From contig JAITWW010000093.1 of assembly GCA_031285085.1 (NCBI GenBank), positions 2,851 to 66,850 on the forward strand: DNA of 64,000 nt, read 5' to 3'. Shown one piece after another: positions 1 to 64,000 of the stretch. This DNA comes from Candidatus Methanofilum arcanum. Its GTDB lineage: Archaea; Halobacteriota; Methanomicrobia; Methanomicrobiales; Methanospirillaceae. The position numbers and the translations under genes were made by a program. Position 1 is the first letter of the stretch. Every line of letters starts with the position of its first letter. The notes below the pieces were generated by a model that was not told where the DNA came from, did not search any database, and saw only the letters and a list, made by a program, of their open reading frames with translations.

Positions 1-304
1 TTGTACGAGAAGTCTTTGCGTTCACCATCTCAAACCCAACAAACAAAAGTAATAATCCTCCTGCAATCGTAAACGCCTGAATTGAGATTCCAAACAGATC
101 TAGGAGTGATGAGCCTACAAGTGTAAAAAAGAGAAGAACAATAAAAGCAAAGCGGCATGAGTAACTTGCAATTCGTTGATGATTCTGGGCATTCATACCA
201 GAGGTAACGCTCGTGTATACCGTCATTGCAGCAATGGGATTTACTACAATGATAAGGGAAGTAAATGCATAGAGAAAAAAAGTAATGAGGTTTAAATCTG
301 CCAT
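1..304 (-). CDS. MarC/UPF0056-family integral membrane protein, N-terminal part (gene runs off the left edge)
   Basis: My own translation of the minus strand from the ATG at 304-302 gives MADLNLITFFLYAFTSLIIVVNPIAAMTVYTSVTSGMNAQNHQRIASY... It has hydrophobic helices and a VNPI motif typical of MarC-type proteins. The frame stays open to position 1. It is absent from the ORF track because no stop lies in the window. Confidence 0.5.
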   Translation of the reverse strand, partial: MADLNLITFFLYAFTSLIIVVNPIAAMTVYTSVTSGMNAQNHQRIASYSCRFAFIVLLFFTLVGSSLLDLFGISIQAFTIAGGLLLLFVGFEMVNAKTSRT

Positions 305-334
305 ATTATAATGCACCTTCCATTGTTAACTCAT

Positions 335-874
335 CTAAAGAGATTCTTCTGAAGCATAAGAAGCATAATATACCATACCTGAAAGCTCGGTGATATTGGA
401 ATAGGTAAATGTCTGCTGAGGCGTCACTACCTCAACAGTTGGGATCATTGTTTGAAATGTATGAGCAGGAAGCCAGTAAATTCCATCACCGTACACCGTT
501 GCAATGTCACTTAGCATCAGCTCAGCTTCTTCAGCTCCAACGAAAACAACAAGTGCATCCGTAAATCCAAGCATTTCCACAATATCTCTTTCAAGAGATG
601 AAGAGCCAAACACAAAAAATAAAAAATGAGTGACGCCAGTAAGTGAGTATGTTACATATACTGTTGCTGTTCCTTCACCGCAGACAATGGTAACAGAGTC
701 AATGGAGATCTGTCCAGATCCAGATATATCACTATTTTCATTCAAATCATTTGATATGACATCTGCAGGAGTTGTTCCGGTAACCATGCTTGCGCTCATA
801 ATGAGGAAAAAAAAACAGAACAGAAAAAAGATATGTACCCGGATCATCGAAATGTTCATGTACTTTTTGCACAC
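335..874 (-). CDS. hypothetical secreted/membrane-anchored protein
   Basis: This is a 179-aa ORF with an N-terminal hydrophobic signal-like segment (IFFLFCFFFLIMSASM). I recognise no family motif. The true start may be the internal Met at 859. Confidence 0.35.
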   Translation of the reverse strand: MCKKYMNISMIRVHIFFLFCFFFLIMSASMVTGTTPADVISNDLNENSDISGSGQISIDSVTIVCGEGTATVYVTYSLTGVTHFLFFVFGSSSLERDIVEMLGFTDALVVFVGAEEAELMLSDIATVYGDGIYWLPAHTFQTMIPTVEVVTPQQTFTYSNITELSGMVYYASYASEESL

Positions 875-1110
875 GTAAGATAATATATTTTCAGGTTTGA
901 ATGCCGTATTAAGATCTTCATGACTGGAGTGCTTACCCAGAACATCTTGTGAAATGTGGTGGGTTTTATTTGTTTTTTGCTTTCATAGAGGGATTGATAG
1001 TGAATGAGCTCGAACCGTGGGAAACGTGGTCCTCTGTTCCTTTAGTTACAGCTATCTCTATACGGGTCTCCTTATCTTATTTTCCCATTGTCTTTTTTTC
1101 ACCACTTCTA

Positions 1111-1425
1111 CTAGAAGTTAGAAATCCGTTTCAATCGTTTTTTTGGCAGCTTTCCCTGTTTGGTCTTTGGTTTTTGGTGTGATAGATAATGTGGGGCGCA
1201 TCCTTGCGGTATTTCAAAATCAAATGCTTCGCAGATATCCAATTGTTTCCCTTCGAATGAGGTGACAACCTTTTCCTGGTTCGTATGTTCTAAAGCGTAT
1301 TGACCTCATCTCATCAAGTATATCCAATGGAGAAGAAAATAAGTCGCAAAGCCTGGTGCTCTCCCATATATGGTGTACATAGGAACTTAAAGTGAGGGAG
1401 ACAAAAGATGAACTCTCCTCCTCAG
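1111..1425 (-). pseudogene. degenerate, frameshifted C-terminal remnant of an IS4/IS1634-type DDE transposase
   Basis: Minus-strand translation gives ...SPLDILDEMRSIR, then after a frameshift EHTNQEKVVTSFEGKQLDICEAFDFEIPQGCAPHYLSHQKPKTKQGKLPKK... This parallels the fragment at 37997-38518 (SLDILDEMRPIRLIEHTNRAKVITPFVGAQVDICEAFGFKIPEG). The DNA of the two copies aligns by eye at clearly less than identity. Confidence 0.5.
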
Positions 1426-1432
1426 AAAATCT

Positions 1433-1446
1433 TATATATTAATATA
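1433..1446 (+). promoter_or_regulatory. candidate TATA box upstream of the cdc48-like gene
   Basis: TTATATATTAATATA lies about 20 nt upstream of the ATG at 1462. That spacing would imply a leaderless or very short-leader mRNA. Confidence 0.3.
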
Positions 1447-1461
1447 CCCTTACCTTAGGTT

Positions 1462-4164
1462 ATGGTAGATCAAAAAATTACACTCACAGTTCAAGAAGCA
1501 GTGCAACATGAAGATATAGGCCGTGACATTGCACGAATGTCTTGGGATGCAATGGAAAGACTCGGTTTATCAAGAGGAGATTCCATTGAGATTGAAGGAC
1601 TTCGAAAAACATATGCCATTGTCTATCCAGTTTCAACCTCATGGAATGATGCCCTCTTCATAGATGGAAATATCAGACGCAGAGCAGGTATTGGAATAAA
1701 AGAACAGGCGATAGTGAAACGAGTTGAAGCAAAATCTGGAAAAAAAGTAACATTTCAGATCATATCAGACACATCAGTATCAGATATAGCCCAAGTAGCA
1801 ACCTATCTCAAGGAAAATCTTGAAAATGAGTATGTCTACCCTGGAAAGATGTACAAGATTCCCATTGGACAACAACAAACAGAACCAGTTTATGAGTTAT
1901 TTCGGTCACTTGGAGGGTTTGGTGGAGGGTTTGGAAACTATGGATATACAACCTACCTTGTAGTAGCTGTTACGAAGACAGAACCAGATGGACCGGTCTC
2001 TATCTCTTCAGACACCAAGCTATCGGTAACTGATGAAAAAGAGCGGGAGCGCGCAAATGCTTCAGGCCAGAGTACAACACATGAAAAAGGAGAAAGTGGT
2101 TCATATATTCCTGACATTCACTACGAAGATATTGGAGGTCTCGATCGTGAGCTTTCACTTGTTCGCGAAGTAATAGAGCTTCCACTCCGAAACCCTGAAC
2201 TCTTTGAACGACTTGGCATAGAACCTCCCAAAGGTGTTCTGCTCTATGGTCCACCAGGAACTGGAAAGACGATGATTGCAAAGGCAGTTGCAAGTGAGGT
2301 GAATGCACACTTCATCTCGTTATCTGGCCCTGAGATCATGAACAAATATTATGGAGAAAGTGAAGGTAAACTCCGTGAAATCTTTGAAGAAGCAGAAAAA
2401 CACGCACCATCAATTATCTTCATCGATGAGATTGACTCCATTGCTCCAAAACGTGAAGAGACAAAGGGTGAGGTCGAACGGCGCATTGTTGCTCAGCTCC
2501 TAACACTCATGGATGGACTGAAAAGTCGTGGGCGTGTTATCGTAATTGGTGCAACAAACCTATCAGATAATCTCGATCCCGCTCTTCGTCGTGGGGGGAG
2601 ATTTGACAGAGAGATCGAGGTTGGAATCCCAGACATTGCGGGAAGGCTTGCAATTTTTCAGATTCATACCAGAAATGTTCCCCTTGCACTCTCAGGTATC
2701 ACCATAAAAGATGAAGAACTTAAAAATGCTGAAAAGAACCAGCTGTATCGCGTTGAGAACGAGATAGAAAATATTAATAATAAAATAAAATCAAAAGCAG
2801 AAGATGATAAAAACAATGGAAATAAGCATGACAAAGAGTTAAAAAGTCTCCACGAACAAAAAAGAGAGGTTGAAAACAGTATCAGACGCAGATTATTTCT
2901 GGAGCCATTTGCAGAACGTGCACATGGACTTGTAGGAGCTGACATTAGCCTTGTTGTTAAAGAAGCAGCAATGCATGCCTTACGACGGGCGCTTGAAAAA
3001 GTCAATCCGAAAGATGTCAAAGAAGGAAAGATCGATCAGAAACTGATCTCAGGTATTGTTGTGACACCAGATGATTTCCAGTATGGCATGATGCATGTCG
3101 AACCTTCAGCCATGCGTGAAGTGCTTATAGAAGTCCCAGATACAACCTGGGATGACATCGGTGGAATGGAAGCGATAAAGCGTGAGGTACAGGAAGCAAT
3201 AGAGTGGCCACTGAAGTACCCTCAAGTCTTTTCACATCTCAATGTGAAAGCACCAAAAGGTATTCTCCTCTTTGGAGCTCCTGGAACAGGAAAAACACTC
3301 ATTGCAAAAGCAGTGGCTCATGAAAGCGAGTGCAACTTCATCTCAGTTAAAGGTCCAGAACTTATGAGCAAATGGGTTGGAGAGTCTGAAAAGGGAATTC
3401 GAGACATATTCAGAAAAGCAAGACAAGCAGCTCCATCCATCATTTTCTTTGATGAGATAGATGCGCTTCTTCCAAAGCGAGGTTCGTACATGAGCTCAGC
3501 TCATGTAACAGAGAGTGTCGTCTCTCAGATTCTCACAGAGATAGATGGGATCGAGGCTCTCCATGATGTAACCATTATTGCTGCAACAAATCGCGCGGAC
3601 ATGATTGATGAGGCAGTGCTTCGAGCTGGAAGAATTGAACAACATATTTATGTACGACCACCAGATGCCATCGGCCGAAAACAGATATTTGATGTCTATC
3701 TCACAGATGCAGATCTCCTCTTGACATCAGATGTCAATGTGGATGAGCTTGTTGAGCGCACAGGTGGGTATGTTGGTGCAGACATCGAAGCACTGGTTCG
3801 TGAAGCGAAACGTGCTGCCATGCGTGAGTTCATTAGACTCATGGAAGGGAGAAACTCACAAGAGATCAATGAGGCTGTTCCAAACCTACGTGTTACAAAA
3901 GCGCATTTCGAAGAAGCATTCACACGTGTGCGTGCCTCATTAAACCGGGAAGCACGGGAGACATATGAACAACAAGCATGGCAGATATTATATTCCAGTG
4001 AAGAGTGTGAACTCTTAGAGGATGCCAGAAACATTATAGCCTATTGCAGAACAAATGTTGAGCATAACACATCATACAAAGAGCTCTCCCATCTCGTCTA
4101 CGAAGCTGATACAAAAGATTTTAAGGCGATTCGGAGTTTGGTTGAGAAAATAAAGACTACGTAA
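1462..4164 (+). CDS. cdc48: CDC48/VCP-type double AAA+ ATPase with lineage-specific insertions
   Basis: It has two Walker A motifs ([16 protein letters not shown]), two Walker B motifs ([16 protein letters not shown]) and a CDC48-like N-domain. At 900 aa it is longer than the usual archaeal homologues. Confidence 0.9.
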
Positions 4165-4197
4165 TGCGACACACACGCATATCACAAGAGCTATGCA

Positions 4198-4680
4198 ATG
4201 ACAGACAAATTTCCAGACGGTATCCGTAGTATTGAAGAGTTGCTTTCGCATATACTTTCAAATACATTTCAAGGCAGAGAAACCGGCCCAGGGATGATGG
4301 GAATAAATATCATTATTGCAGGTGAGAATGTTCCATCAATGCCAGGTCGCCGTGAAGGAGGAAACCCCCCCCATGATAGCGATAAGCCTGAAATTGAAGT
4401 GATAGAAGCAGATGGATGGATTATTCTGACCTGTCCATTACCAGGCCTCGAAAAAGAGCACATTAAAGTCGCGTTCGGAGATGGACAGATTCACATTGTC
4501 GGATTTGATGGAGAACGTCGATATAAAACCTCTGCTGTTATTCCTGATGTTGATCTGGACTCGTGCAGACAAACACTCCACAATGGTGTGCTAGAGCTCT
4601 CCTATCGTTTAGCAAATACGGCAACTGGAGGTGTTGTCGAGACTGAGAGAGAGGAAAGCACCGGAAACATCAAGATGTAG
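4198..4680 (+). CDS. hsp20: small heat-shock protein, Hsp20/alpha-crystallin family
   Basis: The alpha-crystallin-domain pattern is IEVIEADGWIILTCPLPGLEKEHIKVAF...NGVLELSY. It lies immediately downstream of cdc48. Confidence 0.65.
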   Translation: MTDKFPDGIRSIEELLSHILSNTFQGRETGPGMMGINIIIAGENVPSMPGRREGGNPPHDSDKPEIEVIEADGWIILTCPLPGLEKEHIKVAFGDGQIHIVGFDGERRYKTSAVIPDVDLDSCRQTLHNGVLELSYRLANTATGGVVETEREESTGNIKM

Positions 4681-4755
4681 ATGTAATCGGTAACCTATTA
4701 TCCATTTTTCGCATGTATGCGTATTTTTTTGCCTCTTTTCTCTTTTCTAATGTGC

Positions 4756-5322
4756 TTACATAATACCTTGCAGCTTTAGCTCAAGAAAGTCAAGCCCACG
4801 ACGTATGTCATCCATATTTTTTCCGCCTGTGAGGATGATTTTTCCTGATGAAAAGAGAAGAGCAACTATTTTCGGATCCTGAATACGGTACACAAGACCT
4901 GGGAATTGTTCTGGTTCATACTCGATGTTTTCAAGGTTTAATGTAACAACAACCTTGTTCAGGTTGATGTAATTCCCGATATCATATGAACACACAATAT
5001 TTGTGACTGCTACCTCAGGCTCTTCATAACACTCAACACCGGCATCGCGCATTTTATCAATGATCTGAGCAAGTCCCTCGTCAAGAGCTGCATTTTCTCG
5101 AATTCCAGTAAGTACAACCTTTCCTGATGAGAAAATAAGTGAGGCCATTTTTGGCGACTCTATACGATAAACAGCTCCTGGGAAGCGTTTTGTATTGAGT
5201 TCACAGTTTTCAATTTTCGATGAAATGAGTTCTAGATCAATAGAATCAGCAACAGAGCCGGACGCCACTATATTTTCGATCTTCAGGGACTCATATTGTT
5301 TATCAGACATTCCAGATCTCAT
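4756..5322 (-). CDS. tbp: TATA-box-binding protein
   Basis: It shows the two direct TBP repeats: ENIVASGSV...FPGAVYRIESPKMASLIFSSGKVVLTG and TNIVCSYDI...FPGLVYRIQDPKIVALLFSSGKIILTG. Confidence 0.9.
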   Translation of the reverse strand: MRSGMSDKQYESLKIENIVASGSVADSIDLELISSKIENCELNTKRFPGAVYRIESPKMASLIFSSGKVVLTGIRENAALDEGLAQIIDKMRDAGVECYEEPEVAVTNIVCSYDIGNYINLNKVVVTLNLENIEYEPEQFPGLVYRIQDPKIVALLFSSGKIILTGGKNMDDIRRGLDFLELKLQGIM

Positions 5323-5479
5323 AGGATCTTTTTAACCATAATACTATCTCGTCCTCTACTATCATTAAAACACATCTATAAAAACAAATCAATTAAATTT
5401 TAATTTTAATTCATGAAGTGAGGGTCTATTATCTTAGAACCTGCACCTCCTTATAAAGTCAGACATAATTGACACAGAG

Positions 5480-7180
5480 TTGATAATGCACTACACAAAA
5501 ACTTGTTATATGCACTTTGATCTTTTCAGAGATGTCAAAGACTATGACGAACTCTGCCAGAAATTTTCAATAGATGTTCCAGAATATTTTAATTTTGGAT
5601 ATGATATCATTGATTCCTGGGCACAAACAGACAGAAATAAGCTTGCAATGATATGGGTCGATGATAAAGGAAATGAAAAAAAATTCACGTTTCGTGATTT
5701 TCGAAACCTTTCAAATGCAGCTGCAAACATCCTCTTAAAATATGGCATTGGCCGCGGAGATCGCGTCATGCTCATGTTGCATCGTGTCCCAGAGTGGTGG
5801 ATCTTTGTTATCGCGCTCATTAAGCTTGGTGCTGTAGTTTGTCCCTCGCCAACGATGCTGACAACGAAAGATCTTGAGTACCGACTCAATGCTGGCAGAT
5901 TCACAATGATCATTACGGACAAAGAAAACTCAGATAAAGTCGAGCGAATCTGTCGTGTTTGTCCAACAATAAAGCACAGAATGCTTATAGATGGAGAGCT
6001 TCCGCACTGGATCAGTTATCCATATGAGCTTCTCTATCCAGCTCCGGTATCTCGAAACAAAATAAGCTTGCCTGAGCCTATTCGAACACACAAAGATGAT
6101 CCCATGCTGATATACTTTACATCTGGCACAACTGGAGACGCAAAGATGATTCTCCATAATCATGCACACCCACTGGGGCATCTTGTCACTGCCGGGCTTT
6201 GGCAGGCATTAGATGGAAACGATCTTCATTTTACTTCATCAGATACTGGTTGGGCAAAATGTGGGTGGGGAAAGATCTTTGGCCAATGGGTTATTGGTGC
6301 ATGTGTCTTTGTCTATGACACCAGAGGGAAGTTCAATGCAACGGAGTTGCTTCCATTCATTGAAAAGTATGAGATCTCAACATTTTGCTGTCCTCCAACG
6401 ATTTATCGAATGCTTATCATTGCAGATCTCTCAAAATATGATCTACGTTCCCTTCGACATTGTATATCTGCTGGTGAGCCTTTGAACCCAGATGTAAATA
6501 GGATCTGGAAAGAAGAGACAGGTCTTTCAATTTATGAGGGATACGGCCAATCAGAAACCTGCTGTTGTATCGCAACACTGCCATTCATGAAGCATAAACC
6601 TGGTTCAATGGGGCGCCCCATTCCAGGGTGGCATATTGAGCTCCATGATGACGATGGAAAGCCTGTTGGTATAAGAGAAGAAGGAAGAATCGCAATTAAA
6701 TTAGATCCTTGGCCAATTGGACTCGGCACGGAATATGTTAATAACGCTGAAGCAAATGCGGAGTCATTTCAGAACGGGTTTTATTACACAGGAGATAAGG
6801 CCTACTGTGATGAAGATCAGTACTTCTGGTTTGTTGGAAGAAACGATGATGTGATTAAAAGTTCAGGGTATCGTATCGGACCATTTGAAGTAGAGAGTGC
6901 ATTGCAAGAGTTCTCAGCAGTGCAAGAATCAGCAGTTGTTGGCTCACCTGATCCAATTCGAGGAACAATAGTCAAAGCATTTATTGTCTTAAAGGAAGGG
7001 TACGTGCCTAGTGAACAGATGGTGCTTGATATTCAGAAACATGTAAAACGAGTGACAGCTCCATATAAATACCCACGTGAGATCGAATTTGTGAGTGAAC
7101 TGCCAAAGACAATATCTGGAAAGATTAAACGGGCAGAACTTCGGAAACTGGAAGAGGAGAAACATCGACAAAAAAATTAA
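5480..7180 (+). CDS. AMP-forming acyl-CoA synthetase (ANL superfamily)
   Basis: It carries the AMP-binding motif YFTSGTTGDAKM, plus YGQSE, GYRIGPFEVESAL and a C-terminal PKTISGKIKR. The exact start is uncertain because there are several Met codons in the first 11 codons. Confidence 0.8.
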   Translation: MIMHYTKTCYMHFDLFRDVKDYDELCQKFSIDVPEYFNFGYDIIDSWAQTDRNKLAMIWVDDKGNEKKFTFRDFRNLSNAAANILLKYGIGRGDRVMLMLHRVPEWWIFVIALIKLGAVVCPSPTMLTTKDLEYRLNAGRFTMIITDKENSDKVERICRVCPTIKHRMLIDGELPHWISYPYELLYPAPVSRNKISLPEPIRTHKDDPMLIYFTSGTTGDAKMILHNHAHPLGHLVTAGLWQALDGNDLHFTSSDTGWAKCGWGKIFGQWVIGACVFVYDTRGKFNATELLPFIEKYEISTFCCPPTIYRMLIIADLSKYDLRSLRHCISAGEPLNPDVNRIWKEETGLSIYEGYGQSETCCCIATLPFMKHKPGSMGRPIPGWHIELHDDDGKPVGIREEGRIAIKLDPWPIGLGTEYVNNAEANAESFQNGFYYTGDKAYCDEDQYFWFVGRNDDVIKSSGYRIGPFEVESALQEFSAVQESAVVGSPDPIRGTIVKAFIVLKEGYVPSEQMVLDIQKHVKRVTAPYKYPREIEFVSELPKTISGKIKRAELRKLEEEKHRQKN

Positions 7181-7248
7181 TAGATGCCAAAAACAGATAT
7201 TTCATTTTATCTTTTCACGATTTTCTAAAAAAAAGTGGGGTTTTAATT

Positions 7249-8133
7249 TTAATAACCACGTTGTTCTACTAAGATCTTTTCAAGATTGGCAATGCGCTTT
7301 TCAAGAGGAGGATGCGTTGCAAACAAACTCATGATAGACTTGCCAGAGATTGCAGGGATGATGTAAAACGCATTTGCACCCTCAACTTCCTGACGTTTTT
7401 TGGAAGGCATAGCCTCCACTGTTCCACTAATCTTTTTCAGTGCAGAGACAAGAGCCATAGGATCATTGGTGATATATGCACTTCCTCGATCTGCTGCATA
7501 CTCACGATAGCGTGAGAGAGCAAGCATCAATATTGTTGAAATAAGCCAGACAGCACCAGCAACTATTGCAATAAGAATCCAAGGAGGGCTTCCCTCCCCA
7601 CGATTTGTAAAAGAGATAAACAAAATATTGTGAACGATCATTGACGCTACCATTGCAATGAAACTTGCAAGTGTTAAAGCCAGGACATCACGATTTTTAA
7701 CGTGTGCAATCTCATGTGCTAACACCGCTTCAAGTTCATTGGTGTTCAGTACACGCATAATTGTGTCAGTAACTGCTACAACAGCACGCTTTGGGCTTCT
7801 GCCTGTTGCAAACGCATTCGCCATTGGTGATGGCATAATACCAATGCGAGGCTTGGGAACTCCAGCATCTGCACAGATACGTTCTATCATCTGATGAAGT
7901 TCAGGAGCTTCTGTCTCGCTGACAATCTTTGTTTTCGTGCTCATCAGCACTATAGAGTCAGAGAAAAAGTACTGAGCAAACGCCATCACAAAGACAAAGA
8001 GGAGGATAAGACCTATACTCACGTTAAAGTACCACAACACCGCCATAAAGGCAAGATAGATGAGGAGGAGGAGGAGCCCTGTGATAATGATTCGGGTGGT
8101 AAGACCCCAGTCACGCTTCCATACTTGTGCCAT
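7249..8133 (-). CDS. htpX: HtpX-type M48 zinc metalloprotease
   Basis: It has four predicted TM segments, an HEIAHVKNRD (HExxH) motif and a C-terminal ATHPPLEKRI. Confidence 0.85.
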   Translation of the reverse strand: MAQVWKRDWGLTTRIIITGLLLLLIYLAFMAVLWYFNVSIGLILLFVFVMAFAQYFFSDSIVLMSTKTKIVSETEAPELHQMIERICADAGVPKPRIGIMPSPMANAFATGRSPKRAVVAVTDTIMRVLNTNELEAVLAHEIAHVKNRDVLALTLASFIAMVASMIVHNILFISFTNRGEGSPPWILIAIVAGAVWLISTILMLALSRYREYAADRGSAYITNDPMALVSALKKISGTVEAMPSKKRQEVEGANAFYIIPAISGKSIMSLFATHPPLEKRIANLEKILVEQRGY

Positions 8134-8294
8134 GTTCTATAAATAGGGAGTATTAAGATAAATACTATTTCCTGTGAAAATAATGATAAATATAAGAACT
8201 TCAATTTTATTTTATATTTTAATAGAGTGAAAATGAAAGATTACATCCTATTCTTTTTTTTCCCTCTCTTCTTTCCTCCCATCAGACCCCTTTT

Positions 8295-9242
8295 TCATCT
8301 CACAAAAAACATCTCATTTGATCTTATACTAGTTGCAAATTCTTTTATGCGAGCATCTATTTTTTTTATCTCTATTGACTCATAAAAATGCTTTGTAAGA
8401 TCTGAAATAAATGTATTTGACAGTGAACATTGCTGTGAATCCCATATAATATCTTTATCAGATGGAGGATCATCTTTTAGAAATGATTTCAAAGGAATGT
8501 CGATCATATGTGTCTTGTGCAGTTCAGTCATATCACGCACAAGTCCAAGATGACCAGAATGCAACAGTCCCTCATCTGGATCTAAGAAAGCACCTTGCAA
8601 TGATGCAAATATATTGGATGATATCATGGTGTACCCAAGTGCAAGCATAAGATTTACAGGATCTTGGTATGGCGCGCTTGTTCTTCTCCGAAATGCAAGC
8701 ACAGGATCAACGAGTCGTGCATAAATTTCATAATACATATCATGCACAAGACGGTGTACTCTGCGAAGCTCATCGATCTTAATGAGGTACTCTATTTCAT
8801 GTAGTGCCTGGTACAAAATATCCATCTCCCCTGCACGAAGCAAAGAGCTTTGATCCACTTTCCACTCCTGCTCATACCATTCAATAGTTTGAATTCTCTC
8901 TTGCATCGCAGCATATGCAAACTCTTTTGCGAGATCAAAAGGGTGTTCTGTGCGCCTCAACTGAGCTGCACGAGTATCGGTATGAAGAGAGTAAGAAGGA
9001 GGAATAATCGTCCCTACTAACTCTCCAGCGGTTGTGTAGAACGAGATGAAAATATCTGCATGTATCAAATTTGAAAGAGCAGAAGTATGGAGCACATGCC
9101 CTCCATATAAAAGAAGATGATCAAGATCAGCAAGTGGGATCTCCTCAAACGCTCCATGCTGATTGATTCGTAGCGTATGTGAGCTTGCTTTTATGTGGGC
9201 CCCATTTCCTGTTATAACCTTCCAGGAAAAAAATTCGCTCAT
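8295..9242 (-). CDS. cas1: Cas1-like integrase/nuclease, stand-alone (no other cas genes in the window)
   Basis: The N-terminal beta domain pattern is IPLADLDHLLLYGGHVLHTSALSNLIHADIFISFYTTAGELVGTIIP. The C-terminal helical domain has PYQDPVNLMLALGYTM and GLLHSGHLGLVRDMTELHK, matching the conserved Cas1 P..D.VNA.LNYGY and GFLH....L..DL.E.FR blocks. The 315-aa length is typical of Cas1. Confidence 0.65.
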   Translation of the reverse strand: MSEFFSWKVITGNGAHIKASSHTLRINQHGAFEEIPLADLDHLLLYGGHVLHTSALSNLIHADIFISFYTTAGELVGTIIPPSYSLHTDTRAAQLRRTEHPFDLAKEFAYAAMQERIQTIEWYEQEWKVDQSSLLRAGEMDILYQALHEIEYLIKIDELRRVHRLVHDMYYEIYARLVDPVLAFRRRTSAPYQDPVNLMLALGYTMISSNIFASLQGAFLDPDEGLLHSGHLGLVRDMTELHKTHMIDIPLKSFLKDDPPSDKDIIWDSQQCSLSNTFISDLTKHFYESIEIKKIDARIKEFATSIRSNEMFFVR

Positions 9243-9571
9243 ATGACTGAAACCTTATCTCTTTATGGAAAATCCCGCTGTCTCTCGATATGAGTAGCAC
9301 ATATTACGAGATGATTTAATTCAACTGCTTTGATATCTTTCGTACTCTTTTCCCCCAGTCTCTCTTTATTATTTTTTCTATTGCTGTGAAACCTATTTTC
9401 TTATTTTGCATTGAACACTTCGAATCATCCTAAATCTCATCTCATTATCGATTACTCTTTGTTTTTTGGATACAAAGTATCTCTTGCGGAGATGTAACTT
9501 CTAAACAAATATCGATCTCGGTTCTGATCTCCATCTTTCCTTGATGCGCTACAGTGATGCGCTACAGATAT

Positions 9572-10795
9572 CTACTCTACACGTGCCTTGAATTTCTCTT
9601 TGCTTCTCTCAAGCGCTGTAATAGCAGGAAGTTTTGTTCCTGAAAGGAACTTAGTGCATGCTCCTCCCCCTGTTGAGATGTGACTAAATGTATCTACGAG
9701 CCCAAGACGCTCTATTACCGCTGCGGTATGACCTCCACCAATAACTGAAAAAGGAACAAATGATGCGGCTTTTATGATCTCAGTTGTTCCAAGAGCATAG
9801 TCTGGATTTTCGAAAACCCCTGCTGGCCCATTTAATACAACAGTTCCTGAATTTCGAAACAGATCAAGACACAGAGGAAGAGCCTCGATTCCAATATCAA
9901 ATATTGGGCAGGCTGGAGGAACATGATCTACAGGATACTCAACTCGTTTTCCATTCTCTTGCACCGCAACGTGGGTTGGAACAACAATTTTGTCAGGATA
10001 TGTTTCCAGGATCTGCCTCGCAGATTCGATCTCTTTCTCGTATCCTAGTTTTTTGATGATATCTTTTGAAGCTTCTCCAATCTCGTGACCTTGTGCGATG
10101 AAAAAGAGGTTTGCCACAACTCCAATAAAGAGTACTTTTTCTGCAACACCACTTTTCAGGACATTCTCTGCAACTGCCAATGAATCATCTACCTTTGTTC
10201 CCCCAAGCACAAAGGTAACTGGGCGTGGTGCATCTGTGAATATGCGTGAGAGGTTTTGGATCTCACGTTCCATGAGCAGTCCTGCAGCTGAAGGAAGTAA
10301 CTCTGGGAGGCCTATAATGGTTGGCTGTGCCCTGTGTGCTGTTCCAAATGCATCGTTAATGTAGACATCTCCAAGCCCTGCTAACTTTCTAATAAAATAT
10401 GTATGTGCTGCACTTTCAGCTGACAATGTAAGATTTTCTTCGGCATTGAAGCGCACATTTTCAAGCATGAGTACATCACCGTCATGAGCATTTGAAACCG
10501 CCTCATACGCAGCAGATCCAATAATATCACTCACAAATGTCACTGGCCGTCGTAACAATTGTTCGAGCCGCGCAGCATGAAGTTCGAGTGATGTGAAATC
10601 CATTTTTCCAGGGCGTGATTGATGAGTGAGAAGAATACATACTGCTGATTCAAGGGCTTGTATCGTTTGTAGATGCTCACGGAATCGTTTGTCATCAAGA
10701 ATGATCCCAAGCTCTGGCTCTATTGGAGAGTTGAAGTCGACCCGCAGTAAAACCCGTTTGTTTTTCGTGGGAATCTCATTGAATGTAAGGAGCAT
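9572..10795 (-). CDS. pgk: phosphoglycerate kinase
   Basis: Motifs seen are LRVDFNSP, NDAFGTAHRAQ and ISTGGGA. The 407-aa length fits. Confidence 0.9.
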   Translation of the reverse strand: MLLTFNEIPTKNKRVLLRVDFNSPIEPELGIILDDKRFREHLQTIQALESAVCILLTHQSRPGKMDFTSLELHAARLEQLLRRPVTFVSDIIGSAAYEAVSNAHDGDVLMLENVRFNAEENLTLSAESAAHTYFIRKLAGLGDVYINDAFGTAHRAQPTIIGLPELLPSAAGLLMEREIQNLSRIFTDAPRPVTFVLGGTKVDDSLAVAENVLKSGVAEKVLFIGVVANLFFIAQGHEIGEASKDIIKKLGYEKEIESARQILETYPDKIVVPTHVAVQENGKRVEYPVDHVPPACPIFDIGIEALPLCLDLFRNSGTVVLNGPAGVFENPDYALGTTEIIKAASFVPFSVIGGGHTAAVIERLGLVDTFSHISTGGGACTKFLSGTKLPAITALERSKEKFKARVE

Positions 10796-10877
10796 ATCTA
10801 AATCTATATTAGCGATTTAGAAATATACTCGTTTTCATCTATTCTGAAGGTAGTAAAAAATAATGAAAAGTGTTTTT

Positions 10878-11588
10878 TTACGCTGTCGCTCGAAGCTCAG
10901 CGATACTCACGACAACATATGGGTATCCATAGTATAATATGACACCTTCATCTGTTATCTCTGTAATAGTTGCTGTTCGCAGATATGTTTGAGGAGTTGC
11001 ATCATCAAGTGCGATCTGAGGAGTTTCAGAGAATGCAATTGGCAGCTGATCACCAACTACCACGATATCTAAAATATCTCCGGCAATCTGTATGAACTGT
11101 TCATTATCCATAAATCGGACAAGATCTTGTGACATTGGAATCTCAACAGTCATTGCTGAGCCTACTTTTTGGTTAATAAGTGCAGAACTCATCTCATCAA
11201 GCTCAGGTCCGAACAGTCCAAACTTCATGAATCCAGAGGCAGTATATTGACTGAAAACTTCTATTGGAACAAGTTCTTTCTCTGACATTGCTCCTGCGAT
11301 TATTGGCATTCTTCCAGCAAAGAAAATAACATCACCATTTTCTATAGCCTTTTGGTAGATTGTCTGTGATGTAGTAACAACTGGACGCCCTAAGTCGTCA
11401 TAAAAAGTAAAATCAATTGATACTCCATCACCTTCTTTAATCTTGGTAAAGAAGTTAAGCCAGTTTGTTCCAAACGTTGAAAGAATCATACCTACTGCCA
11501 TCATTACACAAAATGCAATGATAGCAACCTGAGTCCAGTTTAGTGGTTGGGCCTTTTCTTCTTGGGCTTTACGCTTAAATCCCTTCAT
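10878..11588 (-). CDS. membrane-anchored protein, possibly FKBP-type peptidyl-prolyl isomerase
   Basis: I moved the start to the Met at 11588 (MKGFKRKAQ...). The longer ORF would overlap the tyrS upstream region. One TM helix is followed by GDGVSIDFTFYDDLGRPVVTTSQ and ...LINQKVGSAMTVEIP, which are weakly FKBP-like. Confidence 0.35.
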   Translation of the reverse strand: MKGFKRKAQEEKAQPLNWTQVAIIAFCVMMAVGMILSTFGTNWLNFFTKIKEGDGVSIDFTFYDDLGRPVVTTSQTIYQKAIENGDVIFFAGRMPIIAGAMSEKELVPIEVFSQYTASGFMKFGLFGPELDEMSSALINQKVGSAMTVEIPMSQDLVRFMDNEQFIQIAGDILDIVVVGDQLPIAFSETPQIALDDATPQTYLRTATITEITDEGVILYYGYPYVVVSIAELRATA

Positions 11589-11691
11589 CCATATATAGTT
11601 CTGCAGGACAGAATAAAAAGTGCATCCAGGTGTTGTCTTCAAATATGGTGTGTCGCGGGTTTTAAACACCTTGTCAAACAGACATATACAA

Positions 11692-12642
11692 ATGGATGCG
11701 TACACGCTAGCCGTCCGCAATACTGAAGAAATTGTCACCGACGAAGATCTCCGCTGTCTTATAGATAAACCGCAAAAAAAGGTGTACTGTGGATATGAAC
11801 CAAGTGGTGAGATTCATCTTGGCCACCTCACAACAATTAATAAACTCGTTGATCTCAAAAATGCTGGCTTTGAAATAATTGTACTTCTTGCAGATGTACA
11901 TGCTTTTTTGAATCGCAAGGGAACGATGGAAGAGATTCGTGCGCTTGCAGAGTATAATAAGCGGTGTTTTGAAGGTCTTGGACTGACAGATATCCAGTAT
12001 GTGCTTGGGACTGAGATCCAGCTCTCTCCTGAGTACCAACTTCTTGTTCACGAACTCGCTCAACAGGTTACGGTAAATCGTGCAAAACGAAGTATGGATG
12101 AGGTCGGCCGCCAGATGGATCACCCAACAGTATCACAGATGCTCTATCCGATTATGCAGATGGTAGATATTGCTATGCTTGGTGTTGATGCCGCAGTAGG
12201 AGGTATCGATCAGCGAAAAATCCATATGCTTGCTCGTGAGTATCTACCTGGAAAAGGATATCCATCTCCTGTTTGTATCCATCTCCCAATCATTAACGGC
12301 ATTGATGGGAAGAAGATGTCATCTTCTCTTGGGAATGATATCTCAGTTGCAGAAAGTGAAGAGAGTATCAGAAAAAAGATGAAAAAAGCGTTTTGTCCTC
12401 CAGAAGCAGAGGAAAATCCTGTGCTTCAAATTCTTCATTATCATATTTTCCCACGTGTTGAGACTGTGACCGTAGAACGTTCTGAGAAGTTTGGTGGAAA
12501 TGCTACTTTTTCCTCATATGAGGAGATAGAGATATCATATCTCCACGGCGATATTCATCCTGCAGATCTAAAAGAGACCGTGGCACGGTATCTGATTAAG
12601 ATATTAGCTCCGGTTCGAGAGTATCTTCTAGCCCATACGTAA
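11692..12642 (+). CDS. tyrS: tyrosyl-tRNA synthetase (archaeal type)
   Basis: The HIGH motif appears as EIHLGH and KMSKS as KKMSSS. The start is set at MDAYTLAVRN (11692) rather than the ORF-track start at 11620. Confidence 0.9.
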   Translation: MDAYTLAVRNTEEIVTDEDLRCLIDKPQKKVYCGYEPSGEIHLGHLTTINKLVDLKNAGFEIIVLLADVHAFLNRKGTMEEIRALAEYNKRCFEGLGLTDIQYVLGTEIQLSPEYQLLVHELAQQVTVNRAKRSMDEVGRQMDHPTVSQMLYPIMQMVDIAMLGVDAAVGGIDQRKIHMLAREYLPGKGYPSPVCIHLPIINGIDGKKMSSSLGNDISVAESEESIRKKMKKAFCPPEAEENPVLQILHYHIFPRVETVTVERSEKFGGNATFSSYEEIEISYLHGDIHPADLKETVARYLIKILAPVREYLLAHT

Positions 12643-12805
12643 ATTATGCATAAATACATATGTAACATACGTACATAACCATCATTAACAATATACAGGA
12701 GTATGCATTCTCAATGAAGAATGTGTTACCCAATTTTACCACAATGAACTCCATGAAAACATATTTATCTGTATTTGCCCGTTTATCTCGTGTAGGAGGT
12801 AGCTT

Positions 12806-13612
12806 TTGAGCATTGAGTCTCGTGAACACGGCTTCGATAAGCAGATCTCAGAGATGAGAATGAAAATCAAAGATCTTGACGCACGCAAGGTCAAGGATGA
12901 TGTCTTTGATGATGCAACATTGTTTGCCCTCTATAAGCTGGTGCAAAAGGGCTGGATCTCAAGCTTTGGTGGCCCCATATCTACCGGCAAGGAGTCAAAT
13001 GTCTATATGTGTGACTCTGATACAGGTTCCGTTGCCGTGAAGATCTATCTTACCCGTACTGCGAATTTTAATCAGATGCAAAAGTATATTATTGGAGATC
13101 GCAGATTTACCAATATTAAGAAGTCACGTCAAGATATTATCTTCGCTTGGACGAAGAAGGAATTTTCTAACTTAAGTCGTGCGAAAAAGGTTGGTCTGCC
13201 CGTTCCTTCACCGCTTGTATGGACTCGAAATATTTTGGTCATGGAACTTATTGCAGATTCTACTGGAGTTCCCTATCCACAACTCCGAAGTGCCTATATG
13301 GATGAACCACTGGCAGTGTATCAGGCAATTGTTGAGTATGTCAGAGTGCTTTATCAAGAGGCACATCTTGTGCACGGAGATCTGTCTGAGTTTAATATTC
13401 TCTATGGATCCAATCAACCATGGTTTATTGATATGGGACAGGCGGTAACCCCAGATCATCCAAAAGCGATTCCCCTTTTGCTTCGGGACATTGAAAATAT
13501 TAATCGTTATTTTGAACATACTTGTGATACATTCCCTGCTAAAGATTTGTTGGCAGAGATTACGGATCACCCCCTTGCCCACTTGGACGAACAAGTTATC
13601 AGAGAGCTGTAG
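12806..13612 (+). CDS. rio1: RIO-type serine/threonine protein kinase (Rio1-like)
   Basis: Motifs seen are GPISTGKESNVY, HGDLSEFNIL and IDMGQAV. It has no Rio2-type N-terminal wHTH. The track start is a TTG, and the internal ATG (MRMKIKD) is an alternative. Confidence 0.85.
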   Translation: MSIESREHGFDKQISEMRMKIKDLDARKVKDDVFDDATLFALYKLVQKGWISSFGGPISTGKESNVYMCDSDTGSVAVKIYLTRTANFNQMQKYIIGDRRFTNIKKSRQDIIFAWTKKEFSNLSRAKKVGLPVPSPLVWTRNILVMELIADSTGVPYPQLRSAYMDEPLAVYQAIVEYVRVLYQEAHLVHGDLSEFNILYGSNQPWFIDMGQAVTPDHPKAIPLLLRDIENINRYFEHTCDTFPAKDLLAEITDHPLAHLDEQVIREL

Positions 13613-13613
13613 C

Positions 13614-14153
13614 ATGCGACAGGAAACAAAGATTAATAAAGAGAGAATTGGTGTACTTATCGGAAAAGAAGGCTCTGTAAAGGCACAAATTGAGGAACAG
13701 ACACAAACGAAGATTACTGTTGACAGCAACGGTGGCCTCATTTTGGTTGAAGGTGAGGATGCAGATCTGTTCATTCGCGCTGTTGCTACAATTCAGGCTA
13801 TTTCTCGAGGTTTTTCACCAGAGCGTGCATTTGTGCTTTTGGAAGAGGATGATCTCTACATTGAGGTAATTGATATCAGTGATGCTGCATCTACCCCTGA
13901 TCAGATGGAACGGCTCCGTGGACGTATTATTGGAAGAAATGGTAGAGCCCGAGGACAAATTGAGGATATGACCCAGACTTCGATATCTGTGTATGGGAAG
14001 ACTGTATCCGTGATTGGGGATGTAGAGCAGATTCGGGTTGCATTAGATGCGATTGATATGCTTGTTTCAGGAGTTGAGCATGAGACCGTGTTTTCATTTC
14101 TCGAGAAGAAGAGACGTGAAGCAAAACAGAATATGATTAGTTATTATTATTAA
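13614..14153 (+). CDS. KH-domain RNA-binding protein (Dim2/Pno1-like)
   Basis: The ATG lies 1 nt after the rio1 stop. There are two KH-like segments (IGVLIGKEGSVKAQIEEQT, RGRIIGRNGRARGQIEDMT). The rio1-KH gene pair is a conserved archaeal arrangement. Confidence 0.75.
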   Translation: MRQETKINKERIGVLIGKEGSVKAQIEEQTQTKITVDSNGGLILVEGEDADLFIRAVATIQAISRGFSPERAFVLLEEDDLYIEVIDISDAASTPDQMERLRGRIIGRNGRARGQIEDMTQTSISVYGKTVSVIGDVEQIRVALDAIDMLVSGVEHETVFSFLEKKRREAKQNMISYYY

Positions 14154-14301
14154 AAAACAACAGAATCAACTGCGAGTTACAGTATTAATATGTTCATAAA
14201 AATAAATCATCTTATATTATTTAAATATAGAATGAATGACAAAATCAAATTTATTTTTATAAATAAAACTATATATAGTGAAAAATCTTTTTCTTTCTCC
14301 T

Positions 14302-15744
14302 TCATTTCTTGGTTATTTCTTCTTCTTTTCCCTCTGTTCTCTGTTCTGACCAACACTCTCTCCCAAAATCATCTTCATATCGTTCAATATCATCTTCCTC
14401 AAGATACTCTCCGATCTGAACTTCAATAACAACCAGAGGAATTTTTCCAGAGTTTGCAAGTCGATGGCGGATACCAGCGGGAACAAATGTGCTCTCCCCT
14501 GGCCGAAGCATGGTATGGGTATCATCTAAAATGACATCAGCCATGCCAGTGACTACGATCCAGTGCTCACTTCGGTGGTGATGCCGCTGCAGGGAGAGCT
14601 TATTTCCAGGATCAACGGTTATTTTTTTCATAAGATACCGCTTTCCTTTCTCCAGCAGATGATATGAGCCCCATGGTCGGTAGACCTTGCTATGAATAGC
14701 AATACGTGGATCCTTTCTTTCTGCAAGCTGTTTTACGATCTCACTGATCTTCTCACTTGAATTCATATTGCAGATCAAGAGGGCATCATCTGTATCCACA
14801 ACAATGGTATCATGTACATCAATGAGTACGACCTCTTTATCTCCGCTTTCTACAAAATTTCGTTTTGCATTTCTTGTTATATCTACGCCAACATTCTGAT
14901 CTTTATCTTTCTCTGCGATCTCGTACCATGATTTAAAAGTTCCAAGGTCCATCCAGGTTGAAGCAAGTGGAACCATTGCAATGTGAGATGAGTGTTCAAG
15001 CAGGCCAGTATCTATGGATATGGATGGAAGGGCAGGATAATCAATGCAACTTGGGTTTGAAAATATGTCAAATAACTCAGGTTGATGCTGCTTGAGTTCT
15101 GAAAAAAAAACTGAGAGACGGAACAGAAACATACCACTATTCCAGAAATATCCCTCATTGACATAGATCGTTGCAGTCTCAAGATCTGGTTTTTCTTTAA
15201 ATGCTGCAACACGAAATCCGGGTGGAAGCACGTCTCCTGGAGCGATGTATCCATATCCTGTATGAGGGGATGTTGGTGGCACACCAAAAATAACAATATC
15301 ATCATCACAGAGTTCTGTTGCCTTCATTATTTCCTCATTCACCGTATTATCCAGATAATGATCTGATGAAAACACAATCACACGTGGATTGTCTGTGCGA
15401 TGTTGAAGCTCTGATACAGCCCAGGTAATGGCGGGAAGAGTATTTCTGCCAACTGGCTCTGAAAGTATGTGTACCTGGTTATATTGTTCATCTATTTCTT
15501 TTATCTGCGTTCGTACCAGAAACTGATGCAACACATTTGTCACGACATAGATATCTTCAGGATTTGAAAGTGCGCGGGCACGGGTATATGTCTTTTGGAA
15601 GAGAGAGCGATCAGAAAATGTCAGAAACTGTTTTGGGTAATATGTCCTTGAAAGTGGCCAAAGTCTGGTTCCAACGCCTCCTGCAAGAATAACTGAGATG
15701 ATTGGGATCGTATCTGTACCTTGCTCATTATTTGTATAATCCAT
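14302..15744 (-). CDS. manC: bifunctional mannose-1-phosphate guanylyltransferase / mannose-6-phosphate isomerase (type II)
   Basis: The N-terminal nucleotidyltransferase motif is GGVGTRLWPLSR. The C-terminal cupin has RPWGSY...LQRHHHRSEHWIVVTG. Confidence 0.85.
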   Translation of the reverse strand: MDYTNNEQGTDTIPIISVILAGGVGTRLWPLSRTYYPKQFLTFSDRSLFQKTYTRARALSNPEDIYVVTNVLHQFLVRTQIKEIDEQYNQVHILSEPVGRNTLPAITWAVSELQHRTDNPRVIVFSSDHYLDNTVNEEIMKATELCDDDIVIFGVPPTSPHTGYGYIAPGDVLPPGFRVAAFKEKPDLETATIYVNEGYFWNSGMFLFRLSVFFSELKQHQPELFDIFSNPSCIDYPALPSISIDTGLLEHSSHIAMVPLASTWMDLGTFKSWYEIAEKDKDQNVGVDITRNAKRNFVESGDKEVVLIDVHDTIVVDTDDALLICNMNSSEKISEIVKQLAERKDPRIAIHSKVYRPWGSYHLLEKGKRYLMKKITVDPGNKLSLQRHHHRSEHWIVVTGMADVILDDTHTMLRPGESTFVPAGIRHRLANSGKIPLVVIEVQIGEYLEEDDIERYEDDFGRECWSEQRTEGKEEEITKK

Positions 15745-15829
15745 TTATTACACATCTGATTACTGGTATCATGAATATTTCGAACAAAGCACGGAAGTAT
15801 TCATATATTTTCGATAGTAATCTCTTACT

Positions 15830-17017
15830 ATGAACAAGATGTCAGGCACGGGGGCATTGATAGCCTGTACAGTGATGCTGTGCGTCTTTGTTCTCTGTTC
15901 AGGATGTACAGATCGTGATGATCAAGAGAGTGGTATTCAGATCCCTGGACCTTCTATTAATGAAATAGAACAAAATGCAATTGAACGGGCAAAATACCCA
16001 GTAATTGATGCTCTCGGTCGTACGGTGTTCATTCCAAATGAGATAGATTCTGTTATCTGTTCTGGTGCAGGTTGTTTGCGATATCTTGTATATCTCAATG
16101 CCACTGAGATGGTTGTTGGCATTGATATGTTTGAACAAAACACTCACCCAACCACGGCAGTTCCTTATCTGTTAGCGCATCCTGAGCTGCGTGCACTACC
16201 TGTATTTGGGGACTGGTATGGAGCAGACAACCCAACTGCGATTAAGGCAATGAATCCTCAGCCAAACATTATTTTTAAAATGGTTGATGATGATATCAGC
16301 CCTGCTCGTATTCAAATGTTGCAAGATTTAACTGGAATTCCTGTAATTTCCTTAAAATATGGGGATCTTACCACGCATAAAAATGACATGAACTATGCGC
16401 TCCGGGTGATGGGGTCGGTTCTAAACAAAACAGAACGTGCAGAAGAATTGATCTGGTTTATCGATCGCAGTACTGACATTTTGCATGATCGAGTATCTTT
16501 CATTACTCCAGCTGATAAAAAAACCGCATATGTTGGGGGTATATACAATAAAGGACCCCAGGGATTGTTTTCAACAGATCCAAATTATGAGCCATTTTTC
16601 CTGGCAGGCGCTGTTAGTGTCGATATTCCTGAACAAAGCAGCAACTGGTATTTCTCACATGATCTACTGCTCACACAAAATCCTGATGCAATGTTTATTG
16701 ATCTCTCTACTCTTTTGTTGAAGGACAATGCTGTTACAGAACTGCTGAGTGAGAGAAATGCGGACCTGTACTCCTCCGTGAATGGAAGGGTTTACGGTCT
16801 TCTTCCCTATGAATGGTACGAAACAGATTATGCATCTGAGCTTGCAAATGCATTTTTTATTGGAAAAGTGCTTTATCCCGAACGTTTTTCAGATATCAAT
16901 CAAGTAGAGATGACAGATTATATGTATACCGTGTTTTATGGGGTTCCATTGTTTGATAAAATGAATGTCTGGCTTGAAAAGCGGACATTTCAGAAAATTA
17001 TAAAAAATAGAAAATAA
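15830..17017 (+). CDS. lipoprotein-type periplasmic substrate-binding protein (iron-siderophore/cobalamin ABC class)
   Basis: The signal peptide ends in a lipobox-like LCSGC. The overall pattern is class III SBP (RVICSGAGCLRYLVYL-like segment). No permease or ATPase partner is adjacent. Confidence 0.65.
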   Translation: MNKMSGTGALIACTVMLCVFVLCSGCTDRDDQESGIQIPGPSINEIEQNAIERAKYPVIDALGRTVFIPNEIDSVICSGAGCLRYLVYLNATEMVVGIDMFEQNTHPTTAVPYLLAHPELRALPVFGDWYGADNPTAIKAMNPQPNIIFKMVDDDISPARIQMLQDLTGIPVISLKYGDLTTHKNDMNYALRVMGSVLNKTERAEELIWFIDRSTDILHDRVSFITPADKKTAYVGGIYNKGPQGLFSTDPNYEPFFLAGAVSVDIPEQSSNWYFSHDLLLTQNPDAMFIDLSTLLLKDNAVTELLSERNADLYSSVNGRVYGLLPYEWYETDYASELANAFFIGKVLYPERFSDINQVEMTDYMYTVFYGVPLFDKMNVWLEKRTFQKIIKNRK

Positions 17018-17021
17018 ATTT

Positions 17022-18626
17022 TTACTCTTCTGCCATTCGCTGCCGCTCTTCTTCACTGATCTCATCAAGGACTTCTGCTGTTGGTCCGATTTTTACGATC
17101 TTTCCAAATCGCATCAGTGCTGCCCGATCACATACATCACGCACAAACTCCATGTCATGTGACACAACAATAAATGTCTCTTCCATCTCTTCTCGTGCAT
17201 GCAAGATGGAATGTTTAACATCGACTTTTGTGATGGGATCCATCGTTCCAGTTGGTTCATCAAGTACCACAATAAGAGGCTCGCGGATGAGAACCTGAGC
17301 CAGCGCTACCCGGTGCTTTTCTCCCTCACTCAGAGTATCTGGATATCGACCTAAGATCTCTTTTCCCTTTTCATCACTAAATCCAGCCATCTTCAGTGTA
17401 ATTAAGACCTTTCTTTTGGCAAGCTCTTTTGGAAGATCGATGCCAATAGAATCTGTGAGGTTATCAAGGATCGTTCGATGTGGAAACAGATCATACTCCT
17501 GATGCAATAATGCGATATACTGTGTAGCTCTGCCTCGATTATCGAACCCTGGCTGTGCCATGTCTACCTTATCATCACCAATTGTCACATATAATTTTCC
17601 ACTTGTTGGCTCAAGCTCTCCTGCAATCATACGCGAAAGTGTTGTTTTTCCTGCTCCTGATGTTCCAATGATACCAAAAATCTCTCGTGATTGAATGGTA
17701 AAGGTGACCTTGTTCACTGCTTTTATCAAACCCCGATCAACAGAGACGTACTGCTTGAGGAGATCATGTGCCTCAACGATTATATTTCCAAGCTCTGGTT
17801 GTTCGAACTCTTCTTCATCAGAAAAACCCAGCATGAAGGCATCAATCACTGTTTTTGGATCTCCTTCTACTGCGATTTTTCCATTTTCGAGATAAATTGC
17901 CTTTTGTACGATATCTTGCAAGATCGCTGGAAAATGTGAGCTTACCACAAGAGTCATATTCTTCTCTTTTGTTGCAAGGTCAAGCATCTCATGTACCATT
18001 GATGCTGTTTTTGGATCTAGTGTGCCTGTTGGTTCATCTGCAAACAGACAGATCGGTTCACGAGCAAGCTGACGTGCAAGCACAACACGCTGTTTCTCTC
18101 CCCCTGAGAGATCTCGAGCAATATGCATCATCCGATGTGACAGGTTCACATCATCAATTAGATCAATTGCACGGCTTACTAGCTGTGAAGATGGGTAGTT
18201 TCGTTCTTCAAGAGCCCGAAGCACATTATCAATTACCCTATCATCTCCGTACAACCCAAAAGAACGTTGAAACATGATTGAGTTATATCGCATGATTCTG
18301 CGCTTCATTGCTTCGTTCTCAGGAGCCCAGAGATCAACATCCATGCGTTTTAATGGCTCACCACATTGCGGACACACTTTGTCTGCCATGCTTGGTGGGC
18401 CAATATGCTCACATGATGAACACGCAGAAATATGATACACAATACGCCCAGAAGTTGGTGGCTCATCGATCCCCCGCATGAGATGAAGTAGCACTGTTTT
18501 TCCTGCCCCACTTCTTCCAATAACCCCAAGAATCTCACCTTCGTGAAGTGTATAAGAGATATTGTCAAGGACTGTTTTTTGATCAAATCTTTTTGTTAGA
18601 TTCTCAATTGATATCAACGGGTACAT
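17022..18626 (-). CDS. atwA: methyl-coenzyme M reductase activation system component A2 (double ABC ATPase)
   Basis: It has two ABC cassettes (GRSGAGKT / LSGGEKQR; GTSGAGKT / LSEGEKHR). A Cys4 ribbon insert (CSSCEH...CPQCGE) sits in the first cassette. The 534-aa length fits. Confidence 0.8.
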   Translation of the reverse strand: MYPLISIENLTKRFDQKTVLDNISYTLHEGEILGVIGRSGAGKTVLLHLMRGIDEPPTSGRIVYHISACSSCEHIGPPSMADKVCPQCGEPLKRMDVDLWAPENEAMKRRIMRYNSIMFQRSFGLYGDDRVIDNVLRALEERNYPSSQLVSRAIDLIDDVNLSHRMMHIARDLSGGEKQRVVLARQLAREPICLFADEPTGTLDPKTASMVHEMLDLATKEKNMTLVVSSHFPAILQDIVQKAIYLENGKIAVEGDPKTVIDAFMLGFSDEEEFEQPELGNIIVEAHDLLKQYVSVDRGLIKAVNKVTFTIQSREIFGIIGTSGAGKTTLSRMIAGELEPTSGKLYVTIGDDKVDMAQPGFDNRGRATQYIALLHQEYDLFPHRTILDNLTDSIGIDLPKELAKRKVLITLKMAGFSDEKGKEILGRYPDTLSEGEKHRVALAQVLIREPLIVVLDEPTGTMDPITKVDVKHSILHAREEMEETFIVVSHDMEFVRDVCDRAALMRFGKIVKIGPTAEVLDEISEEERQRMAEE

Positions 18627-18701
18627 ATTCTGTTTATATTGTACACCATGGGAGTAATATGTCTTTTTTTATATCCCTTTGCGTGGGTTTGTTGTCATTG
18701 T

Positions 18702-18739
18702 GTTCCAATGTTCCAATATAGAATGTTTCAATATAGAAG
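18702..18739. promoter_or_regulatory. short tandem direct repeats upstream of atwA (possible operator or activator site)
   Basis: The repeats are GTTCCAAT / GTTCCAATATAGAAT / GTTTCAATATAGAAG in tandem, 76-113 nt upstream of the atwA ATG. They lie distal to an A/T-rich TATA-like stretch at about 18665-18675. Confidence 0.3.
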
Positions 18740-18929
18740 AGTGTTAACTAAAGGACTAAAGAGCAGTTTCAACTGCTTTAACAGTCTGGTAACCTGAGAA
18801 TACTATCGATGATACATAATCTGGGACCATTCCAACTTATACTCTCATCTTTCATAAGGGGAGGTACCGTTGAGTGAGCTCTTGCATTGGTTACTCCTTT
18901 GTATGATGATGCACGCATGTAATCATGAT

Positions 18930-19745
18930 TCATGATATATGAGGTAATACATGCTTTCGTACATCACAGATGTTTTCAATGCATACATCTGCAGCGTTGA
19001 GCAGATCTGCAATTGTGCATGGTCCTTGTTGTTGTGTCAAAATAGCTAAGTCTGCTTCTTTAAATGCACGAAGATCATTAATGCCATCCCCTACCATCAC
19101 CACTGTATCGTGCTCCTCTCGTAAAGAACGCACAATGTTTGCTTTTCTGGCTGGGGTTGCAACCCCATAGACATGGTTCAATGGAATCCCTAAGAATGTA
19201 GCAATCCGGCGTAACTTCTCTACTTGATCCCCTGATGCAATGTATACTGCAATATTGTGGCGCATAAGGGAGGCAATCATCTCTTTCACTCCAGTAAATG
19301 GCACTCCCCCCGTTGCAACCATGAACTCTATTCTGCGTAGATGTGTGTTCACGATACACCCACTATTTAGAGTCATAATGCTTCCTTCATCCCCACTGCT
19401 TTGAATTGCACGTATACATGCTATTGCATGTCCAACGGTAGTCTGTGTATCTTCATACATAATTGGTCGTACATCTTCTTTTGTGAGAGTACGGCGCGAA
19501 CACGCGATATCAAATGATATATTGTGTTCTGCCATAAATGGTGCAAAAGGAGTGAATGGAGGGGTATCCATCAGCGTATCAATCTGCATATACAATATGC
19601 ATAGCACACGATCTAAGTCTTCATAGGTTACAAGTGTTGTCTCAATATCTTCAAGTAGCGTATGAGTGCAGGTATTATATGCAACCCGAATGGTATGAAG
19701 AAGTGTTCCAGCACTATCAAAAACTACTGCGGTAGACATACTCAC
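18930..19745 (-). CDS. HAD-superfamily protein resembling the soluble catalytic core of P-type ATPases
   Basis: VVFDSAGTLL matches the DxxGT phosphorylation-site pattern. MVGDGINDLRAFKEADLAI matches the GDGxND hinge motif. There are no TM segments. Confidence 0.6.
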   Translation of the reverse strand: MSMSTAVVFDSAGTLLHTIRVAYNTCTHTLLEDIETTLVTYEDLDRVLCILYMQIDTLMDTPPFTPFAPFMAEHNISFDIACSRRTLTKEDVRPIMYEDTQTTVGHAIACIRAIQSSGDEGSIMTLNSGCIVNTHLRRIEFMVATGGVPFTGVKEMIASLMRHNIAVYIASGDQVEKLRRIATFLGIPLNHVYGVATPARKANIVRSLREEHDTVVMVGDGINDLRAFKEADLAILTQQQGPCTIADLLNAADVCIENICDVRKHVLPHIS

Positions 19746-20145
19746 TTACTTTATATCTTGTGCAAGTCAAAAAATATACCCTTTATTATTACTCCTACGT
19801 TTCATGGAAAGTTATGGGATGCTCTTTGATGAATGAAATCTGACCCGTTTTCAACTCTCTAATGACCTTTCACCGTGTGTTTTGTCGAGAGGTTAAGAGG
19901 TGAAGATGTTCATATTTCTTAATTTGAGATAGAAAAAGGCTTCTTTTCAGTATCTTATGAATTATTGATTCAACTGATTTCAATGATGAAACTGCAGAGC
20001 GTTTTAGCAGAGTAAGACGTAGACGTGAAAAATATCAAAAACCGCAAAAAATTCTTGAATAGAAGAGAGTATACCATAAATCTTTGGGAGTTCAGGTTTG
20101 AGAGAGAAAACAACTGCCTGGGCGATTGTATTTGTTGGGGAACAA

Positions 20146-20287
20146 TGTGACAACCTCCGAAAACCGGTAATAGCATAATTCTGATCGTGCGTTTAACGGT
20201 TTTTACGCCGAAATGTGGCAGGATATTACTCTTCATGAAGAATATATGTGGAATCATCGCAGTTTTCGGAGGTTGCCATGTGTCACA
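20146..20287. repeat. 142-nt element closed by a long inverted repeat (candidate structured RNA or MITE-like element)
   Basis: The left arm is TGTGACAACCTCCGAAAAC (20146-20164). The right arm is GTTTTCGGAGGTTG-CCATGTG-TCACA (20262-20287). That gives 14 perfectly complementary bp plus 5 more after a 7-nt bulge. The element lies in a 637-bp gap with no convincing ORF. Confidence 0.4.
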
Positions 20288-20382
20288 AGAGTAAATGTGT
20301 CTGTAGGATAAGTGGTGGAACTTAAACACACAAACAGATCTGATCATCTGGGCTATAAGACAACTACAACTCTATAACATCA

Positions 20383-20958
20383 CTATTTTGTTAAAAATAA
20401 AAGTGCAACTCGTTCACACACGAGATCTTCAAGTCTGTCTTTTCCCATCATCGTGAGTTCCTCTGCTGTGATACTATACTGTTCTTTAAAAAATGAAATG
20501 CGCAGATCGTTCTCATCATAACTTGTTGTGCCGTATGGTGCCATCATTGTGTTAAAGTCGATCTGCAACTCTTTCAAAAGATCAAATGGTTTCCTCTGTG
20601 TTTCACCAAGTCGTGAAATGAGGCAGATATAACACGTATTCTCTCCGGGTTGCACTCCAAATGCATGAATCTGCCCTGTCTGTCTGGTTGCAGCAGCAAA
20701 AAGAAGTATCTCAACTTCAAGGGTTTTAGCGATAGGTTTTGTGGAAAACGAACGCAGAGCGTGTGTAATTGCGGTCTCTATATGACGCAGTCCAGCAACA
20801 TAGTATGTACGAATAAGTACGATGTGATATCCTGTTTGAAGTCCAATATGTGAAAGTTCTTTTAAAAAAATGGGAACATCTTTTATATACACTGAGCATG
20901 GGAAAATTGCATATGGTGGTTTTTTCTTGTTTTTGTGATTACTAGTCATATAACTCAA
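20383..20958 (-). CDS. cgi121: KEOPS complex subunit Cgi121
   Basis: The matching segments are VAGLRHIETAITHALRSFSTKPIAKTLEVEILLFAAATRQTGQI and the C-terminal LVCERVALLFL, which fit the archaeal Cgi121 pattern. The N-terminus is probably shorter than the track ORF. Confidence 0.6.
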   Translation of the reverse strand: MSYMTSNHKNKKKPPYAIFPCSVYIKDVPIFLKELSHIGLQTGYHIVLIRTYYVAGLRHIETAITHALRSFSTKPIAKTLEVEILLFAAATRQTGQIHAFGVQPGENTCYICLISRLGETQRKPFDLLKELQIDFNTMMAPYGTTSYDENDLRISFFKEQYSITAEELTMMGKDRLEDLVCERVALLFLTK

Positions 20959-21210
20959 AGATAGATAGGTGCGATACTCTTAAAACCAATGTCACTAGCT
21001 ACTACAACGTAACCTCTCCAAAGAAAGTCTATTACGGCCATTTATCTTTATCCCTTTTGCATATCGAAAGAAACAGAACTGCTAGCGTGAAAACTTGGTG
21101 AAACATGGTGTGGTCACACCAAAGCCAATGACGATACAAAAATTGGAGATGTGAGTAGTTACTGGGATGTTAAATTGTTAACTGGAATCCTGTAGCTTTT
21201 GACATTGCTC

Positions 21211-23712
21211 TTAAAACAATGAACTTTGGTGTGTTTCTGGTGTTTTTTTCTGATCTTGATCTATATCATTTGTGAATGATGAGAAGATCTTCTTTGCTGC
21301 AGTTGCTCCAATAATTCTTGATATCTCATCTGGTGTAGCCTGCATAATGTTCTCTACTGTTGCATATCCAGAAGCTTGCAATATTTCTGCCCTCTTTGGC
21401 CCAATACCTGGAAGATCAGTTATCCTACTGAGATAATTCTTGTCACCACTCTCTTTATACGGTAATCCATTTTCTTTATATTCTTCAGGAATAATGTCGA
21501 CATTTGAACGTTTTGCAACTTCCAGTATCACTCTCTCTGCAAGTGTCGCACCAATAATTCGAGCGAGCTGTGAGTGCCCAGCCGCAAGAATGGAGGCATC
21601 ATCTCTCATCCCTGCATTATACATTCTTCTCGCTCTGACACGTCCAATATCACGAAGTTTTACCAGAGGCAAGAGTTCTGACTTCACTCCGTGCTGCGTT
21701 CGAAGCATCACCGTTGAAATTGCATTATATGCTGCTGGAATCACCATCGAAGACAGTCGGCTTGAAGCATATAAAAGCCATTTAGCGCTCTCGACAACAT
21801 TATAAATATCTCCTGCACCAACTCCAAATCGCTCTTCGATGCGATCTTCAAAGACCTCATCTATCCACTCATTCAGAACCAATGCTGTTTTCAAAGCACG
21901 AAGCCAGATCTCTTCTCCTTCTTCATCAGAGGGCATGGAACAGAGAAATTCTTCTTTATGCTGATATATGTACACATCCAGGATCTGATGATCTTTTGAT
22001 TTCAAGTAGAGTGTCTGCATATCTGATGTGCATCCAATGAGGTGGAAAAGGGATATTGGCGTGACTTTTTTAACTCCCGTAAGGCTATCGATAATAATTC
22101 GTGCGCTCATGGGATCAATATAAAGCTGTGCGGTAAGCATTCCAAGCGAGGTAGGACGCAGTTGCTCCTTTCCAAACTCGCCATCAATCACAATCATTCC
22201 GATTTGTTCAAGTGCTTCGATAACCTCACTCACGACATTTCCCATTGTTCTTGATTTCGGGTGCTGATATGCATAAAACGTCTTTTCCATAAATTTGGTT
22301 AAAGACTCTGTTGTTGGTGCAAAATCACTTGTAATAAGTGAGAGAATATGGGAGGCCATACTCTCTTCATCAGTGCACTGACTTGTGACATGTTCTGGTG
22401 CGGCATCAATAAAATAATCAATAAGTTCTGGGATCATCTGTTGATCCTTTGCAATAAGCACTGCCTCCCCATATGGATCAAGATGTGGACGCCCAGCTCG
22501 CCCTGCCATCTGATGAAACTCCATAACAGGAATTGGAACCATTCCCGCTCCTCCTGCAAATCTCATATAATCTCTAATGATAACACGTCGTGCCGGAAGA
22601 TTAAGCCCTGCTGCAAGAGTTGGTGTCGCTGCGATAACTGATATGTAACCCTTTCGAAACCCTTCCTCTATTAAACTCCGTTCTTCTCGTTTGAGACCAG
22701 CATGATGAAATGCAACTCCTTCAGCGACACAAGAAGCAAGCACATTATCTTTGAATGCCAAAACATCTGGATCAATCTTTCGTTTTTTTGATGTTTTTGA
22801 TGCATTTCTTATATTTTCAGTATCTGTTCTTTCATCTCCGGTTTGTCGACTTTTGAGTAGCTGTTTCGCAAGAGCAACAGACTCAGGAGTCTTACATGCA
22901 AGCGCCTTTGCAGCACGTTTTGCAAATCCTTCGGCATTTCTTCGAGATGAAACAAATAAAAGACATTGCCCCCCCTCTTCAATGGTGTCAAAACAGAGAT
23001 TGAGATCATCATGTCGTGTTTTTTGAGGAACAACTCGATTTGGGATGGTGCTTGTTCCTTCTCTCTCTCCAAACTGAATAACGCCATTGAAATAGACCCC
23101 TTGCCTGAGATCAACAGGCCTCCAAGAACTGGTAACAAGGCTCGCATTCATCCATCCTGCAAGCACTTTCGGATTCCCAATCGTTGCTGACAATCCAATT
23201 ATTTGAATACTAGGGTTTACATGATGAAGTTTTGCAATAACCATCTCTAATGTAACGCCTCGATGCTCTGATGCAATAAGATGAATCTCATCTATTACAA
23301 TCAGTGAGACCGTATGTATCCATGGCGTCCGATTGCGAATTAAGGAGTCTGTCTTTTCACTCGTTGCAACGATGAGATCATATGATCCAAGATATGCGTC
23401 CTGTCTATCAAGATCTCCTGTTGCGATACCAACTGTAATTCCTTTATTTGAAAATTCTTCATATTTTTCAGATGCTAAAGCACGAAGGGGTACGATATAT
23501 ATGCAGCGACCCACCCGTTCAACAGCTTTGTGAATTGCCATCTCTGCAAGAATTGTTTTTCCGCTTGCTGTTGGTATTGAGATAAGCATATTCTCTCCAT
23601 CAAGGAGGCCACGCTCAATACACTCTGCCTGTGGAGGATAGAGAGCAGTGATCCCTTTTTCAAGATACGCGTCCTTTAACTGCTTTGGAATGGGGAGATC
23701 AGAGATATGCAT
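21211..23712 (-). CDS. hel308: Hel308/Ski2-type DNA helicase
   Basis: Motifs seen are PTASGKT, DEIHLI, SATIGN and GRAGRP, with a C-terminal HhH segment (LPGIGPKRAEIL). At 833 aa it includes a K-rich insert (KTSKKRKID). Confidence 0.9.
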   Translation of the reverse strand: MHISDLPIPKQLKDAYLEKGITALYPPQAECIERGLLDGENMLISIPTASGKTILAEMAIHKAVERVGRCIYIVPLRALASEKYEEFSNKGITVGIATGDLDRQDAYLGSYDLIVATSEKTDSLIRNRTPWIHTVSLIVIDEIHLIASEHRGVTLEMVIAKLHHVNPSIQIIGLSATIGNPKVLAGWMNASLVTSSWRPVDLRQGVYFNGVIQFGEREGTSTIPNRVVPQKTRHDDLNLCFDTIEEGGQCLLFVSSRRNAEGFAKRAAKALACKTPESVALAKQLLKSRQTGDERTDTENIRNASKTSKKRKIDPDVLAFKDNVLASCVAEGVAFHHAGLKREERSLIEEGFRKGYISVIAATPTLAAGLNLPARRVIIRDYMRFAGGAGMVPIPVMEFHQMAGRAGRPHLDPYGEAVLIAKDQQMIPELIDYFIDAAPEHVTSQCTDEESMASHILSLITSDFAPTTESLTKFMEKTFYAYQHPKSRTMGNVVSEVIEALEQIGMIVIDGEFGKEQLRPTSLGMLTAQLYIDPMSARIIIDSLTGVKKVTPISLFHLIGCTSDMQTLYLKSKDHQILDVYIYQHKEEFLCSMPSDEEGEEIWLRALKTALVLNEWIDEVFEDRIEERFGVGAGDIYNVVESAKWLLYASSRLSSMVIPAAYNAISTVMLRTQHGVKSELLPLVKLRDIGRVRARRMYNAGMRDDASILAAGHSQLARIIGATLAERVILEVAKRSNVDIIPEEYKENGLPYKESGDKNYLSRITDLPGIGPKRAEILQASGYATVENIMQATPDEISRIIGATAAKKIFSSFTNDIDQDQKKTPETHQSSLF

Positions 23713-23762
23713 ACATGAACCTATTTATTTTTTCATTTCTGAACTTCCCAAGACATATTCTC

Positions 23763-24293
23763 TCATGAAGTGGATGCAACGGTATTGATAGAAACATTGA
23801 CTGGAACAACATGTGAAAGGATAAACTCAGGGATTCGCTCTGATGTTTCTATGCTTGCATCAAATGCTGCTACCGCTTGTTCTGGATTGGATGAGTGCTT
23901 GGTAGGACCAAGGTATTTTATCTCTACCCGGTAGTTTGTTTCAAAAATTGTAACTCCAAACATAGCGATTTGTGCTCGTCGTTCGGTAATCTTTTTTGAT
24001 TCACCAATATTCATGAGGCTGACCTTTTCATTCGTTGTGATAGATACACTGCTATCTTCTGCCAAAGAGACCATCAACGATACAGATCCTATGTAGCTCG
24101 TCTCATCTGGCACGATCTCAATTGCATACTTGATGGCATATGGGTAAGGTGTTACGCGCTCAATTGAAAGATCTGGTTCGATAGAAAGGTTTGTCAGTGC
24201 GAGACCAGTTCCAAGAATAAAAGCAATAATGATGAGTGCAAGAAGAAAATGGGATGTTATCCGTTTTAGTTTTCCTCTATTTCGTTCTGTCAT
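23763..24293 (-). CDS. hypothetical N-terminally anchored membrane protein
   Basis: This is a 176-aa ORF with one N-terminal TM helix (FLLALIIIAFILGTGLAL). I recognise no family motif. Confidence 0.4.
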   Translation of the reverse strand: MTERNRGKLKRITSHFLLALIIIAFILGTGLALTNLSIEPDLSIERVTPYPYAIKYAIEIVPDETSYIGSVSLMVSLAEDSSVSITTNEKVSLMNIGESKKITERRAQIAMFGVTIFETNYRVEIKYLGPTKHSSNPEQAVAAFDASIETSERIPEFILSHVVPVNVSINTVASTS

Positions 24294-24439
24294 GAGTATG
24301 TATTTCTCGTTGAGTTATGTGAAGTTAATGAGAAGCTCTACGAAATCTCGCCATCAATGCACAGTAGGGAGGGAGAGAGTATTAAGAGATACGCCGTATA
24401 TAACTATAGATCTATAGATTGTAGATATAGGAAAAATCA

Positions 24440-25186
24440 ATGTGCCAAAGTATCTCTTCCATCGCTTTGATGTGTCTTCTCTATCTCTTTCTCATAGGGC
24501 TTGTACTGTGTGGTGGCTGTGTTGGAAATCGAGATCTCATTGCACAGGGTGATAATTACTTCGCAGATGGAAAATATATCCAAGCTCTTTCTAAATACCA
24601 GGCTGCAATACAGGAACAACCTGATAATTCAGTAGCATATATAAAAGAAGGTATGGCACTTTTTTCTCTTGTTCGATATGAAGATGCAATAGGATCATTT
24701 ACGGCGGCTATTCGTCTTGATCCAAACTCTGCTGAGGCGTATTATCTAAAAGGAAGAACCAGCTATATGATGGGCAATTATGACGAAGCAGTGCGTTCTT
24801 TTTACAAAGCGCTTGAAATGAATCAGGCAAATCCTGATTATTGGTACTACCGTGGACTTGCCCTTACGGATCGCGGACAACACGAATCTGCTTTAGATCA
24901 TTTCAATAAAGCACTTTTGCTTGATCCATTCCATGAACTTAGTTGGAGTGGAAAGGCAAAGGCCTTAATGCGTCAAAATAATAATAATGAAGCACTTGCT
25001 GCAATAGAGAAAGCTATAAACATTAACCCCGAAAATGCCCAACATTGGATAGATAAAGCCCAAATTCTTGAGAAGTTGTACTTGTTTCATGAAGCTGATA
25101 CTGTGTATGAGTACGCGTTTGTGCTTTTAAAGAAGCAAGAAGATGAGATAACAAAGAGATTTCCAGTCTCATCCCGGCTAATATAA
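24440..25186 (+). CDS. TPR-repeat protein with lipoprotein-like signal peptide
   Basis: The signal peptide ends LVLCGGC. Several 34-aa TPR units follow (AYIKEGMALFSLVRYEDAIGSFTAAIRLDPNSAEAYYLKG...). Confidence 0.75.
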   Translation: MCQSISSIALMCLLYLFLIGLVLCGGCVGNRDLIAQGDNYFADGKYIQALSKYQAAIQEQPDNSVAYIKEGMALFSLVRYEDAIGSFTAAIRLDPNSAEAYYLKGRTSYMMGNYDEAVRSFYKALEMNQANPDYWYYRGLALTDRGQHESALDHFNKALLLDPFHELSWSGKAKALMRQNNNNEALAAIEKAININPENAQHWIDKAQILEKLYLFHEADTVYEYAFVLLKKQEDEITKRFPVSSRLI

Positions 25187-25220
25187 GATATTAGAAATGA
25201 AAATACAATGAGTAAAAACC

Positions 25221-25988
25221 ATGGCTTCACTCAGTCTTACTTCTTCGCATACTCAGGCCACTTCTCCCTTTTTCACACACATGCCTGTTTTTTCACTCAT
25301 TGCGTTACTGTGTTTTGTTTTCTGCGCTGGCTGCACTGATGAACCAACCTCCCTTCGTGATCAATGGAATGACAAAGGAAACTCCCTTGCTGATCAAGGA
25401 CGATATGAAGAAGCACTTGATGCATTTAATACAGCACTGACTTATGACTCAGGTGATGCATTAACATATGTATATCGGGGAATTGTACTTCATGATCTTA
25501 ATAGAGTCGATGAAGCAATGAAGGATTTTGATTTTGCCCTCACTTTAAATCCTCATGAAGGGCGAGCCTGGATTGGAATAGCTACTATATATATTGATGC
25601 TGGAGACTACCTACGAGCTGAACAAGCTGTGGATCGTGTCATTGAGGAAGCAAACCAAAATTCAGATAAAGTTATTGTTGATGCATATCTTATTCGTGGA
25701 TTTGCACACAATCGTCTGCAGCAGTATGAGTCTGCTCTTCGATACTTTGATCTCGCTATAACCCTTGATCCAGAACGAAAAGATCTATGGGAGCATAAAG
25801 CCTACTCACTTGTCAGCATGGGAAGACTTACAGAAGCACTGCAGTGCTATGATTACCTCATTCAGCTGTATCCTGATGATCCCCAGCTTTGGAATACAAA
25901 AGGCTCTGTGCATATGGCTCTTGGACAGACCACTGACGCGAATCGTGCCTATGCAACAGCAAAAAGCATTATGCTGAACTCGCGGTAG
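25221..25988 (+). CDS. TPR-repeat protein with lipoprotein-like signal peptide
   Basis: The signal peptide ends FVFCAGC. TPR units follow (WNDKGNSLADQGRYEEALDAFNTALTYDSGDALTY...). It is a tandem paralogue of the preceding gene. Confidence 0.75.
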   Translation: MASLSLTSSHTQATSPFFTHMPVFSLIALLCFVFCAGCTDEPTSLRDQWNDKGNSLADQGRYEEALDAFNTALTYDSGDALTYVYRGIVLHDLNRVDEAMKDFDFALTLNPHEGRAWIGIATIYIDAGDYLRAEQAVDRVIEEANQNSDKVIVDAYLIRGFAHNRLQQYESALRYFDLAITLDPERKDLWEHKAYSLVSMGRLTEALQCYDYLIQLYPDDPQLWNTKGSVHMALGQTTDANRAYATAKSIMLNSR

Positions 25989-26031
25989 CGTTTATGATGA
26001 ATAGGGACACATCTGTGTGGAAGGTTAATAT

Positions 26032-26898
26032 ATGATACTTATTACTGCAAAAACGATTGGAGAGGCACATGAACAGGTAGTGCAATTGATCTACAATAAA
26101 TGCAGCAAGGAAGAGTCTAGCATTCGAATTACTGAGGATGGAGAGCGGACTTATGAGCCTTGGACTCCGATTTGCATTCACGTTCAAGAGCCATTTGCAG
26201 AACCGATGAGGGCATCAGCTTCTTTTTTTGGAGATCGTTTTTTACAGGCATATCAATCAACTCTCTATACCATTGCGAAACGAAGAAATGATGGTACTGA
26301 TGCTGTTTATACCTATGGAAACCGCCTGCGAGATTATCCTCGCGCCATAATTTCAGCAACTGATCAGAGTAAGCAGCCACTGAAACGTGCAAAACCTGGT
26401 ATTATTGAGCAGATGATGACTCGCTTTGGATACCAAAAAATTGAAAAGGAAGATGGTGAAACCGATGATCTTCTTTCCTATGCAGGTGATGGAAATGGTG
26501 GTGGCATTGATCAGATCAAGAGAAGTATCATTAATCGCTTGGTTGAAAATCCTGAAAGCCGTCGAGCTGTTGCGATCACATGGGTGCCCTACCTAGATAT
26601 TGAGAGTGCAGAACCACCTTGCCTTCAGATAGTCCAAGCATTGATTGATGCACACAATGCAATTCATTTGGTATGTCTGTTTCGCAGTAATGATATGCTC
26701 TCTGCATGGGGTCAAAATGCATACGGGCTTGCTCATTTGCTGCAATTCATCTGTAATGAGATTAATAAGGAACGTAAGCGACAGCATCAACCTCTTCTTA
26801 CCGTTGGGTGGATTGAGACAATAAGCGTCTCTGCTCATATGTATTTTACCCGTGATGATTATGAGCTTCGTCGGTACCTTGATTTGAAAAATGTATAG
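26032..26898 (+). CDS. thyA: ThyA-family thymidylate synthase (archaeal type) with an internal insertion
   Basis: Motifs seen are DQIKRSIINRLVENPESRRAVAITW, the catalytic-Cys block EPPCLQ, and LFRSNDMLSAWGQNAYGLAHLLQFI, which parallels QRSxD..LG.PFNIASYALL. Confidence 0.65.
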   Translation: MILITAKTIGEAHEQVVQLIYNKCSKEESSIRITEDGERTYEPWTPICIHVQEPFAEPMRASASFFGDRFLQAYQSTLYTIAKRRNDGTDAVYTYGNRLRDYPRAIISATDQSKQPLKRAKPGIIEQMMTRFGYQKIEKEDGETDDLLSYAGDGNGGGIDQIKRSIINRLVENPESRRAVAITWVPYLDIESAEPPCLQIVQALIDAHNAIHLVCLFRSNDMLSAWGQNAYGLAHLLQFICNEINKERKRQHQPLLTVGWIETISVSAHMYFTRDDYELRRYLDLKNV

Positions 26899-26978
26899 AG
26901 CATCAAAAAGTAGTTATACAGATGTACCATATGTTAATGATATACTAATCCAAAACCCTACGTTTTAGGAGGTTTATC

Positions 26979-27809
26979 ATGATAACTACACACAAAGGTT
27001 CTCGATATTTTGCAGCTATACTCGTTATTACTTTAGTATGCTGCATGTTCTGCATAAGCAGTGTTGGAGCAGCTGAAACACCAAAATCTTTATTAAAAAA
27101 TCCATTTTCCTCATCGGGCTCTGCCCCTTCTTCGAGCCCTACCCTTTCTGGTGGGCCAAGTACTGGAACGGTTGTGGCACCAGCATCACAATCCTCTGCT
27201 GCAGTAGATAGTTGCCGTATCACCTTACAAACAGATCGGACAAGGGTCTATTATCAAGCGAAGATTCAATTTGATGCAAGTGTTGTGAGAACAAGTACAA
27301 ATGCACCTGTAGCAGGAGCTGTTGTTACATTTCAAAACGTAAATGACAGTTTTGATACGAGGAGAGCCATAACAAACTCACAAGGAAAAGCCATTGCAGG
27401 AGCATATGCAAAGCTTGCACCTCCTGAATCTGAACAGTGGATCGCGACAGCAGTTGTAGATGGCATGGAATGTTCAAGCCGACCGGTTAATATTCAAGTA
27501 ATTGAGCTTAATACACCAGCCATAACAGCGGATTCACGCATTTATGTCAATCCATTCTCTAGTGGAGGCATGCTTCCAGCATATGCATGGCTAGATGCAT
27601 TTTGGCCAGCATACTCGTTTTATGATCCCTCCTATGGTGGATTTGTAACTGGCGAGAGTTTTGAATACAATGGTTGGACATACACTCCTGGGTTCTTCCC
27701 ATGGGCAGCTTCTGCTTCATATTACCCATATTGGGGTAGTACGTACAGCTATGATTCTCGTCCTTTCTTTGCAGTGGCAGCAACATCACCGTTTCCCATA
27801 TGGTACTGA
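26979..27809 (+). CDS. secreted protein with Ser/Pro linker, Ig-like/carboxypeptidase-regulatory-like segment and aromatic-rich C-terminus
   Basis: It has a signal peptide (ILVITLVCCMFCISSVGAAE), an S/P-rich linker and the segment VAGAVVTFQNVNDSFDTRRAITNSQGKAIA. The tail is rich in Y, W and F. Confidence 0.45.
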   Translation: MITTHKGSRYFAAILVITLVCCMFCISSVGAAETPKSLLKNPFSSSGSAPSSSPTLSGGPSTGTVVAPASQSSAAVDSCRITLQTDRTRVYYQAKIQFDASVVRTSTNAPVAGAVVTFQNVNDSFDTRRAITNSQGKAIAGAYAKLAPPESEQWIATAVVDGMECSSRPVNIQVIELNTPAITADSRIYVNPFSSGGMLPAYAWLDAFWPAYSFYDPSYGGFVTGESFEYNGWTYTPGFFPWAASASYYPYWGSTYSYDSRPFFAVAATSPFPIWY

Positions 27810-27967
27810 TAGTTGATTAAGAAGTGTTTTACTTCCAAACTCTTTTTTGGAGATAGAGAAGAGTTTTTGCCTGTTTTCTGATGATTTGCTTCTGTTCCCT
27901 GATGTTTTGTTATTGCATGAAAATTATGGAGGGGGTGGAATATCTTTTAGTGAAAGAGAACAAAACA

Positions 27968-28528
27968 ATGTATATGAAAGTCATTGCGATAGACGGAGGG
28001 CCACGAAAGGCAGGAAGTACAACAACCCTTGTCTCCCATATTCTGAAAGGTGCAGAAAAAAAAGGAGCAGAAACAGAGATTATATCACTCTATGATCTTG
28101 ACTATAGCGGCTGTCGTGGCTGTCTATACTGTAAATCACATAATTCATGTAAACAAGATGATGACATGAATATCGTGTATGACAAAATATGGGATGCAGA
28201 TGTTATCTTATTTGCAACGCCTGTTTATTTTGCTCAGATGACAGGTCAACTCAAAAACTGCCTTGACCGCTTATATGCACTCATTGATGCAGAGTACGTA
28301 TCCCGCCTTTCAGCAGGAAAAAAATTTGGCGTTGTTGTTACTCAAGGAGATGAATCTGCTCCATTTTGTGAAACAATCAAAAGCACAATTGAGTTTACAA
28401 TGGAATTTCTTGGAATTGAATCATGTGGCTCAATCAATGCAAATGGAGTTCATGAAGCAGCAGATCTACTCCGAATGACAGATCTCCTTGCCAAAGCCGA
28501 AGCATTTGGTGAAAAAGCTGTATCATAG
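27968..28528 (+). CDS. NADPH-dependent FMN reductase-fold flavoprotein (iron-sulfur flavoprotein-like)
   Basis: The matching sequence is MKVIAIDGGPRKAGSTTTL...CRGCLYC...DADVILFATPVYFAQMTGQLKNCLDRL. The start is moved to an internal Met (27968 or 27974). Confidence 0.7.
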   Translation: MYMKVIAIDGGPRKAGSTTTLVSHILKGAEKKGAETEIISLYDLDYSGCRGCLYCKSHNSCKQDDDMNIVYDKIWDADVILFATPVYFAQMTGQLKNCLDRLYALIDAEYVSRLSAGKKFGVVVTQGDESAPFCETIKSTIEFTMEFLGIESCGSINANGVHEAADLLRMTDLLAKAEAFGEKAVS

Positions 28529-28584
28529 AGAGATATATGGTACATCATAGACCTATTTGAGCTCATCATACCCCCTTTTTCTGA

Positions 28585-29592
28585 ATGAAACAGTTACTCA
28601 TTCCAGGTGGAATACTCTACAACGGCGATTGCATTGTAGGTGCAAAACAATATATAAAGGACAACTCTATCGACCTCATTATAACAGACCCACCATATGG
28701 CATTCAAGGGGATATGCTACATCATCATTATAATCGTGATGAACGATTCGTTGTGCAGGGATATGTAGAAGTATCAACCAATGCATATGAGGAGTTTAGT
28801 CATGCTTGGATTAAAGAGGCAGCTCGCATTTTGCGCCCAGGAGGATCCATCTATATCATATCTGGATATACAAACCTCTACCATATTCTTTCTGCATTAC
28901 GACAGACAGAGCTTGTAGAGATAAACCACATAATCTGGAAATACAACTTTGGAGTCTTTACAAAAAAGAAGTATATCTCTTCTCATTATCATATTCTCTA
29001 TTATGAAAAAATTGGAGGAAACAGAACATTTCAAACGGAGGTGAGATTTGGCCTCTGTGAGAAGGATGAAAATGGAGGTTCATGCAACTATCAGGATCGA
29101 GGAGATGTATGGATTATGAACAGGGAGTTCAAACCAGGAAAGATAAAAAACAAAAATGAACTCCCTTATGAGTTATTGGTAAAAATGATGCAGTACAGCA
29201 GCCAGGAAGGAGATCAGATCTGTGATCTTTTTCTTGGTGGATGTTCTACGGCAAAAGTCGCTATAGGCCTAAATAGAAAGATTATTGGATTTGAAATCTC
29301 ACCAACTATCTTTGATATCAAAACAAAGGAGGTAGAAACAATAATTCCAGGATCTATGCTCTCCTCTCTTCGAATCCCAGTTCTTACTACACCAGGCAGA
29401 CGAGGAAAGAGGTGGAGCAGCGAAGAACGCCAAGCAGTGCATAAGCGATACCATGAGTTCATGCAAGCAGGCATGTCAAAAACAAATGCCATATCAACTC
29501 TTGAAAAAGAGTTTGAACGTGGTAGATTCTCTCTTTCTCGATGTTTAAAGGAAGACATTCCAGATGAGAGAGAAAATCAAAACGAAAGATAG
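28585..29592 (+). CDS. beta-class (motif IV before motif I) N6-adenine/N4-cytosine DNA methyltransferase, no adjacent endonuclease
   Basis: The catalytic motif DLIITDPPYG is N-terminal. The AdoMet motif ICDLFLGGCSTAKVAIGLNRKIIGFE is C-terminal. A tail of about 80 aa follows. Confidence 0.8.
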   Translation: MKQLLIPGGILYNGDCIVGAKQYIKDNSIDLIITDPPYGIQGDMLHHHYNRDERFVVQGYVEVSTNAYEEFSHAWIKEAARILRPGGSIYIISGYTNLYHILSALRQTELVEINHIIWKYNFGVFTKKKYISSHYHILYYEKIGGNRTFQTEVRFGLCEKDENGGSCNYQDRGDVWIMNREFKPGKIKNKNELPYELLVKMMQYSSQEGDQICDLFLGGCSTAKVAIGLNRKIIGFEISPTIFDIKTKEVETIIPGSMLSSLRIPVLTTPGRRGKRWSSEERQAVHKRYHEFMQAGMSKTNAISTLEKEFERGRFSLSRCLKEDIPDERENQNER

Positions 29593-29731
29593 AGATCCAA
29601 AATTTCCACTTCGCAGTTCTTTCAGATTTGAAATCGTGATTTCGTACGTGGTCTTTGAGGTCCCATTTCTCATTCTGCAAGAGAGCTCATAAAAGTGTAT
29701 TGCCAAAATAAAAGGGAAATTTGCGTAAACC

Positions 29732-32479
29732 TTACAATGCACTTAAGATCTCACGCGCACGCTTGAGTGCTACATCAATAGATCCAATATCGGGTCCGCC
29801 TCCCTGCGCAAGTGTTGGTTTTCCTCCTCCTTTTCCACCAAGCACCTGTGCAACTTCACGCACTAACTCACCAGCCTTCACTTGCTCTACACATGATGCA
29901 ACAACAACATGTGCAGAATCACCTTTTGAGATGAGCACCGCAACCCCTCCTCTCTCTGCGACAGTTGTCGCGATCTTCGTCAGTTCAGAAGGTGGAACAT
30001 CAATCTGGCGAACCACTGCTGATATGGATCCTATCTGCTCTGGCACAAGATTCTGCATCTCAAGTTCACTTACATGACGTGATAAGCGTTCAATCTCTTT
30101 TCGTTGATCCTTCCACTCACCAAAGAACCTCCGTGCAGTTTCAGGGAGTACATCTGTTTGGACTGAAAAAGCATCCGATGCATCACGTACAATCTCTCTC
30201 AAGTGAGCTGCATGCTCTACTGCCGCGGTTCCTGCTGCAAATTCAATACGTTCAACTCCATCTTGCACATGTTCGATTCGAATGATGGTAATAAAGCCAA
30301 TATCTCCTGTTCGTTCGCAATGAGTTCCAGCACACGCTTCGATGTCCCCTGCAACCTGTACAACGCGAATCTGTGCGCCAGGGGGGACACCACCCTGATA
30401 CAATGAAAAACCATACTTCTGTTCAGCAGTTGTTCGTTCCTCCCAGCTGCTCAACGACAGTGAATTCTCCATAACCAAGCGATTCGCTTCGAGCTCTATC
30501 TGGGCTATTTCATCATCGGTAATATGCATATAATGCCGAATATCCAGTCGGGCACTCTTTTCCCCTTTCTGTGCACCAGCTTGATGAATATGCGCTCCAA
30601 GTACCTTTTGAGAAGCACGAAGCATAATATGCGTGGCAGTATGATGCCTCATCAGGCTTCTTCGTCTCTCTTCATCAATGAAGCCTTTGACAATATCTCC
30701 TGGTTGTAATTCGATTCGGTCATGACCTGCAAGAACATGCACAATCACATCTCCAGATTTTACTGTATCTTGCACTGTGTATTGAACACCGCGGGGACTT
30801 ACGATAACACCAGTGTCGCCAGGTTGCCCTCCACCATCTGGGTAAAAGAGTGTCTTATCGAGAACAAGATTTCCATCAAAAGAGTCAAGAACTGTCGCTT
30901 TAAACTCGAAATCTGTTGGTAATTCATAATATGTTCGCTTTGTTGCAGGTAAAATGGAGATACGCTCAAAGTACGTATCAAGAGGATCGCTCTCTGGTGC
31001 TTTCTGGTTTTCAGAATGCATATCTGCAATTCGTGAGTAGAAATCATCAGGAAGATCAACGACGGCACCTTCAGCATTGGCGAGATCCCGCACCATATCA
31101 GGTGGCAGCCCATGAGAGTCATACAAAGTAATAACCTCTTCCAGTGGAATCTTCTCTGACTTTGTTTTATATCCTTTTGCAATTCTCTGAACGGTTCGTG
31201 CTCCCCGTTCCATTGTTTTCTCATACTTCTCAATCTCGCGATCAATGATACTGGAAACAATGTCTGGACTTTGTTCAAATGAAGAGGTGCCAATGGTCTC
31301 CATTTGCGTTATGACAAGTTCTTCAAGCACAGAGTTAGCGATGCCAAGTTCGGCAAGCATGCGAAGGGCCCGTCGAAGCACCAGGCGTGCTAGGTAGCCA
31401 TCTTTTGCATTCGATGGAACGATACAATCTCCAAGCATATATGCAAGACAGCGAGTATGATCAACGGTTGCATACACAGACTCAACTGGTCTGATCATCT
31501 TATCTAGCTTATCCACCGGAATGCCAATCTGACGAGCTACCTCCTGACGAAGCTCAAAGATTTTTTGTCCTGAAATATCCATAAGCCCTGCAAATTTAGC
31601 ATTTTGACCCAAGATTGTGATAAATTCGCGATCATCAAGTCGGTCACCAAGGCCTGCAAGATCCATGACATGACTGACCATCTCCGGAAATACAGCATCG
31701 TAAATGGTTGGAGAGCCCTGTGATGCCCAAACAAATCGTTCAAGTCCATATCCTGTATCAACGATTTGCAGATCAATAGGGTAGTATGGAGTACCTTCGA
31801 GCATGATAGCTTCTTTGTCATTTTTCGTCTTTCCAAGACTCATAAACACAAGTGTTGCAACCTCAAGACCGCCAGTAAGCACCTCAACACTTGGGCCTGC
31901 ATTTCCCCCTCCAATCCAAGGGTGCTCTTTATATGTAACATCAAACATGTCAGCACCGATCGATTCAAGAAAGCCATCACAGAGAGCAACGGTTTGATCT
32001 TTCCAATAGATGTCATTATCTTCGCTGTTAAACGCATGATGCGCCATCATCTCAAATGTAGTGAGATGGCGTCCAGATCTCCCAACTGAGTCCAGATCAT
32101 TCAATCTGATGCAGGGCTGTGAGATGGTGAGGGGATTTGCTGGAGGTGGAACGGTTCCACTCGTAACATATGGTTGAAAATCCGCAATAGATGCAATTGT
32201 CAGATAGATGTCATCACGCCAGCGTGCAGCTACTGGATACCTGTCAATTCTCGTGTGTCCATGTTTCTCGAAAAAGGAAAGATATGCCTCACGCATCTCA
32301 TCAACGGTATGAGGATGAAAAATGGGGTTTCCAATAAATTGGTACGGAGAACAAGGGGCATCTCCACAGATCTCACGCTCTGGATCTCGCGTCCAAAATG
32401 AGGCACCGCATGCTGTACATGTCTTGCGTACAAGCCCTTCTGCTCGAAAATACTCAAGTTGATACTCCTTTTCCATCAT
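29732..32479 (-). CDS. alaS: alanyl-tRNA synthetase (archaeal type)
   Basis: It is 915 aa with a class II core, editing-domain motifs HHTATH and CAGTHC, and a C-terminal DHHA1-like GGKGGGKP. Confidence 0.95.
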   Translation of the reverse strand: MMEKEYQLEYFRAEGLVRKTCTACGASFWTRDPEREICGDAPCSPYQFIGNPIFHPHTVDEMREAYLSFFEKHGHTRIDRYPVAARWRDDIYLTIASIADFQPYVTSGTVPPPANPLTISQPCIRLNDLDSVGRSGRHLTTFEMMAHHAFNSEDNDIYWKDQTVALCDGFLESIGADMFDVTYKEHPWIGGGNAGPSVEVLTGGLEVATLVFMSLGKTKNDKEAIMLEGTPYYPIDLQIVDTGYGLERFVWASQGSPTIYDAVFPEMVSHVMDLAGLGDRLDDREFITILGQNAKFAGLMDISGQKIFELRQEVARQIGIPVDKLDKMIRPVESVYATVDHTRCLAYMLGDCIVPSNAKDGYLARLVLRRALRMLAELGIANSVLEELVITQMETIGTSSFEQSPDIVSSIIDREIEKYEKTMERGARTVQRIAKGYKTKSEKIPLEEVITLYDSHGLPPDMVRDLANAEGAVVDLPDDFYSRIADMHSENQKAPESDPLDTYFERISILPATKRTYYELPTDFEFKATVLDSFDGNLVLDKTLFYPDGGGQPGDTGVIVSPRGVQYTVQDTVKSGDVIVHVLAGHDRIELQPGDIVKGFIDEERRRSLMRHHTATHIMLRASQKVLGAHIHQAGAQKGEKSARLDIRHYMHITDDEIAQIELEANRLVMENSLSLSSWEERTTAEQKYGFSLYQGGVPPGAQIRVVQVAGDIEACAGTHCERTGDIGFITIIRIEHVQDGVERIEFAAGTAAVEHAAHLREIVRDASDAFSVQTDVLPETARRFFGEWKDQRKEIERLSRHVSELEMQNLVPEQIGSISAVVRQIDVPPSELTKIATTVAERGGVAVLISKGDSAHVVVASCVEQVKAGELVREVAQVLGGKGGGKPTLAQGGGPDIGSIDVALKRAREILSAL

Positions 32480-32912
32480 GACTTATAGATCCTTGATACT
32501 TATTTGATTCTGCCTGTATATGAGGGTTTTAATGTAAAAATCATTATTCAGATGAAAGCAGACTCTATTTCACATCATTATTTTAATTTGTTATCGCAAC
32601 GCTAACACGAACCAATGTATCCATGCAGCACGTTTTGTTTATGTGCAACGACTCACATCGCTTCAATTCATTCTGAAACATATTCATCTTTCTCTGTCTC
32701 TGCCGAACAAAGGAAATTTTAGGGGAGAAAAACAGCTGTTTCAAAGTTATGCTTGATTGCCGCTTTGAACCTGAAAATCTCTCGTTTATCCTTCCTGCTG
32801 TTCAAAATTGATTTTTGTGTAACCTTTCAGTCTCGATCATCATACTCTTTGCATATGACGAGTACGATGAGAACAACATTTATGTTTTCAACAGATCAAA
32901 AGGAAAGTAGAG

Positions 32913-33872
32913 ATGTCACAGGAGCGACTTTTGCATAATGTCAGAAGTGTGATGATACTGGCTGGATATTCTGTATCAGAAGACTTCACCATGCGTCCAA
33001 AAAGCTTTGATATCGTGGCAAATAATGGAGAAGAAATCCTCGTAATTAAGGTTGTTTCTCACATTGATAGTATTAATGAAGAGATTACCCATGATCTTAG
33101 CATTATTGCAGAGCAGTTGCAGGGTTCCCCTCTTATCGTTGGTGAGCGAACCCGCGATTCAGATCTTGAACGAGGGGCTGTTTACGTGCGATATGGTATC
33201 TATGCAATATCATACCCAACACTCCATGACTATGTTGTAGATCATGCTCCTCCTCTCATCTTTGCCTCACCAGGGGGGTTATATGTCAATATTAGTGGTG
33301 AGCGCCTTCGCGAACTTCGCCAAGAGTATAGTCTTTCTCTTGGAGATCTTGCCCAAACCCTTGGTGTTTCTCGCCGTGCTGTTGCAAAATACGAATCTGG
33401 CATGGGAACAACTATTGAGATTGCAATAAAAATCGAAGAGATATTTGATCATGGGGTTATTGAATCGGTTGATCTTCTCGCATTCAACCCAGAACAGCAT
33501 TCACACCGCATTTCTCATTGTGAATCTGCAGCGCGCAAGCAAACACAGCAGCATGAGAAAGTGATCTCCTTCCATCAGTTTTTGAAAGAACTGGGCATGG
33601 AACTCTATGAAACAAGGCGAGCGCCATTTCAGGCGATGCTTAAGTATGATGGAAATACCATTCTTGCAGGGTACGGCACCGGTCAAAAAACAATGAAGCA
33701 CGCAGACATCATTGGCAATATATCATCAATTATTAATGGATATGGCCTGTGCGTGTTATCAGATAGCTGTCCGAAACGAAAAATCGGAAAAGTGCTTGTT
33801 ATGGATGAATCTTCACTCTACAAAATTGAGGAAGCTGATGAACTCATATCAATGATGAGCTGTCCTTCCTAA
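32913..33872 (+). CDS. archaeal XRE-type HTH transcriptional regulator with N- and C-terminal extra domains
   Basis: The central HTH_3 pattern is LRELRQEYSLSLGDLAQTLGVSRRAVAKYESG. Confidence 0.6.
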   Translation: MSQERLLHNVRSVMILAGYSVSEDFTMRPKSFDIVANNGEEILVIKVVSHIDSINEEITHDLSIIAEQLQGSPLIVGERTRDSDLERGAVYVRYGIYAISYPTLHDYVVDHAPPLIFASPGGLYVNISGERLRELRQEYSLSLGDLAQTLGVSRRAVAKYESGMGTTIEIAIKIEEIFDHGVIESVDLLAFNPEQHSHRISHCESAARKQTQQHEKVISFHQFLKELGMELYETRRAPFQAMLKYDGNTILAGYGTGQKTMKHADIIGNISSIINGYGLCVLSDSCPKRKIGKVLVMDESSLYKIEEADELISMMSCPS

Positions 33873-33986
33873 CCGCCTACATCTGCATGCCATATGCTAT
33901 GATATGGTTATGCGTTTCACTTCTCTTTTTTTCCTTTTTTTTGCTGACCCTTAAATACCCTTGCATGAAAAATAAGACATAGGAAC

Positions 33987-33995
33987 TTATATATA
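33987..33995 (+). promoter_or_regulatory. candidate TATA box of the thermosome gene
   Basis: TTATATATA is centred about 46 nt upstream of the ATG. A GGAG Shine-Dalgarno lies at 34025-34028, which is consistent with a leader of about 20 nt. Confidence 0.45.
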
Positions 33996-34036
33996 GAAGC
34001 CCTAAACAACATTAATGTCACACTGGAGATATTAAC

Positions 34037-35680
34037 ATGTCAATGCAATTAGGAGGACAGCCTATCCTCATTCTGAAGGAAGGAAGTTCACGAACTCGTG
34101 GACGCGATGCACAGAGTATGAATATTGCAGCTGCGAAGGCTGTTGCAAGTGCAGTTCGCACGACTCTGGGGCCGAAGGGTATGGATAAGATGCTGGTTGA
34201 CACCATTGGTGATGTTGTTATCACAAATGATGGTGTTACCATTCTCAAAGAGATGGACATTGAGCACCCTGCAGCCAAGATGATGGTTGAAGTCGCAAAG
34301 ACTCAGGATGATGAGGTCGGAGACGGTACAACATCTGCTGTGGTTGTTGCAGGCGAACTTTTGAAACGTTCAGAAGAACTTCTTGAACAGGATGTTCATC
34401 CCGCAATCATTGCCCAGGGATACCGCCAGGCAGCAGAAAAAGCGCAGGAGTTGTTACAAACTATCGCAATTGATGTCACTCCTGACGATTTTGAAACACT
34501 GCGTAAGATTGCTGACACTGCAATGACAGGTAAGGGTTCAGAGTCTGCAAAAGATAATCTTTGCGAACTTGTTGTCCGCGCAGTTACCATGGTCGCTGAG
34601 GATGATGGCACTGTTGACACAGAAAACATCAAGATCGAGAAAAAAGTTGGTGGTTCTATTGAAGATTCCACGATCGTTGAAGGAATGTTGATTGACAAGG
34701 AACGTGTTCATCCAGGCATGCCTGCAAAGGTTAGCAATGCAAAAATTATGCTCCTGAATGCAGCAGTTGAGTTCAAGAAAACCGAGGTTGATGCCGAGAT
34801 CAGTATCACAAGCCCAGACCAGCTCCAGGCATTTCTTGACGAAGAAGAGCGCATGATAAAGGCGATTGTTGAGAAGATCACCGCAACAGATGCAAATGTC
34901 TTGTTCTGTCAGAAGGGTATTGATGATATTGCACAGCATTATCTTGCAAAAGCAGGCATCATGGGCATTCGCCGTGTCAAAAAGAGTGACATGGAAAAGC
35001 TTGCACGTGCAACTGGAGCAACTATAGTATCAAGCATTGATGCAATTTCTGATACAGAACTTGGAGAAGCAGGAATTGTTGAAGAGCGCAAGCTCTCTGG
35101 GGAAGAGATGATCTTTGTTGAAGAGTGTAAGAATCCAAAGGCAGTGTCAATCATTGTACGCGGTGGCACAGAACATGTTGTTGCTGAACTTGATCGCGCC
35201 TTAGAAGATGCGCTTCGTGTTGTTGGTGTCGTGCTTGAAGATAAGAAATGCGTTGCTGGTGGCGGTGCTCCAGAGGTTGAGCTCTCACTGCGTCTGCGTG
35301 AATACGCTGCATCTGTTGGAGGACGTGCACAGCTTGCAATTGAGTCTTTTGCAAATGCACTTGAGATTATCCCACGAACCCTTGCAGAGAACGCAGGTCT
35401 TGATCCAATTGACATGCTTGTTGAGCTTCGCTCTGCTCATGAAGCAGGAAGGAAAACTGTTGGTCTCAATGTCTATGAAGGAAAGGCTGTTGACATGCGC
35501 GAAGCTGGTGTTGTAGAACCACTGCGTGTCAAAACCCAGGCAATTGCCAGTGCAGCTGAGGCAGCTGTCATGATCTTACGCATAGATGATATCATTGCCT
35601 CTGCAAAGTCTGCCGCACCAGATATGGGTATGGAAGGTATGCCCCCTGGTGGAATGGGCGGAATGCCAGGCATGATGTAG
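34037..35680 (+). CDS. ths: thermosome subunit (group II chaperonin)
   Basis: Motifs seen are [25 protein letters not shown] and VAGGGAPE, with a C-terminal [10 protein letters not shown] tail. Confidence 0.95.
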
Positions 35681-35704
35681 AGATAGAGTGGAAAAAACTT
35701 CTTA

Positions 35705-35710
35705 TTTTTT
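35705..35710 (+). terminator. oligo-T tract after the thermosome gene
   Basis: A TTTTTT run lies 25 nt past the stop. Archaeal termination commonly uses oligo-T. Confidence 0.3.
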
Positions 35711-35760
35711 ATCTTTCTAGCTTCTAAAAAAGTGACTGTTTTTAAAGATTTATTTATATA

Positions 35761-37251
35761 TTATTCTTGGTTGAGCTTGTCGATGTACGACTCATAATGA
35801 TGAATCTTGGCACTTACTGGAAATGGAATACCAAGGGTACTGATAATTGCCTCTCCTTGGCCAAGTGTCTGGATCTCGATCATCATCTTTGTCAGATCCT
35901 GTTTCGCACTTGTTGCCATGATCTGACGATCGTACTGATCAGAGAGGCCCATAATGACTGAGGTATTCATCTGAGCAAGGAGATGACGATCGATATTTTT
36001 TGGTTGTTGAGTTATGGCACACACACCCACACCAAATTTTCGGCCTTCCATAATAAGCTCACGAAAAATCTGAGCTCCCACTGAGTTTTCTCCAAGTACT
36101 CGTTGTGCCTCTTCAATCGCAATCAGTACCTGGCGTGTATCAGGTCCTTCTATCGCTCGCTTTTTGCATGCATCCATGATCGCACGAGTAATGACAGCAA
36201 CAATGAATAATTCTCCTTGTTCACTTATCTGAGGAATATCGATAAGCACAACTTTTTTTTGAAATAGTTTTTGTACAATGGCCTGCACAGATGATGTCTC
36301 TTCAGTCATAAAGAGCTGACACCGCTTTATTAGATCTTCAATATGACGTTGAATAACACGGAGAGCATCTGGCTTAAGGCTACGTAGACGATGCACAATT
36401 GCTGGGTGATTACCAAGATAGGCAGTTGTCTTCATTGATGAAGGGAGTGATTCCACATCTTCGTTCATAAAGAAATCAATAATGTCCTCTCCAGGATATG
36501 GAAGGAGAGAGAAAGTAACCTCTTGCTGAGCATGATTCAGAGGATACATCAGTTCAAGGTCTGTTGCCAAAAAATTATGATAAGAAAGACTCAATTTCTC
36601 TAATCTATTTCTGGCGATGATATCATCACTGCGCACAGAAAAAACCGAGAGATTTTCTCTTTTTTTCTTGTAGTGCAACAGTCCATAATGTACAGTTCCG
36701 TCTGCTTCCCGAAGACCTGTCACATATTCACCGTGTGAATCAATCAGCAAGAGGCCGAAGGGTTGATCCCGCATTACCGATGCAGCAAGTACCTTCATGA
36801 AGTTACTCTTCCCCATACCGGTTGTTGCAAAGATTCCCATATGTTGTGTCAATATCCTTGCATGAAGAGATATTGGAACTTCTTCGAGGAGGCCCATGCC
36901 CGAACGCATCTTTCCAATCTCAATCTCTCCCATAATTCGTGTCAAAAAGGTGAGATCATCTGTAGTTGGGTATCGGATGGCCGATCCTGTTGTTGGTGTT
37001 GTCCGTGGTGGATGAAAAATTGTTTTTTCATCAACAAATCCAAGAGGATATGCAGTAATTTTGATCGTACAGGGAGGAACAGGTGCACTTTCTTTTGCAG
37101 ATTCTATCTCGGTTACTTTTGCAAAGAAGCGCAAATTTCGAACATTATCATCAACGACAATAACATCCCCTGCATATATTGGAGATCCTGGGGGGACGTA
37201 AAAAAGGTATGAAACCAGCGAACCGGAGGCAAGAGTAAAGTGAGGAATCAT
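35761..37251 (-). CDS. HerA-like (DUF87/FtsK-HerA superfamily) ATPase
   Basis: It has Walker A GIFATTGMGKSN, Walker B VLIAIEEAQRVL and an N-terminal beta-barrel-like region. Confidence 0.7.
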   Translation of the reverse strand: MIPHFTLASGSLVSYLFYVPPGSPIYAGDVIVVDDNVRNLRFFAKVTEIESAKESAPVPPCTIKITAYPLGFVDEKTIFHPPRTTPTTGSAIRYPTTDDLTFLTRIMGEIEIGKMRSGMGLLEEVPISLHARILTQHMGIFATTGMGKSNFMKVLAASVMRDQPFGLLLIDSHGEYVTGLREADGTVHYGLLHYKKKRENLSVFSVRSDDIIARNRLEKLSLSYHNFLATDLELMYPLNHAQQEVTFSLLPYPGEDIIDFFMNEDVESLPSSMKTTAYLGNHPAIVHRLRSLKPDALRVIQRHIEDLIKRCQLFMTEETSSVQAIVQKLFQKKVVLIDIPQISEQGELFIVAVITRAIMDACKKRAIEGPDTRQVLIAIEEAQRVLGENSVGAQIFRELIMEGRKFGVGVCAITQQPKNIDRHLLAQMNTSVIMGLSDQYDRQIMATSAKQDLTKMMIEIQTLGQGEAIISTLGIPFPVSAKIHHYESYIDKLNQE

Positions 37252-37441
37252 AGAAGTGCATTTTTTCTCTCTATTTCCAGATATTTACGTGTTCGTAATG
37301 GAGTGGGTGTACAGAGATGTTCGCTGTAGTGATAGTTACATTTGGGTTAAAAATTAGGTAGACATGGAGAGGGTTTTTATAGTGTAATGCTTTCAAAATA
37401 GAAAAAGAGGTGGATGTAATGTTAGTTCTAATTTAGGACAT

Positions 37442-37981
37442 TCATGGGTTTAGTCTCGGGAACGTCTTTACTTTCTCTTCCATAGCATCTCCAACCATTC
37501 TTGCATCAATCTCTACTGGTTGACAACGATAAGCAGCGTTGGTAAACTGACCTACTATTTCTGTTCCTTCTCTTACCTTAAGTTCTTCTTCAGTATATGT
37601 TCCTATTGGGGCCGCCTTGTGTTGATACGCGTGCGTCATTTCATGGGCGATGGTGTTAATGGTCGTAAAGGCATCATTCATTAGATTAATATTTATATAT
37701 GTTGTATTTGAATTGTTATTATACGAACCCTTACAGTCAGCACAAAGGAAATGTGAATTTGAAGGATTTGCATACAGAATGAGAGGAGTCTCCCCAAGTA
37801 CCAGAACTTTGGCAAGATAGTCGGCGATGTCTTGTATGGCATATCTCCTCTCCTCTTCCTTCAATGTGTCCCATTTAGTTCTGAAAGAAAGCAGAACCGT
37901 ATTCAACTCAGCATCACACTCTGTTTTTTGCGTGTAATAACTAAGTCCGTTTTGTTGTGGAGTATTATGTGAATTTTTCAA
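37442..37981 (-). CDS. hypothetical protein with HExxH zinc-metallopeptidase motif
   Basis: The only recognisable motif is TIAHEMTHAYQH. It is 179 aa and has no signal peptide. It lies in AT-rich surroundings next to the IS remnant. Confidence 0.4.
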   Translation of the reverse strand: MKNSHNTPQQNGLSYYTQKTECDAELNTVLLSFRTKWDTLKEEERRYAIQDIADYLAKVLVLGETPLILYANPSNSHFLCADCKGSYNNNSNTTYININLMNDAFTTINTIAHEMTHAYQHKAAPIGTYTEEELKVREGTEIVGQFTNAAYRCQPVEIDARMVGDAMEEKVKTFPRLNP

Positions 37982-37996
37982 TTCCTTTCCTATAAA

Positions 37997-38518
37997 CTAG
38001 GAATCTCTCTCGACCACCTTTTTCGGAGGTCTCCCTCTCCTTTGTTTTGGCTTCTTTCGTGAAACATATTCTGGTGATCATCCCTCTGGTATTTTAAATC
38101 CAAATGCCTCGCAAATATCGACCTGTGCCCCTACAAACGGCGTTATTACCTTTGCCCTGTTTGTATGCTCTATTAATCGGATCGGTCTCATTTCATCAAG
38201 TATGTCCAAAGAAGTGGAAAACGAGTCAGAAAGTATTGTGTTTTTCCAGATATGGCGCACGTATGAACTTAAAATGAGAGAAACGAACATGCTGGAAAGT
38301 CTTTCTATCTTCCCTTCTTCAGAGCAGTTCCGTTGCCTGTTCTCCCCCATCTGGCTCTTCATTTGAGAAAAATACTTCTCCTGCTCGTCTCTGAGTTGGT
38401 ATGTCTGAAACGTTTTCATGGCATCGAAGTCCAATCCGTGAGTCATGATGGCAAAGAACCCTGAAAGTGTGCGTGCTTTCGCAACTTTTTTCTCATTCCG
38501 TTCAAATGACTTGATCAG
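37997..38518 (-). pseudogene. C-terminal remnant (about 170 codons) of an IS4/IS1634-type DDE transposase with an in-frame TGA
   Basis: An exact Y-x2-R-x3-E-x6-K signature is present (YQLRDEQEKYFSQMK). The frame is open from 38518 and is interrupted by a TGA at 38078-38080, where the other copy (1111-1425) has TGC. It then continues in frame as SPEYVSRKKPKQRRGRPPKK. The N-terminal DD part is missing. Confidence 0.6.
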
Positions 38519-38702
38519 CTAAAATTTTCTTTTTTTCAACCCTATCTGATAGGTTTCCAAAATACAGCATCGCAACTGTTCGAGATAGGGAAAATGCTGC
38601 AAACACTGCCCCTATCCAAAAACCCACTGCCCCAAGGTCACTTGCAAACACTGACAAGAATGGCACAACGATACCGATGCCGATGAGAGGTAAAGACGGC
38701 AA
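38502..38702 (-). pseudogene. internal fragment of an MFS transporter gene truncated at the IS remnant
   Basis: The sequence LPLIGIGIVVPFLSVFASDLGA...AFSLSRTVAMLYFGNLSDR matches MFS TM1-loop-TM2 and the G.LSDR motif. Homology stops where the transposase-frame sequence begins. Confidence 0.45.
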
Positions 38703-38973
38703 GAGATAGGATATAGAGTGCCCGTTTTCTTGCTTGTGGTGTGTTTAATGCCTTGCTTTTATACTGCCTTCTATCTTCTGTGTTGTAGTGGTTTTTTTGG
38801 AGGTATTTTCATTTTTTATTCTTTTTCTGAAATATATCATTTATGTAATATGGTAGATGTTAAAGAAAGAAAAAATGATTTGTTCGCAAACAGCCGTACA
38901 AATAAGAAAATTTTATATGTTTTGTTCACAAATATCTGAATGTTTCACATAGAGTAATAAAGAGGTATTTAGT

Positions 38974-40194
38974 ATGAAAGCAGAATCTTATAAAATTTCA
39001 GAAGGTGTGTACTGGGTTGGTTCTCTTGATTGGGATCTTCGAACATATCATGGATATACCCTCGATGGCACATCCTATAATGCGTACCTTGTGTTTGGGG
39101 CTGACAAAACAGTCCTCATTGATAATGTGTACCCTGGTCATGGTGCACAGATGTGGGGACGTATTGCCGATGCCTTCAAAAAGGAAGGAAAAGCTGAAAA
39201 AATAGATATCATCATTCAAAACCACGTAGAAAAAGATCATTCTGGTGTATTACCTGAAATTCATAAGAAATTTCCCAATGCACCAATCTACTGTACAGAG
39301 GTCTGTAAGGCAGGAATTGAACGCCATTATCCAAACATCACAGACGCTACCTATCATTTCGTGAAAACTGGAGAGGCTCTTGATATTGGTGGAAAAACAC
39401 TTGCATTTGTGCAGGCTCCGCTTCTTCACTGGCCAGATTCGATGTTTACCTTGTTCGTTGAAGAAGGCATTCTTTTCCCAAATGATGCATTTGGTCAGCA
39501 TCTATGCTTTGCACAGCGTCTTGACACAGAAATTCCAGAGTATATCCTTATGGATGCTGCACAGAAGTTTTATGCAAATCTCATTGTGCCACTTACTCGT
39601 CTGTTCTTGAAAAAGGCTGAGGAACTTACAGCCCTTGATCTGCTCTCGAAAGTGAAGATGATCTGTCCATCTCATGGTCAAATCTGGACGAAACCAGAGA
39701 CCATCATAAATGCATATGTTGGCTGGGCAACCGGTTCAGCAATGAAAAATAAGGTCACTATTATCTATGACACGATGCATGGATCAACAAAAATGCTTGC
39801 TCATGCACGTGCAGAAGGTGTCATAGCCGGTGGATGTGATGTTAAGGTCTATAATCTTCATGAAGATGAACGAAGCGAGATTGTAAAGAGCGTTCTTGAA
39901 TCTAAGGCAATTATGATGGGTGTTCCAACCATTAATGATTTTCCATATCCTTCGGTAGGGGATCTTATCTACTATCTGAGAGGTCTTCGATTTGATCGCT
40001 GTGGAGAACGGTATGCAATGACCTTTGGTTCCATGGGAGGCCGGGGTGGAGCTCCTAATACGGTTGCAAAAGAACTTGAACAGTGTGGATTCACTGTTTT
40101 GGGCTCTCAAGAAGTTTTGTTCGTTCCAAATGGTGATGAACTTGACGCTGCATTTGAAGCAGGTCTTGAGATGGCAAAGAAGATCACGTCCTAA
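38974..40194 (+). CDS. fprA: flavodiiron protein (F420H2 oxidase FprA-type)
   Basis: The metallo-beta-lactamase-like diiron site is [15 protein letters not shown]-terminal flavodoxin domain ([16 protein letters not shown]) follows. Confidence 0.8.
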
Positions 40195-40367
40195 GTCGTT
40201 ACACGTGACCCCCCTCAACTTTTTTTCATAGTTGGACAATTTCTACTCTCTCTCTTTTTCGCGCTTTGCATATTTACATTTTGAAAAAAGGAAAAATCAT
40301 CCCCCATTTCAGACAACAAGAAAAAAACGTGAAAATAGCGGCTCATTCACTGGGAGTTATTAGAAAG

Positions 40368-40376
40368 TTATAAATA
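40368..40376 (+). promoter_or_regulatory. candidate TATA box for the tRNA gene
   Basis: TTATAAATA ends 33 nt upstream of tRNA position 1. That spacing implies a short 5' leader. Confidence 0.35.
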
Positions 40377-40409
40377 GAACACTCATCAAACATTATATCT
40401 CACAATAGA

Positions 40410-40484
40410 AGCGAGGTGGGGTAGTTAGGATATCCCGACGGGCTCATAACCCGTAGATCGATGGTTCAAATCCATTCCTCGCTA
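40410..40484 (+). tRNA. tRNA-Met (CAT), initiator-type
   Basis: Manual fold: the acceptor stem pairs AGCGAGG with CCTCGCT. The anticodon arm is CGGGC-TCATAAC-CCG region with three consecutive G:C pairs next to the loop. The T loop is TTCAAAT. The A1:U72 pair is typical of archaeal initiators. CCA is not encoded. Confidence 0.85.
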
Positions 40485-40556
40485 TTATTTTCTTGATTTT
40501 GCTTGCACTCTTTTAATTTTTGAACTTCTTCATTATAAATTATATTTAATTAAAAA

Positions 40557-41390
40557 TTATTCTTCTATATCTTCTTTTGGAGAAGATTTAGATAACTCAG
40601 TTGCAAGCTGAGACATAATTGAACGAGAAAATGAGCTTGTAGATGGGTAGATATCAGCGAGCCATAATATAATATCACGGCGTTGTAGTTTCACCTCTGT
40701 TTTTCCCCATTCCAAAATATGCGTGGCACTCTTTTTTGGCCCTTCTGGAAGACTTGGAGCAAACTTTTCAAGAGGAAATTGTATCTCATAGTATGTCTTG
40801 AGGATATCTTTTTTATCAGAGGTTATATTATCTCCATCACCTCTATTTTTTAATCTCGTCTTTCTGAATTCTCTTAAAATATTTTCTTTTGTCAGCCCTC
40901 TCAGGGAAAAAAAGAGAAATGGATCATTGTCAATGCATTCTCCAAGATAATAATATGCAGAAGCAGCATGTTTGCATGGTTCACCATAGTCAGGACATGT
41001 GCATTGCACCATCATCTGTTCATACTCTGGAATAATGTCTACTCCTGATTTTTCACGCACAGTATCTGCAAACTCTTCTAATAGCTTCCCAGCAAAAAGG
41101 CAACTCATCCATACTGGCTGTGACTTAAGCCAGTCTAAGATAATTTTTTTTTCTTCTGAGGTATACTGGGGAAAGGTGATAGTAACGCGATATGTCTGCG
41201 AACCCATAATGGTCGCTTCTATACCATCCTCTGTAAATATAAATGATCGAATCTGACCCTGGCGGGCATATGATCGTCCTCGAGAAAGTCGACCAACATC
41301 TCCCACCTCCTCCATAAGATCAATGAACTCTTCACCCCACCATTCACTCCCAACTCCCCCTCGTTGTGATTTAAGCCGAAATATATTCAT
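40557..41390 (-). CDS. SWIM zinc-finger protein
   Basis: The CxCxnCxH signature appears as CTCPDYGEPCKH. It is co-oriented with and 46 nt downstream of the SNF2 gene. Confidence 0.75.
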   Translation of the reverse strand: MNIFRLKSQRGGVGSEWWGEEFIDLMEEVGDVGRLSRGRSYARQGQIRSFIFTEDGIEATIMGSQTYRVTITFPQYTSEEKKIILDWLKSQPVWMSCLFAGKLLEEFADTVREKSGVDIIPEYEQMMVQCTCPDYGEPCKHAASAYYYLGECIDNDPFLFFSLRGLTKENILREFRKTRLKNRGDGDNITSDKKDILKTYYEIQFPLEKFAPSLPEGPKKSATHILEWGKTEVKLQRRDIILWLADIYPSTSSFSRSIMSQLATELSKSSPKEDIEE

Positions 41391-41436
41391 TTTCCCACCT
41401 ATTCGTCCTGATCAGGTGCTGCACCTAATCTCTTCT

Positions 41437-44400
41437 TCAAAACACTGACTCACGAAGTGAGATTACATTTAATAGTTCATCATTTGAAAGTGACATGAGC
41501 CAATCATCTCCTCCGCCAAGAATTTGATCTGCAAGACCTCGTTTTTCCTCAAGCATTGAGTCGATTCGTTCTTCAAGGGTCCCTGCTGCAATCATAAGAT
41601 GTACAACAACATCTCGTCTCTGCCCAATGCGAAATGCCCTGTCTGTTGCTTGATTCTCAACAGCTGGATTCCACCAACGATCTACATGAAACACATGGTT
41701 TGCTCGAGTTAAGTTCAAGCCTACACCCCCTGCTTTTAGGGATAGTATGAAAATTTTTGGACCATTTGGATCCATAAACCTTGCAATTAACTCTTCACGC
41801 ATACTTCTTGTTGTCTGTCCTGTGAGGAGAAGCACTGTCTCTTTGAAGTACTCTTCAAGAACTGTTCTTAACTCAATGGCAAAGGTAGCGTACTGAGTAA
41901 ATACAATCGCTGCACCACCTGATTCAATAACCTCTTCGAGCATCTCTACAAGTCGTTGCACCTTTCCAGATCGTGCAACACTGTACTCCCACCCATGCAA
42001 ATACAGACAAGGGTGATCACAGATCTCTTTTAACTTTGTCAATGATGCAAGGACAATTCCCCGTCTTTTATTTCCTCCAGTGTTTTCAATAGTGCTTGCA
42101 ATAGATGTGACCACAGATTGGTATAGGGTCGCTTGTTCCTGCGTTAATGTGCAGTATACCTTTGTTTCAATTTTATCTGGAAGATCCGATATTATTGTTG
42201 GATCTGTTTTTACTCGGCGCAGCATGAAGGGACGAATAAGGCGTCTGAGTTCCTCTGCCTTTTGAGGATCCTCATTTCTCTCAATTGGAACGGCATACAT
42301 CTCTTTAAATCGTTCTGCAGGGCCTAAAAAGCCATTGTTTAAAAAGTGCATAATTGACCAAAGTTCTGATAGCCGATTCTCTATAGGGGTACCAGTTAAT
42401 GCAATCCTGTGTTCTGCAGAGAGTAAGTGTACTGATTTCGCTTGTTTTGTGCGATAATTTTTGATATTTTGTGCTTCATCTAAGATAATTGAAGCCCAAT
42501 GGACATTTGAGAATAAGGAAACATCTCGCCCTGTCACGGTATATGTTGTGATGACGATATCTATCTGAGATAATACTTCATGAAATTTTTCATTTTTCTC
42601 TCTCTCAGTTCCATGATGCACATACACCCTGAGAGATGGAGCAAATCGTTTGACCTCTCTTTCCCAGTTTCCTGCAACTGAGGTTGGGCAGACAATGAGC
42701 GCTGGATTCTTTTCAGGAAACATTTCTTTTCTTGCAAGAAGGTACGCGATCGCCTGAGGTGTCTTTCCAAGACCCATATCATCCGCAAGACAAACCCCGT
42801 ATCCAAGATCTGCTGAGTTCAAAAGAAAAGAAAGTCCTGCTTTTTGATAATGTCGTAATACTCCATTGAATGTTGATGGTACATTATATGTTTCGATTTT
42901 TCCAGGTTCGAATACACCCTTAATAAAATGTGAACACCACTCATCTTCACTTTCCAGCTCTATTGCTTGTTCATCGATTGCCACAAGTGAAAGAACTTCA
43001 CGTGGTGATATACCTTTGTTCCCTGTTTTAAGGATATTAATTACTGACTGTATCCTTCCAGGATCAATGAGTTTCCAACAGTTTTCATCTTTTAGATATG
43101 TGAATTGGACCTTCCCTTTATCTGAAAATTCATCAATCGTAATCTCTTCATCTCCAAGCAGGATGGTGTATTGATACTCCATTAATGTTTCAAGTCCAAA
43201 ACGTGGTCCTGCAACGGACTGTGCAAGTGCGACCCGAATCTTTGGTTTCACTGGTTTTTCTGATAACCATGCTGGAATATCAACGATGATACCAGCCTCT
43301 GTAAGTTGTGAAGCATACGCATCGAGAAATAGAGCAAATTGTTCAATAGTGAGATCAACATGAGTTGGATCTAACACCATCAAGGAAGGGTTAAGTAATG
43401 GACAGATTGACACTGCTTTCCCAATCTCTCGCATGAGTACTTCTTCAAGGTGAAATACTGGTGGAAGTGCTGAGTATGACTCCAGATCTCCATCCCAGAT
43501 CTGATCAGCAAAGACACGGTATGAAATCTCTCCTTCAGGGCAAAGATAGTATGAAAGGCGCCAAACCCCATCTGAAGTGTCTGGTTCTTCAATATCGATG
43601 TGCATACATAACACGATCTCATGATAATCAAAAGGAGAGGATTGGCACCAGGTCATGAGACTTTGTGTGATGTCATGGTACATGGGAAGCTCAGCATCCA
43701 TCTCAAAAACTTCAGGTACATAGGTTAGATGCAGGATAAAGAGAAGCTGAATGTGCTGAGACATAAGAAGTGATTGATTTAATTCTATTTTTGTTGTCTC
43801 GTTTCCTTTTCCCTCATTAATACAAGATGTAATAAATGAAGAAATAAATGCTGAAAGTATGTCATTTGCATGAGAAGTGGAGATTCGTGTCTCATGGATG
43901 GAGGTTGCATCGTCACTTGTAGCGTGTACACAAAGAGGAGGCATTGCCTGCCGAAATGTGCAAAGTCTCTCTGTCACTCGTTGTTCTTGCAAAAAAACCC
44001 ATGATGGTATGACATTTGAGTCATCAACTTGATGTAAACATGGTACGAATCGCTCTGCTCCAATCTCTTCCAGGCAAAATCCAGATAGCAGCATCCAGTA
44101 CTCAAGGCTTTGACCTATCGTATAGGAATAAGTATCTTTTTCGTTATGATTATCCTGTTTTTCTTTATGGAACAAATCCACAAGGTATGGAAGATCATGT
44201 ATAAAATATTTCAATGGATAAAGGTAGACAGGCACACGCCATGGTTGCATTTTTATGTTTTGTGTCTCAATGAACTCTCCTTCTGTCATTGAAATGGGTT
44301 TTTCATGGTAAGATGGAAAAAGATAGTCTTTATCACGTGCAACAAGCTTCGCTGTATGGGTACGCATTCGCGCGAAAAATGATAATAAGATATCATGAGG

Positions 44401-44556
44401 AACTGCATTTGGGTGAAACGGAATTTTATTCTTAGAGTAACGTTCCTTTCGCTTTACATCCTTAGTAATATACGAATTTTCTCCAAATATCACAAGGAAA
44501 TGGGGATAGCTACTATCATATAGTGCATGAATTGTTATCATCATGCGTACCTCCAT
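41437..44556 (-). CDS. SNF2-family ATPase with large N-terminal SNF2-associated region
   Basis: Helicase motifs seen are LADDMGLGKT, LDEAQNIKN, LTGTPIEN and LKAGGVGLNLT...DRWWNPAVENQATDRAFRIGQ. About 560 aa N-terminal to these are of unknown function. Confidence 0.85.
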   Translation of the reverse strand: MEVRMMITIHALYDSSYPHFLVIFGENSYITKDVKRKERYSKNKIPFHPNAVPHDILLSFFARMRTHTAKLVARDKDYLFPSYHEKPISMTEGEFIETQNIKMQPWRVPVYLYPLKYFIHDLPYLVDLFHKEKQDNHNEKDTYSYTIGQSLEYWMLLSGFCLEEIGAERFVPCLHQVDDSNVIPSWVFLQEQRVTERLCTFRQAMPPLCVHATSDDATSIHETRISTSHANDILSAFISSFITSCINEGKGNETTKIELNQSLLMSQHIQLLFILHLTYVPEVFEMDAELPMYHDITQSLMTWCQSSPFDYHEIVLCMHIDIEEPDTSDGVWRLSYYLCPEGEISYRVFADQIWDGDLESYSALPPVFHLEEVLMREIGKAVSICPLLNPSLMVLDPTHVDLTIEQFALFLDAYASQLTEAGIIVDIPAWLSEKPVKPKIRVALAQSVAGPRFGLETLMEYQYTILLGDEEITIDEFSDKGKVQFTYLKDENCWKLIDPGRIQSVINILKTGNKGISPREVLSLVAIDEQAIELESEDEWCSHFIKGVFEPGKIETYNVPSTFNGVLRHYQKAGLSFLLNSADLGYGVCLADDMGLGKTPQAIAYLLARKEMFPEKNPALIVCPTSVAGNWEREVKRFAPSLRVYVHHGTEREKNEKFHEVLSQIDIVITTYTVTGRDVSLFSNVHWASIILDEAQNIKNYRTKQAKSVHLLSAEHRIALTGTPIENRLSELWSIMHFLNNGFLGPAERFKEMYAVPIERNEDPQKAEELRRLIRPFMLRRVKTDPTIISDLPDKIETKVYCTLTQEQATLYQSVVTSIASTIENTGGNKRRGIVLASLTKLKEICDHPCLYLHGWEYSVARSGKVQRLVEMLEEVIESGGAAIVFTQYATFAIELRTVLEEYFKETVLLLTGQTTRSMREELIARFMDPNGPKIFILSLKAGGVGLNLTRANHVFHVDRWWNPAVENQATDRAFRIGQRRDVVVHLMIAAGTLEERIDSMLEEKRGLADQILGGGDDWLMSLSNDELLNVISLRESVF

Positions 44557-44719
44557 ACCTGTTTATGGAAGGCAGTTGGCTGGAATTTTTTTACTAAAGT
44601 ATATGTAATCAAGGTACTAATTTTCATTAGGTTCTCTTTCTTCATATTCTTGTTGATCTCAACGGTGATCAGAGCTTACGGTCTCACAAAAATATTTTCC
44701 TACTAAAAAGAGATTTATT

Positions 44720-46372
44720 TTATGATATGATTGTCTCATGAGATGCGACTGCTATATTATTTTGTCTATTTTTTTCAGAGACAGTCTCATCTGGATCAAG
44801 AATAATACCAAAATACCATTTTCCTGGAGAAATATCTACAGGAATCACTGGAACTGAAGATGCACTCCGAGTTGTTCCTGCTGGAAGCTCAGTCTTTCCA
44901 TAACTTATGAGAATATCATTTTCAGTGATGGTAGTATCTTTTGAAACATACAGTGCAACTCCAATAGGTCCAGATGAAACTATGCCATCGTTTCGAATTA
45001 TTGCAATAACCTCTATTTGCCCTCCGATAAATGCGGTCTTTGGTACTGAAAGTGACTCTACTATAAGATCAGCTATGGCGACATCTGATATACTTTCTAC
45101 CTCCTTGATAACTCTAATAGGAAGTGGTGAAAATGCTATATTGTTATTTTTCTCGCTTTCTTCCACACTTGATTCACTATCAAGTACAAGACCATAGTAA
45201 TAGTACCCTGGCGCCATGTCCGGGACGATCGGTGTTGCAATGCCATCAATAGCTGTTCCCGCTTTGAGCTCGGAAATTGTGCCTTCGCTAAGGATAATAT
45301 CATCCTCTCCAACTCGAATATCCTTTGAAAGGATTAATCGTGCTGTGAATGGCCCAGCATCTCCAATTCCAATATTTTGAATTGTTGTTTCAATTTCCGT
45401 TTCTTTTCCGATGTACATGATATCTGATCCAGAAAGTGCACCAACTTGTAGATCTGGCAATGATATTGTTGTCTCTGCACCGGCACCTACGATATATCCT
45501 TCACCTGGTGAACCCGTTTTTGATGCTGGAACAACCAGGCGCTTATCTCGCAGTGCGATTGCATTGTTCTCTTCGCTTTGTTCCATTACATTATTGACGA
45601 GATCTGCAAATCCCGCAATATACCACTCTCCTATGGGGATACGAGAGATTGGAATGTACAAATTCACTGTTTTTTCTTCACCAGGGAACAGATTCTTTAC
45701 AAAGTAGTATCCAATTGATTGATCTTCTCCTGTAATACGTGATGAAGATGAGATATGGTATGTTATATAAAAGAATCGTGTCGCTTTAAGTCCTGTATTT
45801 GCATATGTTGTTGTCAAATTAAGCTGATTTGTTTTTGGATCTACACTTGCTTCAAGTGCTTTTAACACAATATCTGAACCTTCTGGATCTGGAAGCTTCT
45901 CAGTATTAATCGTAGATTTTACATAACCATCTTCGTCTTCATCAGTTTCAATTGGGCGCAAGGTTGGAATAGGAGTCATACTAATGTCAGCAAGGGTTCC
46001 AACTCGCATCCGGTACGGATCCTGGATATTTGGTTCTAATGCCTCTGCAACATTCAAACTTTCTTGTGCAGCTTCTCTGTTTCCAAGTTCGGTAAGTGCT
46101 TTTGAGCGCCAGTGCCATCCAGGAGCATATTGAGAATTTAATGCAATTGCAGTGTTAAACATCAAAAGTGAAGCCTCAAAATCTCCAATACTGAATGCTT
46201 TCACCCCTTCTGTAATCCAATATATTGGATCTTCAATTGTTGTTGAGATGAATTGCTCTTCTGCACCAGAAACAGGTAGGAAAAGAAGGGATAGGCTGAG
46301 TATGATCCCAATTCCTATCGAAAACAATGTCATGAGATTGGGTTGTAGTGTGTTTTTCATTGAATCATCCAT
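44720..46372 (-). CDS. secreted protein with N-terminal TPR segment plus about four CARDB-like repeats
   Basis: It has a signal/TM segment, then TPR-like units (AFSIGDFEASLLMFNTAIALNSQYAPGWHWRSKAL). Repeated units follow of the form DL.V......G....I...I.N.G...AGPF...L.LSKD. Confidence 0.6.
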   Translation of the reverse strand: MDDSMKNTLQPNLMTLFSIGIGIILSLSLLFLPVSGAEEQFISTTIEDPIYWITEGVKAFSIGDFEASLLMFNTAIALNSQYAPGWHWRSKALTELGNREAAQESLNVAEALEPNIQDPYRMRVGTLADISMTPIPTLRPIETDEDEDGYVKSTINTEKLPDPEGSDIVLKALEASVDPKTNQLNLTTTYANTGLKATRFFYITYHISSSSRITGEDQSIGYYFVKNLFPGEEKTVNLYIPISRIPIGEWYIAGFADLVNNVMEQSEENNAIALRDKRLVVPASKTGSPGEGYIVGAGAETTISLPDLQVGALSGSDIMYIGKETEIETTIQNIGIGDAGPFTARLILSKDIRVGEDDIILSEGTISELKAGTAIDGIATPIVPDMAPGYYYYGLVLDSESSVEESEKNNNIAFSPLPIRVIKEVESISDVAIADLIVESLSVPKTAFIGGQIEVIAIIRNDGIVSSGPIGVALYVSKDTTITENDILISYGKTELPAGTTRSASSVPVIPVDISPGKWYFGIILDPDETVSEKNRQNNIAVASHETIIS

Positions 46373-47098
46373 TTATGCATCTAATGCAGCCATAATTCCT
46401 GGCTCTGTTATAAATACCCAATATGCGTTTCCTGTTGAGAGGCTGATCATTTCATTCCTTCCTTCGTCTCCTCCGTTGAGAATGGTCCCCTCATAACTCT
46501 GTTTTTCTTCATCCCATCCAATGATATTTGTCCAAACTTTTCTGACAGATAAAAATGCATCTCGTGCAGTTGCATCCTGGATACCAGAAAGGCCAACGAG
46601 GTTCCATCCCTCTGCAAGCGCTCGTGAAGGGGGAACCATAAGGGGATCCGTATTGTATGTGAGAGGAACCCATTGTTTCTGTGTAGTGTATACCCAATAT
46701 CCGTAGAGTGGCTTAATGACGTCGTCTTGAATCAGATCAATCCACCCACCTCTCTCAACATCATATGTCCAGATGCTATGCCCATCAGCATTCACATCAC
46801 CGAATATTTTTGCAGTATTTGCGCTTTTATCAAGTGTTCGAGGTGTTGCCACAAGATTCCATCCCTCATATAACATGATGCCAGCTTCAATTGCATTTGA
46901 TGATTGCATAATTTGGGTTATTTCTGGTGCCATCTCCACTATCTCCAAAGTTTCTTCCCCTCCAATCTCATCTTTTATTTCAAGCCCAGTGATCTCTTCA
47001 GGTTCGCTTTTTTCTGCCCATATACCTGGAATTGCCCAACCAATAAGCAGTATTCCTAGTACAATATGTATTGTTAGCTGAATGTATGTCTTCTTCAT
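46373..47098 (-). CDS. secreted protein consisting of signal peptide, acidic linker and a free-standing copy of the GWNL...GYW double-motif domain
   Basis: Residues from about 74 to 241 align with the C-termini of the proteins at 54994-58710 and 58720-64000 (LYEGWNLVATPR...PLYGYWVYT...EGWNLVGLSG...GNAYWVFI). Its stop abuts the start of the next gene with zero spacing. Confidence 0.5.
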   Translation of the reverse strand: MKKTYIQLTIHIVLGILLIGWAIPGIWAEKSEPEEITGLEIKDEIGGEETLEIVEMAPEITQIMQSSNAIEAGIMLYEGWNLVATPRTLDKSANTAKIFGDVNADGHSIWTYDVERGGWIDLIQDDVIKPLYGYWVYTTQKQWVPLTYNTDPLMVPPSRALAEGWNLVGLSGIQDATARDAFLSVRKVWTNIIGWDEEKQSYEGTILNGGDEGRNEMISLSTGNAYWVFITEPGIMAALDA

Positions 47099-47445
47099 TA
47101 TTACCCCATCTTTTTGTCGGTTATGTTTTGGCTTATCTTCTACCTCATAGCTATTTTATTTCTCACCATTTCTTATTAGTGCTCCTTTTTTTTATTCCTT
47201 ATATCTCTTTTTGAGGGTGTAAAATGTAGAATGATTTTACGTTATACCACAGAAATCAATTTTGAACAGAGTGAAGATAAATGGGATGTTTTCAGGTTCA
47301 AGGAGGCAAGCTTGTGCATAATCTGTGATTCTACTGGTTTTTTCCATGGTGCTATCTTATCACCCTTTGGGGTTTTTCAAAAATTGGTTTTTGTGGGTGA
47401 AAATAAGTTATCAAAGAAAGTGAATAAGTTATATTCATAATAACA

Positions 47446-48261
47446 TTATAATAAAGAGAAATCTGAACATGTAATAATAATTTCTCCAAAAAATTCAGCC
47501 TGATCCAAGGAGATGAAACCGTCATATGTTAAAAAAAGCAATGAAATAAACACCAGGTGGCGGGAAACATCAAGCTCATTGGCAAGGCCTGATAATGTTA
47601 TTGGCTCATCTTGCTCAATCAGTTCATGACAACAAGAAAGTACTTGTGTTGTAAACTCCTGGTATGCCTCTTCATGTGCAACAAGATCAGACACATCATC
47701 AGCACTCACATACATGTCATAGGATTGATATGACTCCCTTTGCCTCCTTCTCTCTTCTTTCTCTGCATTTCGGAGCAAATTAATCAACATATACACAGAC
47801 ACTGGCTGCTTGCGAACATGCTTACGATGGAGACGGCGAGAGATCTCTTGTTCTAGAAAACTAATTGGATCCCCTCTCCCTGGTTCTCTGCGAACAATAT
47901 TCGAAGAATCTTCACCCTCCCAGAACTCCTCTAAAGATTCATCCTCATGATCAACACTCTCATCATCAAAATATTCAGCTTTAATGCGAAGAAGCGTTGC
48001 CGCATAAAAAAGCATTCTCCCAGATACACGAATATCAAAAGCACGTTGACGCTCAGCCTCTGAAAAAAACCGATCGATAATGAGAACAATATCAACATCC
48101 CATGGATCAATCTCACCACGCTCTGCCATATAAACAAGCAAACCAATGGGATCCTCTCCACTTTGAGGTGTTTGAAGGGAGGTATGAGAAGAGAGTACCG
48201 ATGGAAAGAGGGGAGAAAGTTCAGTGTTCGTCTCATTATCTGATTCTTTAGCCATAATCAT
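47446..48261 (-). CDS. scpA: segregation and condensation protein A (kleisin)
   Basis: It overlaps smc by 4 nt. The N-terminal GEIDPWDVDIVLIIDRFF pattern and the acidic middle are typical of ScpA. Confidence 0.8.
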   Translation of the reverse strand: MIMAKESDNETNTELSPLFPSVLSSHTSLQTPQSGEDPIGLLVYMAERGEIDPWDVDIVLIIDRFFSEAERQRAFDIRVSGRMLFYAATLLRIKAEYFDDESVDHEDESLEEFWEGEDSSNIVRREPGRGDPISFLEQEISRRLHRKHVRKQPVSVYMLINLLRNAEKEERRRQRESYQSYDMYVSADDVSDLVAHEEAYQEFTTQVLSCCHELIEQDEPITLSGLANELDVSRHLVFISLLFLTYDGFISLDQAEFFGEIIITCSDFSLL

Positions 48262-51200
48262 CCACGTATCGAAACACCTGTTACCAGGGTACTTTTATCC
48301 TCACGGACTGTTACCCCAATAAGCCGATCAGAAGCATCAATCATAGGTTTTCGAAGAGAAATGCTCAGAAATTGAGAATCTTTGCAGAGATCACGAATCA
48401 TATCTGCAATGCGCTCAACATTATTAGTATCAAGATTCATATCCACCTCATCAAATGCATAAAAGGGGGCAGGAAGATATTTTTGGATCGAAAAAATGAA
48501 TGCAAGTGTTGTAAGAGACTTCTCACCTCCAGAGAGAGAAGCAAGCAGATGTACATTTTTATGATGGGGACGAACTGCAAAGGAAAGTCCTCCTAAAAAG
48601 GGTTCTTCTTTATTGTCAAGCACGATATCTCCTGTTCCAACCGTCAGTTTTGCAAAAATCTCACGGAAGTTATCTGATATCGCGGTATAGGTCTGCATAA
48701 ACGCATCATGTTTCATCAGGGAGTAGCGATCAATCCTCTCGCAGATCTCTGCATGCTCTCGTGAAAGCACCTCTACTTTTTCTTTCCGTTTTTCCAGCTT
48801 ATCACAGACAACCTCATACTCTTCAATTGCATACATATTTACTGGACCAAGGCGGGAAAGATCATACTCAGCTGCTGCTACCTTCTGCTCAATCTCTTCA
48901 AGACTCATATCAGTGACCTCATATGCTTCAGATGATGAGGCCGCGAGCTCTTCAGATATTTTCTCTTTTTTTTCTTCAAGACCAATAATAATACCAGAGT
49001 TCCTCTCAATCTGTCCATTGAACTTTCGCATTTCCTCATCAATAGTAGAGAGGGAGACCAGCAGCGTATCACGCTGACTCTGAAGCTCTGCCAGTTGATC
49101 TGTAAATTCACGTTGGCGATGATGGGTTTCAGAAATAGAAATCTTATAGGTAGAGATTGAAGCATGGAGCTGTGATACTTCCTCGTCAAGAACGGTGATT
49201 TTTGTTCGTATCTCATCGTCCTGTGCAAGCAACGCATCAAGACTACGCTTTGCGAAGCTCTTTTCACGTTGTTCATCAGCAATAGAAGAGTCCTTTGCAG
49301 AGATACGACGCTTGATCTCTTCGATCTGCATGTGTATCTGATCTAATGACTCATTGAGTCTTAAAAAAACGTCACCTTCAAAAAATTGAGAAAGTGATTC
49401 TATTTTTTCTGTACACTCATTGATATCTTGAGTCAAAAAAGCTCGTTCTTTCTCAATACGAGCAAGCTCACTGGATGTATCATCACTTTCCTTTGAATGC
49501 TCTACAAGTTTGGCCTCAATACCAACACATTCCACAGAAAGACTCTTCAAACGGCGTTCATACTCATCATACACAGCCTTTGAACGAACAAGTTCCTCAG
49601 AAGCCTCAACGCGTTTGCCGAGAAGGCGATCTCGTTCTGCATTTGCATGAGAATATGATGCTTCACACATCTCTTCTTCACGAGAGAGGGCTGCCAGTTG
49701 CTCTGACAAAACATGGAGATCATCAACAAATGACATACCAAACCCAATAGAAGATTTTTGTTGGAGACTACCTCCCGTCATCGAACCACTTCTTTCGATC
49801 AAAGAACCATCAAGTGTTACCATACGGTACTGTCCCATACGAGCTTGTGCATCAGATAAAGAGCGCATGACAACAGTTCCTCCAAGTGTGACCAAAAATG
49901 CATTCGAAAACTTCGGATGAAACTCAAGGAGATCAACAGCAAGTCCAATAATGGCCTCATTTTTTCGAATGGTAGGGAGAGATGGAAGACGAAGTTTATT
50001 GAGAGGCAAAAATGTTACTCGGCCAAGATTATGAATTTTCAGATATGAGATTGCATCTGCTGCCACATCAACATGCTCTACAACCACGAAATTCAGTCGA
50101 TTTCCAGCTGCTATATTCAAAGCTGTTGCATATTCTGGTTTACATCTTCCAAGTGAAGCAAGGGTTCCATGCACTCCTTCCATAGAGAGCACTGCCTCAA
50201 TTGCTTTCCCATATCTCCCGGATGCCTGTTGCTGCGCTTCTTTTCGATGCAACTCATACTGAATCTCACGGACACGACGTGAAAGGTTCTCACGTTGTTC
50301 ACGCTTTTGATATACTTCCTTTTCGGCTGCATGTACAGCAGTTTCAAATTGGTGAGTCTGATGCTGTGCTTCCTCATACGCTTCCTTTGCACTGACCAAA
50401 GAATCACTTATTGTAGTGGATTCATCTTTTACTTCTTTTAATCTTGACAAAAAACGCTCTTTCTCAGAATTTCTCATTCGAGATCGCTCAAGAAGCACAT
50501 CCTGGTTACGAATTAAAACACTTCGAAGCTCTTTTTTCTCACGAATCTCTTTATCAAGGGCTTGATACTGTTGTTCAATATCTCGTTCTTTCTCACCATA
50601 GGATGATAGTGCCTCAACTACCCGGGCTTTTTCCTCTTCAACTGTCGACAGAGTTATGGCAAGAGTACTCTTATCAATCATCAACTCTCGAAGGGAATTT
50701 GTGTACTTCTCAATGGATGACTCATATCGTTTTCGCTCCGCAAAAATTGAATTTAGCTGCTGGTGATGTTGTTGTTTCTCAGCTTCAGCACGTCCGATCC
50801 GATCCTGTGCACTCTCAATAGAAGCCTCAGCAGTTGCAATAACACGAATAAGATCACGGTACTCATCTCCTGTTTTTGCAGCAATGGTAGCATCAAGCTC
50901 GGACAATGCGGTAGAATAGTGTTCTTTTTTGTCAACACAAGCATCGATATGTTCTTGAAAATGTGTTATTTTTTTGCTTTCATCAAAAATAAGAGAGAGA
51001 ATGTCATTATACTCTTGTTTTTTCTTTGAAATTCTCACATATAGTCTACAGCGTGTAAGATAATCAAGCGTTGTTGTGAGCTCACGATGGCGTAATGCCT
51101 GCTCGCGTTGTTTTTCAAGCTCATTTTGGCGAGATTCAAGAGATGAGAGGTGTACAGTCTCCTCTTGAATACGAACATGAACCCGATCTAGCTCATTTCG

Positions 51201-51707
51201 TGCAAGATCGCGCTTTTGATCAAACTCAGAGACCCCTGCAATCTCATCAAGAATTTTTCTTCGTTCGATCTCACTCATCTCAATAATCCGATTGATATCC
51301 CCCTGCATAACTACATTGTAACCATGGGGAATGATGCCACGCTGAGCCAAAAATTCGAGCAGTTCGGACTGACGACAACTTTTTTCATTGAGATAGAGAT
51401 AGTTGTAGTACCCATTTTTCGTCCGTTTAATCTTTCTTCGAATCTTTGTGCCATCTGAGAATTCAATTTGGACCTCAGCAGTATTTCGGTTTGAATTCAC
51501 ATTAATAAGATCAGTCAATTTTTCTGCACGTAAGTAGCGGGAAGAGGAGAGGGTAAGGACAAATAAAATACAGTCAATAATATTACTTTTCCCAGATCCA
51601 TTTGGGCCAGATATCACAGTAAATCCCTGATACACTGGAATGTGTGTTTTTCTTGAAAATGATTTGAAATTATCAATATCAAGAGCTGTAATATACATAA
51701 CGCTCAA
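48258..51707 (-). CDS. smc: SMC chromosome segregation ATPase
   Basis: It has Walker A GPNGSGKSNI, long coiled coils, a hinge, signature LSGGEKSLTTLAF and Walker B FYAFDEVD. Confidence 0.95.
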   Translation of the reverse strand: MSVMYITALDIDNFKSFSRKTHIPVYQGFTVISGPNGSGKSNIIDCILFVLTLSSSRYLRAEKLTDLINVNSNRNTAEVQIEFSDGTKIRRKIKRTKNGYYNYLYLNEKSCRQSELLEFLAQRGIIPHGYNVVMQGDINRIIEMSEIERRKILDEIAGVSEFDQKRDLARNELDRVHVRIQEETVHLSSLESRQNELEKQREQALRHRELTTTLDYLTRCRLYVRISKKKQEYNDILSLIFDESKKITHFQEHIDACVDKKEHYSTALSELDATIAAKTGDEYRDLIRVIATAEASIESAQDRIGRAEAEKQQHHQQLNSIFAERKRYESSIEKYTNSLRELMIDKSTLAITLSTVEEEKARVVEALSSYGEKERDIEQQYQALDKEIREKKELRSVLIRNQDVLLERSRMRNSEKERFLSRLKEVKDESTTISDSLVSAKEAYEEAQHQTHQFETAVHAAEKEVYQKREQRENLSRRVREIQYELHRKEAQQQASGRYGKAIEAVLSMEGVHGTLASLGRCKPEYATALNIAAGNRLNFVVVEHVDVAADAISYLKIHNLGRVTFLPLNKLRLPSLPTIRKNEAIIGLAVDLLEFHPKFSNAFLVTLGGTVVMRSLSDAQARMGQYRMVTLDGSLIERSGSMTGGSLQQKSSIGFGMSFVDDLHVLSEQLAALSREEEMCEASYSHANAERDRLLGKRVEASEELVRSKAVYDEYERRLKSLSVECVGIEAKLVEHSKESDDTSSELARIEKERAFLTQDINECTEKIESLSQFFEGDVFLRLNESLDQIHMQIEEIKRRISAKDSSIADEQREKSFAKRSLDALLAQDDEIRTKITVLDEEVSQLHASISTYKISISETHHRQREFTDQLAELQSQRDTLLVSLSTIDEEMRKFNGQIERNSGIIIGLEEKKEKISEELAASSSEAYEVTDMSLEEIEQKVAAAEYDLSRLGPVNMYAIEEYEVVCDKLEKRKEKVEVLSREHAEICERIDRYSLMKHDAFMQTYTAISDNFREIFAKLTVGTGDIVLDNKEEPFLGGLSFAVRPHHKNVHLLASLSGGEKSLTTLAFIFSIQKYLPAPFYAFDEVDMNLDTNNVERIADMIRDLCKDSQFLSISLRKPMIDASDRLIGVTVREDKSTLVTGVSIRG

Positions 51708-51749
51708 AAAAGGAATAATCTTATAAAAGATGCAAAATCCATAGTCTTT

Positions 51750-52238
51750 CTACTCATCAGCAACAATGATATCATTCACACTCTTTTTCTTTGTACCTTC
51801 TTTGTTACGAGAATCAAGAGCTGATGCAATGATAATATCTTCCCCACTTTCTTTCGTAAGACGAACTGTTCCATCTCGTTGCATTTTCGGTACCATATGT
51901 TCCTCTTTTTTTCCGGTGTTTTTGGCACCAATCAAAGAAGAGTCAGAATCATGGGAAGAAGAAGGAACCTGCGCATTTTTATTTGGAATATTTTCCACAG
52001 CTGGAGTTGCTGTAATAATTGGGCGAATCGGAGAAGGTCTGTTTTCATTTTGTATTGGAACTTCACGTATAACAGGTGCAGTCCTCTTTTCTTTTTGAAT
52101 ATGTAAGATGACTGCTCTCAAATCAAGAACTTCATCAGTGAGTCCTTTTACCAATGCTTCAAGTTCTTGCAGTCGCATTTTCACTTCGCTGAGAGAAGCT
52201 TTATAATCTGCCTCTAAATCTTGTGCTCCTTGTGACAT
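51750..52238 (-). CDS. hypothetical coiled-coil protein upstream of smc
   Basis: It is 162 aa with an N-terminal heptad-like helix (LSEVKMRLQELEALVKGLTDEVLDLRAVILHIQ) and then a low-complexity P/S/K-rich region. It lies 42 nt upstream of smc on the same strand. Confidence 0.4.
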   Translation of the reverse strand: MSQGAQDLEADYKASLSEVKMRLQELEALVKGLTDEVLDLRAVILHIQKEKRTAPVIREVPIQNENRPSPIRPIITATPAVENIPNKNAQVPSSSHDSDSSLIGAKNTGKKEEHMVPKMQRDGTVRLTKESGEDIIIASALDSRNKEGTKKKSVNDIIVADE

Positions 52239-52441
52239 GAATCATCCCCCACATGTGAGAAGCGTGTTGCCTCTGTATAATGTATATTATAGGGTTCATA
52301 TACTATATTACTTCTCATGAACTGTGTCAAGCTGATGAGAGGGAGAGATAGGTGTAAAAAGTCAGAAAGAGAAAAATGGATAAAAAATACAGCACGATAG
52401 CGGATTTTACAGAAACAAATGACGCATAAAAAAAGGGCAGT

Positions 52442-52885
52442 TTATGTTTCAGATGATGTATCATCAGGTGTTTCGATATTCATCCCAATAAGATCACTTA
52501 CCTCATCACTATGTTCTCCAAAAGTAAGGTTCAACTCAGTGCTATGTCCACTTTCAAAGATAAACGTTTGATCTGCAAAACGATCTCCAATAGCAAATCG
52601 AATAACAGCAGTTCCATCACTGAGCTCTTCGGCAAGAGGAATAACTACAAGGCGGATATCAAATGTTCCAATGCCGCCATATAGACCTGCATGTTCAGTT
52701 GTTACTGAACCAGCTGCTCTGTCACCAATATATGCGATAATCTCGGTATCAGCAGGGGCTGGATCATCATCAATGACAATAGTCCCGTAGAACTCACAGG
52801 GGAGAAACGGAGAAGATGCTACAACTCCAGATATCCCAATACATATGAAAAGGGACATAATATACATACATATTTTATATCTCAT
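52442..52885 (-). CDS. small secreted protein made of one P-x-EFYG module
   Basis: The signal peptide is followed by SPFLPCEFYGTIVIDDDPAPADTEIIAYIG...GLYGGIGTFDIRLVV...VIRFAIGD. This is homologous to the N-terminal modules of the next two genes. Confidence 0.5.
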   Translation of the reverse strand: MRYKICMYIMSLFICIGISGVVASSPFLPCEFYGTIVIDDDPAPADTEIIAYIGDRAAGSVTTEHAGLYGGIGTFDIRLVVIPLAEELSDGTAVIRFAIGDRFADQTFIFESGHSTELNLTFGEHSDEVSDLIGMNIETPDDTSSET

Positions 52886-52981
52886 AAAAACACCAAATGT
52901 TATACAATATCTGAAAAATTGTGGTGAATTACCACGTTTTTCATTGTTTCACACTATTCAATTCAATATACCCCAAAGCCG

Positions 52982-54997
52982 CTACCATTCTGATGTATCA
53001 GATGGAAGATAAACTGCATGTAGATTTGATACAATATCCTGGAAACTCATAAATTGAGAATCAACAGCTGTCTTCAACTCCACATTTGCAATGGACCCAG
53101 GCATGAATGGGTAGCTATTAGACCATATATCTCCAGCAAGTGGATTTCGAACTTGAGCTTTATACCAATATTCGTAGTTTTGGGGTTTAATCCAGAAGTT
53201 AATTGGAACACGTTGCACTGCCACTCGTTGACTCACCCCTGCAGCGGTAGAGCCAGTATTATCTGTGATGATAATGTTAGAGTCACTGTACTCAATCCGA
53301 TCAGCCCAGTATGGAACCTCGATGATCAGCATATCAGAGCCTGCTGGATTTCCAAAAGTTCCAAACTCATGCACAGTATATGGATTCATTGGATTACGTA
53401 AATCAACCCCTTCCGTTGTTGCGAGGATCATATCTCCACTACGCAGTGGGTACCCATTGAACTCCGCTTTTCCATAGAATTTATGTGGAGCGGTGTTTGG
53501 TGTTGGTGTTGGCGTCGGGTGTACCTCTAATGATTCAGGTGGTGAACCAACGAGTAGCATAACTTCAACCATCTCACCTGCTCGGTACGGAATAGATTCA
53601 TGGTACACACCTTGTGGTTCATCAGCAAGGTGAATTAAAGCAGAAACTGGCCTTTGCCAATAGACATCCCATACTCTGAACCGTATTTCTGTATTATCTG
53701 GAACACATGATCCTTGAATTGCTAATTTTTCATCATATGTACCAGAACCAAATGAGATAGCACTTCGCAGCGTAAGCGGATTTGTCGGACCTGATACATC
53801 ATATCCATCTATAACAGCTTCAACCTTTCCACCTCGCTGAATAGGAGTCAGATATGTATACAAATCAAGATCAAGCTGCTTTGCCTCTGCAATCTGTGCA
53901 GCATTAATGTTGTTAAAGTACACACTTCCCCAGATCTGCATTGGAAGGATTGGAACACCACTATCACACTCAGATACTGGAATAGCAGCAGGTGGAATTG
54001 TTTCTACAGGGGTTGGAATTTTGTTCTGAATGGAGAGCTCAATCTCGGTACTTTCTCCTGGTTGGAAAGGAAGGAAGTTTTGCCATTCTTCTCCTACAAT
54101 ACGCACATATGCTCGTGATGCTCGGTGGATCGAGTCCCAAACCCAAAACTCAATACGTGCTCCCTCTTCAACACCCTGAACCTCAAGATTTGGCCATAGT
54201 GATTGTGGTCTGCCAAAGAAACCAAGTCCTGTTGTAACAGGATTATTTGGACCGGAAATATCAACTCCAGTAACCCGTGCCTCTACATATCCTCCTGCCT
54301 GAATTGGATCATCGTACATTCGTACACTGCCCCAGAATGTCTGAGCAAATGCTGGAAGTTGATCCTGATTTACAGGATTTGCAGTTGGTAGAGGTGTTGA
54401 AGTGGGGAACGAGGTGTATGGGTCTGTAGGTCTTAAGGTTGGTATTGCCGTTGGTATCGCTGTTGGCGTCACATCTGGTGGTACAGTATATGTAGGCCCA
54501 GGAACACTTGTTGGAGCAGAAGTTGGAGGTTTTGTTTGGACTATGGTTGGTGTTTGGGAGCTTGTCTCTTTTATTGTTGGCGCTTGAAGCACAGCTGGAG
54601 GAAGTCCAACAGATAAGACCATCTGGATGCTACTGCCAGGCCCATAAGAGAGAGATTGCTCAGCTTTTTGACCATCAATCCAGAACTCAATGAGGTTATT
54701 TTGCGCAAGAATGGAACTGTCAACTACAACTTTTAGACGTTGATCAAAAGTACCAGGACCTCCATAAGCACCCTGGTCTGTGGTAACAATCATGCCATAA
54801 ACCACTCCTCCAATTTTCGCCTCTATAATAGTGGCAGCAGGAGCAGGTTCTCCATGAATATACAGAGGACCATAGAACTCACAGGGGAGAACAGGTGTTT
54901 CTGCAGATACACTCATGCATACACTGCAGGTTATCAAAAAAAAGAGCAGAGTAGCCGTGTATCTGCAAGTTACAGATACTGGTACCATTATTTTCAC
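52982..54997 (-). CDS. secreted protein with four divergent P-x-EFYG/FWG modules and a P/T-rich linker
   Basis: The four modules start at LPCEFYG, AQTFWG, PMQIWG and PHKFYG. The P/T-rich linker is encoded at about 54390-54620. The GTG start overlaps the upstream stop (GTGA), and an alternative ATG lies at 54988. Confidence 0.55.
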   Translation of the reverse strand: MKIMVPVSVTCRYTATLLFFLITCSVCMSVSAETPVLPCEFYGPLYIHGEPAPAATIIEAKIGGVVYGMIVTTDQGAYGGPGTFDQRLKVVVDSSILAQNNLIEFWIDGQKAEQSLSYGPGSSIQMVLSVGLPPAVLQAPTIKETSSQTPTIVQTKPPTSAPTSVPGPTYTVPPDVTPTAIPTAIPTLRPTDPYTSFPTSTPLPTANPVNQDQLPAFAQTFWGSVRMYDDPIQAGGYVEARVTGVDISGPNNPVTTGLGFFGRPQSLWPNLEVQGVEEGARIEFWVWDSIHRASRAYVRIVGEEWQNFLPFQPGESTEIELSIQNKIPTPVETIPPAAIPVSECDSGVPILPMQIWGSVYFNNINAAQIAEAKQLDLDLYTYLTPIQRGGKVEAVIDGYDVSGPTNPLTLRSAISFGSGTYDEKLAIQGSCVPDNTEIRFRVWDVYWQRPVSALIHLADEPQGVYHESIPYRAGEMVEVMLLVGSPPESLEVHPTPTPTPNTAPHKFYGKAEFNGYPLRSGDMILATTEGVDLRNPMNPYTVHEFGTFGNPAGSDMLIIEVPYWADRIEYSDSNIIITDNTGSTAAGVSQRVAVQRVPINFWIKPQNYEYWYKAQVRNPLAGDIWSNSYPFMPGSIANVELKTAVDSQFMSFQDIVSNLHAVYLPSDTSEW

Positions 54998-57900
54998 GCA
55001 CCAATAGCTGCCAGTGTGCCTGGCTCATCCATGTATACCCAGTATCCAAGGGTTGGATACATGTAGCTATTCTCGTACTGGCCACCGTTCGCAACCATTG
55101 GTTCCCACTGTTGGTTTGCAGCGTTCCATCCATGGACATAGACCCAGGCGTTCTTTACAGAACTCAGGGTATCTTTTGCCGTTGCAGGAGTGCTGCCAGT
55201 AAATCCAATGAGTGACCAGCCATTTGGCAGATTTCTGCTTGGTGGAATTGCAACAGGATCATTTTTGAATGTCAGTGGAATGCTTGCTATGCTGGTTGTG
55301 TAGATCCAGTATCCCTGAAGTGGCTCAATGATAGTGTCAGACATTACCTGAGTCCAGTACTGTTGATATGGATCATAGCTCCAGATAGCGTGACCTCCTG
55401 TTGGAACTTTTTCAAAGATCACAGCGGTGTTATAGTTTCCATCAAGTACGCGTGGCACGGATATAAGGTTCCATCCTGGATAGAGTGTCACTGTTGAAGG
55501 ATCAATTGGACTTGGACCTGGGCCAGGACCTGGTGGACATGGCTCTCCCTCAACGGTGATGTACTCTTCTTTTGTTATTCTATCAACATCCTCACCAAGG
55601 GTTACGGTAAGCGTTACAGAGTACGTTCCACCATACTGATATACATGTTCGGGATTTTTCACACCAACGGCAGTTCCACCGTCACCAAAGTCCCAGAACC
55701 AATTTGTGGGTGATCCTGTTGACTTATCTGTGAAGAGAACTGTCAGTGGGGCCATGCCACTGAGCGGCGCAGCGGTGAAATCAGCGGTGATGCGTGGAAG
55801 ACGCACTTTAATGTAGTTTGGCTTTGTTGCGGTGTCTTGTGTGCCATCGGCTGTTGTCACTGTCAATGATACCGTGTACTCGCCAGGTTGCATGTACGTG
55901 TGAGTTGGGTTTCGAACTGTTGATGTTGTACCATCTCCAAGATCCCAGAACCAGGACACAAGATCCTTACCCTTTGAAAGATCGGTAAACTCAACTGCTA
56001 ACGGTGCACTTCCAGAGGTTGGTTCAGCAGAGAATGCTGCAATTGGTACACGGTCATCGATAATACAGAACTGAAGCACAATGTAGCTGTCATCAACGTA
56101 TCCAGCATTCAGGAAGGTCTCGATCTCAGTGACTGCTGCTGCTCCTAAGAAAGCTCCAGTTCCTTGGAGTGGGAAGAGTTTACTCCATTCATTTGGATAG
56201 GATGTAACCATCCAGATACGATTCTTGTCGAACTGGGAAGTGACATCAGTCTCTTTGACCATGTCAAACTGATGGTTGTACATTGGATGCTGCAGAATGA
56301 CTGAATAACATCCGGGTTTAAGTTTACAGAGTTCAAGGCCGTAATCAAGGAGATTTACCTTAAACGTGTCATCACCATAGACTGGAATTCTTGCATTGAG
56401 ATATGGTTGGTTACCAACGGTCTCATCTCCAAAGATCCACATATTGAGCTCACGATTGGTTTCGTGACCATTCTTAGTGTGTGGGAAACCAGTTGCTACT
56501 CCTGTGATAGTGATAGTATCTGGACTAATACCAGTACATCCTCCTGCACAGCAATCAATTGGAAGTTCAATGAGTGCAGGTTCGAGTACCGCAGTAATAT
56601 CTGGTTTGAAGAGCGTTATTGCAGCCTCTCCATAGCCTGCACATGCACAATCAAGACAGCATGCATTGATTGGCTGACTAACGGCATAGACGGTATATGT
56701 ACCAGGATCGATTGGAGCGAGTTTTGTCTCCCAATAGTACTCCCATGTATTGTCATCTTTGACAGGTACTTTCACAGCGGTAAATTCACGGAGTTCATCT
56801 TTACACACCGATTTGTAGATACGTGGATCTAAAATGACGATGTTCTGTTTTTCGTTGGCACGCTTCCATCCAAGAATGTCGTTTCCACACTGGTTTTGAC
56901 CAAGGCCAGTCATGTAGAGGTAGACAACATTTGAGTCTGTGTTTGTACCACTCAGCTTAATGGTATTTCCGAGATAGGTCTCTGTAGTATCGACATCAAT
57001 AGTTACAGTACCCTTATTGACGGTAACAAGTGAAAATCCAGGCTTTGAATTTGTGGCAGGAACATAGAATCCACCTTCTACCGCTTCAACCTCTTGAACA
57101 TTGATCTTCCAGGTAATATCTGGAGCCATGTCTGGGCCGGTATTTATGAGAACTGTTCTAACACCCGGTCTTGGTTCTGAATCAGAGTCAGTTGTTATCA
57201 ATGCATAGTAATATACACCGTTTGCAATGACATTTCTAAAACCAGGGCGATCGGTTGGGACTACAGATCGAATGATTCCTTTTGTTCCACAGTTATTTGG
57301 AGCGAGCATTGTTTCTCCAACGTGGAATGGACCACTTTCAAGATCGAAAATAATCTTTGAACCAACCCCATCTTGTTCATTGTTGATAATTGGTGGACGC
57401 TCACAGTAGTCACCATTGACCTTAAGTGGTGCACACTCTGCAGGATTAGATCCAGGAGAGGTCTCCATGATGGTCATGATATAGGTCTTACCTGGTTTTC
57501 CAGTAATGGTTACCGTAAAGGACTCGCCACGAGTAACAACAGGTTCATTTACAGAGACTTGAACCTCATCATCAACGAGTTCGATCTTTCCTTCTGGTGT
57601 GATTGTCTTTCCTTCAACAAGATAGTTGTTTTGAATGTTGTTGAGGTGAGCAATTGCATAGAATGTATAAATACCATTGACGTACAGCCGGTAGTTATTG
57701 GCATTAACGGCACGTGTATTCCAGCCATCATTGATATTATCATTGTTTGGCCAGTACCATGGATCAGCAGTCACTGCAAGGCTTCTCAGGGTGATGCTGT
57801 TGTTTCTCCCCTGTAAGGATGGATATTCCATACCAGTTGGGCCACTCGCAAAGATATGAATAATACCAGCAGGAACTTCATCTAAACCACTTAAGCCAAT

Positions 57901-58710
57901 ACGTTGCTGTACTGCTGCGTAGAGATTTGTTTTCACAATAAAGTTGATATAATCTCCAGCAGGAACTTTTCCTCCGTTTACGGATACTGTCTGTTTATTA
58001 TCCTGGTTCCAGACTCCAAGAGAGAGAGATGGATCCTGAACAACAAAAGCAATTTCATATAGACCCTCTTCATTGATAAGATACCAGTTTCCAAGTCGGT
58101 ATGCACCATATGATCCGTATATACCGGTGGTTTCATAGGCTTCTAGTCGGAACTGATCTGGACTTACGAAGAATGAGTGCGCAAATGGAATTAAGATCTC
58201 AGCTGCTGGTTCACTGATGAGAGCATCTTGACTTGGGCTAAACCAGTAGATACTCGTGTTATCAGGTAAAATGTGACTCAGATCAAGACCTTCTTCACCA
58301 ATAAAGACAATACCACCCTTTGGAATGACATTGAGTTTTGGTTGTGGTGGAGTATTAGAATCAGATATAATATCCAGCCTCTCAGTAGCCCCTTCTACAT
58401 AGGTAGCTGTTGTAATTGCTGGATATCCATTGATCATGAATGTGATCATCTGATCAGCAGGGAGCACACCTGACGCAAGCTGAACCATGATGGGATATGC
58501 AGTTGTTGCATACGTTCCTTCTGTTTCCAGCACACGAACTTCACTTGCAGGCGTACCATCTATGTATGCCTGAATACTGGTGCCAACTGCTGCAGGTTCT
58601 CCTCCAACAATCAGATCACCATAGAAAAATATCGGGAGAGGTTCTGCCACTGCTGTTGCCCCAAAAAAGACAGACAGCAGGATCAGACCTACCATAAGTT
58701 GTTTAATCAT
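54994..58710 (-). CDS. large surface protein: signal peptide, P-x-FFYG module, Cys-cluster core, 2 PKD domains, PGPGPGP linker, GWNL...GYW C-terminal domain
   Basis: The PKD signatures are WFWDLGDGTTS...HTY...G.YTVSLTV and WFWDFGDGGTA. The central region is paralogous to that of the next gene. Confidence 0.75.
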   Translation of the reverse strand: MIKQLMVGLILLSVFFGATAVAEPLPIFFYGDLIVGGEPAAVGTSIQAYIDGTPASEVRVLETEGTYATTAYPIMVQLASGVLPADQMITFMINGYPAITTATYVEGATERLDIISDSNTPPQPKLNVIPKGGIVFIGEEGLDLSHILPDNTSIYWFSPSQDALISEPAAEILIPFAHSFFVSPDQFRLEAYETTGIYGSYGAYRLGNWYLINEEGLYEIAFVVQDPSLSLGVWNQDNKQTVSVNGGKVPAGDYINFIVKTNLYAAVQQRIGLSGLDEVPAGIIHIFASGPTGMEYPSLQGRNNSITLRSLAVTADPWYWPNNDNINDGWNTRAVNANNYRLYVNGIYTFYAIAHLNNIQNNYLVEGKTITPEGKIELVDDEVQVSVNEPVVTRGESFTVTITGKPGKTYIMTIMETSPGSNPAECAPLKVNGDYCERPPIINNEQDGVGSKIIFDLESGPFHVGETMLAPNNCGTKGIIRSVVPTDRPGFRNVIANGVYYYALITTDSDSEPRPGVRTVLINTGPDMAPDITWKINVQEVEAVEGGFYVPATNSKPGFSLVTVNKGTVTIDVDTTETYLGNTIKLSGTNTDSNVVYLYMTGLGQNQCGNDILGWKRANEKQNIVILDPRIYKSVCKDELREFTAVKVPVKDDNTWEYYWETKLAPIDPGTYTVYAVSQPINACCLDCACAGYGEAAITLFKPDITAVLEPALIELPIDCCAGGCTGISPDTITITGVATGFPHTKNGHETNRELNMWIFGDETVGNQPYLNARIPVYGDDTFKVNLLDYGLELCKLKPGCYSVILQHPMYNHQFDMVKETDVTSQFDKNRIWMVTSYPNEWSKLFPLQGTGAFLGAAAVTEIETFLNAGYVDDSYIVLQFCIIDDRVPIAAFSAEPTSGSAPLAVEFTDLSKGKDLVSWFWDLGDGTTSTVRNPTHTYMQPGEYTVSLTVTTADGTQDTATKPNYIKVRLPRITADFTAAPLSGMAPLTVLFTDKSTGSPTNWFWDFGDGGTAVGVKNPEHVYQYGGTYSVTLTVTLGEDVDRITKEEYITVEGEPCPPGPGPGPSPIDPSTVTLYPGWNLISVPRVLDGNYNTAVIFEKVPTGGHAIWSYDPYQQYWTQVMSDTIIEPLQGYWIYTTSIASIPLTFKNDPVAIPPSRNLPNGWSLIGFTGSTPATAKDTLSSVKNAWVYVHGWNAANQQWEPMVANGGQYENSYMYPTLGYWVYMDEPGTLAAIGA

Positions 58711-58719
58711 TCTTCTTCC

Positions 58720-61700
58720 TCACAGTTTTACACCACTCGTGAAGCTCGCTTCTTCATCCATTAGGATTAAATATCCCATAGCAGGGTGCATGTAGCGTTT
58801 ATCTGCATTTATTGCACTATAAATAGGATCCTCCCAAACCTGGCGTACTGGATCATATCCAATGGCACGATCCCACTTTCCTTCAATGCTTGCAAGTGCC
58901 TCGCTCGCTATGATTGGTTGCCATGCTGAGATACCAATACCATTCCAGCCAGGCAGTAATGTGGTTTGATAGTTACCTTCCCTTGTTGCAAACACAAAGG
59001 TGCCTTCTATAACACCAGGCTCTGCACTGTTCACTCTCACTAATTCAAGTGGAGTAACAATGTAATTATCAGGGACTTCCATCCAGTCCTGCCTTTCCCA
59101 ACTATAGACTGAATATGGCCACGCACCGGTCTGAATTCCTGCAAAAACATCTGCCATGGTATTAAATCCATTTGCAAGTTCAACAGGAACAGAAACGTGG
59201 TTCCAGCCTGGGTAGATAAGCACAGAGTTCCCTTCCCCGATAACAACATATCTTTTCTTTGTTAAGGATGCTTCTCCACCGTTGTTTCGAATAGTAAGTC
59301 TTACATCATAGATTCCAGGTTCACTTATGACTGCAATTGGGTTCTGCTCAGATGAACACCAGACTACAACGCCATCTCTAATGAACTCCCAATCCCATGA
59401 GGTGATAACAACCCCTTGAGAGAGATCAGTACACTGCATGGTTGTTGGAAGCCAGGGATTTTTTTGAGGATGAACTTCAAAGTCTATATTTGCTTGTGTA
59501 GGTGCATCTTCTACAATCAAGATCGATTTGGTGACAGATGCGGAACTGGTATACCGGTTTCCAACAGTTAACGTTACCTCATAGGTTCCTGATTGTGAAT
59601 AGCTGTGAACGGGGCTACGCAGTGAAGACCAAGAACCATCGCCAAACTTCCACTGCCAGCTGTCAGGATCTCCTGTTGAGATATCAGTAAAGAGAACATC
59701 TTCACCAATTGATGCAATGTCTTTGCTCATTCTGAAATTTGCTTGTGGTGCTGAGCCAACCGTGATCATGACAGGTTCTGAGACATAAAGAGCAAGACCA
59801 TCATCAGCAGTTAAAGTAACATAATAGCTACCTGCGTTCTGATAGGTGTGTTGTGGATTACGCGTTGAATCGGTTGGATCAAGGGGACAGTCCCCAGTAC
59901 ATTCCCAAACGAGGGTCTCACCATCTCCAAAGTCCCAAATCAGGGTTTTTGGTTTGAGTTCAGGATCTGATCGTTCGGTGAACTGAACAGTCAGTGGTTC
60001 TGGTCCCCAAAGAGGATCTGCGTCAAAGAAAACCTCTGCACGCTTATTTCCAACAGTCACATTGCCTACAGCCTCATTACTGCTACCACCATTATTGCTG
60101 ACAACAAGTATAATCGTGTAGATGCCTGGTTTATCAAAGATCATCACAGGATGCTGCTCGGCAGAGGTTCCAATGACTTTTTCGTCAAGCTCAAATGTCC
60201 AATGCCAATCATCGATATACCCACTTGAGGTATCGGTGAAGAACACTCGAACCGGATTTTTTGGACTATCTAAAGGAGTGGCATAGAAACTTGCTACAGG
60301 AGCCTCATTCGTTACCAGAATGGTTGCTGTTGCAGGAACCTTACTCGCACCAAAGATATTGCTAACAGAGAGAGAGACAGTATACTCACCGGGGGTACTG
60401 TAACTATACATTGGGCTCTGAAGAGCAGAGGTACTACCATCACCGAAATTCCAGTTCCAGCTCGTTGGATTTCCTAATGAGAGATCCGTTGGATCTCCTG
60501 TTGAGAGATCAGTAAAGGAAATCTCTTCACCAATTCGAACAACCACCTTATCTTCAACAATTGGTTTATCCATTCTGAATGCAGCAATTGGAGGACCACC
60601 AACGACAATCTCCACTGGTTCTGAGATATAGAGAGCAAGACCGTCATCAGCAGTTAAAGTAACATAATAACAGCCTGGCTTTTGATATGTGTGCTCTGGA
60701 TTACGCGTTGGATCAAGGGGGCAGTCCCCAGTACATTCCCAAACGAGGGTCTCACCATCTCCAAAGTCCCACGTAAGGGTTTTTGGCTTCAGTTCTGGAT
60801 CTGATCTATCGGTGAACTGAACCGTCAATGGAGCGAGACCCCAGAGAGGCGTCGCGTCAAAGAAGACCTTTGCACGTTCATTACCGACAGTGACAGTACC
60901 AACTGCTTCATTGCTGCTGCCACCGTTATTGCTGACAATAAGTGTGATCTTATAGTCACCGGGTTTGTCAAAGATCATCACTGGGTTTTGTTCGGCAGAG
61001 GTTCCAATGACTTGTTCATCAAACTCGAAAATCCAATTCCATTTTTCAATGTACCCTGTTGAGGTATCTGTAAAGGAGACACGAACTGGATTCTTTGAGC
61101 TCTCATAAGGAGTGGAATAGAAGCTTGCAACAGGAAGATCATTTGTCACCACAATGGTCTTTGTAAATGGTTTACTCTCTCCATACACATTACTTACAGA
61201 GAGTGATATTGTGTATGTTCCAGCCTTGCTGTAGCTGTGCATCGGGCTTTGAAGGGCAGATGTGCTACCATCTCCAAAGTCCCATTTCCAACTTGTTGGA
61301 TTGCCAGTTGATTCATCAATAAATCGAACGGTCTCTCCAATGCCGATGCGAACTTCCTTCCCGTCAACTTCCTTATCTATTCTGAACTTCGCCTCTGGAG
61401 TGCCTCCAACGGTAATGGTGGTTGGTGGTTTTGATACATAGACACCAAGACCATCATCAGCAGTGAGGACGACATGGTAGGTACCTGCCTTCTGATAGGT
61501 ATGTTTTGGATTACGCTTTGGATCAGAAGGATCAAGGGCACAACCCTCAGTACATTCCCAAATGAGGGTTTCACCATCGCCAAAGTCCCACGTAAGGGTT
61601 TTTGGCTTAATATTTGATGTGTCAGTGAACTGAACAGTCAGTGGTTCAGGTCCCCACAATGGATTTGCAGTGAAAGAAGCAGTTGGAACATAATCTTCAG

Positions 61701-64000
61701 CTCCAATTGTGATATAAGCCTCTTTCACCTCAGTAGATCCACCTCCATTGTTTTCTACCGTGAGTGAAACCGTGTAAACACCTGGCTCATTAAAGACAAT
61801 CATTGGGTTTTGTTCATTTGAAGCGAGGGTAACTCCAGTTGTGATTTCAGTAAAAACCCATGTCCAGCTTTCAATCTCGCTTAGCTCTTGGTATTCTGAA
61901 AGATCGGTGAAGAAGATACGGCCAGGATATCCAGAAGTACTTACTGGAGATGCAGCGAAATCAGCAACTGGAGCATGTTTTTTGATAAGCACTTGTTTTG
62001 TCAGAGGCTCTCCAATACCATATTGGTTGCTGATTGTCAGTGTGACATCTTTTAGACCAGGCTTGTCATATTTATGAACTGGACTTTCTAATGGAGATGT
62101 TGTACCGTCACCAAAGTCCCAAAGATAAGTCAGAGGCTTTGGAACTGAAAGATCAGTAAACTGGATCTGTTCACCAATTGATGCGATCTCAGGGTTGATG
62201 CTGAAGTCTGTTCCTGGTGATGCCGTAACGGTGATGTATGAGGTCTTCACTAGCTGTTTTGGGCCACTCTGACCAGTAGCAGTAAGGGTTACTGAGTACG
62301 TACCAGCTTTCTCATAGGTATGAACGGGATGCTGCTCAGATGATGTCTGTCCATCACCAAAGTCCCAAAGCCAAGACTCTGGAAGGAATCCAGATTCGTC
62401 TTTGAACTGTACCTTTAACGGAGTGTTTCCTGCAACAGGATTTGCACTGAAATCAACACTACCAGATGCAGTAACATCATTAAACTTGAACTGTAAGACA
62501 ACATACCGATCATCAATGAGTGAAGAATCTAATGCAGCAATCAGAGCGTTTAATGCCTGCGTTCCAAGAAGTGATCCTGCACCATCAATCTGGAAGCTGC
62601 GTGTCCATCTCACTGGTTCAGAAGAGATAACGTAAATACTTCCCGGTGTTGCCGTGTAGATTCCATCACTTACATCATCAGTGTCAGGAATGACATCAAA
62701 GACCTTATTGAGCCAAGGAACCTGAACAACAACACTATAGGAGCCTGAAGCAAGTGAACAGATATTGATACCAGCCTGTTTTATGAGTTCATGATTGATA
62801 TCAAACTCAAAGTACCCAGTATTATCAGCATGAGCTGTTTTTTCCAGGTACTTCACTGGACCAAGCATCCCTTCTCCAAATAGCCAGATTTTAAGCTCCT
62901 GACTACCGCCAGTGTTACCTCTCAGAATGATAGGGCTATCCCCTCCAAGTATTCCACAGGGATATCCATCACAACAGCAACGATCAATGAGCTCATCAAG
63001 AGAGACATTCAGCTCTGGTTCTATGAAAGTTAAGGGCTTTCGATCGATACGAGCACAGTTGGGACAGCTGTCAAGTCCACAGACACCAGACTCATAACAA
63101 GGAGTGTTACAATCAACGCATTGGGAGCCATCACCATCAGATCCTGGTTGGAAGGATCCTGGATTTTGTGAAGATGCAACAATCGTGTATGTACCTGCTG
63201 CTTTTGGTAGAATTTTGGAATCCCACCGTGTTATAGGAATGCGACCATACTCATTTGCAAGTATGAGTGGGTTTGAATCATATGGCACAGATAATGGATT
63301 AACACCACAAGGTGGAAGATCTCCTCCTGTCAGCCAGATAAAGGTATACGGAGAGTCTGTATTGATGCCAGTGATAAACAGAGTTGTTCCTATTGGAACG
63401 GCTGATACGTCTTCAACGGGTTCATTCGCAGTATTGAGAAACTGAATTTTAACCTCACCTTCTTTGATCTCTACTGTGTCGTCCGCATAAGATGCTGGAT
63501 CTGATTGTGAAATTCCAGGACTGACATCTTGCACATGAATTTTGTACGTTCCAGATTTAGTTGAGATTGGTGTGCCTGGACTTGTACTTGCTGATGGTGA
63601 AACACCCATTGTTGTGAATTCCACTGGGAAATACCACTCAGCTCCATTTGCATTGATGAACCAGTCCAGAGGTGAGACTTCTATCTCTGCATAATATCGC
63701 ATTCCATTATATGGAACAGCTACACCTTCAGACGGATATGTCTCCCCATTTGGAACAAAAGATCTGAATCTATCTCCATATCCATAGACCTGTGAGTAGC
63801 CAGTGTTTGTTCCATGCAAATCATCAAAACGAGCATTTTTGCTTGATTCATAGATAATAGGTGGACGATCACATTGTTCACCAGTCATCGTCTGTGGGCT
63901 GATAATAATCCCAATTTGATATTTTTTATCACTAAGTGGTTCCTCAGTTTCAGAGATATAAACCGTGAATTTACCTGGATCAGCTGAACTTGTATATTTT
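58720..64000 (-). CDS. giant surface protein (more than 1750 aa, N-terminus beyond the right edge): Cys-cluster core, 12 PKD domains, GWNL...GYW-type C-terminal domain
   Basis: The reading frame stays open from 63889 to 64000 upstream of the track Met (KYTSSADPGKFTVYISETEEPLSDKKYQIGIIISPQT-M). There are twelve W.W.FGDG-type PKD units. Confidence 0.8.
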   Translation of the reverse strand, partial: KYTSSADPGKFTVYISETEEPLSDKKYQIGIIISPQTMTGEQCDRPPIIYESSKNARFDDLHGTNTGYSQVYGYGDRFRSFVPNGETYPSEGVAVPYNGMRYYAEIEVSPLDWFINANGAEWYFPVEFTTMGVSPSASTSPGTPISTKSGTYKIHVQDVSPGISQSDPASYADDTVEIKEGEVKIQFLNTANEPVEDVSAVPIGTTLFITGINTDSPYTFIWLTGGDLPPCGVNPLSVPYDSNPLILANEYGRIPITRWDSKILPKAAGTYTIVASSQNPGSFQPGSDGDGSQCVDCNTPCYESGVCGLDSCPNCARIDRKPLTFIEPELNVSLDELIDRCCCDGYPCGILGGDSPIILRGNTGGSQELKIWLFGEGMLGPVKYLEKTAHADNTGYFEFDINHELIKQAGINICSLASGSYSVVVQVPWLNKVFDVIPDTDDVSDGIYTATPGSIYVISSEPVRWTRSFQIDGAGSLLGTQALNALIAALDSSLIDDRYVVLQFKFNDVTASGSVDFSANPVAGNTPLKVQFKDESGFLPESWLWDFGDGQTSSEQHPVHTYEKAGTYSVTLTATGQSGPKQLVKTSYITVTASPGTDFSINPEIASIGEQIQFTDLSVPKPLTYLWDFGDGTTSPLESPVHKYDKPGLKDVTLTISNQYGIGEPLTKQVLIKKHAPVADFAASPVSTSGYPGRIFFTDLSEYQELSEIESWTWVFTEITTGVTLASNEQNPMIVFNEPGVYTVSLTVENNGGGSTEVKEAYITIGAEDYVPTASFTANPLWGPEPLTVQFTDTSNIKPKTLTWDFGDGETLIWECTEGCALDPSDPKRNPKHTYQKAGTYHVVLTADDGLGVYVSKPPTTITVGGTPEAKFRIDKEVDGKEVRIGIGETVRFIDESTGNPTSWKWDFGDGSTSALQSPMHSYSKAGTYTISLSVSNVYGESKPFTKTIVVTNDLPVASFYSTPYESSKNPVRVSFTDTSTGYIEKWNWIFEFDEQVIGTSAEQNPVMIFDKPGDYKITLIVSNNGGSSNEAVGTVTVGNERAKVFFDATPLWGLAPLTVQFTDRSDPELKPKTLTWDFGDGETLVWECTGDCPLDPTRNPEHTYQKPGCYYVTLTADDGLALYISEPVEIVVGGPPIAAFRMDKPIVEDKVVVRIGEEISFTDLSTGDPTDLSLGNPTSWNWNFGDGSTSALQSPMYSYSTPGEYTVSLSVSNIFGASKVPATATILVTNEAPVASFYATPLDSPKNPVRVFFTDTSSGYIDDWHWTFELDEKVIGTSAEQHPVMIFDKPGIYTIILVVSNNGGSSNEAVGNVTVGNKRAEVFFDADPLWGPEPLTVQFTERSDPELKPKTLIWDFGDGETLVWECTGDCPLDPTDSTRNPQHTYQNAGSYYVTLTADDGLALYVSEPVMITVGSAPQANFRMSKDIASIGEDVLFTDISTGDPDSWQWKFGDGSWSSLRSPVHSYSQSGTYEVTLTVGNRYTSSASVTKSILIVEDAPTQANIDFEVHPQKNPWLPTTMQCTDLSQGVVITSWDWEFIRDGVVVWCSSEQNPIAVISEPGIYDVRLTIRNNGGEASLTKKRYVVIGEGNSVLIYPGWNHVSVPVELANGFNTMADVFAGIQTGAWPYSVYSWERQDWMEVPDNYIVTPLELVRVNSAEPGVIEGTFVFATREGNYQTTLLPGWNGIGISAWQPIIASEALASIEGKWDRAIGYDPVRQVWEDPIYSAINADKRYMHPAMGYLILMDEEASFTSGVKL
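59240..62480 (-). repeat. intragenic tandem array of PKD-coding units organised as a three-domain (A-B-C) super-repeat with 819-834 bp period
   Basis: An identical 50-mer, cagtccccagtacattcccaaacgagggtctcaccatctccaaagtccca, occurs at 59888-59937 and 60722-60771 (offset 834). A diverged third copy begins about 61548 (offset 819). Confidence 0.85.

Follow-up and report, generated by a model that had tools for sequence, protein, structure and literature searches.

The cas1-like gene examined here, which stands by itself among housekeeping genes in a stretch of archaeal DNA of 64 kb (the window, i.e. the whole stretch that was analysed), is best explained as an old, chromosomal and vertically inherited Cas1 homologue that would have been exapted away from both CRISPR adaptation and transposition. 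Its two-domain fold is kept under purifying selection while the canonical metal-binding site is no longer maintained, and the helix that once bore the catalytic glutamate has been rebuilt with invariant arginine, tyrosine and acidic residues. The Cas1-derived protein may bind DNA or a partner, without the canonical metal-dependent cleavage or integration. Taken as a whole, namely as an exapted Cas1 of the published Cas1-solo group 1 that binds without canonical metal chemistry and whose partner gene was deleted in this genome, we give this explanation a probability of about 0.6. The non-catalytic mechanism of DNA or partner binding, considered separately, comes close to an even chance or falls just short of it, and DNA binding is read here from the fold only.

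Identity of the gene and its place among Cas1-solo genes

The reading frame of 315 codons on the reverse strand (Table 1) is present as the earlier note had described it, and both of the peptides quoted there recur verbatim in the translation. A search with Cas1 profiles, which that note had proposed, gave significant matches: PF01867 (Cas_Cas1) aligns over residues 9-286 of the protein with 145.8 bits (E=2e-42, cutoff 22.3 bits) and TIGR00287 scores 116.3 bits (cutoff 71.7), i.e. the cutoffs of both Cas1 superfamily profiles are exceeded and the match is full-length. None of the subtype-specific Cas1 models came near its cutoff with this protein, the best being cas1_CYANO (81.8 bits, cutoff 385). 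An AF2 model, for which a 19-sequence family alignment served as input (pLDDT 88.2, pTM 0.84), places its strands between residues 7 and 79 and its helices between residues 88 and 308, which is the two-domain layout of Cas1 that had been proposed from the translation. When the model was compared with the PDB by means of Foldseek, the top matches were exclusively Cas1 and casposase structures, with TM values of 0.76-0.86 to 4n06, 4xtk, 7mi9 and 6opm. The best match was the casposase 6opm, with a negligible margin over the CRISPR Cas1 structures. The residues that are invariant throughout Cas1 (R186, N197, G225, G230 and D237 in the window protein) are kept as well. The gene is a genuine Cas1 homologue of full length. 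An identical protein is already present in NCBI, labelled Methanomicrobiales archaeon, and is annotated by NCBI and JGI alike with the generic name CRISPR-associated endonuclease Cas1.

Table 1. Features in and around the cas1-solo gene (positions refer to the window)
Feature	Position	Strand	Basis and remarks
htpX-like M48 peptidase gene	7249..8133	(-)	Pfam; downstream neighbour only in this lineage
cas1-solo (group 1) CDS	8295..9242	(-)	315 aa; ORF list, Pfam and NCBIfam Cas1 matches, AF2, Foldseek, phylogeny
C-terminal alpha-helical domain of cas1-solo (~aa 86-315)	8298-8987	(-)	
N-terminal beta-sandwich domain of cas1-solo (~aa 1-85)	8988-9242	(-)	
D237-M-T-E240 codons	8523..8534	(-)	D237, D218 equivalent, invariant; E240, D221 equivalent, variable in family
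His228, codon CAT	8559..8561	(-)	E. coli H208 equivalent; kept in window, varies across family
His163, codon CAC	8754..8756	(-)	catalytic-Glu position (E. coli E141); flanked by Arg161 and Arg164, canonical Gly and Gly/Ala
Rebuilt, strictly conserved helix segment R161-E172 (R-V-H-R-L-V-H-D-M-Y-Y-E)	8727..8762	(-)	97-orthologue alignment
Pseudogene relic of VOC-like gene, first ~50 codons	9269..9411	(-)	tblastn 63% identity over 43 aa, E=1e-9; alignment
Spacer from pgk stop to partner start	9412..9571	(-)	conserved with relatives, part of 78%-identity block
pgk (phosphoglycerate kinase)	9572..10795	(-)	Pfam PGK E=1e-113; synteny

Cas1-solo group 1, which is credited to Makarova, Wolf and Koonin 2013 and to Krupovic et al. 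2014 (PMC4046053), was described in 2013/2014 as a vertically inherited group that lacks the full catalytic set, and it was found exclusively in Methanomicrobiales and without evidence of horizontal gene transfer (PMC4046053; PMC9939771). We placed the window family in an NJ tree (BLOSUM62 distances, 300 columns) with references taken from the supplementary alignment of PMC4046053. Together with the six published group 1 sequences, i.e. those of M. labreanum, M. petrolearius, M. boonei, M. palustris, M. marisnigri and M. bourgensis, the family forms one clade in 100/100 bootstraps, and this clade joins the two casposases in only 10/100. What had been presented as an unusual stand-alone gene, with a phylogeny suggested as a check, falls by that phylogeny within a known group.

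The distribution of the family is narrow. In a homologue search the close relatives numbered only about 20, and the next matches came after a gap, at E ~1e-7; a scan of GTDB at one genome per species found relatives in 114 species. Among the 80 of these 114 matches that were listed, every one named to order or below belongs to the Methanomicrobiales (the names given being Methanospirillum, Methanoregula/Methanoregulaceae, Methanolinea, Methanoculleus and Methanomicrobiales), and three carry phylum-level names only. The viral contig collection held no member of the family, nor did the plasmid collection, in which only distant canonical Cas1 proteins of less than 28% identity were found. The subclade to which the window gene belongs is known from metagenomes only and shows at most 43% identity to any of the GTDB species representatives found. 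The window gene thus shares with group 1 its monophyly, its restriction to Methanomicrobiales, an incomplete catalytic set and a stable chromosomal context outside CRISPR; it is a new member, within a metagenome-only subclade, of this already described group, and of its identity as such we are almost certain. Our literature search returned no biochemical data on any member of group 1 and no later functional work, attention having gone to the casposons.

In the case of the surroundings the scans largely agree with what had been claimed. No Cas2-sized ORF is present in either flank of cas1-solo, where the longest ORF measures 31 aa, and cas2 is equally absent near the gene at about 85 related loci. 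The 64-kb window is free of CRISPR-like direct repeats and of tandem arrays, and neither another cas gene nor a PolB turned up among the 44 ORFs that reach 90 aa (Pfam was run on 40 of them, PADLOC on all 44). No credible inverted repeats bracket cas1-solo, the only ones being short, of low identity and attributable to chance, and no bracketing TIRs or TSDs were seen. The GC content shows no anomaly at the gene, and the sole tRNA of the window lies 31 kb away. By Pfam, the flanking genes encode an M48 peptidase (HtpX-like) and PGK, as the names htpX and pgk had implied. The statements that the gene is no casposon and that it occupies a housekeeping chromosomal setting outside any CRISPR-cas locus are borne out by the tree and by the Pfam, PADLOC and repeat scans.

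A defence island was considered as the context of the gene as well, PADLOC having given strong matches to ZorD, DpdE, HamB, IetA and MTase_II. It was rejected because by Pfam these are generic matches to proteins with housekeeping roles, namely to an SNF2 helicase, Hel308, SMC/ScpA and HerA, and in one case to an N6/N4 DNA methylase.

Catalytic positions, selection and the helix around residue 163

In Cas1 the metal is held by the residues equivalent to E141, H208 and D221 of the E. coli protein. With E. coli K-12 Cas1, aligned with the family, as the numbering reference, E141, H208, D218 and D221 correspond to H163, H228, D237 and E240 of the window protein, and in three independent PDB pairwise alignments the canonical "g-i-E-G" stands opposite its "r-v-H-R". 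The four positions are those established as catalytic by mutagenesis (PMC4046053). The claim that the histidine and the acidic positions of the metal site are kept holds for H228, D237 and E240 and breaks down at the glutamate ligand, which is His163. The metal-binding site of the window protein is not intact, and the description of the gene as a catalytically intact copy does not survive.

The family as a whole points in the same direction. Among 97 orthologues the E141 column contains H (52), D (11), E (11), S (9), Y (5), N (5), A (2) and Q (2), the H208 column H (59), N (21), S (9), T (3), Y (3) and F (2), and the D221 column E (44), D (23), N (18), G (8), S (2) and A (2); the D218 column is invariant (D in 97/97). 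With 1.66-2.18 bits the three variable columns have entropies around the family median of 1.78 bits, so that these columns behave as ordinary sites, and the columns that drift are exactly those of the three metal ligands. Constraint has been lost on three of the four catalytic positions across the family. At least one canonical catalytic residue is missing in 96/97 orthologues, and genus-wide combinations such as S-H-D-G, Q-S-D-A and D-N-D-N occur. The plurality state is H-H-D-[D/E], which is found in 39/97 orthologues including the window protein; within the window subclade 10 of the 12 members have HHDE and one, P0008, has EHDE. Since P0008 carries the set E-H-D-E (1/97), the published statement that group 1 has no full set needs a footnote. 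Two observations count against the explanation given at the outset, namely that His, Asp, Glu and Asn are all metal-capable, so that a site of the type H-H-D-[D/E] might still take up Mn or Zn, and that the full set is present in this one member of the subclade.

The gene is nevertheless under purifying selection and maintained. The median dN/dS was 0.13 over 120 orthologue pairs (Nei-Gojobori, with pairs chosen to have dS between 0.1 and 1.5), and about 100 orthologues, by now down to 35-40% identity, retain an intact frame at full length. Of the 38 positions with a conservation of 95% or more in the family, none is lost from the window protein. In the window this selection continues after the loss of the partner gene that is treated below: dN/dS is 0.18 against the closest relative, L085, and the dN to outgroups is only about 10% higher from the window gene than from its sister L085.

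Part of what is conserved lies directly beside the former glutamate. Within the segment R161-E172, residues R161, Y170, Y171 and E172 are each found in 97/97 orthologues and D168 and M169 in 96/97, and R176 further downstream is again present in 97/97. R161 is invariant at a position where canonical Cas1 carries Gly, and position 164, canonically Gly/Ala, is R or K in 81/97. In this alignment the helix that bears the glutamate in canonical Cas1 is remodelled, being strictly conserved around a variable position, and the invariant arginines beside the former glutamate might replace or occlude the metal site. The N-terminal domain is conserved in the family at least as well as the C-terminal one and has invariants of its own, i.e. 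H16, K18 and G47-G48-H49, and the acidic residues that are invariant specifically in the family are E139, E158, D168, E172 and D248. The pair H16-x-K18 was considered as a phospholipase-D/HKD-type nuclease motif and rejected, because the required downstream Asp is absent, by eye, in all members.

Genomic neighbourhood and the VOC-like partner gene

The housekeeping synteny of cas1-solo is stable within lineages and differs between them. In Methanoregulaceae, genes for an Hps/RraA-like protein, an ACT-domain protein and two PaaK-like ligases precede cas1-solo in this order, and those for acylphosphatase, a large protein without annotation and PGM/PMM follow it; in Methanospirillum the order is PGK, a gene of about 310 aa, cas1-solo, (DEAD-box helicase), PGM/PMM and DUF5806. 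Metagenome contigs of the window subclade, whose proteins are 67-88% identical to those of the window, have PGK, a gene of 325-348 aa and cas1-solo. The conserved upstream neighbour, on the same strand, is pgk both in the window subclade and in Methanospirillum. In the window-subclade contigs the middle gene lies 19-21 bp upstream of cas1-solo or overlaps it by 4 bp. Its product is a divergent member of the VOC (glyoxalase / bleomycin-resistance / dioxygenase) superfamily, for which two representatives exceed the Pfam cutoff and a third is borderline; a PDB sequence search with this VOC-like partner gave no informative match. The conserved unit in this branch consists of PGK, the VOC-like gene and cas1-solo, and not of htpX, cas1 and pgk, the arrangement whose conservation in relatives the earlier note had thought worth checking. 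L082 carries the block orf160/TBP/AMP-ligase/HtpX in the opposite orientation to that of the window, and the genes downstream of cas1-solo are other ones in L084 and L085. The adjacency of htpX, which came about through local rearrangement, is not conserved even in the window subclade.

The middle gene has been lost from the window by deletion. The flank of 329 bp between pgk and cas1-solo (9243-9571), which had been taken as empty, holds a frameshifted 5' relic of a VOC-like gene. In a blastn comparison, window positions 9699->9269 match positions 5239-5649 of L085 at 78% identity (E=2e-100) and window positions 9269->9100 match positions 6539-6707 at 90% identity. Relative to L085 the window misses 889 bp, corresponding to codons ~51-347 of the VOC-like gene, with the deletion junction at ~9269, which is about 26 bp ahead of the ATG of cas1-solo. 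The several frameshifting indels in the relic argue for an old and real pseudogenisation and not for an assembly artefact. The flank is the deletion scar of the VOC-like gene.

In the normal state of the window and Methanospirillum branch, cas1-solo is the second gene of a tight VOC-like/cas1-solo pair downstream of pgk. The 889-bp deletion destroyed the first gene and spared its upstream region; cas1-solo now lies about 170 bp downstream of this region and is probably transcribed from it. The present promoter of cas1-solo presumably lies in the spacer at 9412..9571; no convincing TATA box was seen by eye upstream of cas1-solo. The same spacer contains a window-specific tandem duplication of 13 nt at 9542-9567. 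Neither the linkage of the VOC-like gene to cas1-solo nor the deletion is mentioned in PMC4046053 or PMC9939771, and a targeted literature search for Cas1 and glyoxalase returned nothing relevant.

Competing explanations and comparison with known systems

The earlier note had suggested a domesticated integrase or nuclease, of which the domestication stands and the integrase or nuclease activity is the less likely reading. An active enzyme of this kind would rely either on a modified metal site made of His163/His228/Asp237/Glu240 or on acidic residues specific to the family that stand in for it. It would be in keeping with the strong purifying selection, with the several invariant acidic residues that lie close to the site in sequence and with the state H-H-D-[D/E], all four side chains of which are metal-capable, in the window protein and 38 other orthologues (10/12 HHDE and one EHDE in the window subclade). 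However, conservation in the three ligand columns does not exceed that of an average column, whole genera have S-H-D-G, Q-S-D-A or D-N-D-N, and the bulky Arg161 and Arg164 replace the small residues that flank the canonical catalytic glutamate. We consider an active enzyme unlikely, and do not rate it lower because the plurality state could still bind metal. A gene in decay, functionless and merely still undisrupted, might also be proposed from the degenerate catalytic residues, the decayed upstream partner in the window genome and the dN to outgroups that exceeds that of sister L085 by about 10%. Such decay is hard to reconcile with full-length frames in about 100 orthologues at 35-40% identity, with dN/dS values of 0.13-0.18 and with the retention of all 38 of the most conserved positions, which makes it very improbable.

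The two remaining alternatives would return the gene to one of the systems in which Cas1 is known to act. It could be an ordinary adaptation Cas1 serving in trans a CRISPR-cas locus elsewhere in the genome, given that the scan covered the window, i.e. most of one 69-kb MAG contig, and that the NCBI/JGI annotation is simply CRISPR-associated endonuclease Cas1. The protein nevertheless falls in the group 1 clade and not among the CRISPR Cas1 proteins, all subtype-specific models remain far below cutoff, the glutamate ligand is missing, no cas2 lies nearby either here or at the ~85 related loci, and the gene occupies fixed housekeeping positions across genera; we therefore regard a role in trans as highly improbable. 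A remnant of a casposase, or a part of some other integrated mobile element, is suggested by the best Foldseek match, 6opm, whose margin over CRISPR Cas1 is negligible. It would have to be squared with a window that has no PolB, with the lack of bracketing TIRs/TSDs and of a nearby tRNA, with an unremarkable GC content, with a grouping with casposases in only 10/100 bootstraps, with the absence of the family from the viral and plasmid collections and with stable synteny across genera, and its probability is accordingly minute.

A further reading may be considered, which is distinctly doubtful. Group 1 would then be no dead enzyme: the rebuilt helix (R161, R164, D168-M-Y-Y-E172 and R176) and the N-terminal His/Lys patch would carry out a distinct DNA transaction or a DNA-damage-related function, in the Methanospirillum/window branch together with a translationally coupled VOC protein. 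If this were true, the window genome would be a natural partner-loss variant, from which it would follow that the Cas1 part can act alone.

The gene does not represent a new class of element, Cas1-solo group 1 having been on record since 2013/2014. It does provide a clean case of Cas1 exaptation, in which about 100 orthologues keep the fold under strong purifying selection while the ligands drift and the adjoining helix is rebuilt, and it makes testable the question of what the Cas1 fold does without integrase chemistry. The VOC-like linkage, seen in one branch, and the deletion that removed it naturally from the window offer two experimental handles. For group 1 genes in general the annotation as CRISPR-associated endonuclease Cas1 is misleading. 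The details that may be new are the quantitative picture over about 100 orthologues, the rebuilt "R-x-[variable]-R...D-M-Y-Y-E" helix and the VOC-like linkage with its scar.

With published Cas1-solo group 1 the window gene shares a 100/100 clade, the occurrence in Methanomicrobiales only, the non-CRISPR context, the incomplete catalytic set and the lack of any sign of horizontal transfer; it differs in belonging to a metagenome-only subclade and in the tight VOC-like upstream gene of its branch, which is deleted in the window. With the casposases (Cas1-solo group 2; M. mazei 6opm) it has in common that it is a Cas1 homologue outside CRISPR loci in Methanomicrobia, with a comparable fold similarity. 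Casposases, however, have all four catalytic residues and an adjoining PolB, form elements bounded by TIRs and show a patchy distribution (PMC4046053), and neither the tetrad nor the PolB, the TIRs or the patchy distribution applies to the window gene. The CRISPR Cas1 proteins (E. coli YgbT, A. fulgidus 4n06 and T. maritima 4xtk) share with it the two-domain fold and the pan-Cas1 invariants, whereas the window protein has no Cas2 partner or array, has its catalytic glutamate replaced, reads 'R-x-H-R' in place of 'G-x-E-G/A', and carries the family-specific invariant motifs G-A-H-I-K, G-G-H and D-M-Y-Y-E.

Conserved neighbours of cas1-solo

In Methanospirillum and the subclade of the window, the genes encoding a family of VOC/glyoxalase-like proteins of 310-348 aa always lie between pgk and the gene for the group 1 Cas1 homologue (cas1-solo), with gaps of 19-32 bp or a 4-bp overlap, and they were seen in 16 of the 80 GTDB loci listed. 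A sequence search of the PDB with this family gave no informative match. Functionally, these VOC-like proteins may be partners of Cas1-solo group 1. The sole neighbours common to the two major branches of the Cas1 family, among the loci listed, are the genes for PGM/PMM and DUF5806, which are found downstream of cas1-solo and on the opposite strand in most Methanoregulaceae and Methanospirillum loci; in the window they are not close to cas1-solo.

Coordinates of the features discussed (window coordinates unless another locus is named)
Feature	Locus	Position	Strand	Remarks
VOC/glyoxalase-like gene	L023	9039-9968
VOC/glyoxalase-like gene	L084	1179-2156
VOC/glyoxalase-like gene	L085	5499-6545
PGM/PMM and DUF5806 genes	L023	11129-13094	opposite to cas1-solo
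Perfect 13-nt tandem duplication, CTGTAGCGCATCA x2	window	9542-9567	-	directly after pgk stop codon
Mechanically called ORF	window	10878-11738	-	overlaps next by ~120 bp
Mechanically called ORF	window	11620-12642	+
ORFs behind PADLOC 'defence' matches	window	21211-23712; 35761-37251; 41437-44556; 47446-51707
N6/N4 DNA methyltransferase ORF	window	28585-29592		Pfam E=4e-33
Two very large PKD-domain-rich ORFs	window	54994-63888		1238 and 1722 aa

Local changes in the window

Downstream of cas1-solo, the block comprising CDC48, orf160, TBP, AMP-ligase and HtpX is inverted in the window (1462-8133) relative to its relatives (L082, 5672-10127; L084, 3336-6563). The breakpoint of this local rearrangement lies just downstream of cas1-solo and the htpX-cas1 adjacency is therefore lineage-specific. 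The tandem duplication that follows pgk is specific to the window, since the closest relatives, L085 and L086, carry a single and slightly different copy of the 13-nt unit.

Other ORFs and defence-like matches

The counterparts in the related locus L083 of the two overlapping ORFs measure 236 aa and 316 aa, and because of these lengths the true starts in the window probably lie downstream of the first in-frame start codon. The PKD-rich ORFs, one of which also contains DUF3821, probably encode surface proteins.

Strong PADLOC 'defence' matches in the window were to ZorD, DpdE, HamB and IetA; Pfam assigned the underlying ORFs, which are linked to these matches as sets and not hit by hit, to Hel308-type, HerA-type and SNF2-type helicases and to SMC/ScpA, i.e. 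to generic housekeeping ATPases, and a defence island was rejected on these grounds. The PADLOC match to MTase_II (3e-139) probably stems from the N6/N4 DNA methyltransferase ORF, which may represent an orphan methylase, as no restriction endonuclease gene was recognised beside it.

A family member with a complete tetrad

Only one member of the family, the JGI metagenome protein P0008 (69% identical to the window protein), has a complete E-H-D-E tetrad at the positions of the E. coli Cas1 active-site residues, and even there the Arg residues specific to the family lie on either side of the Glu, in the motif DELRRVERLV. On account of P0008, the published claim that the full catalytic set occurs in no group 1 member calls for a footnote.
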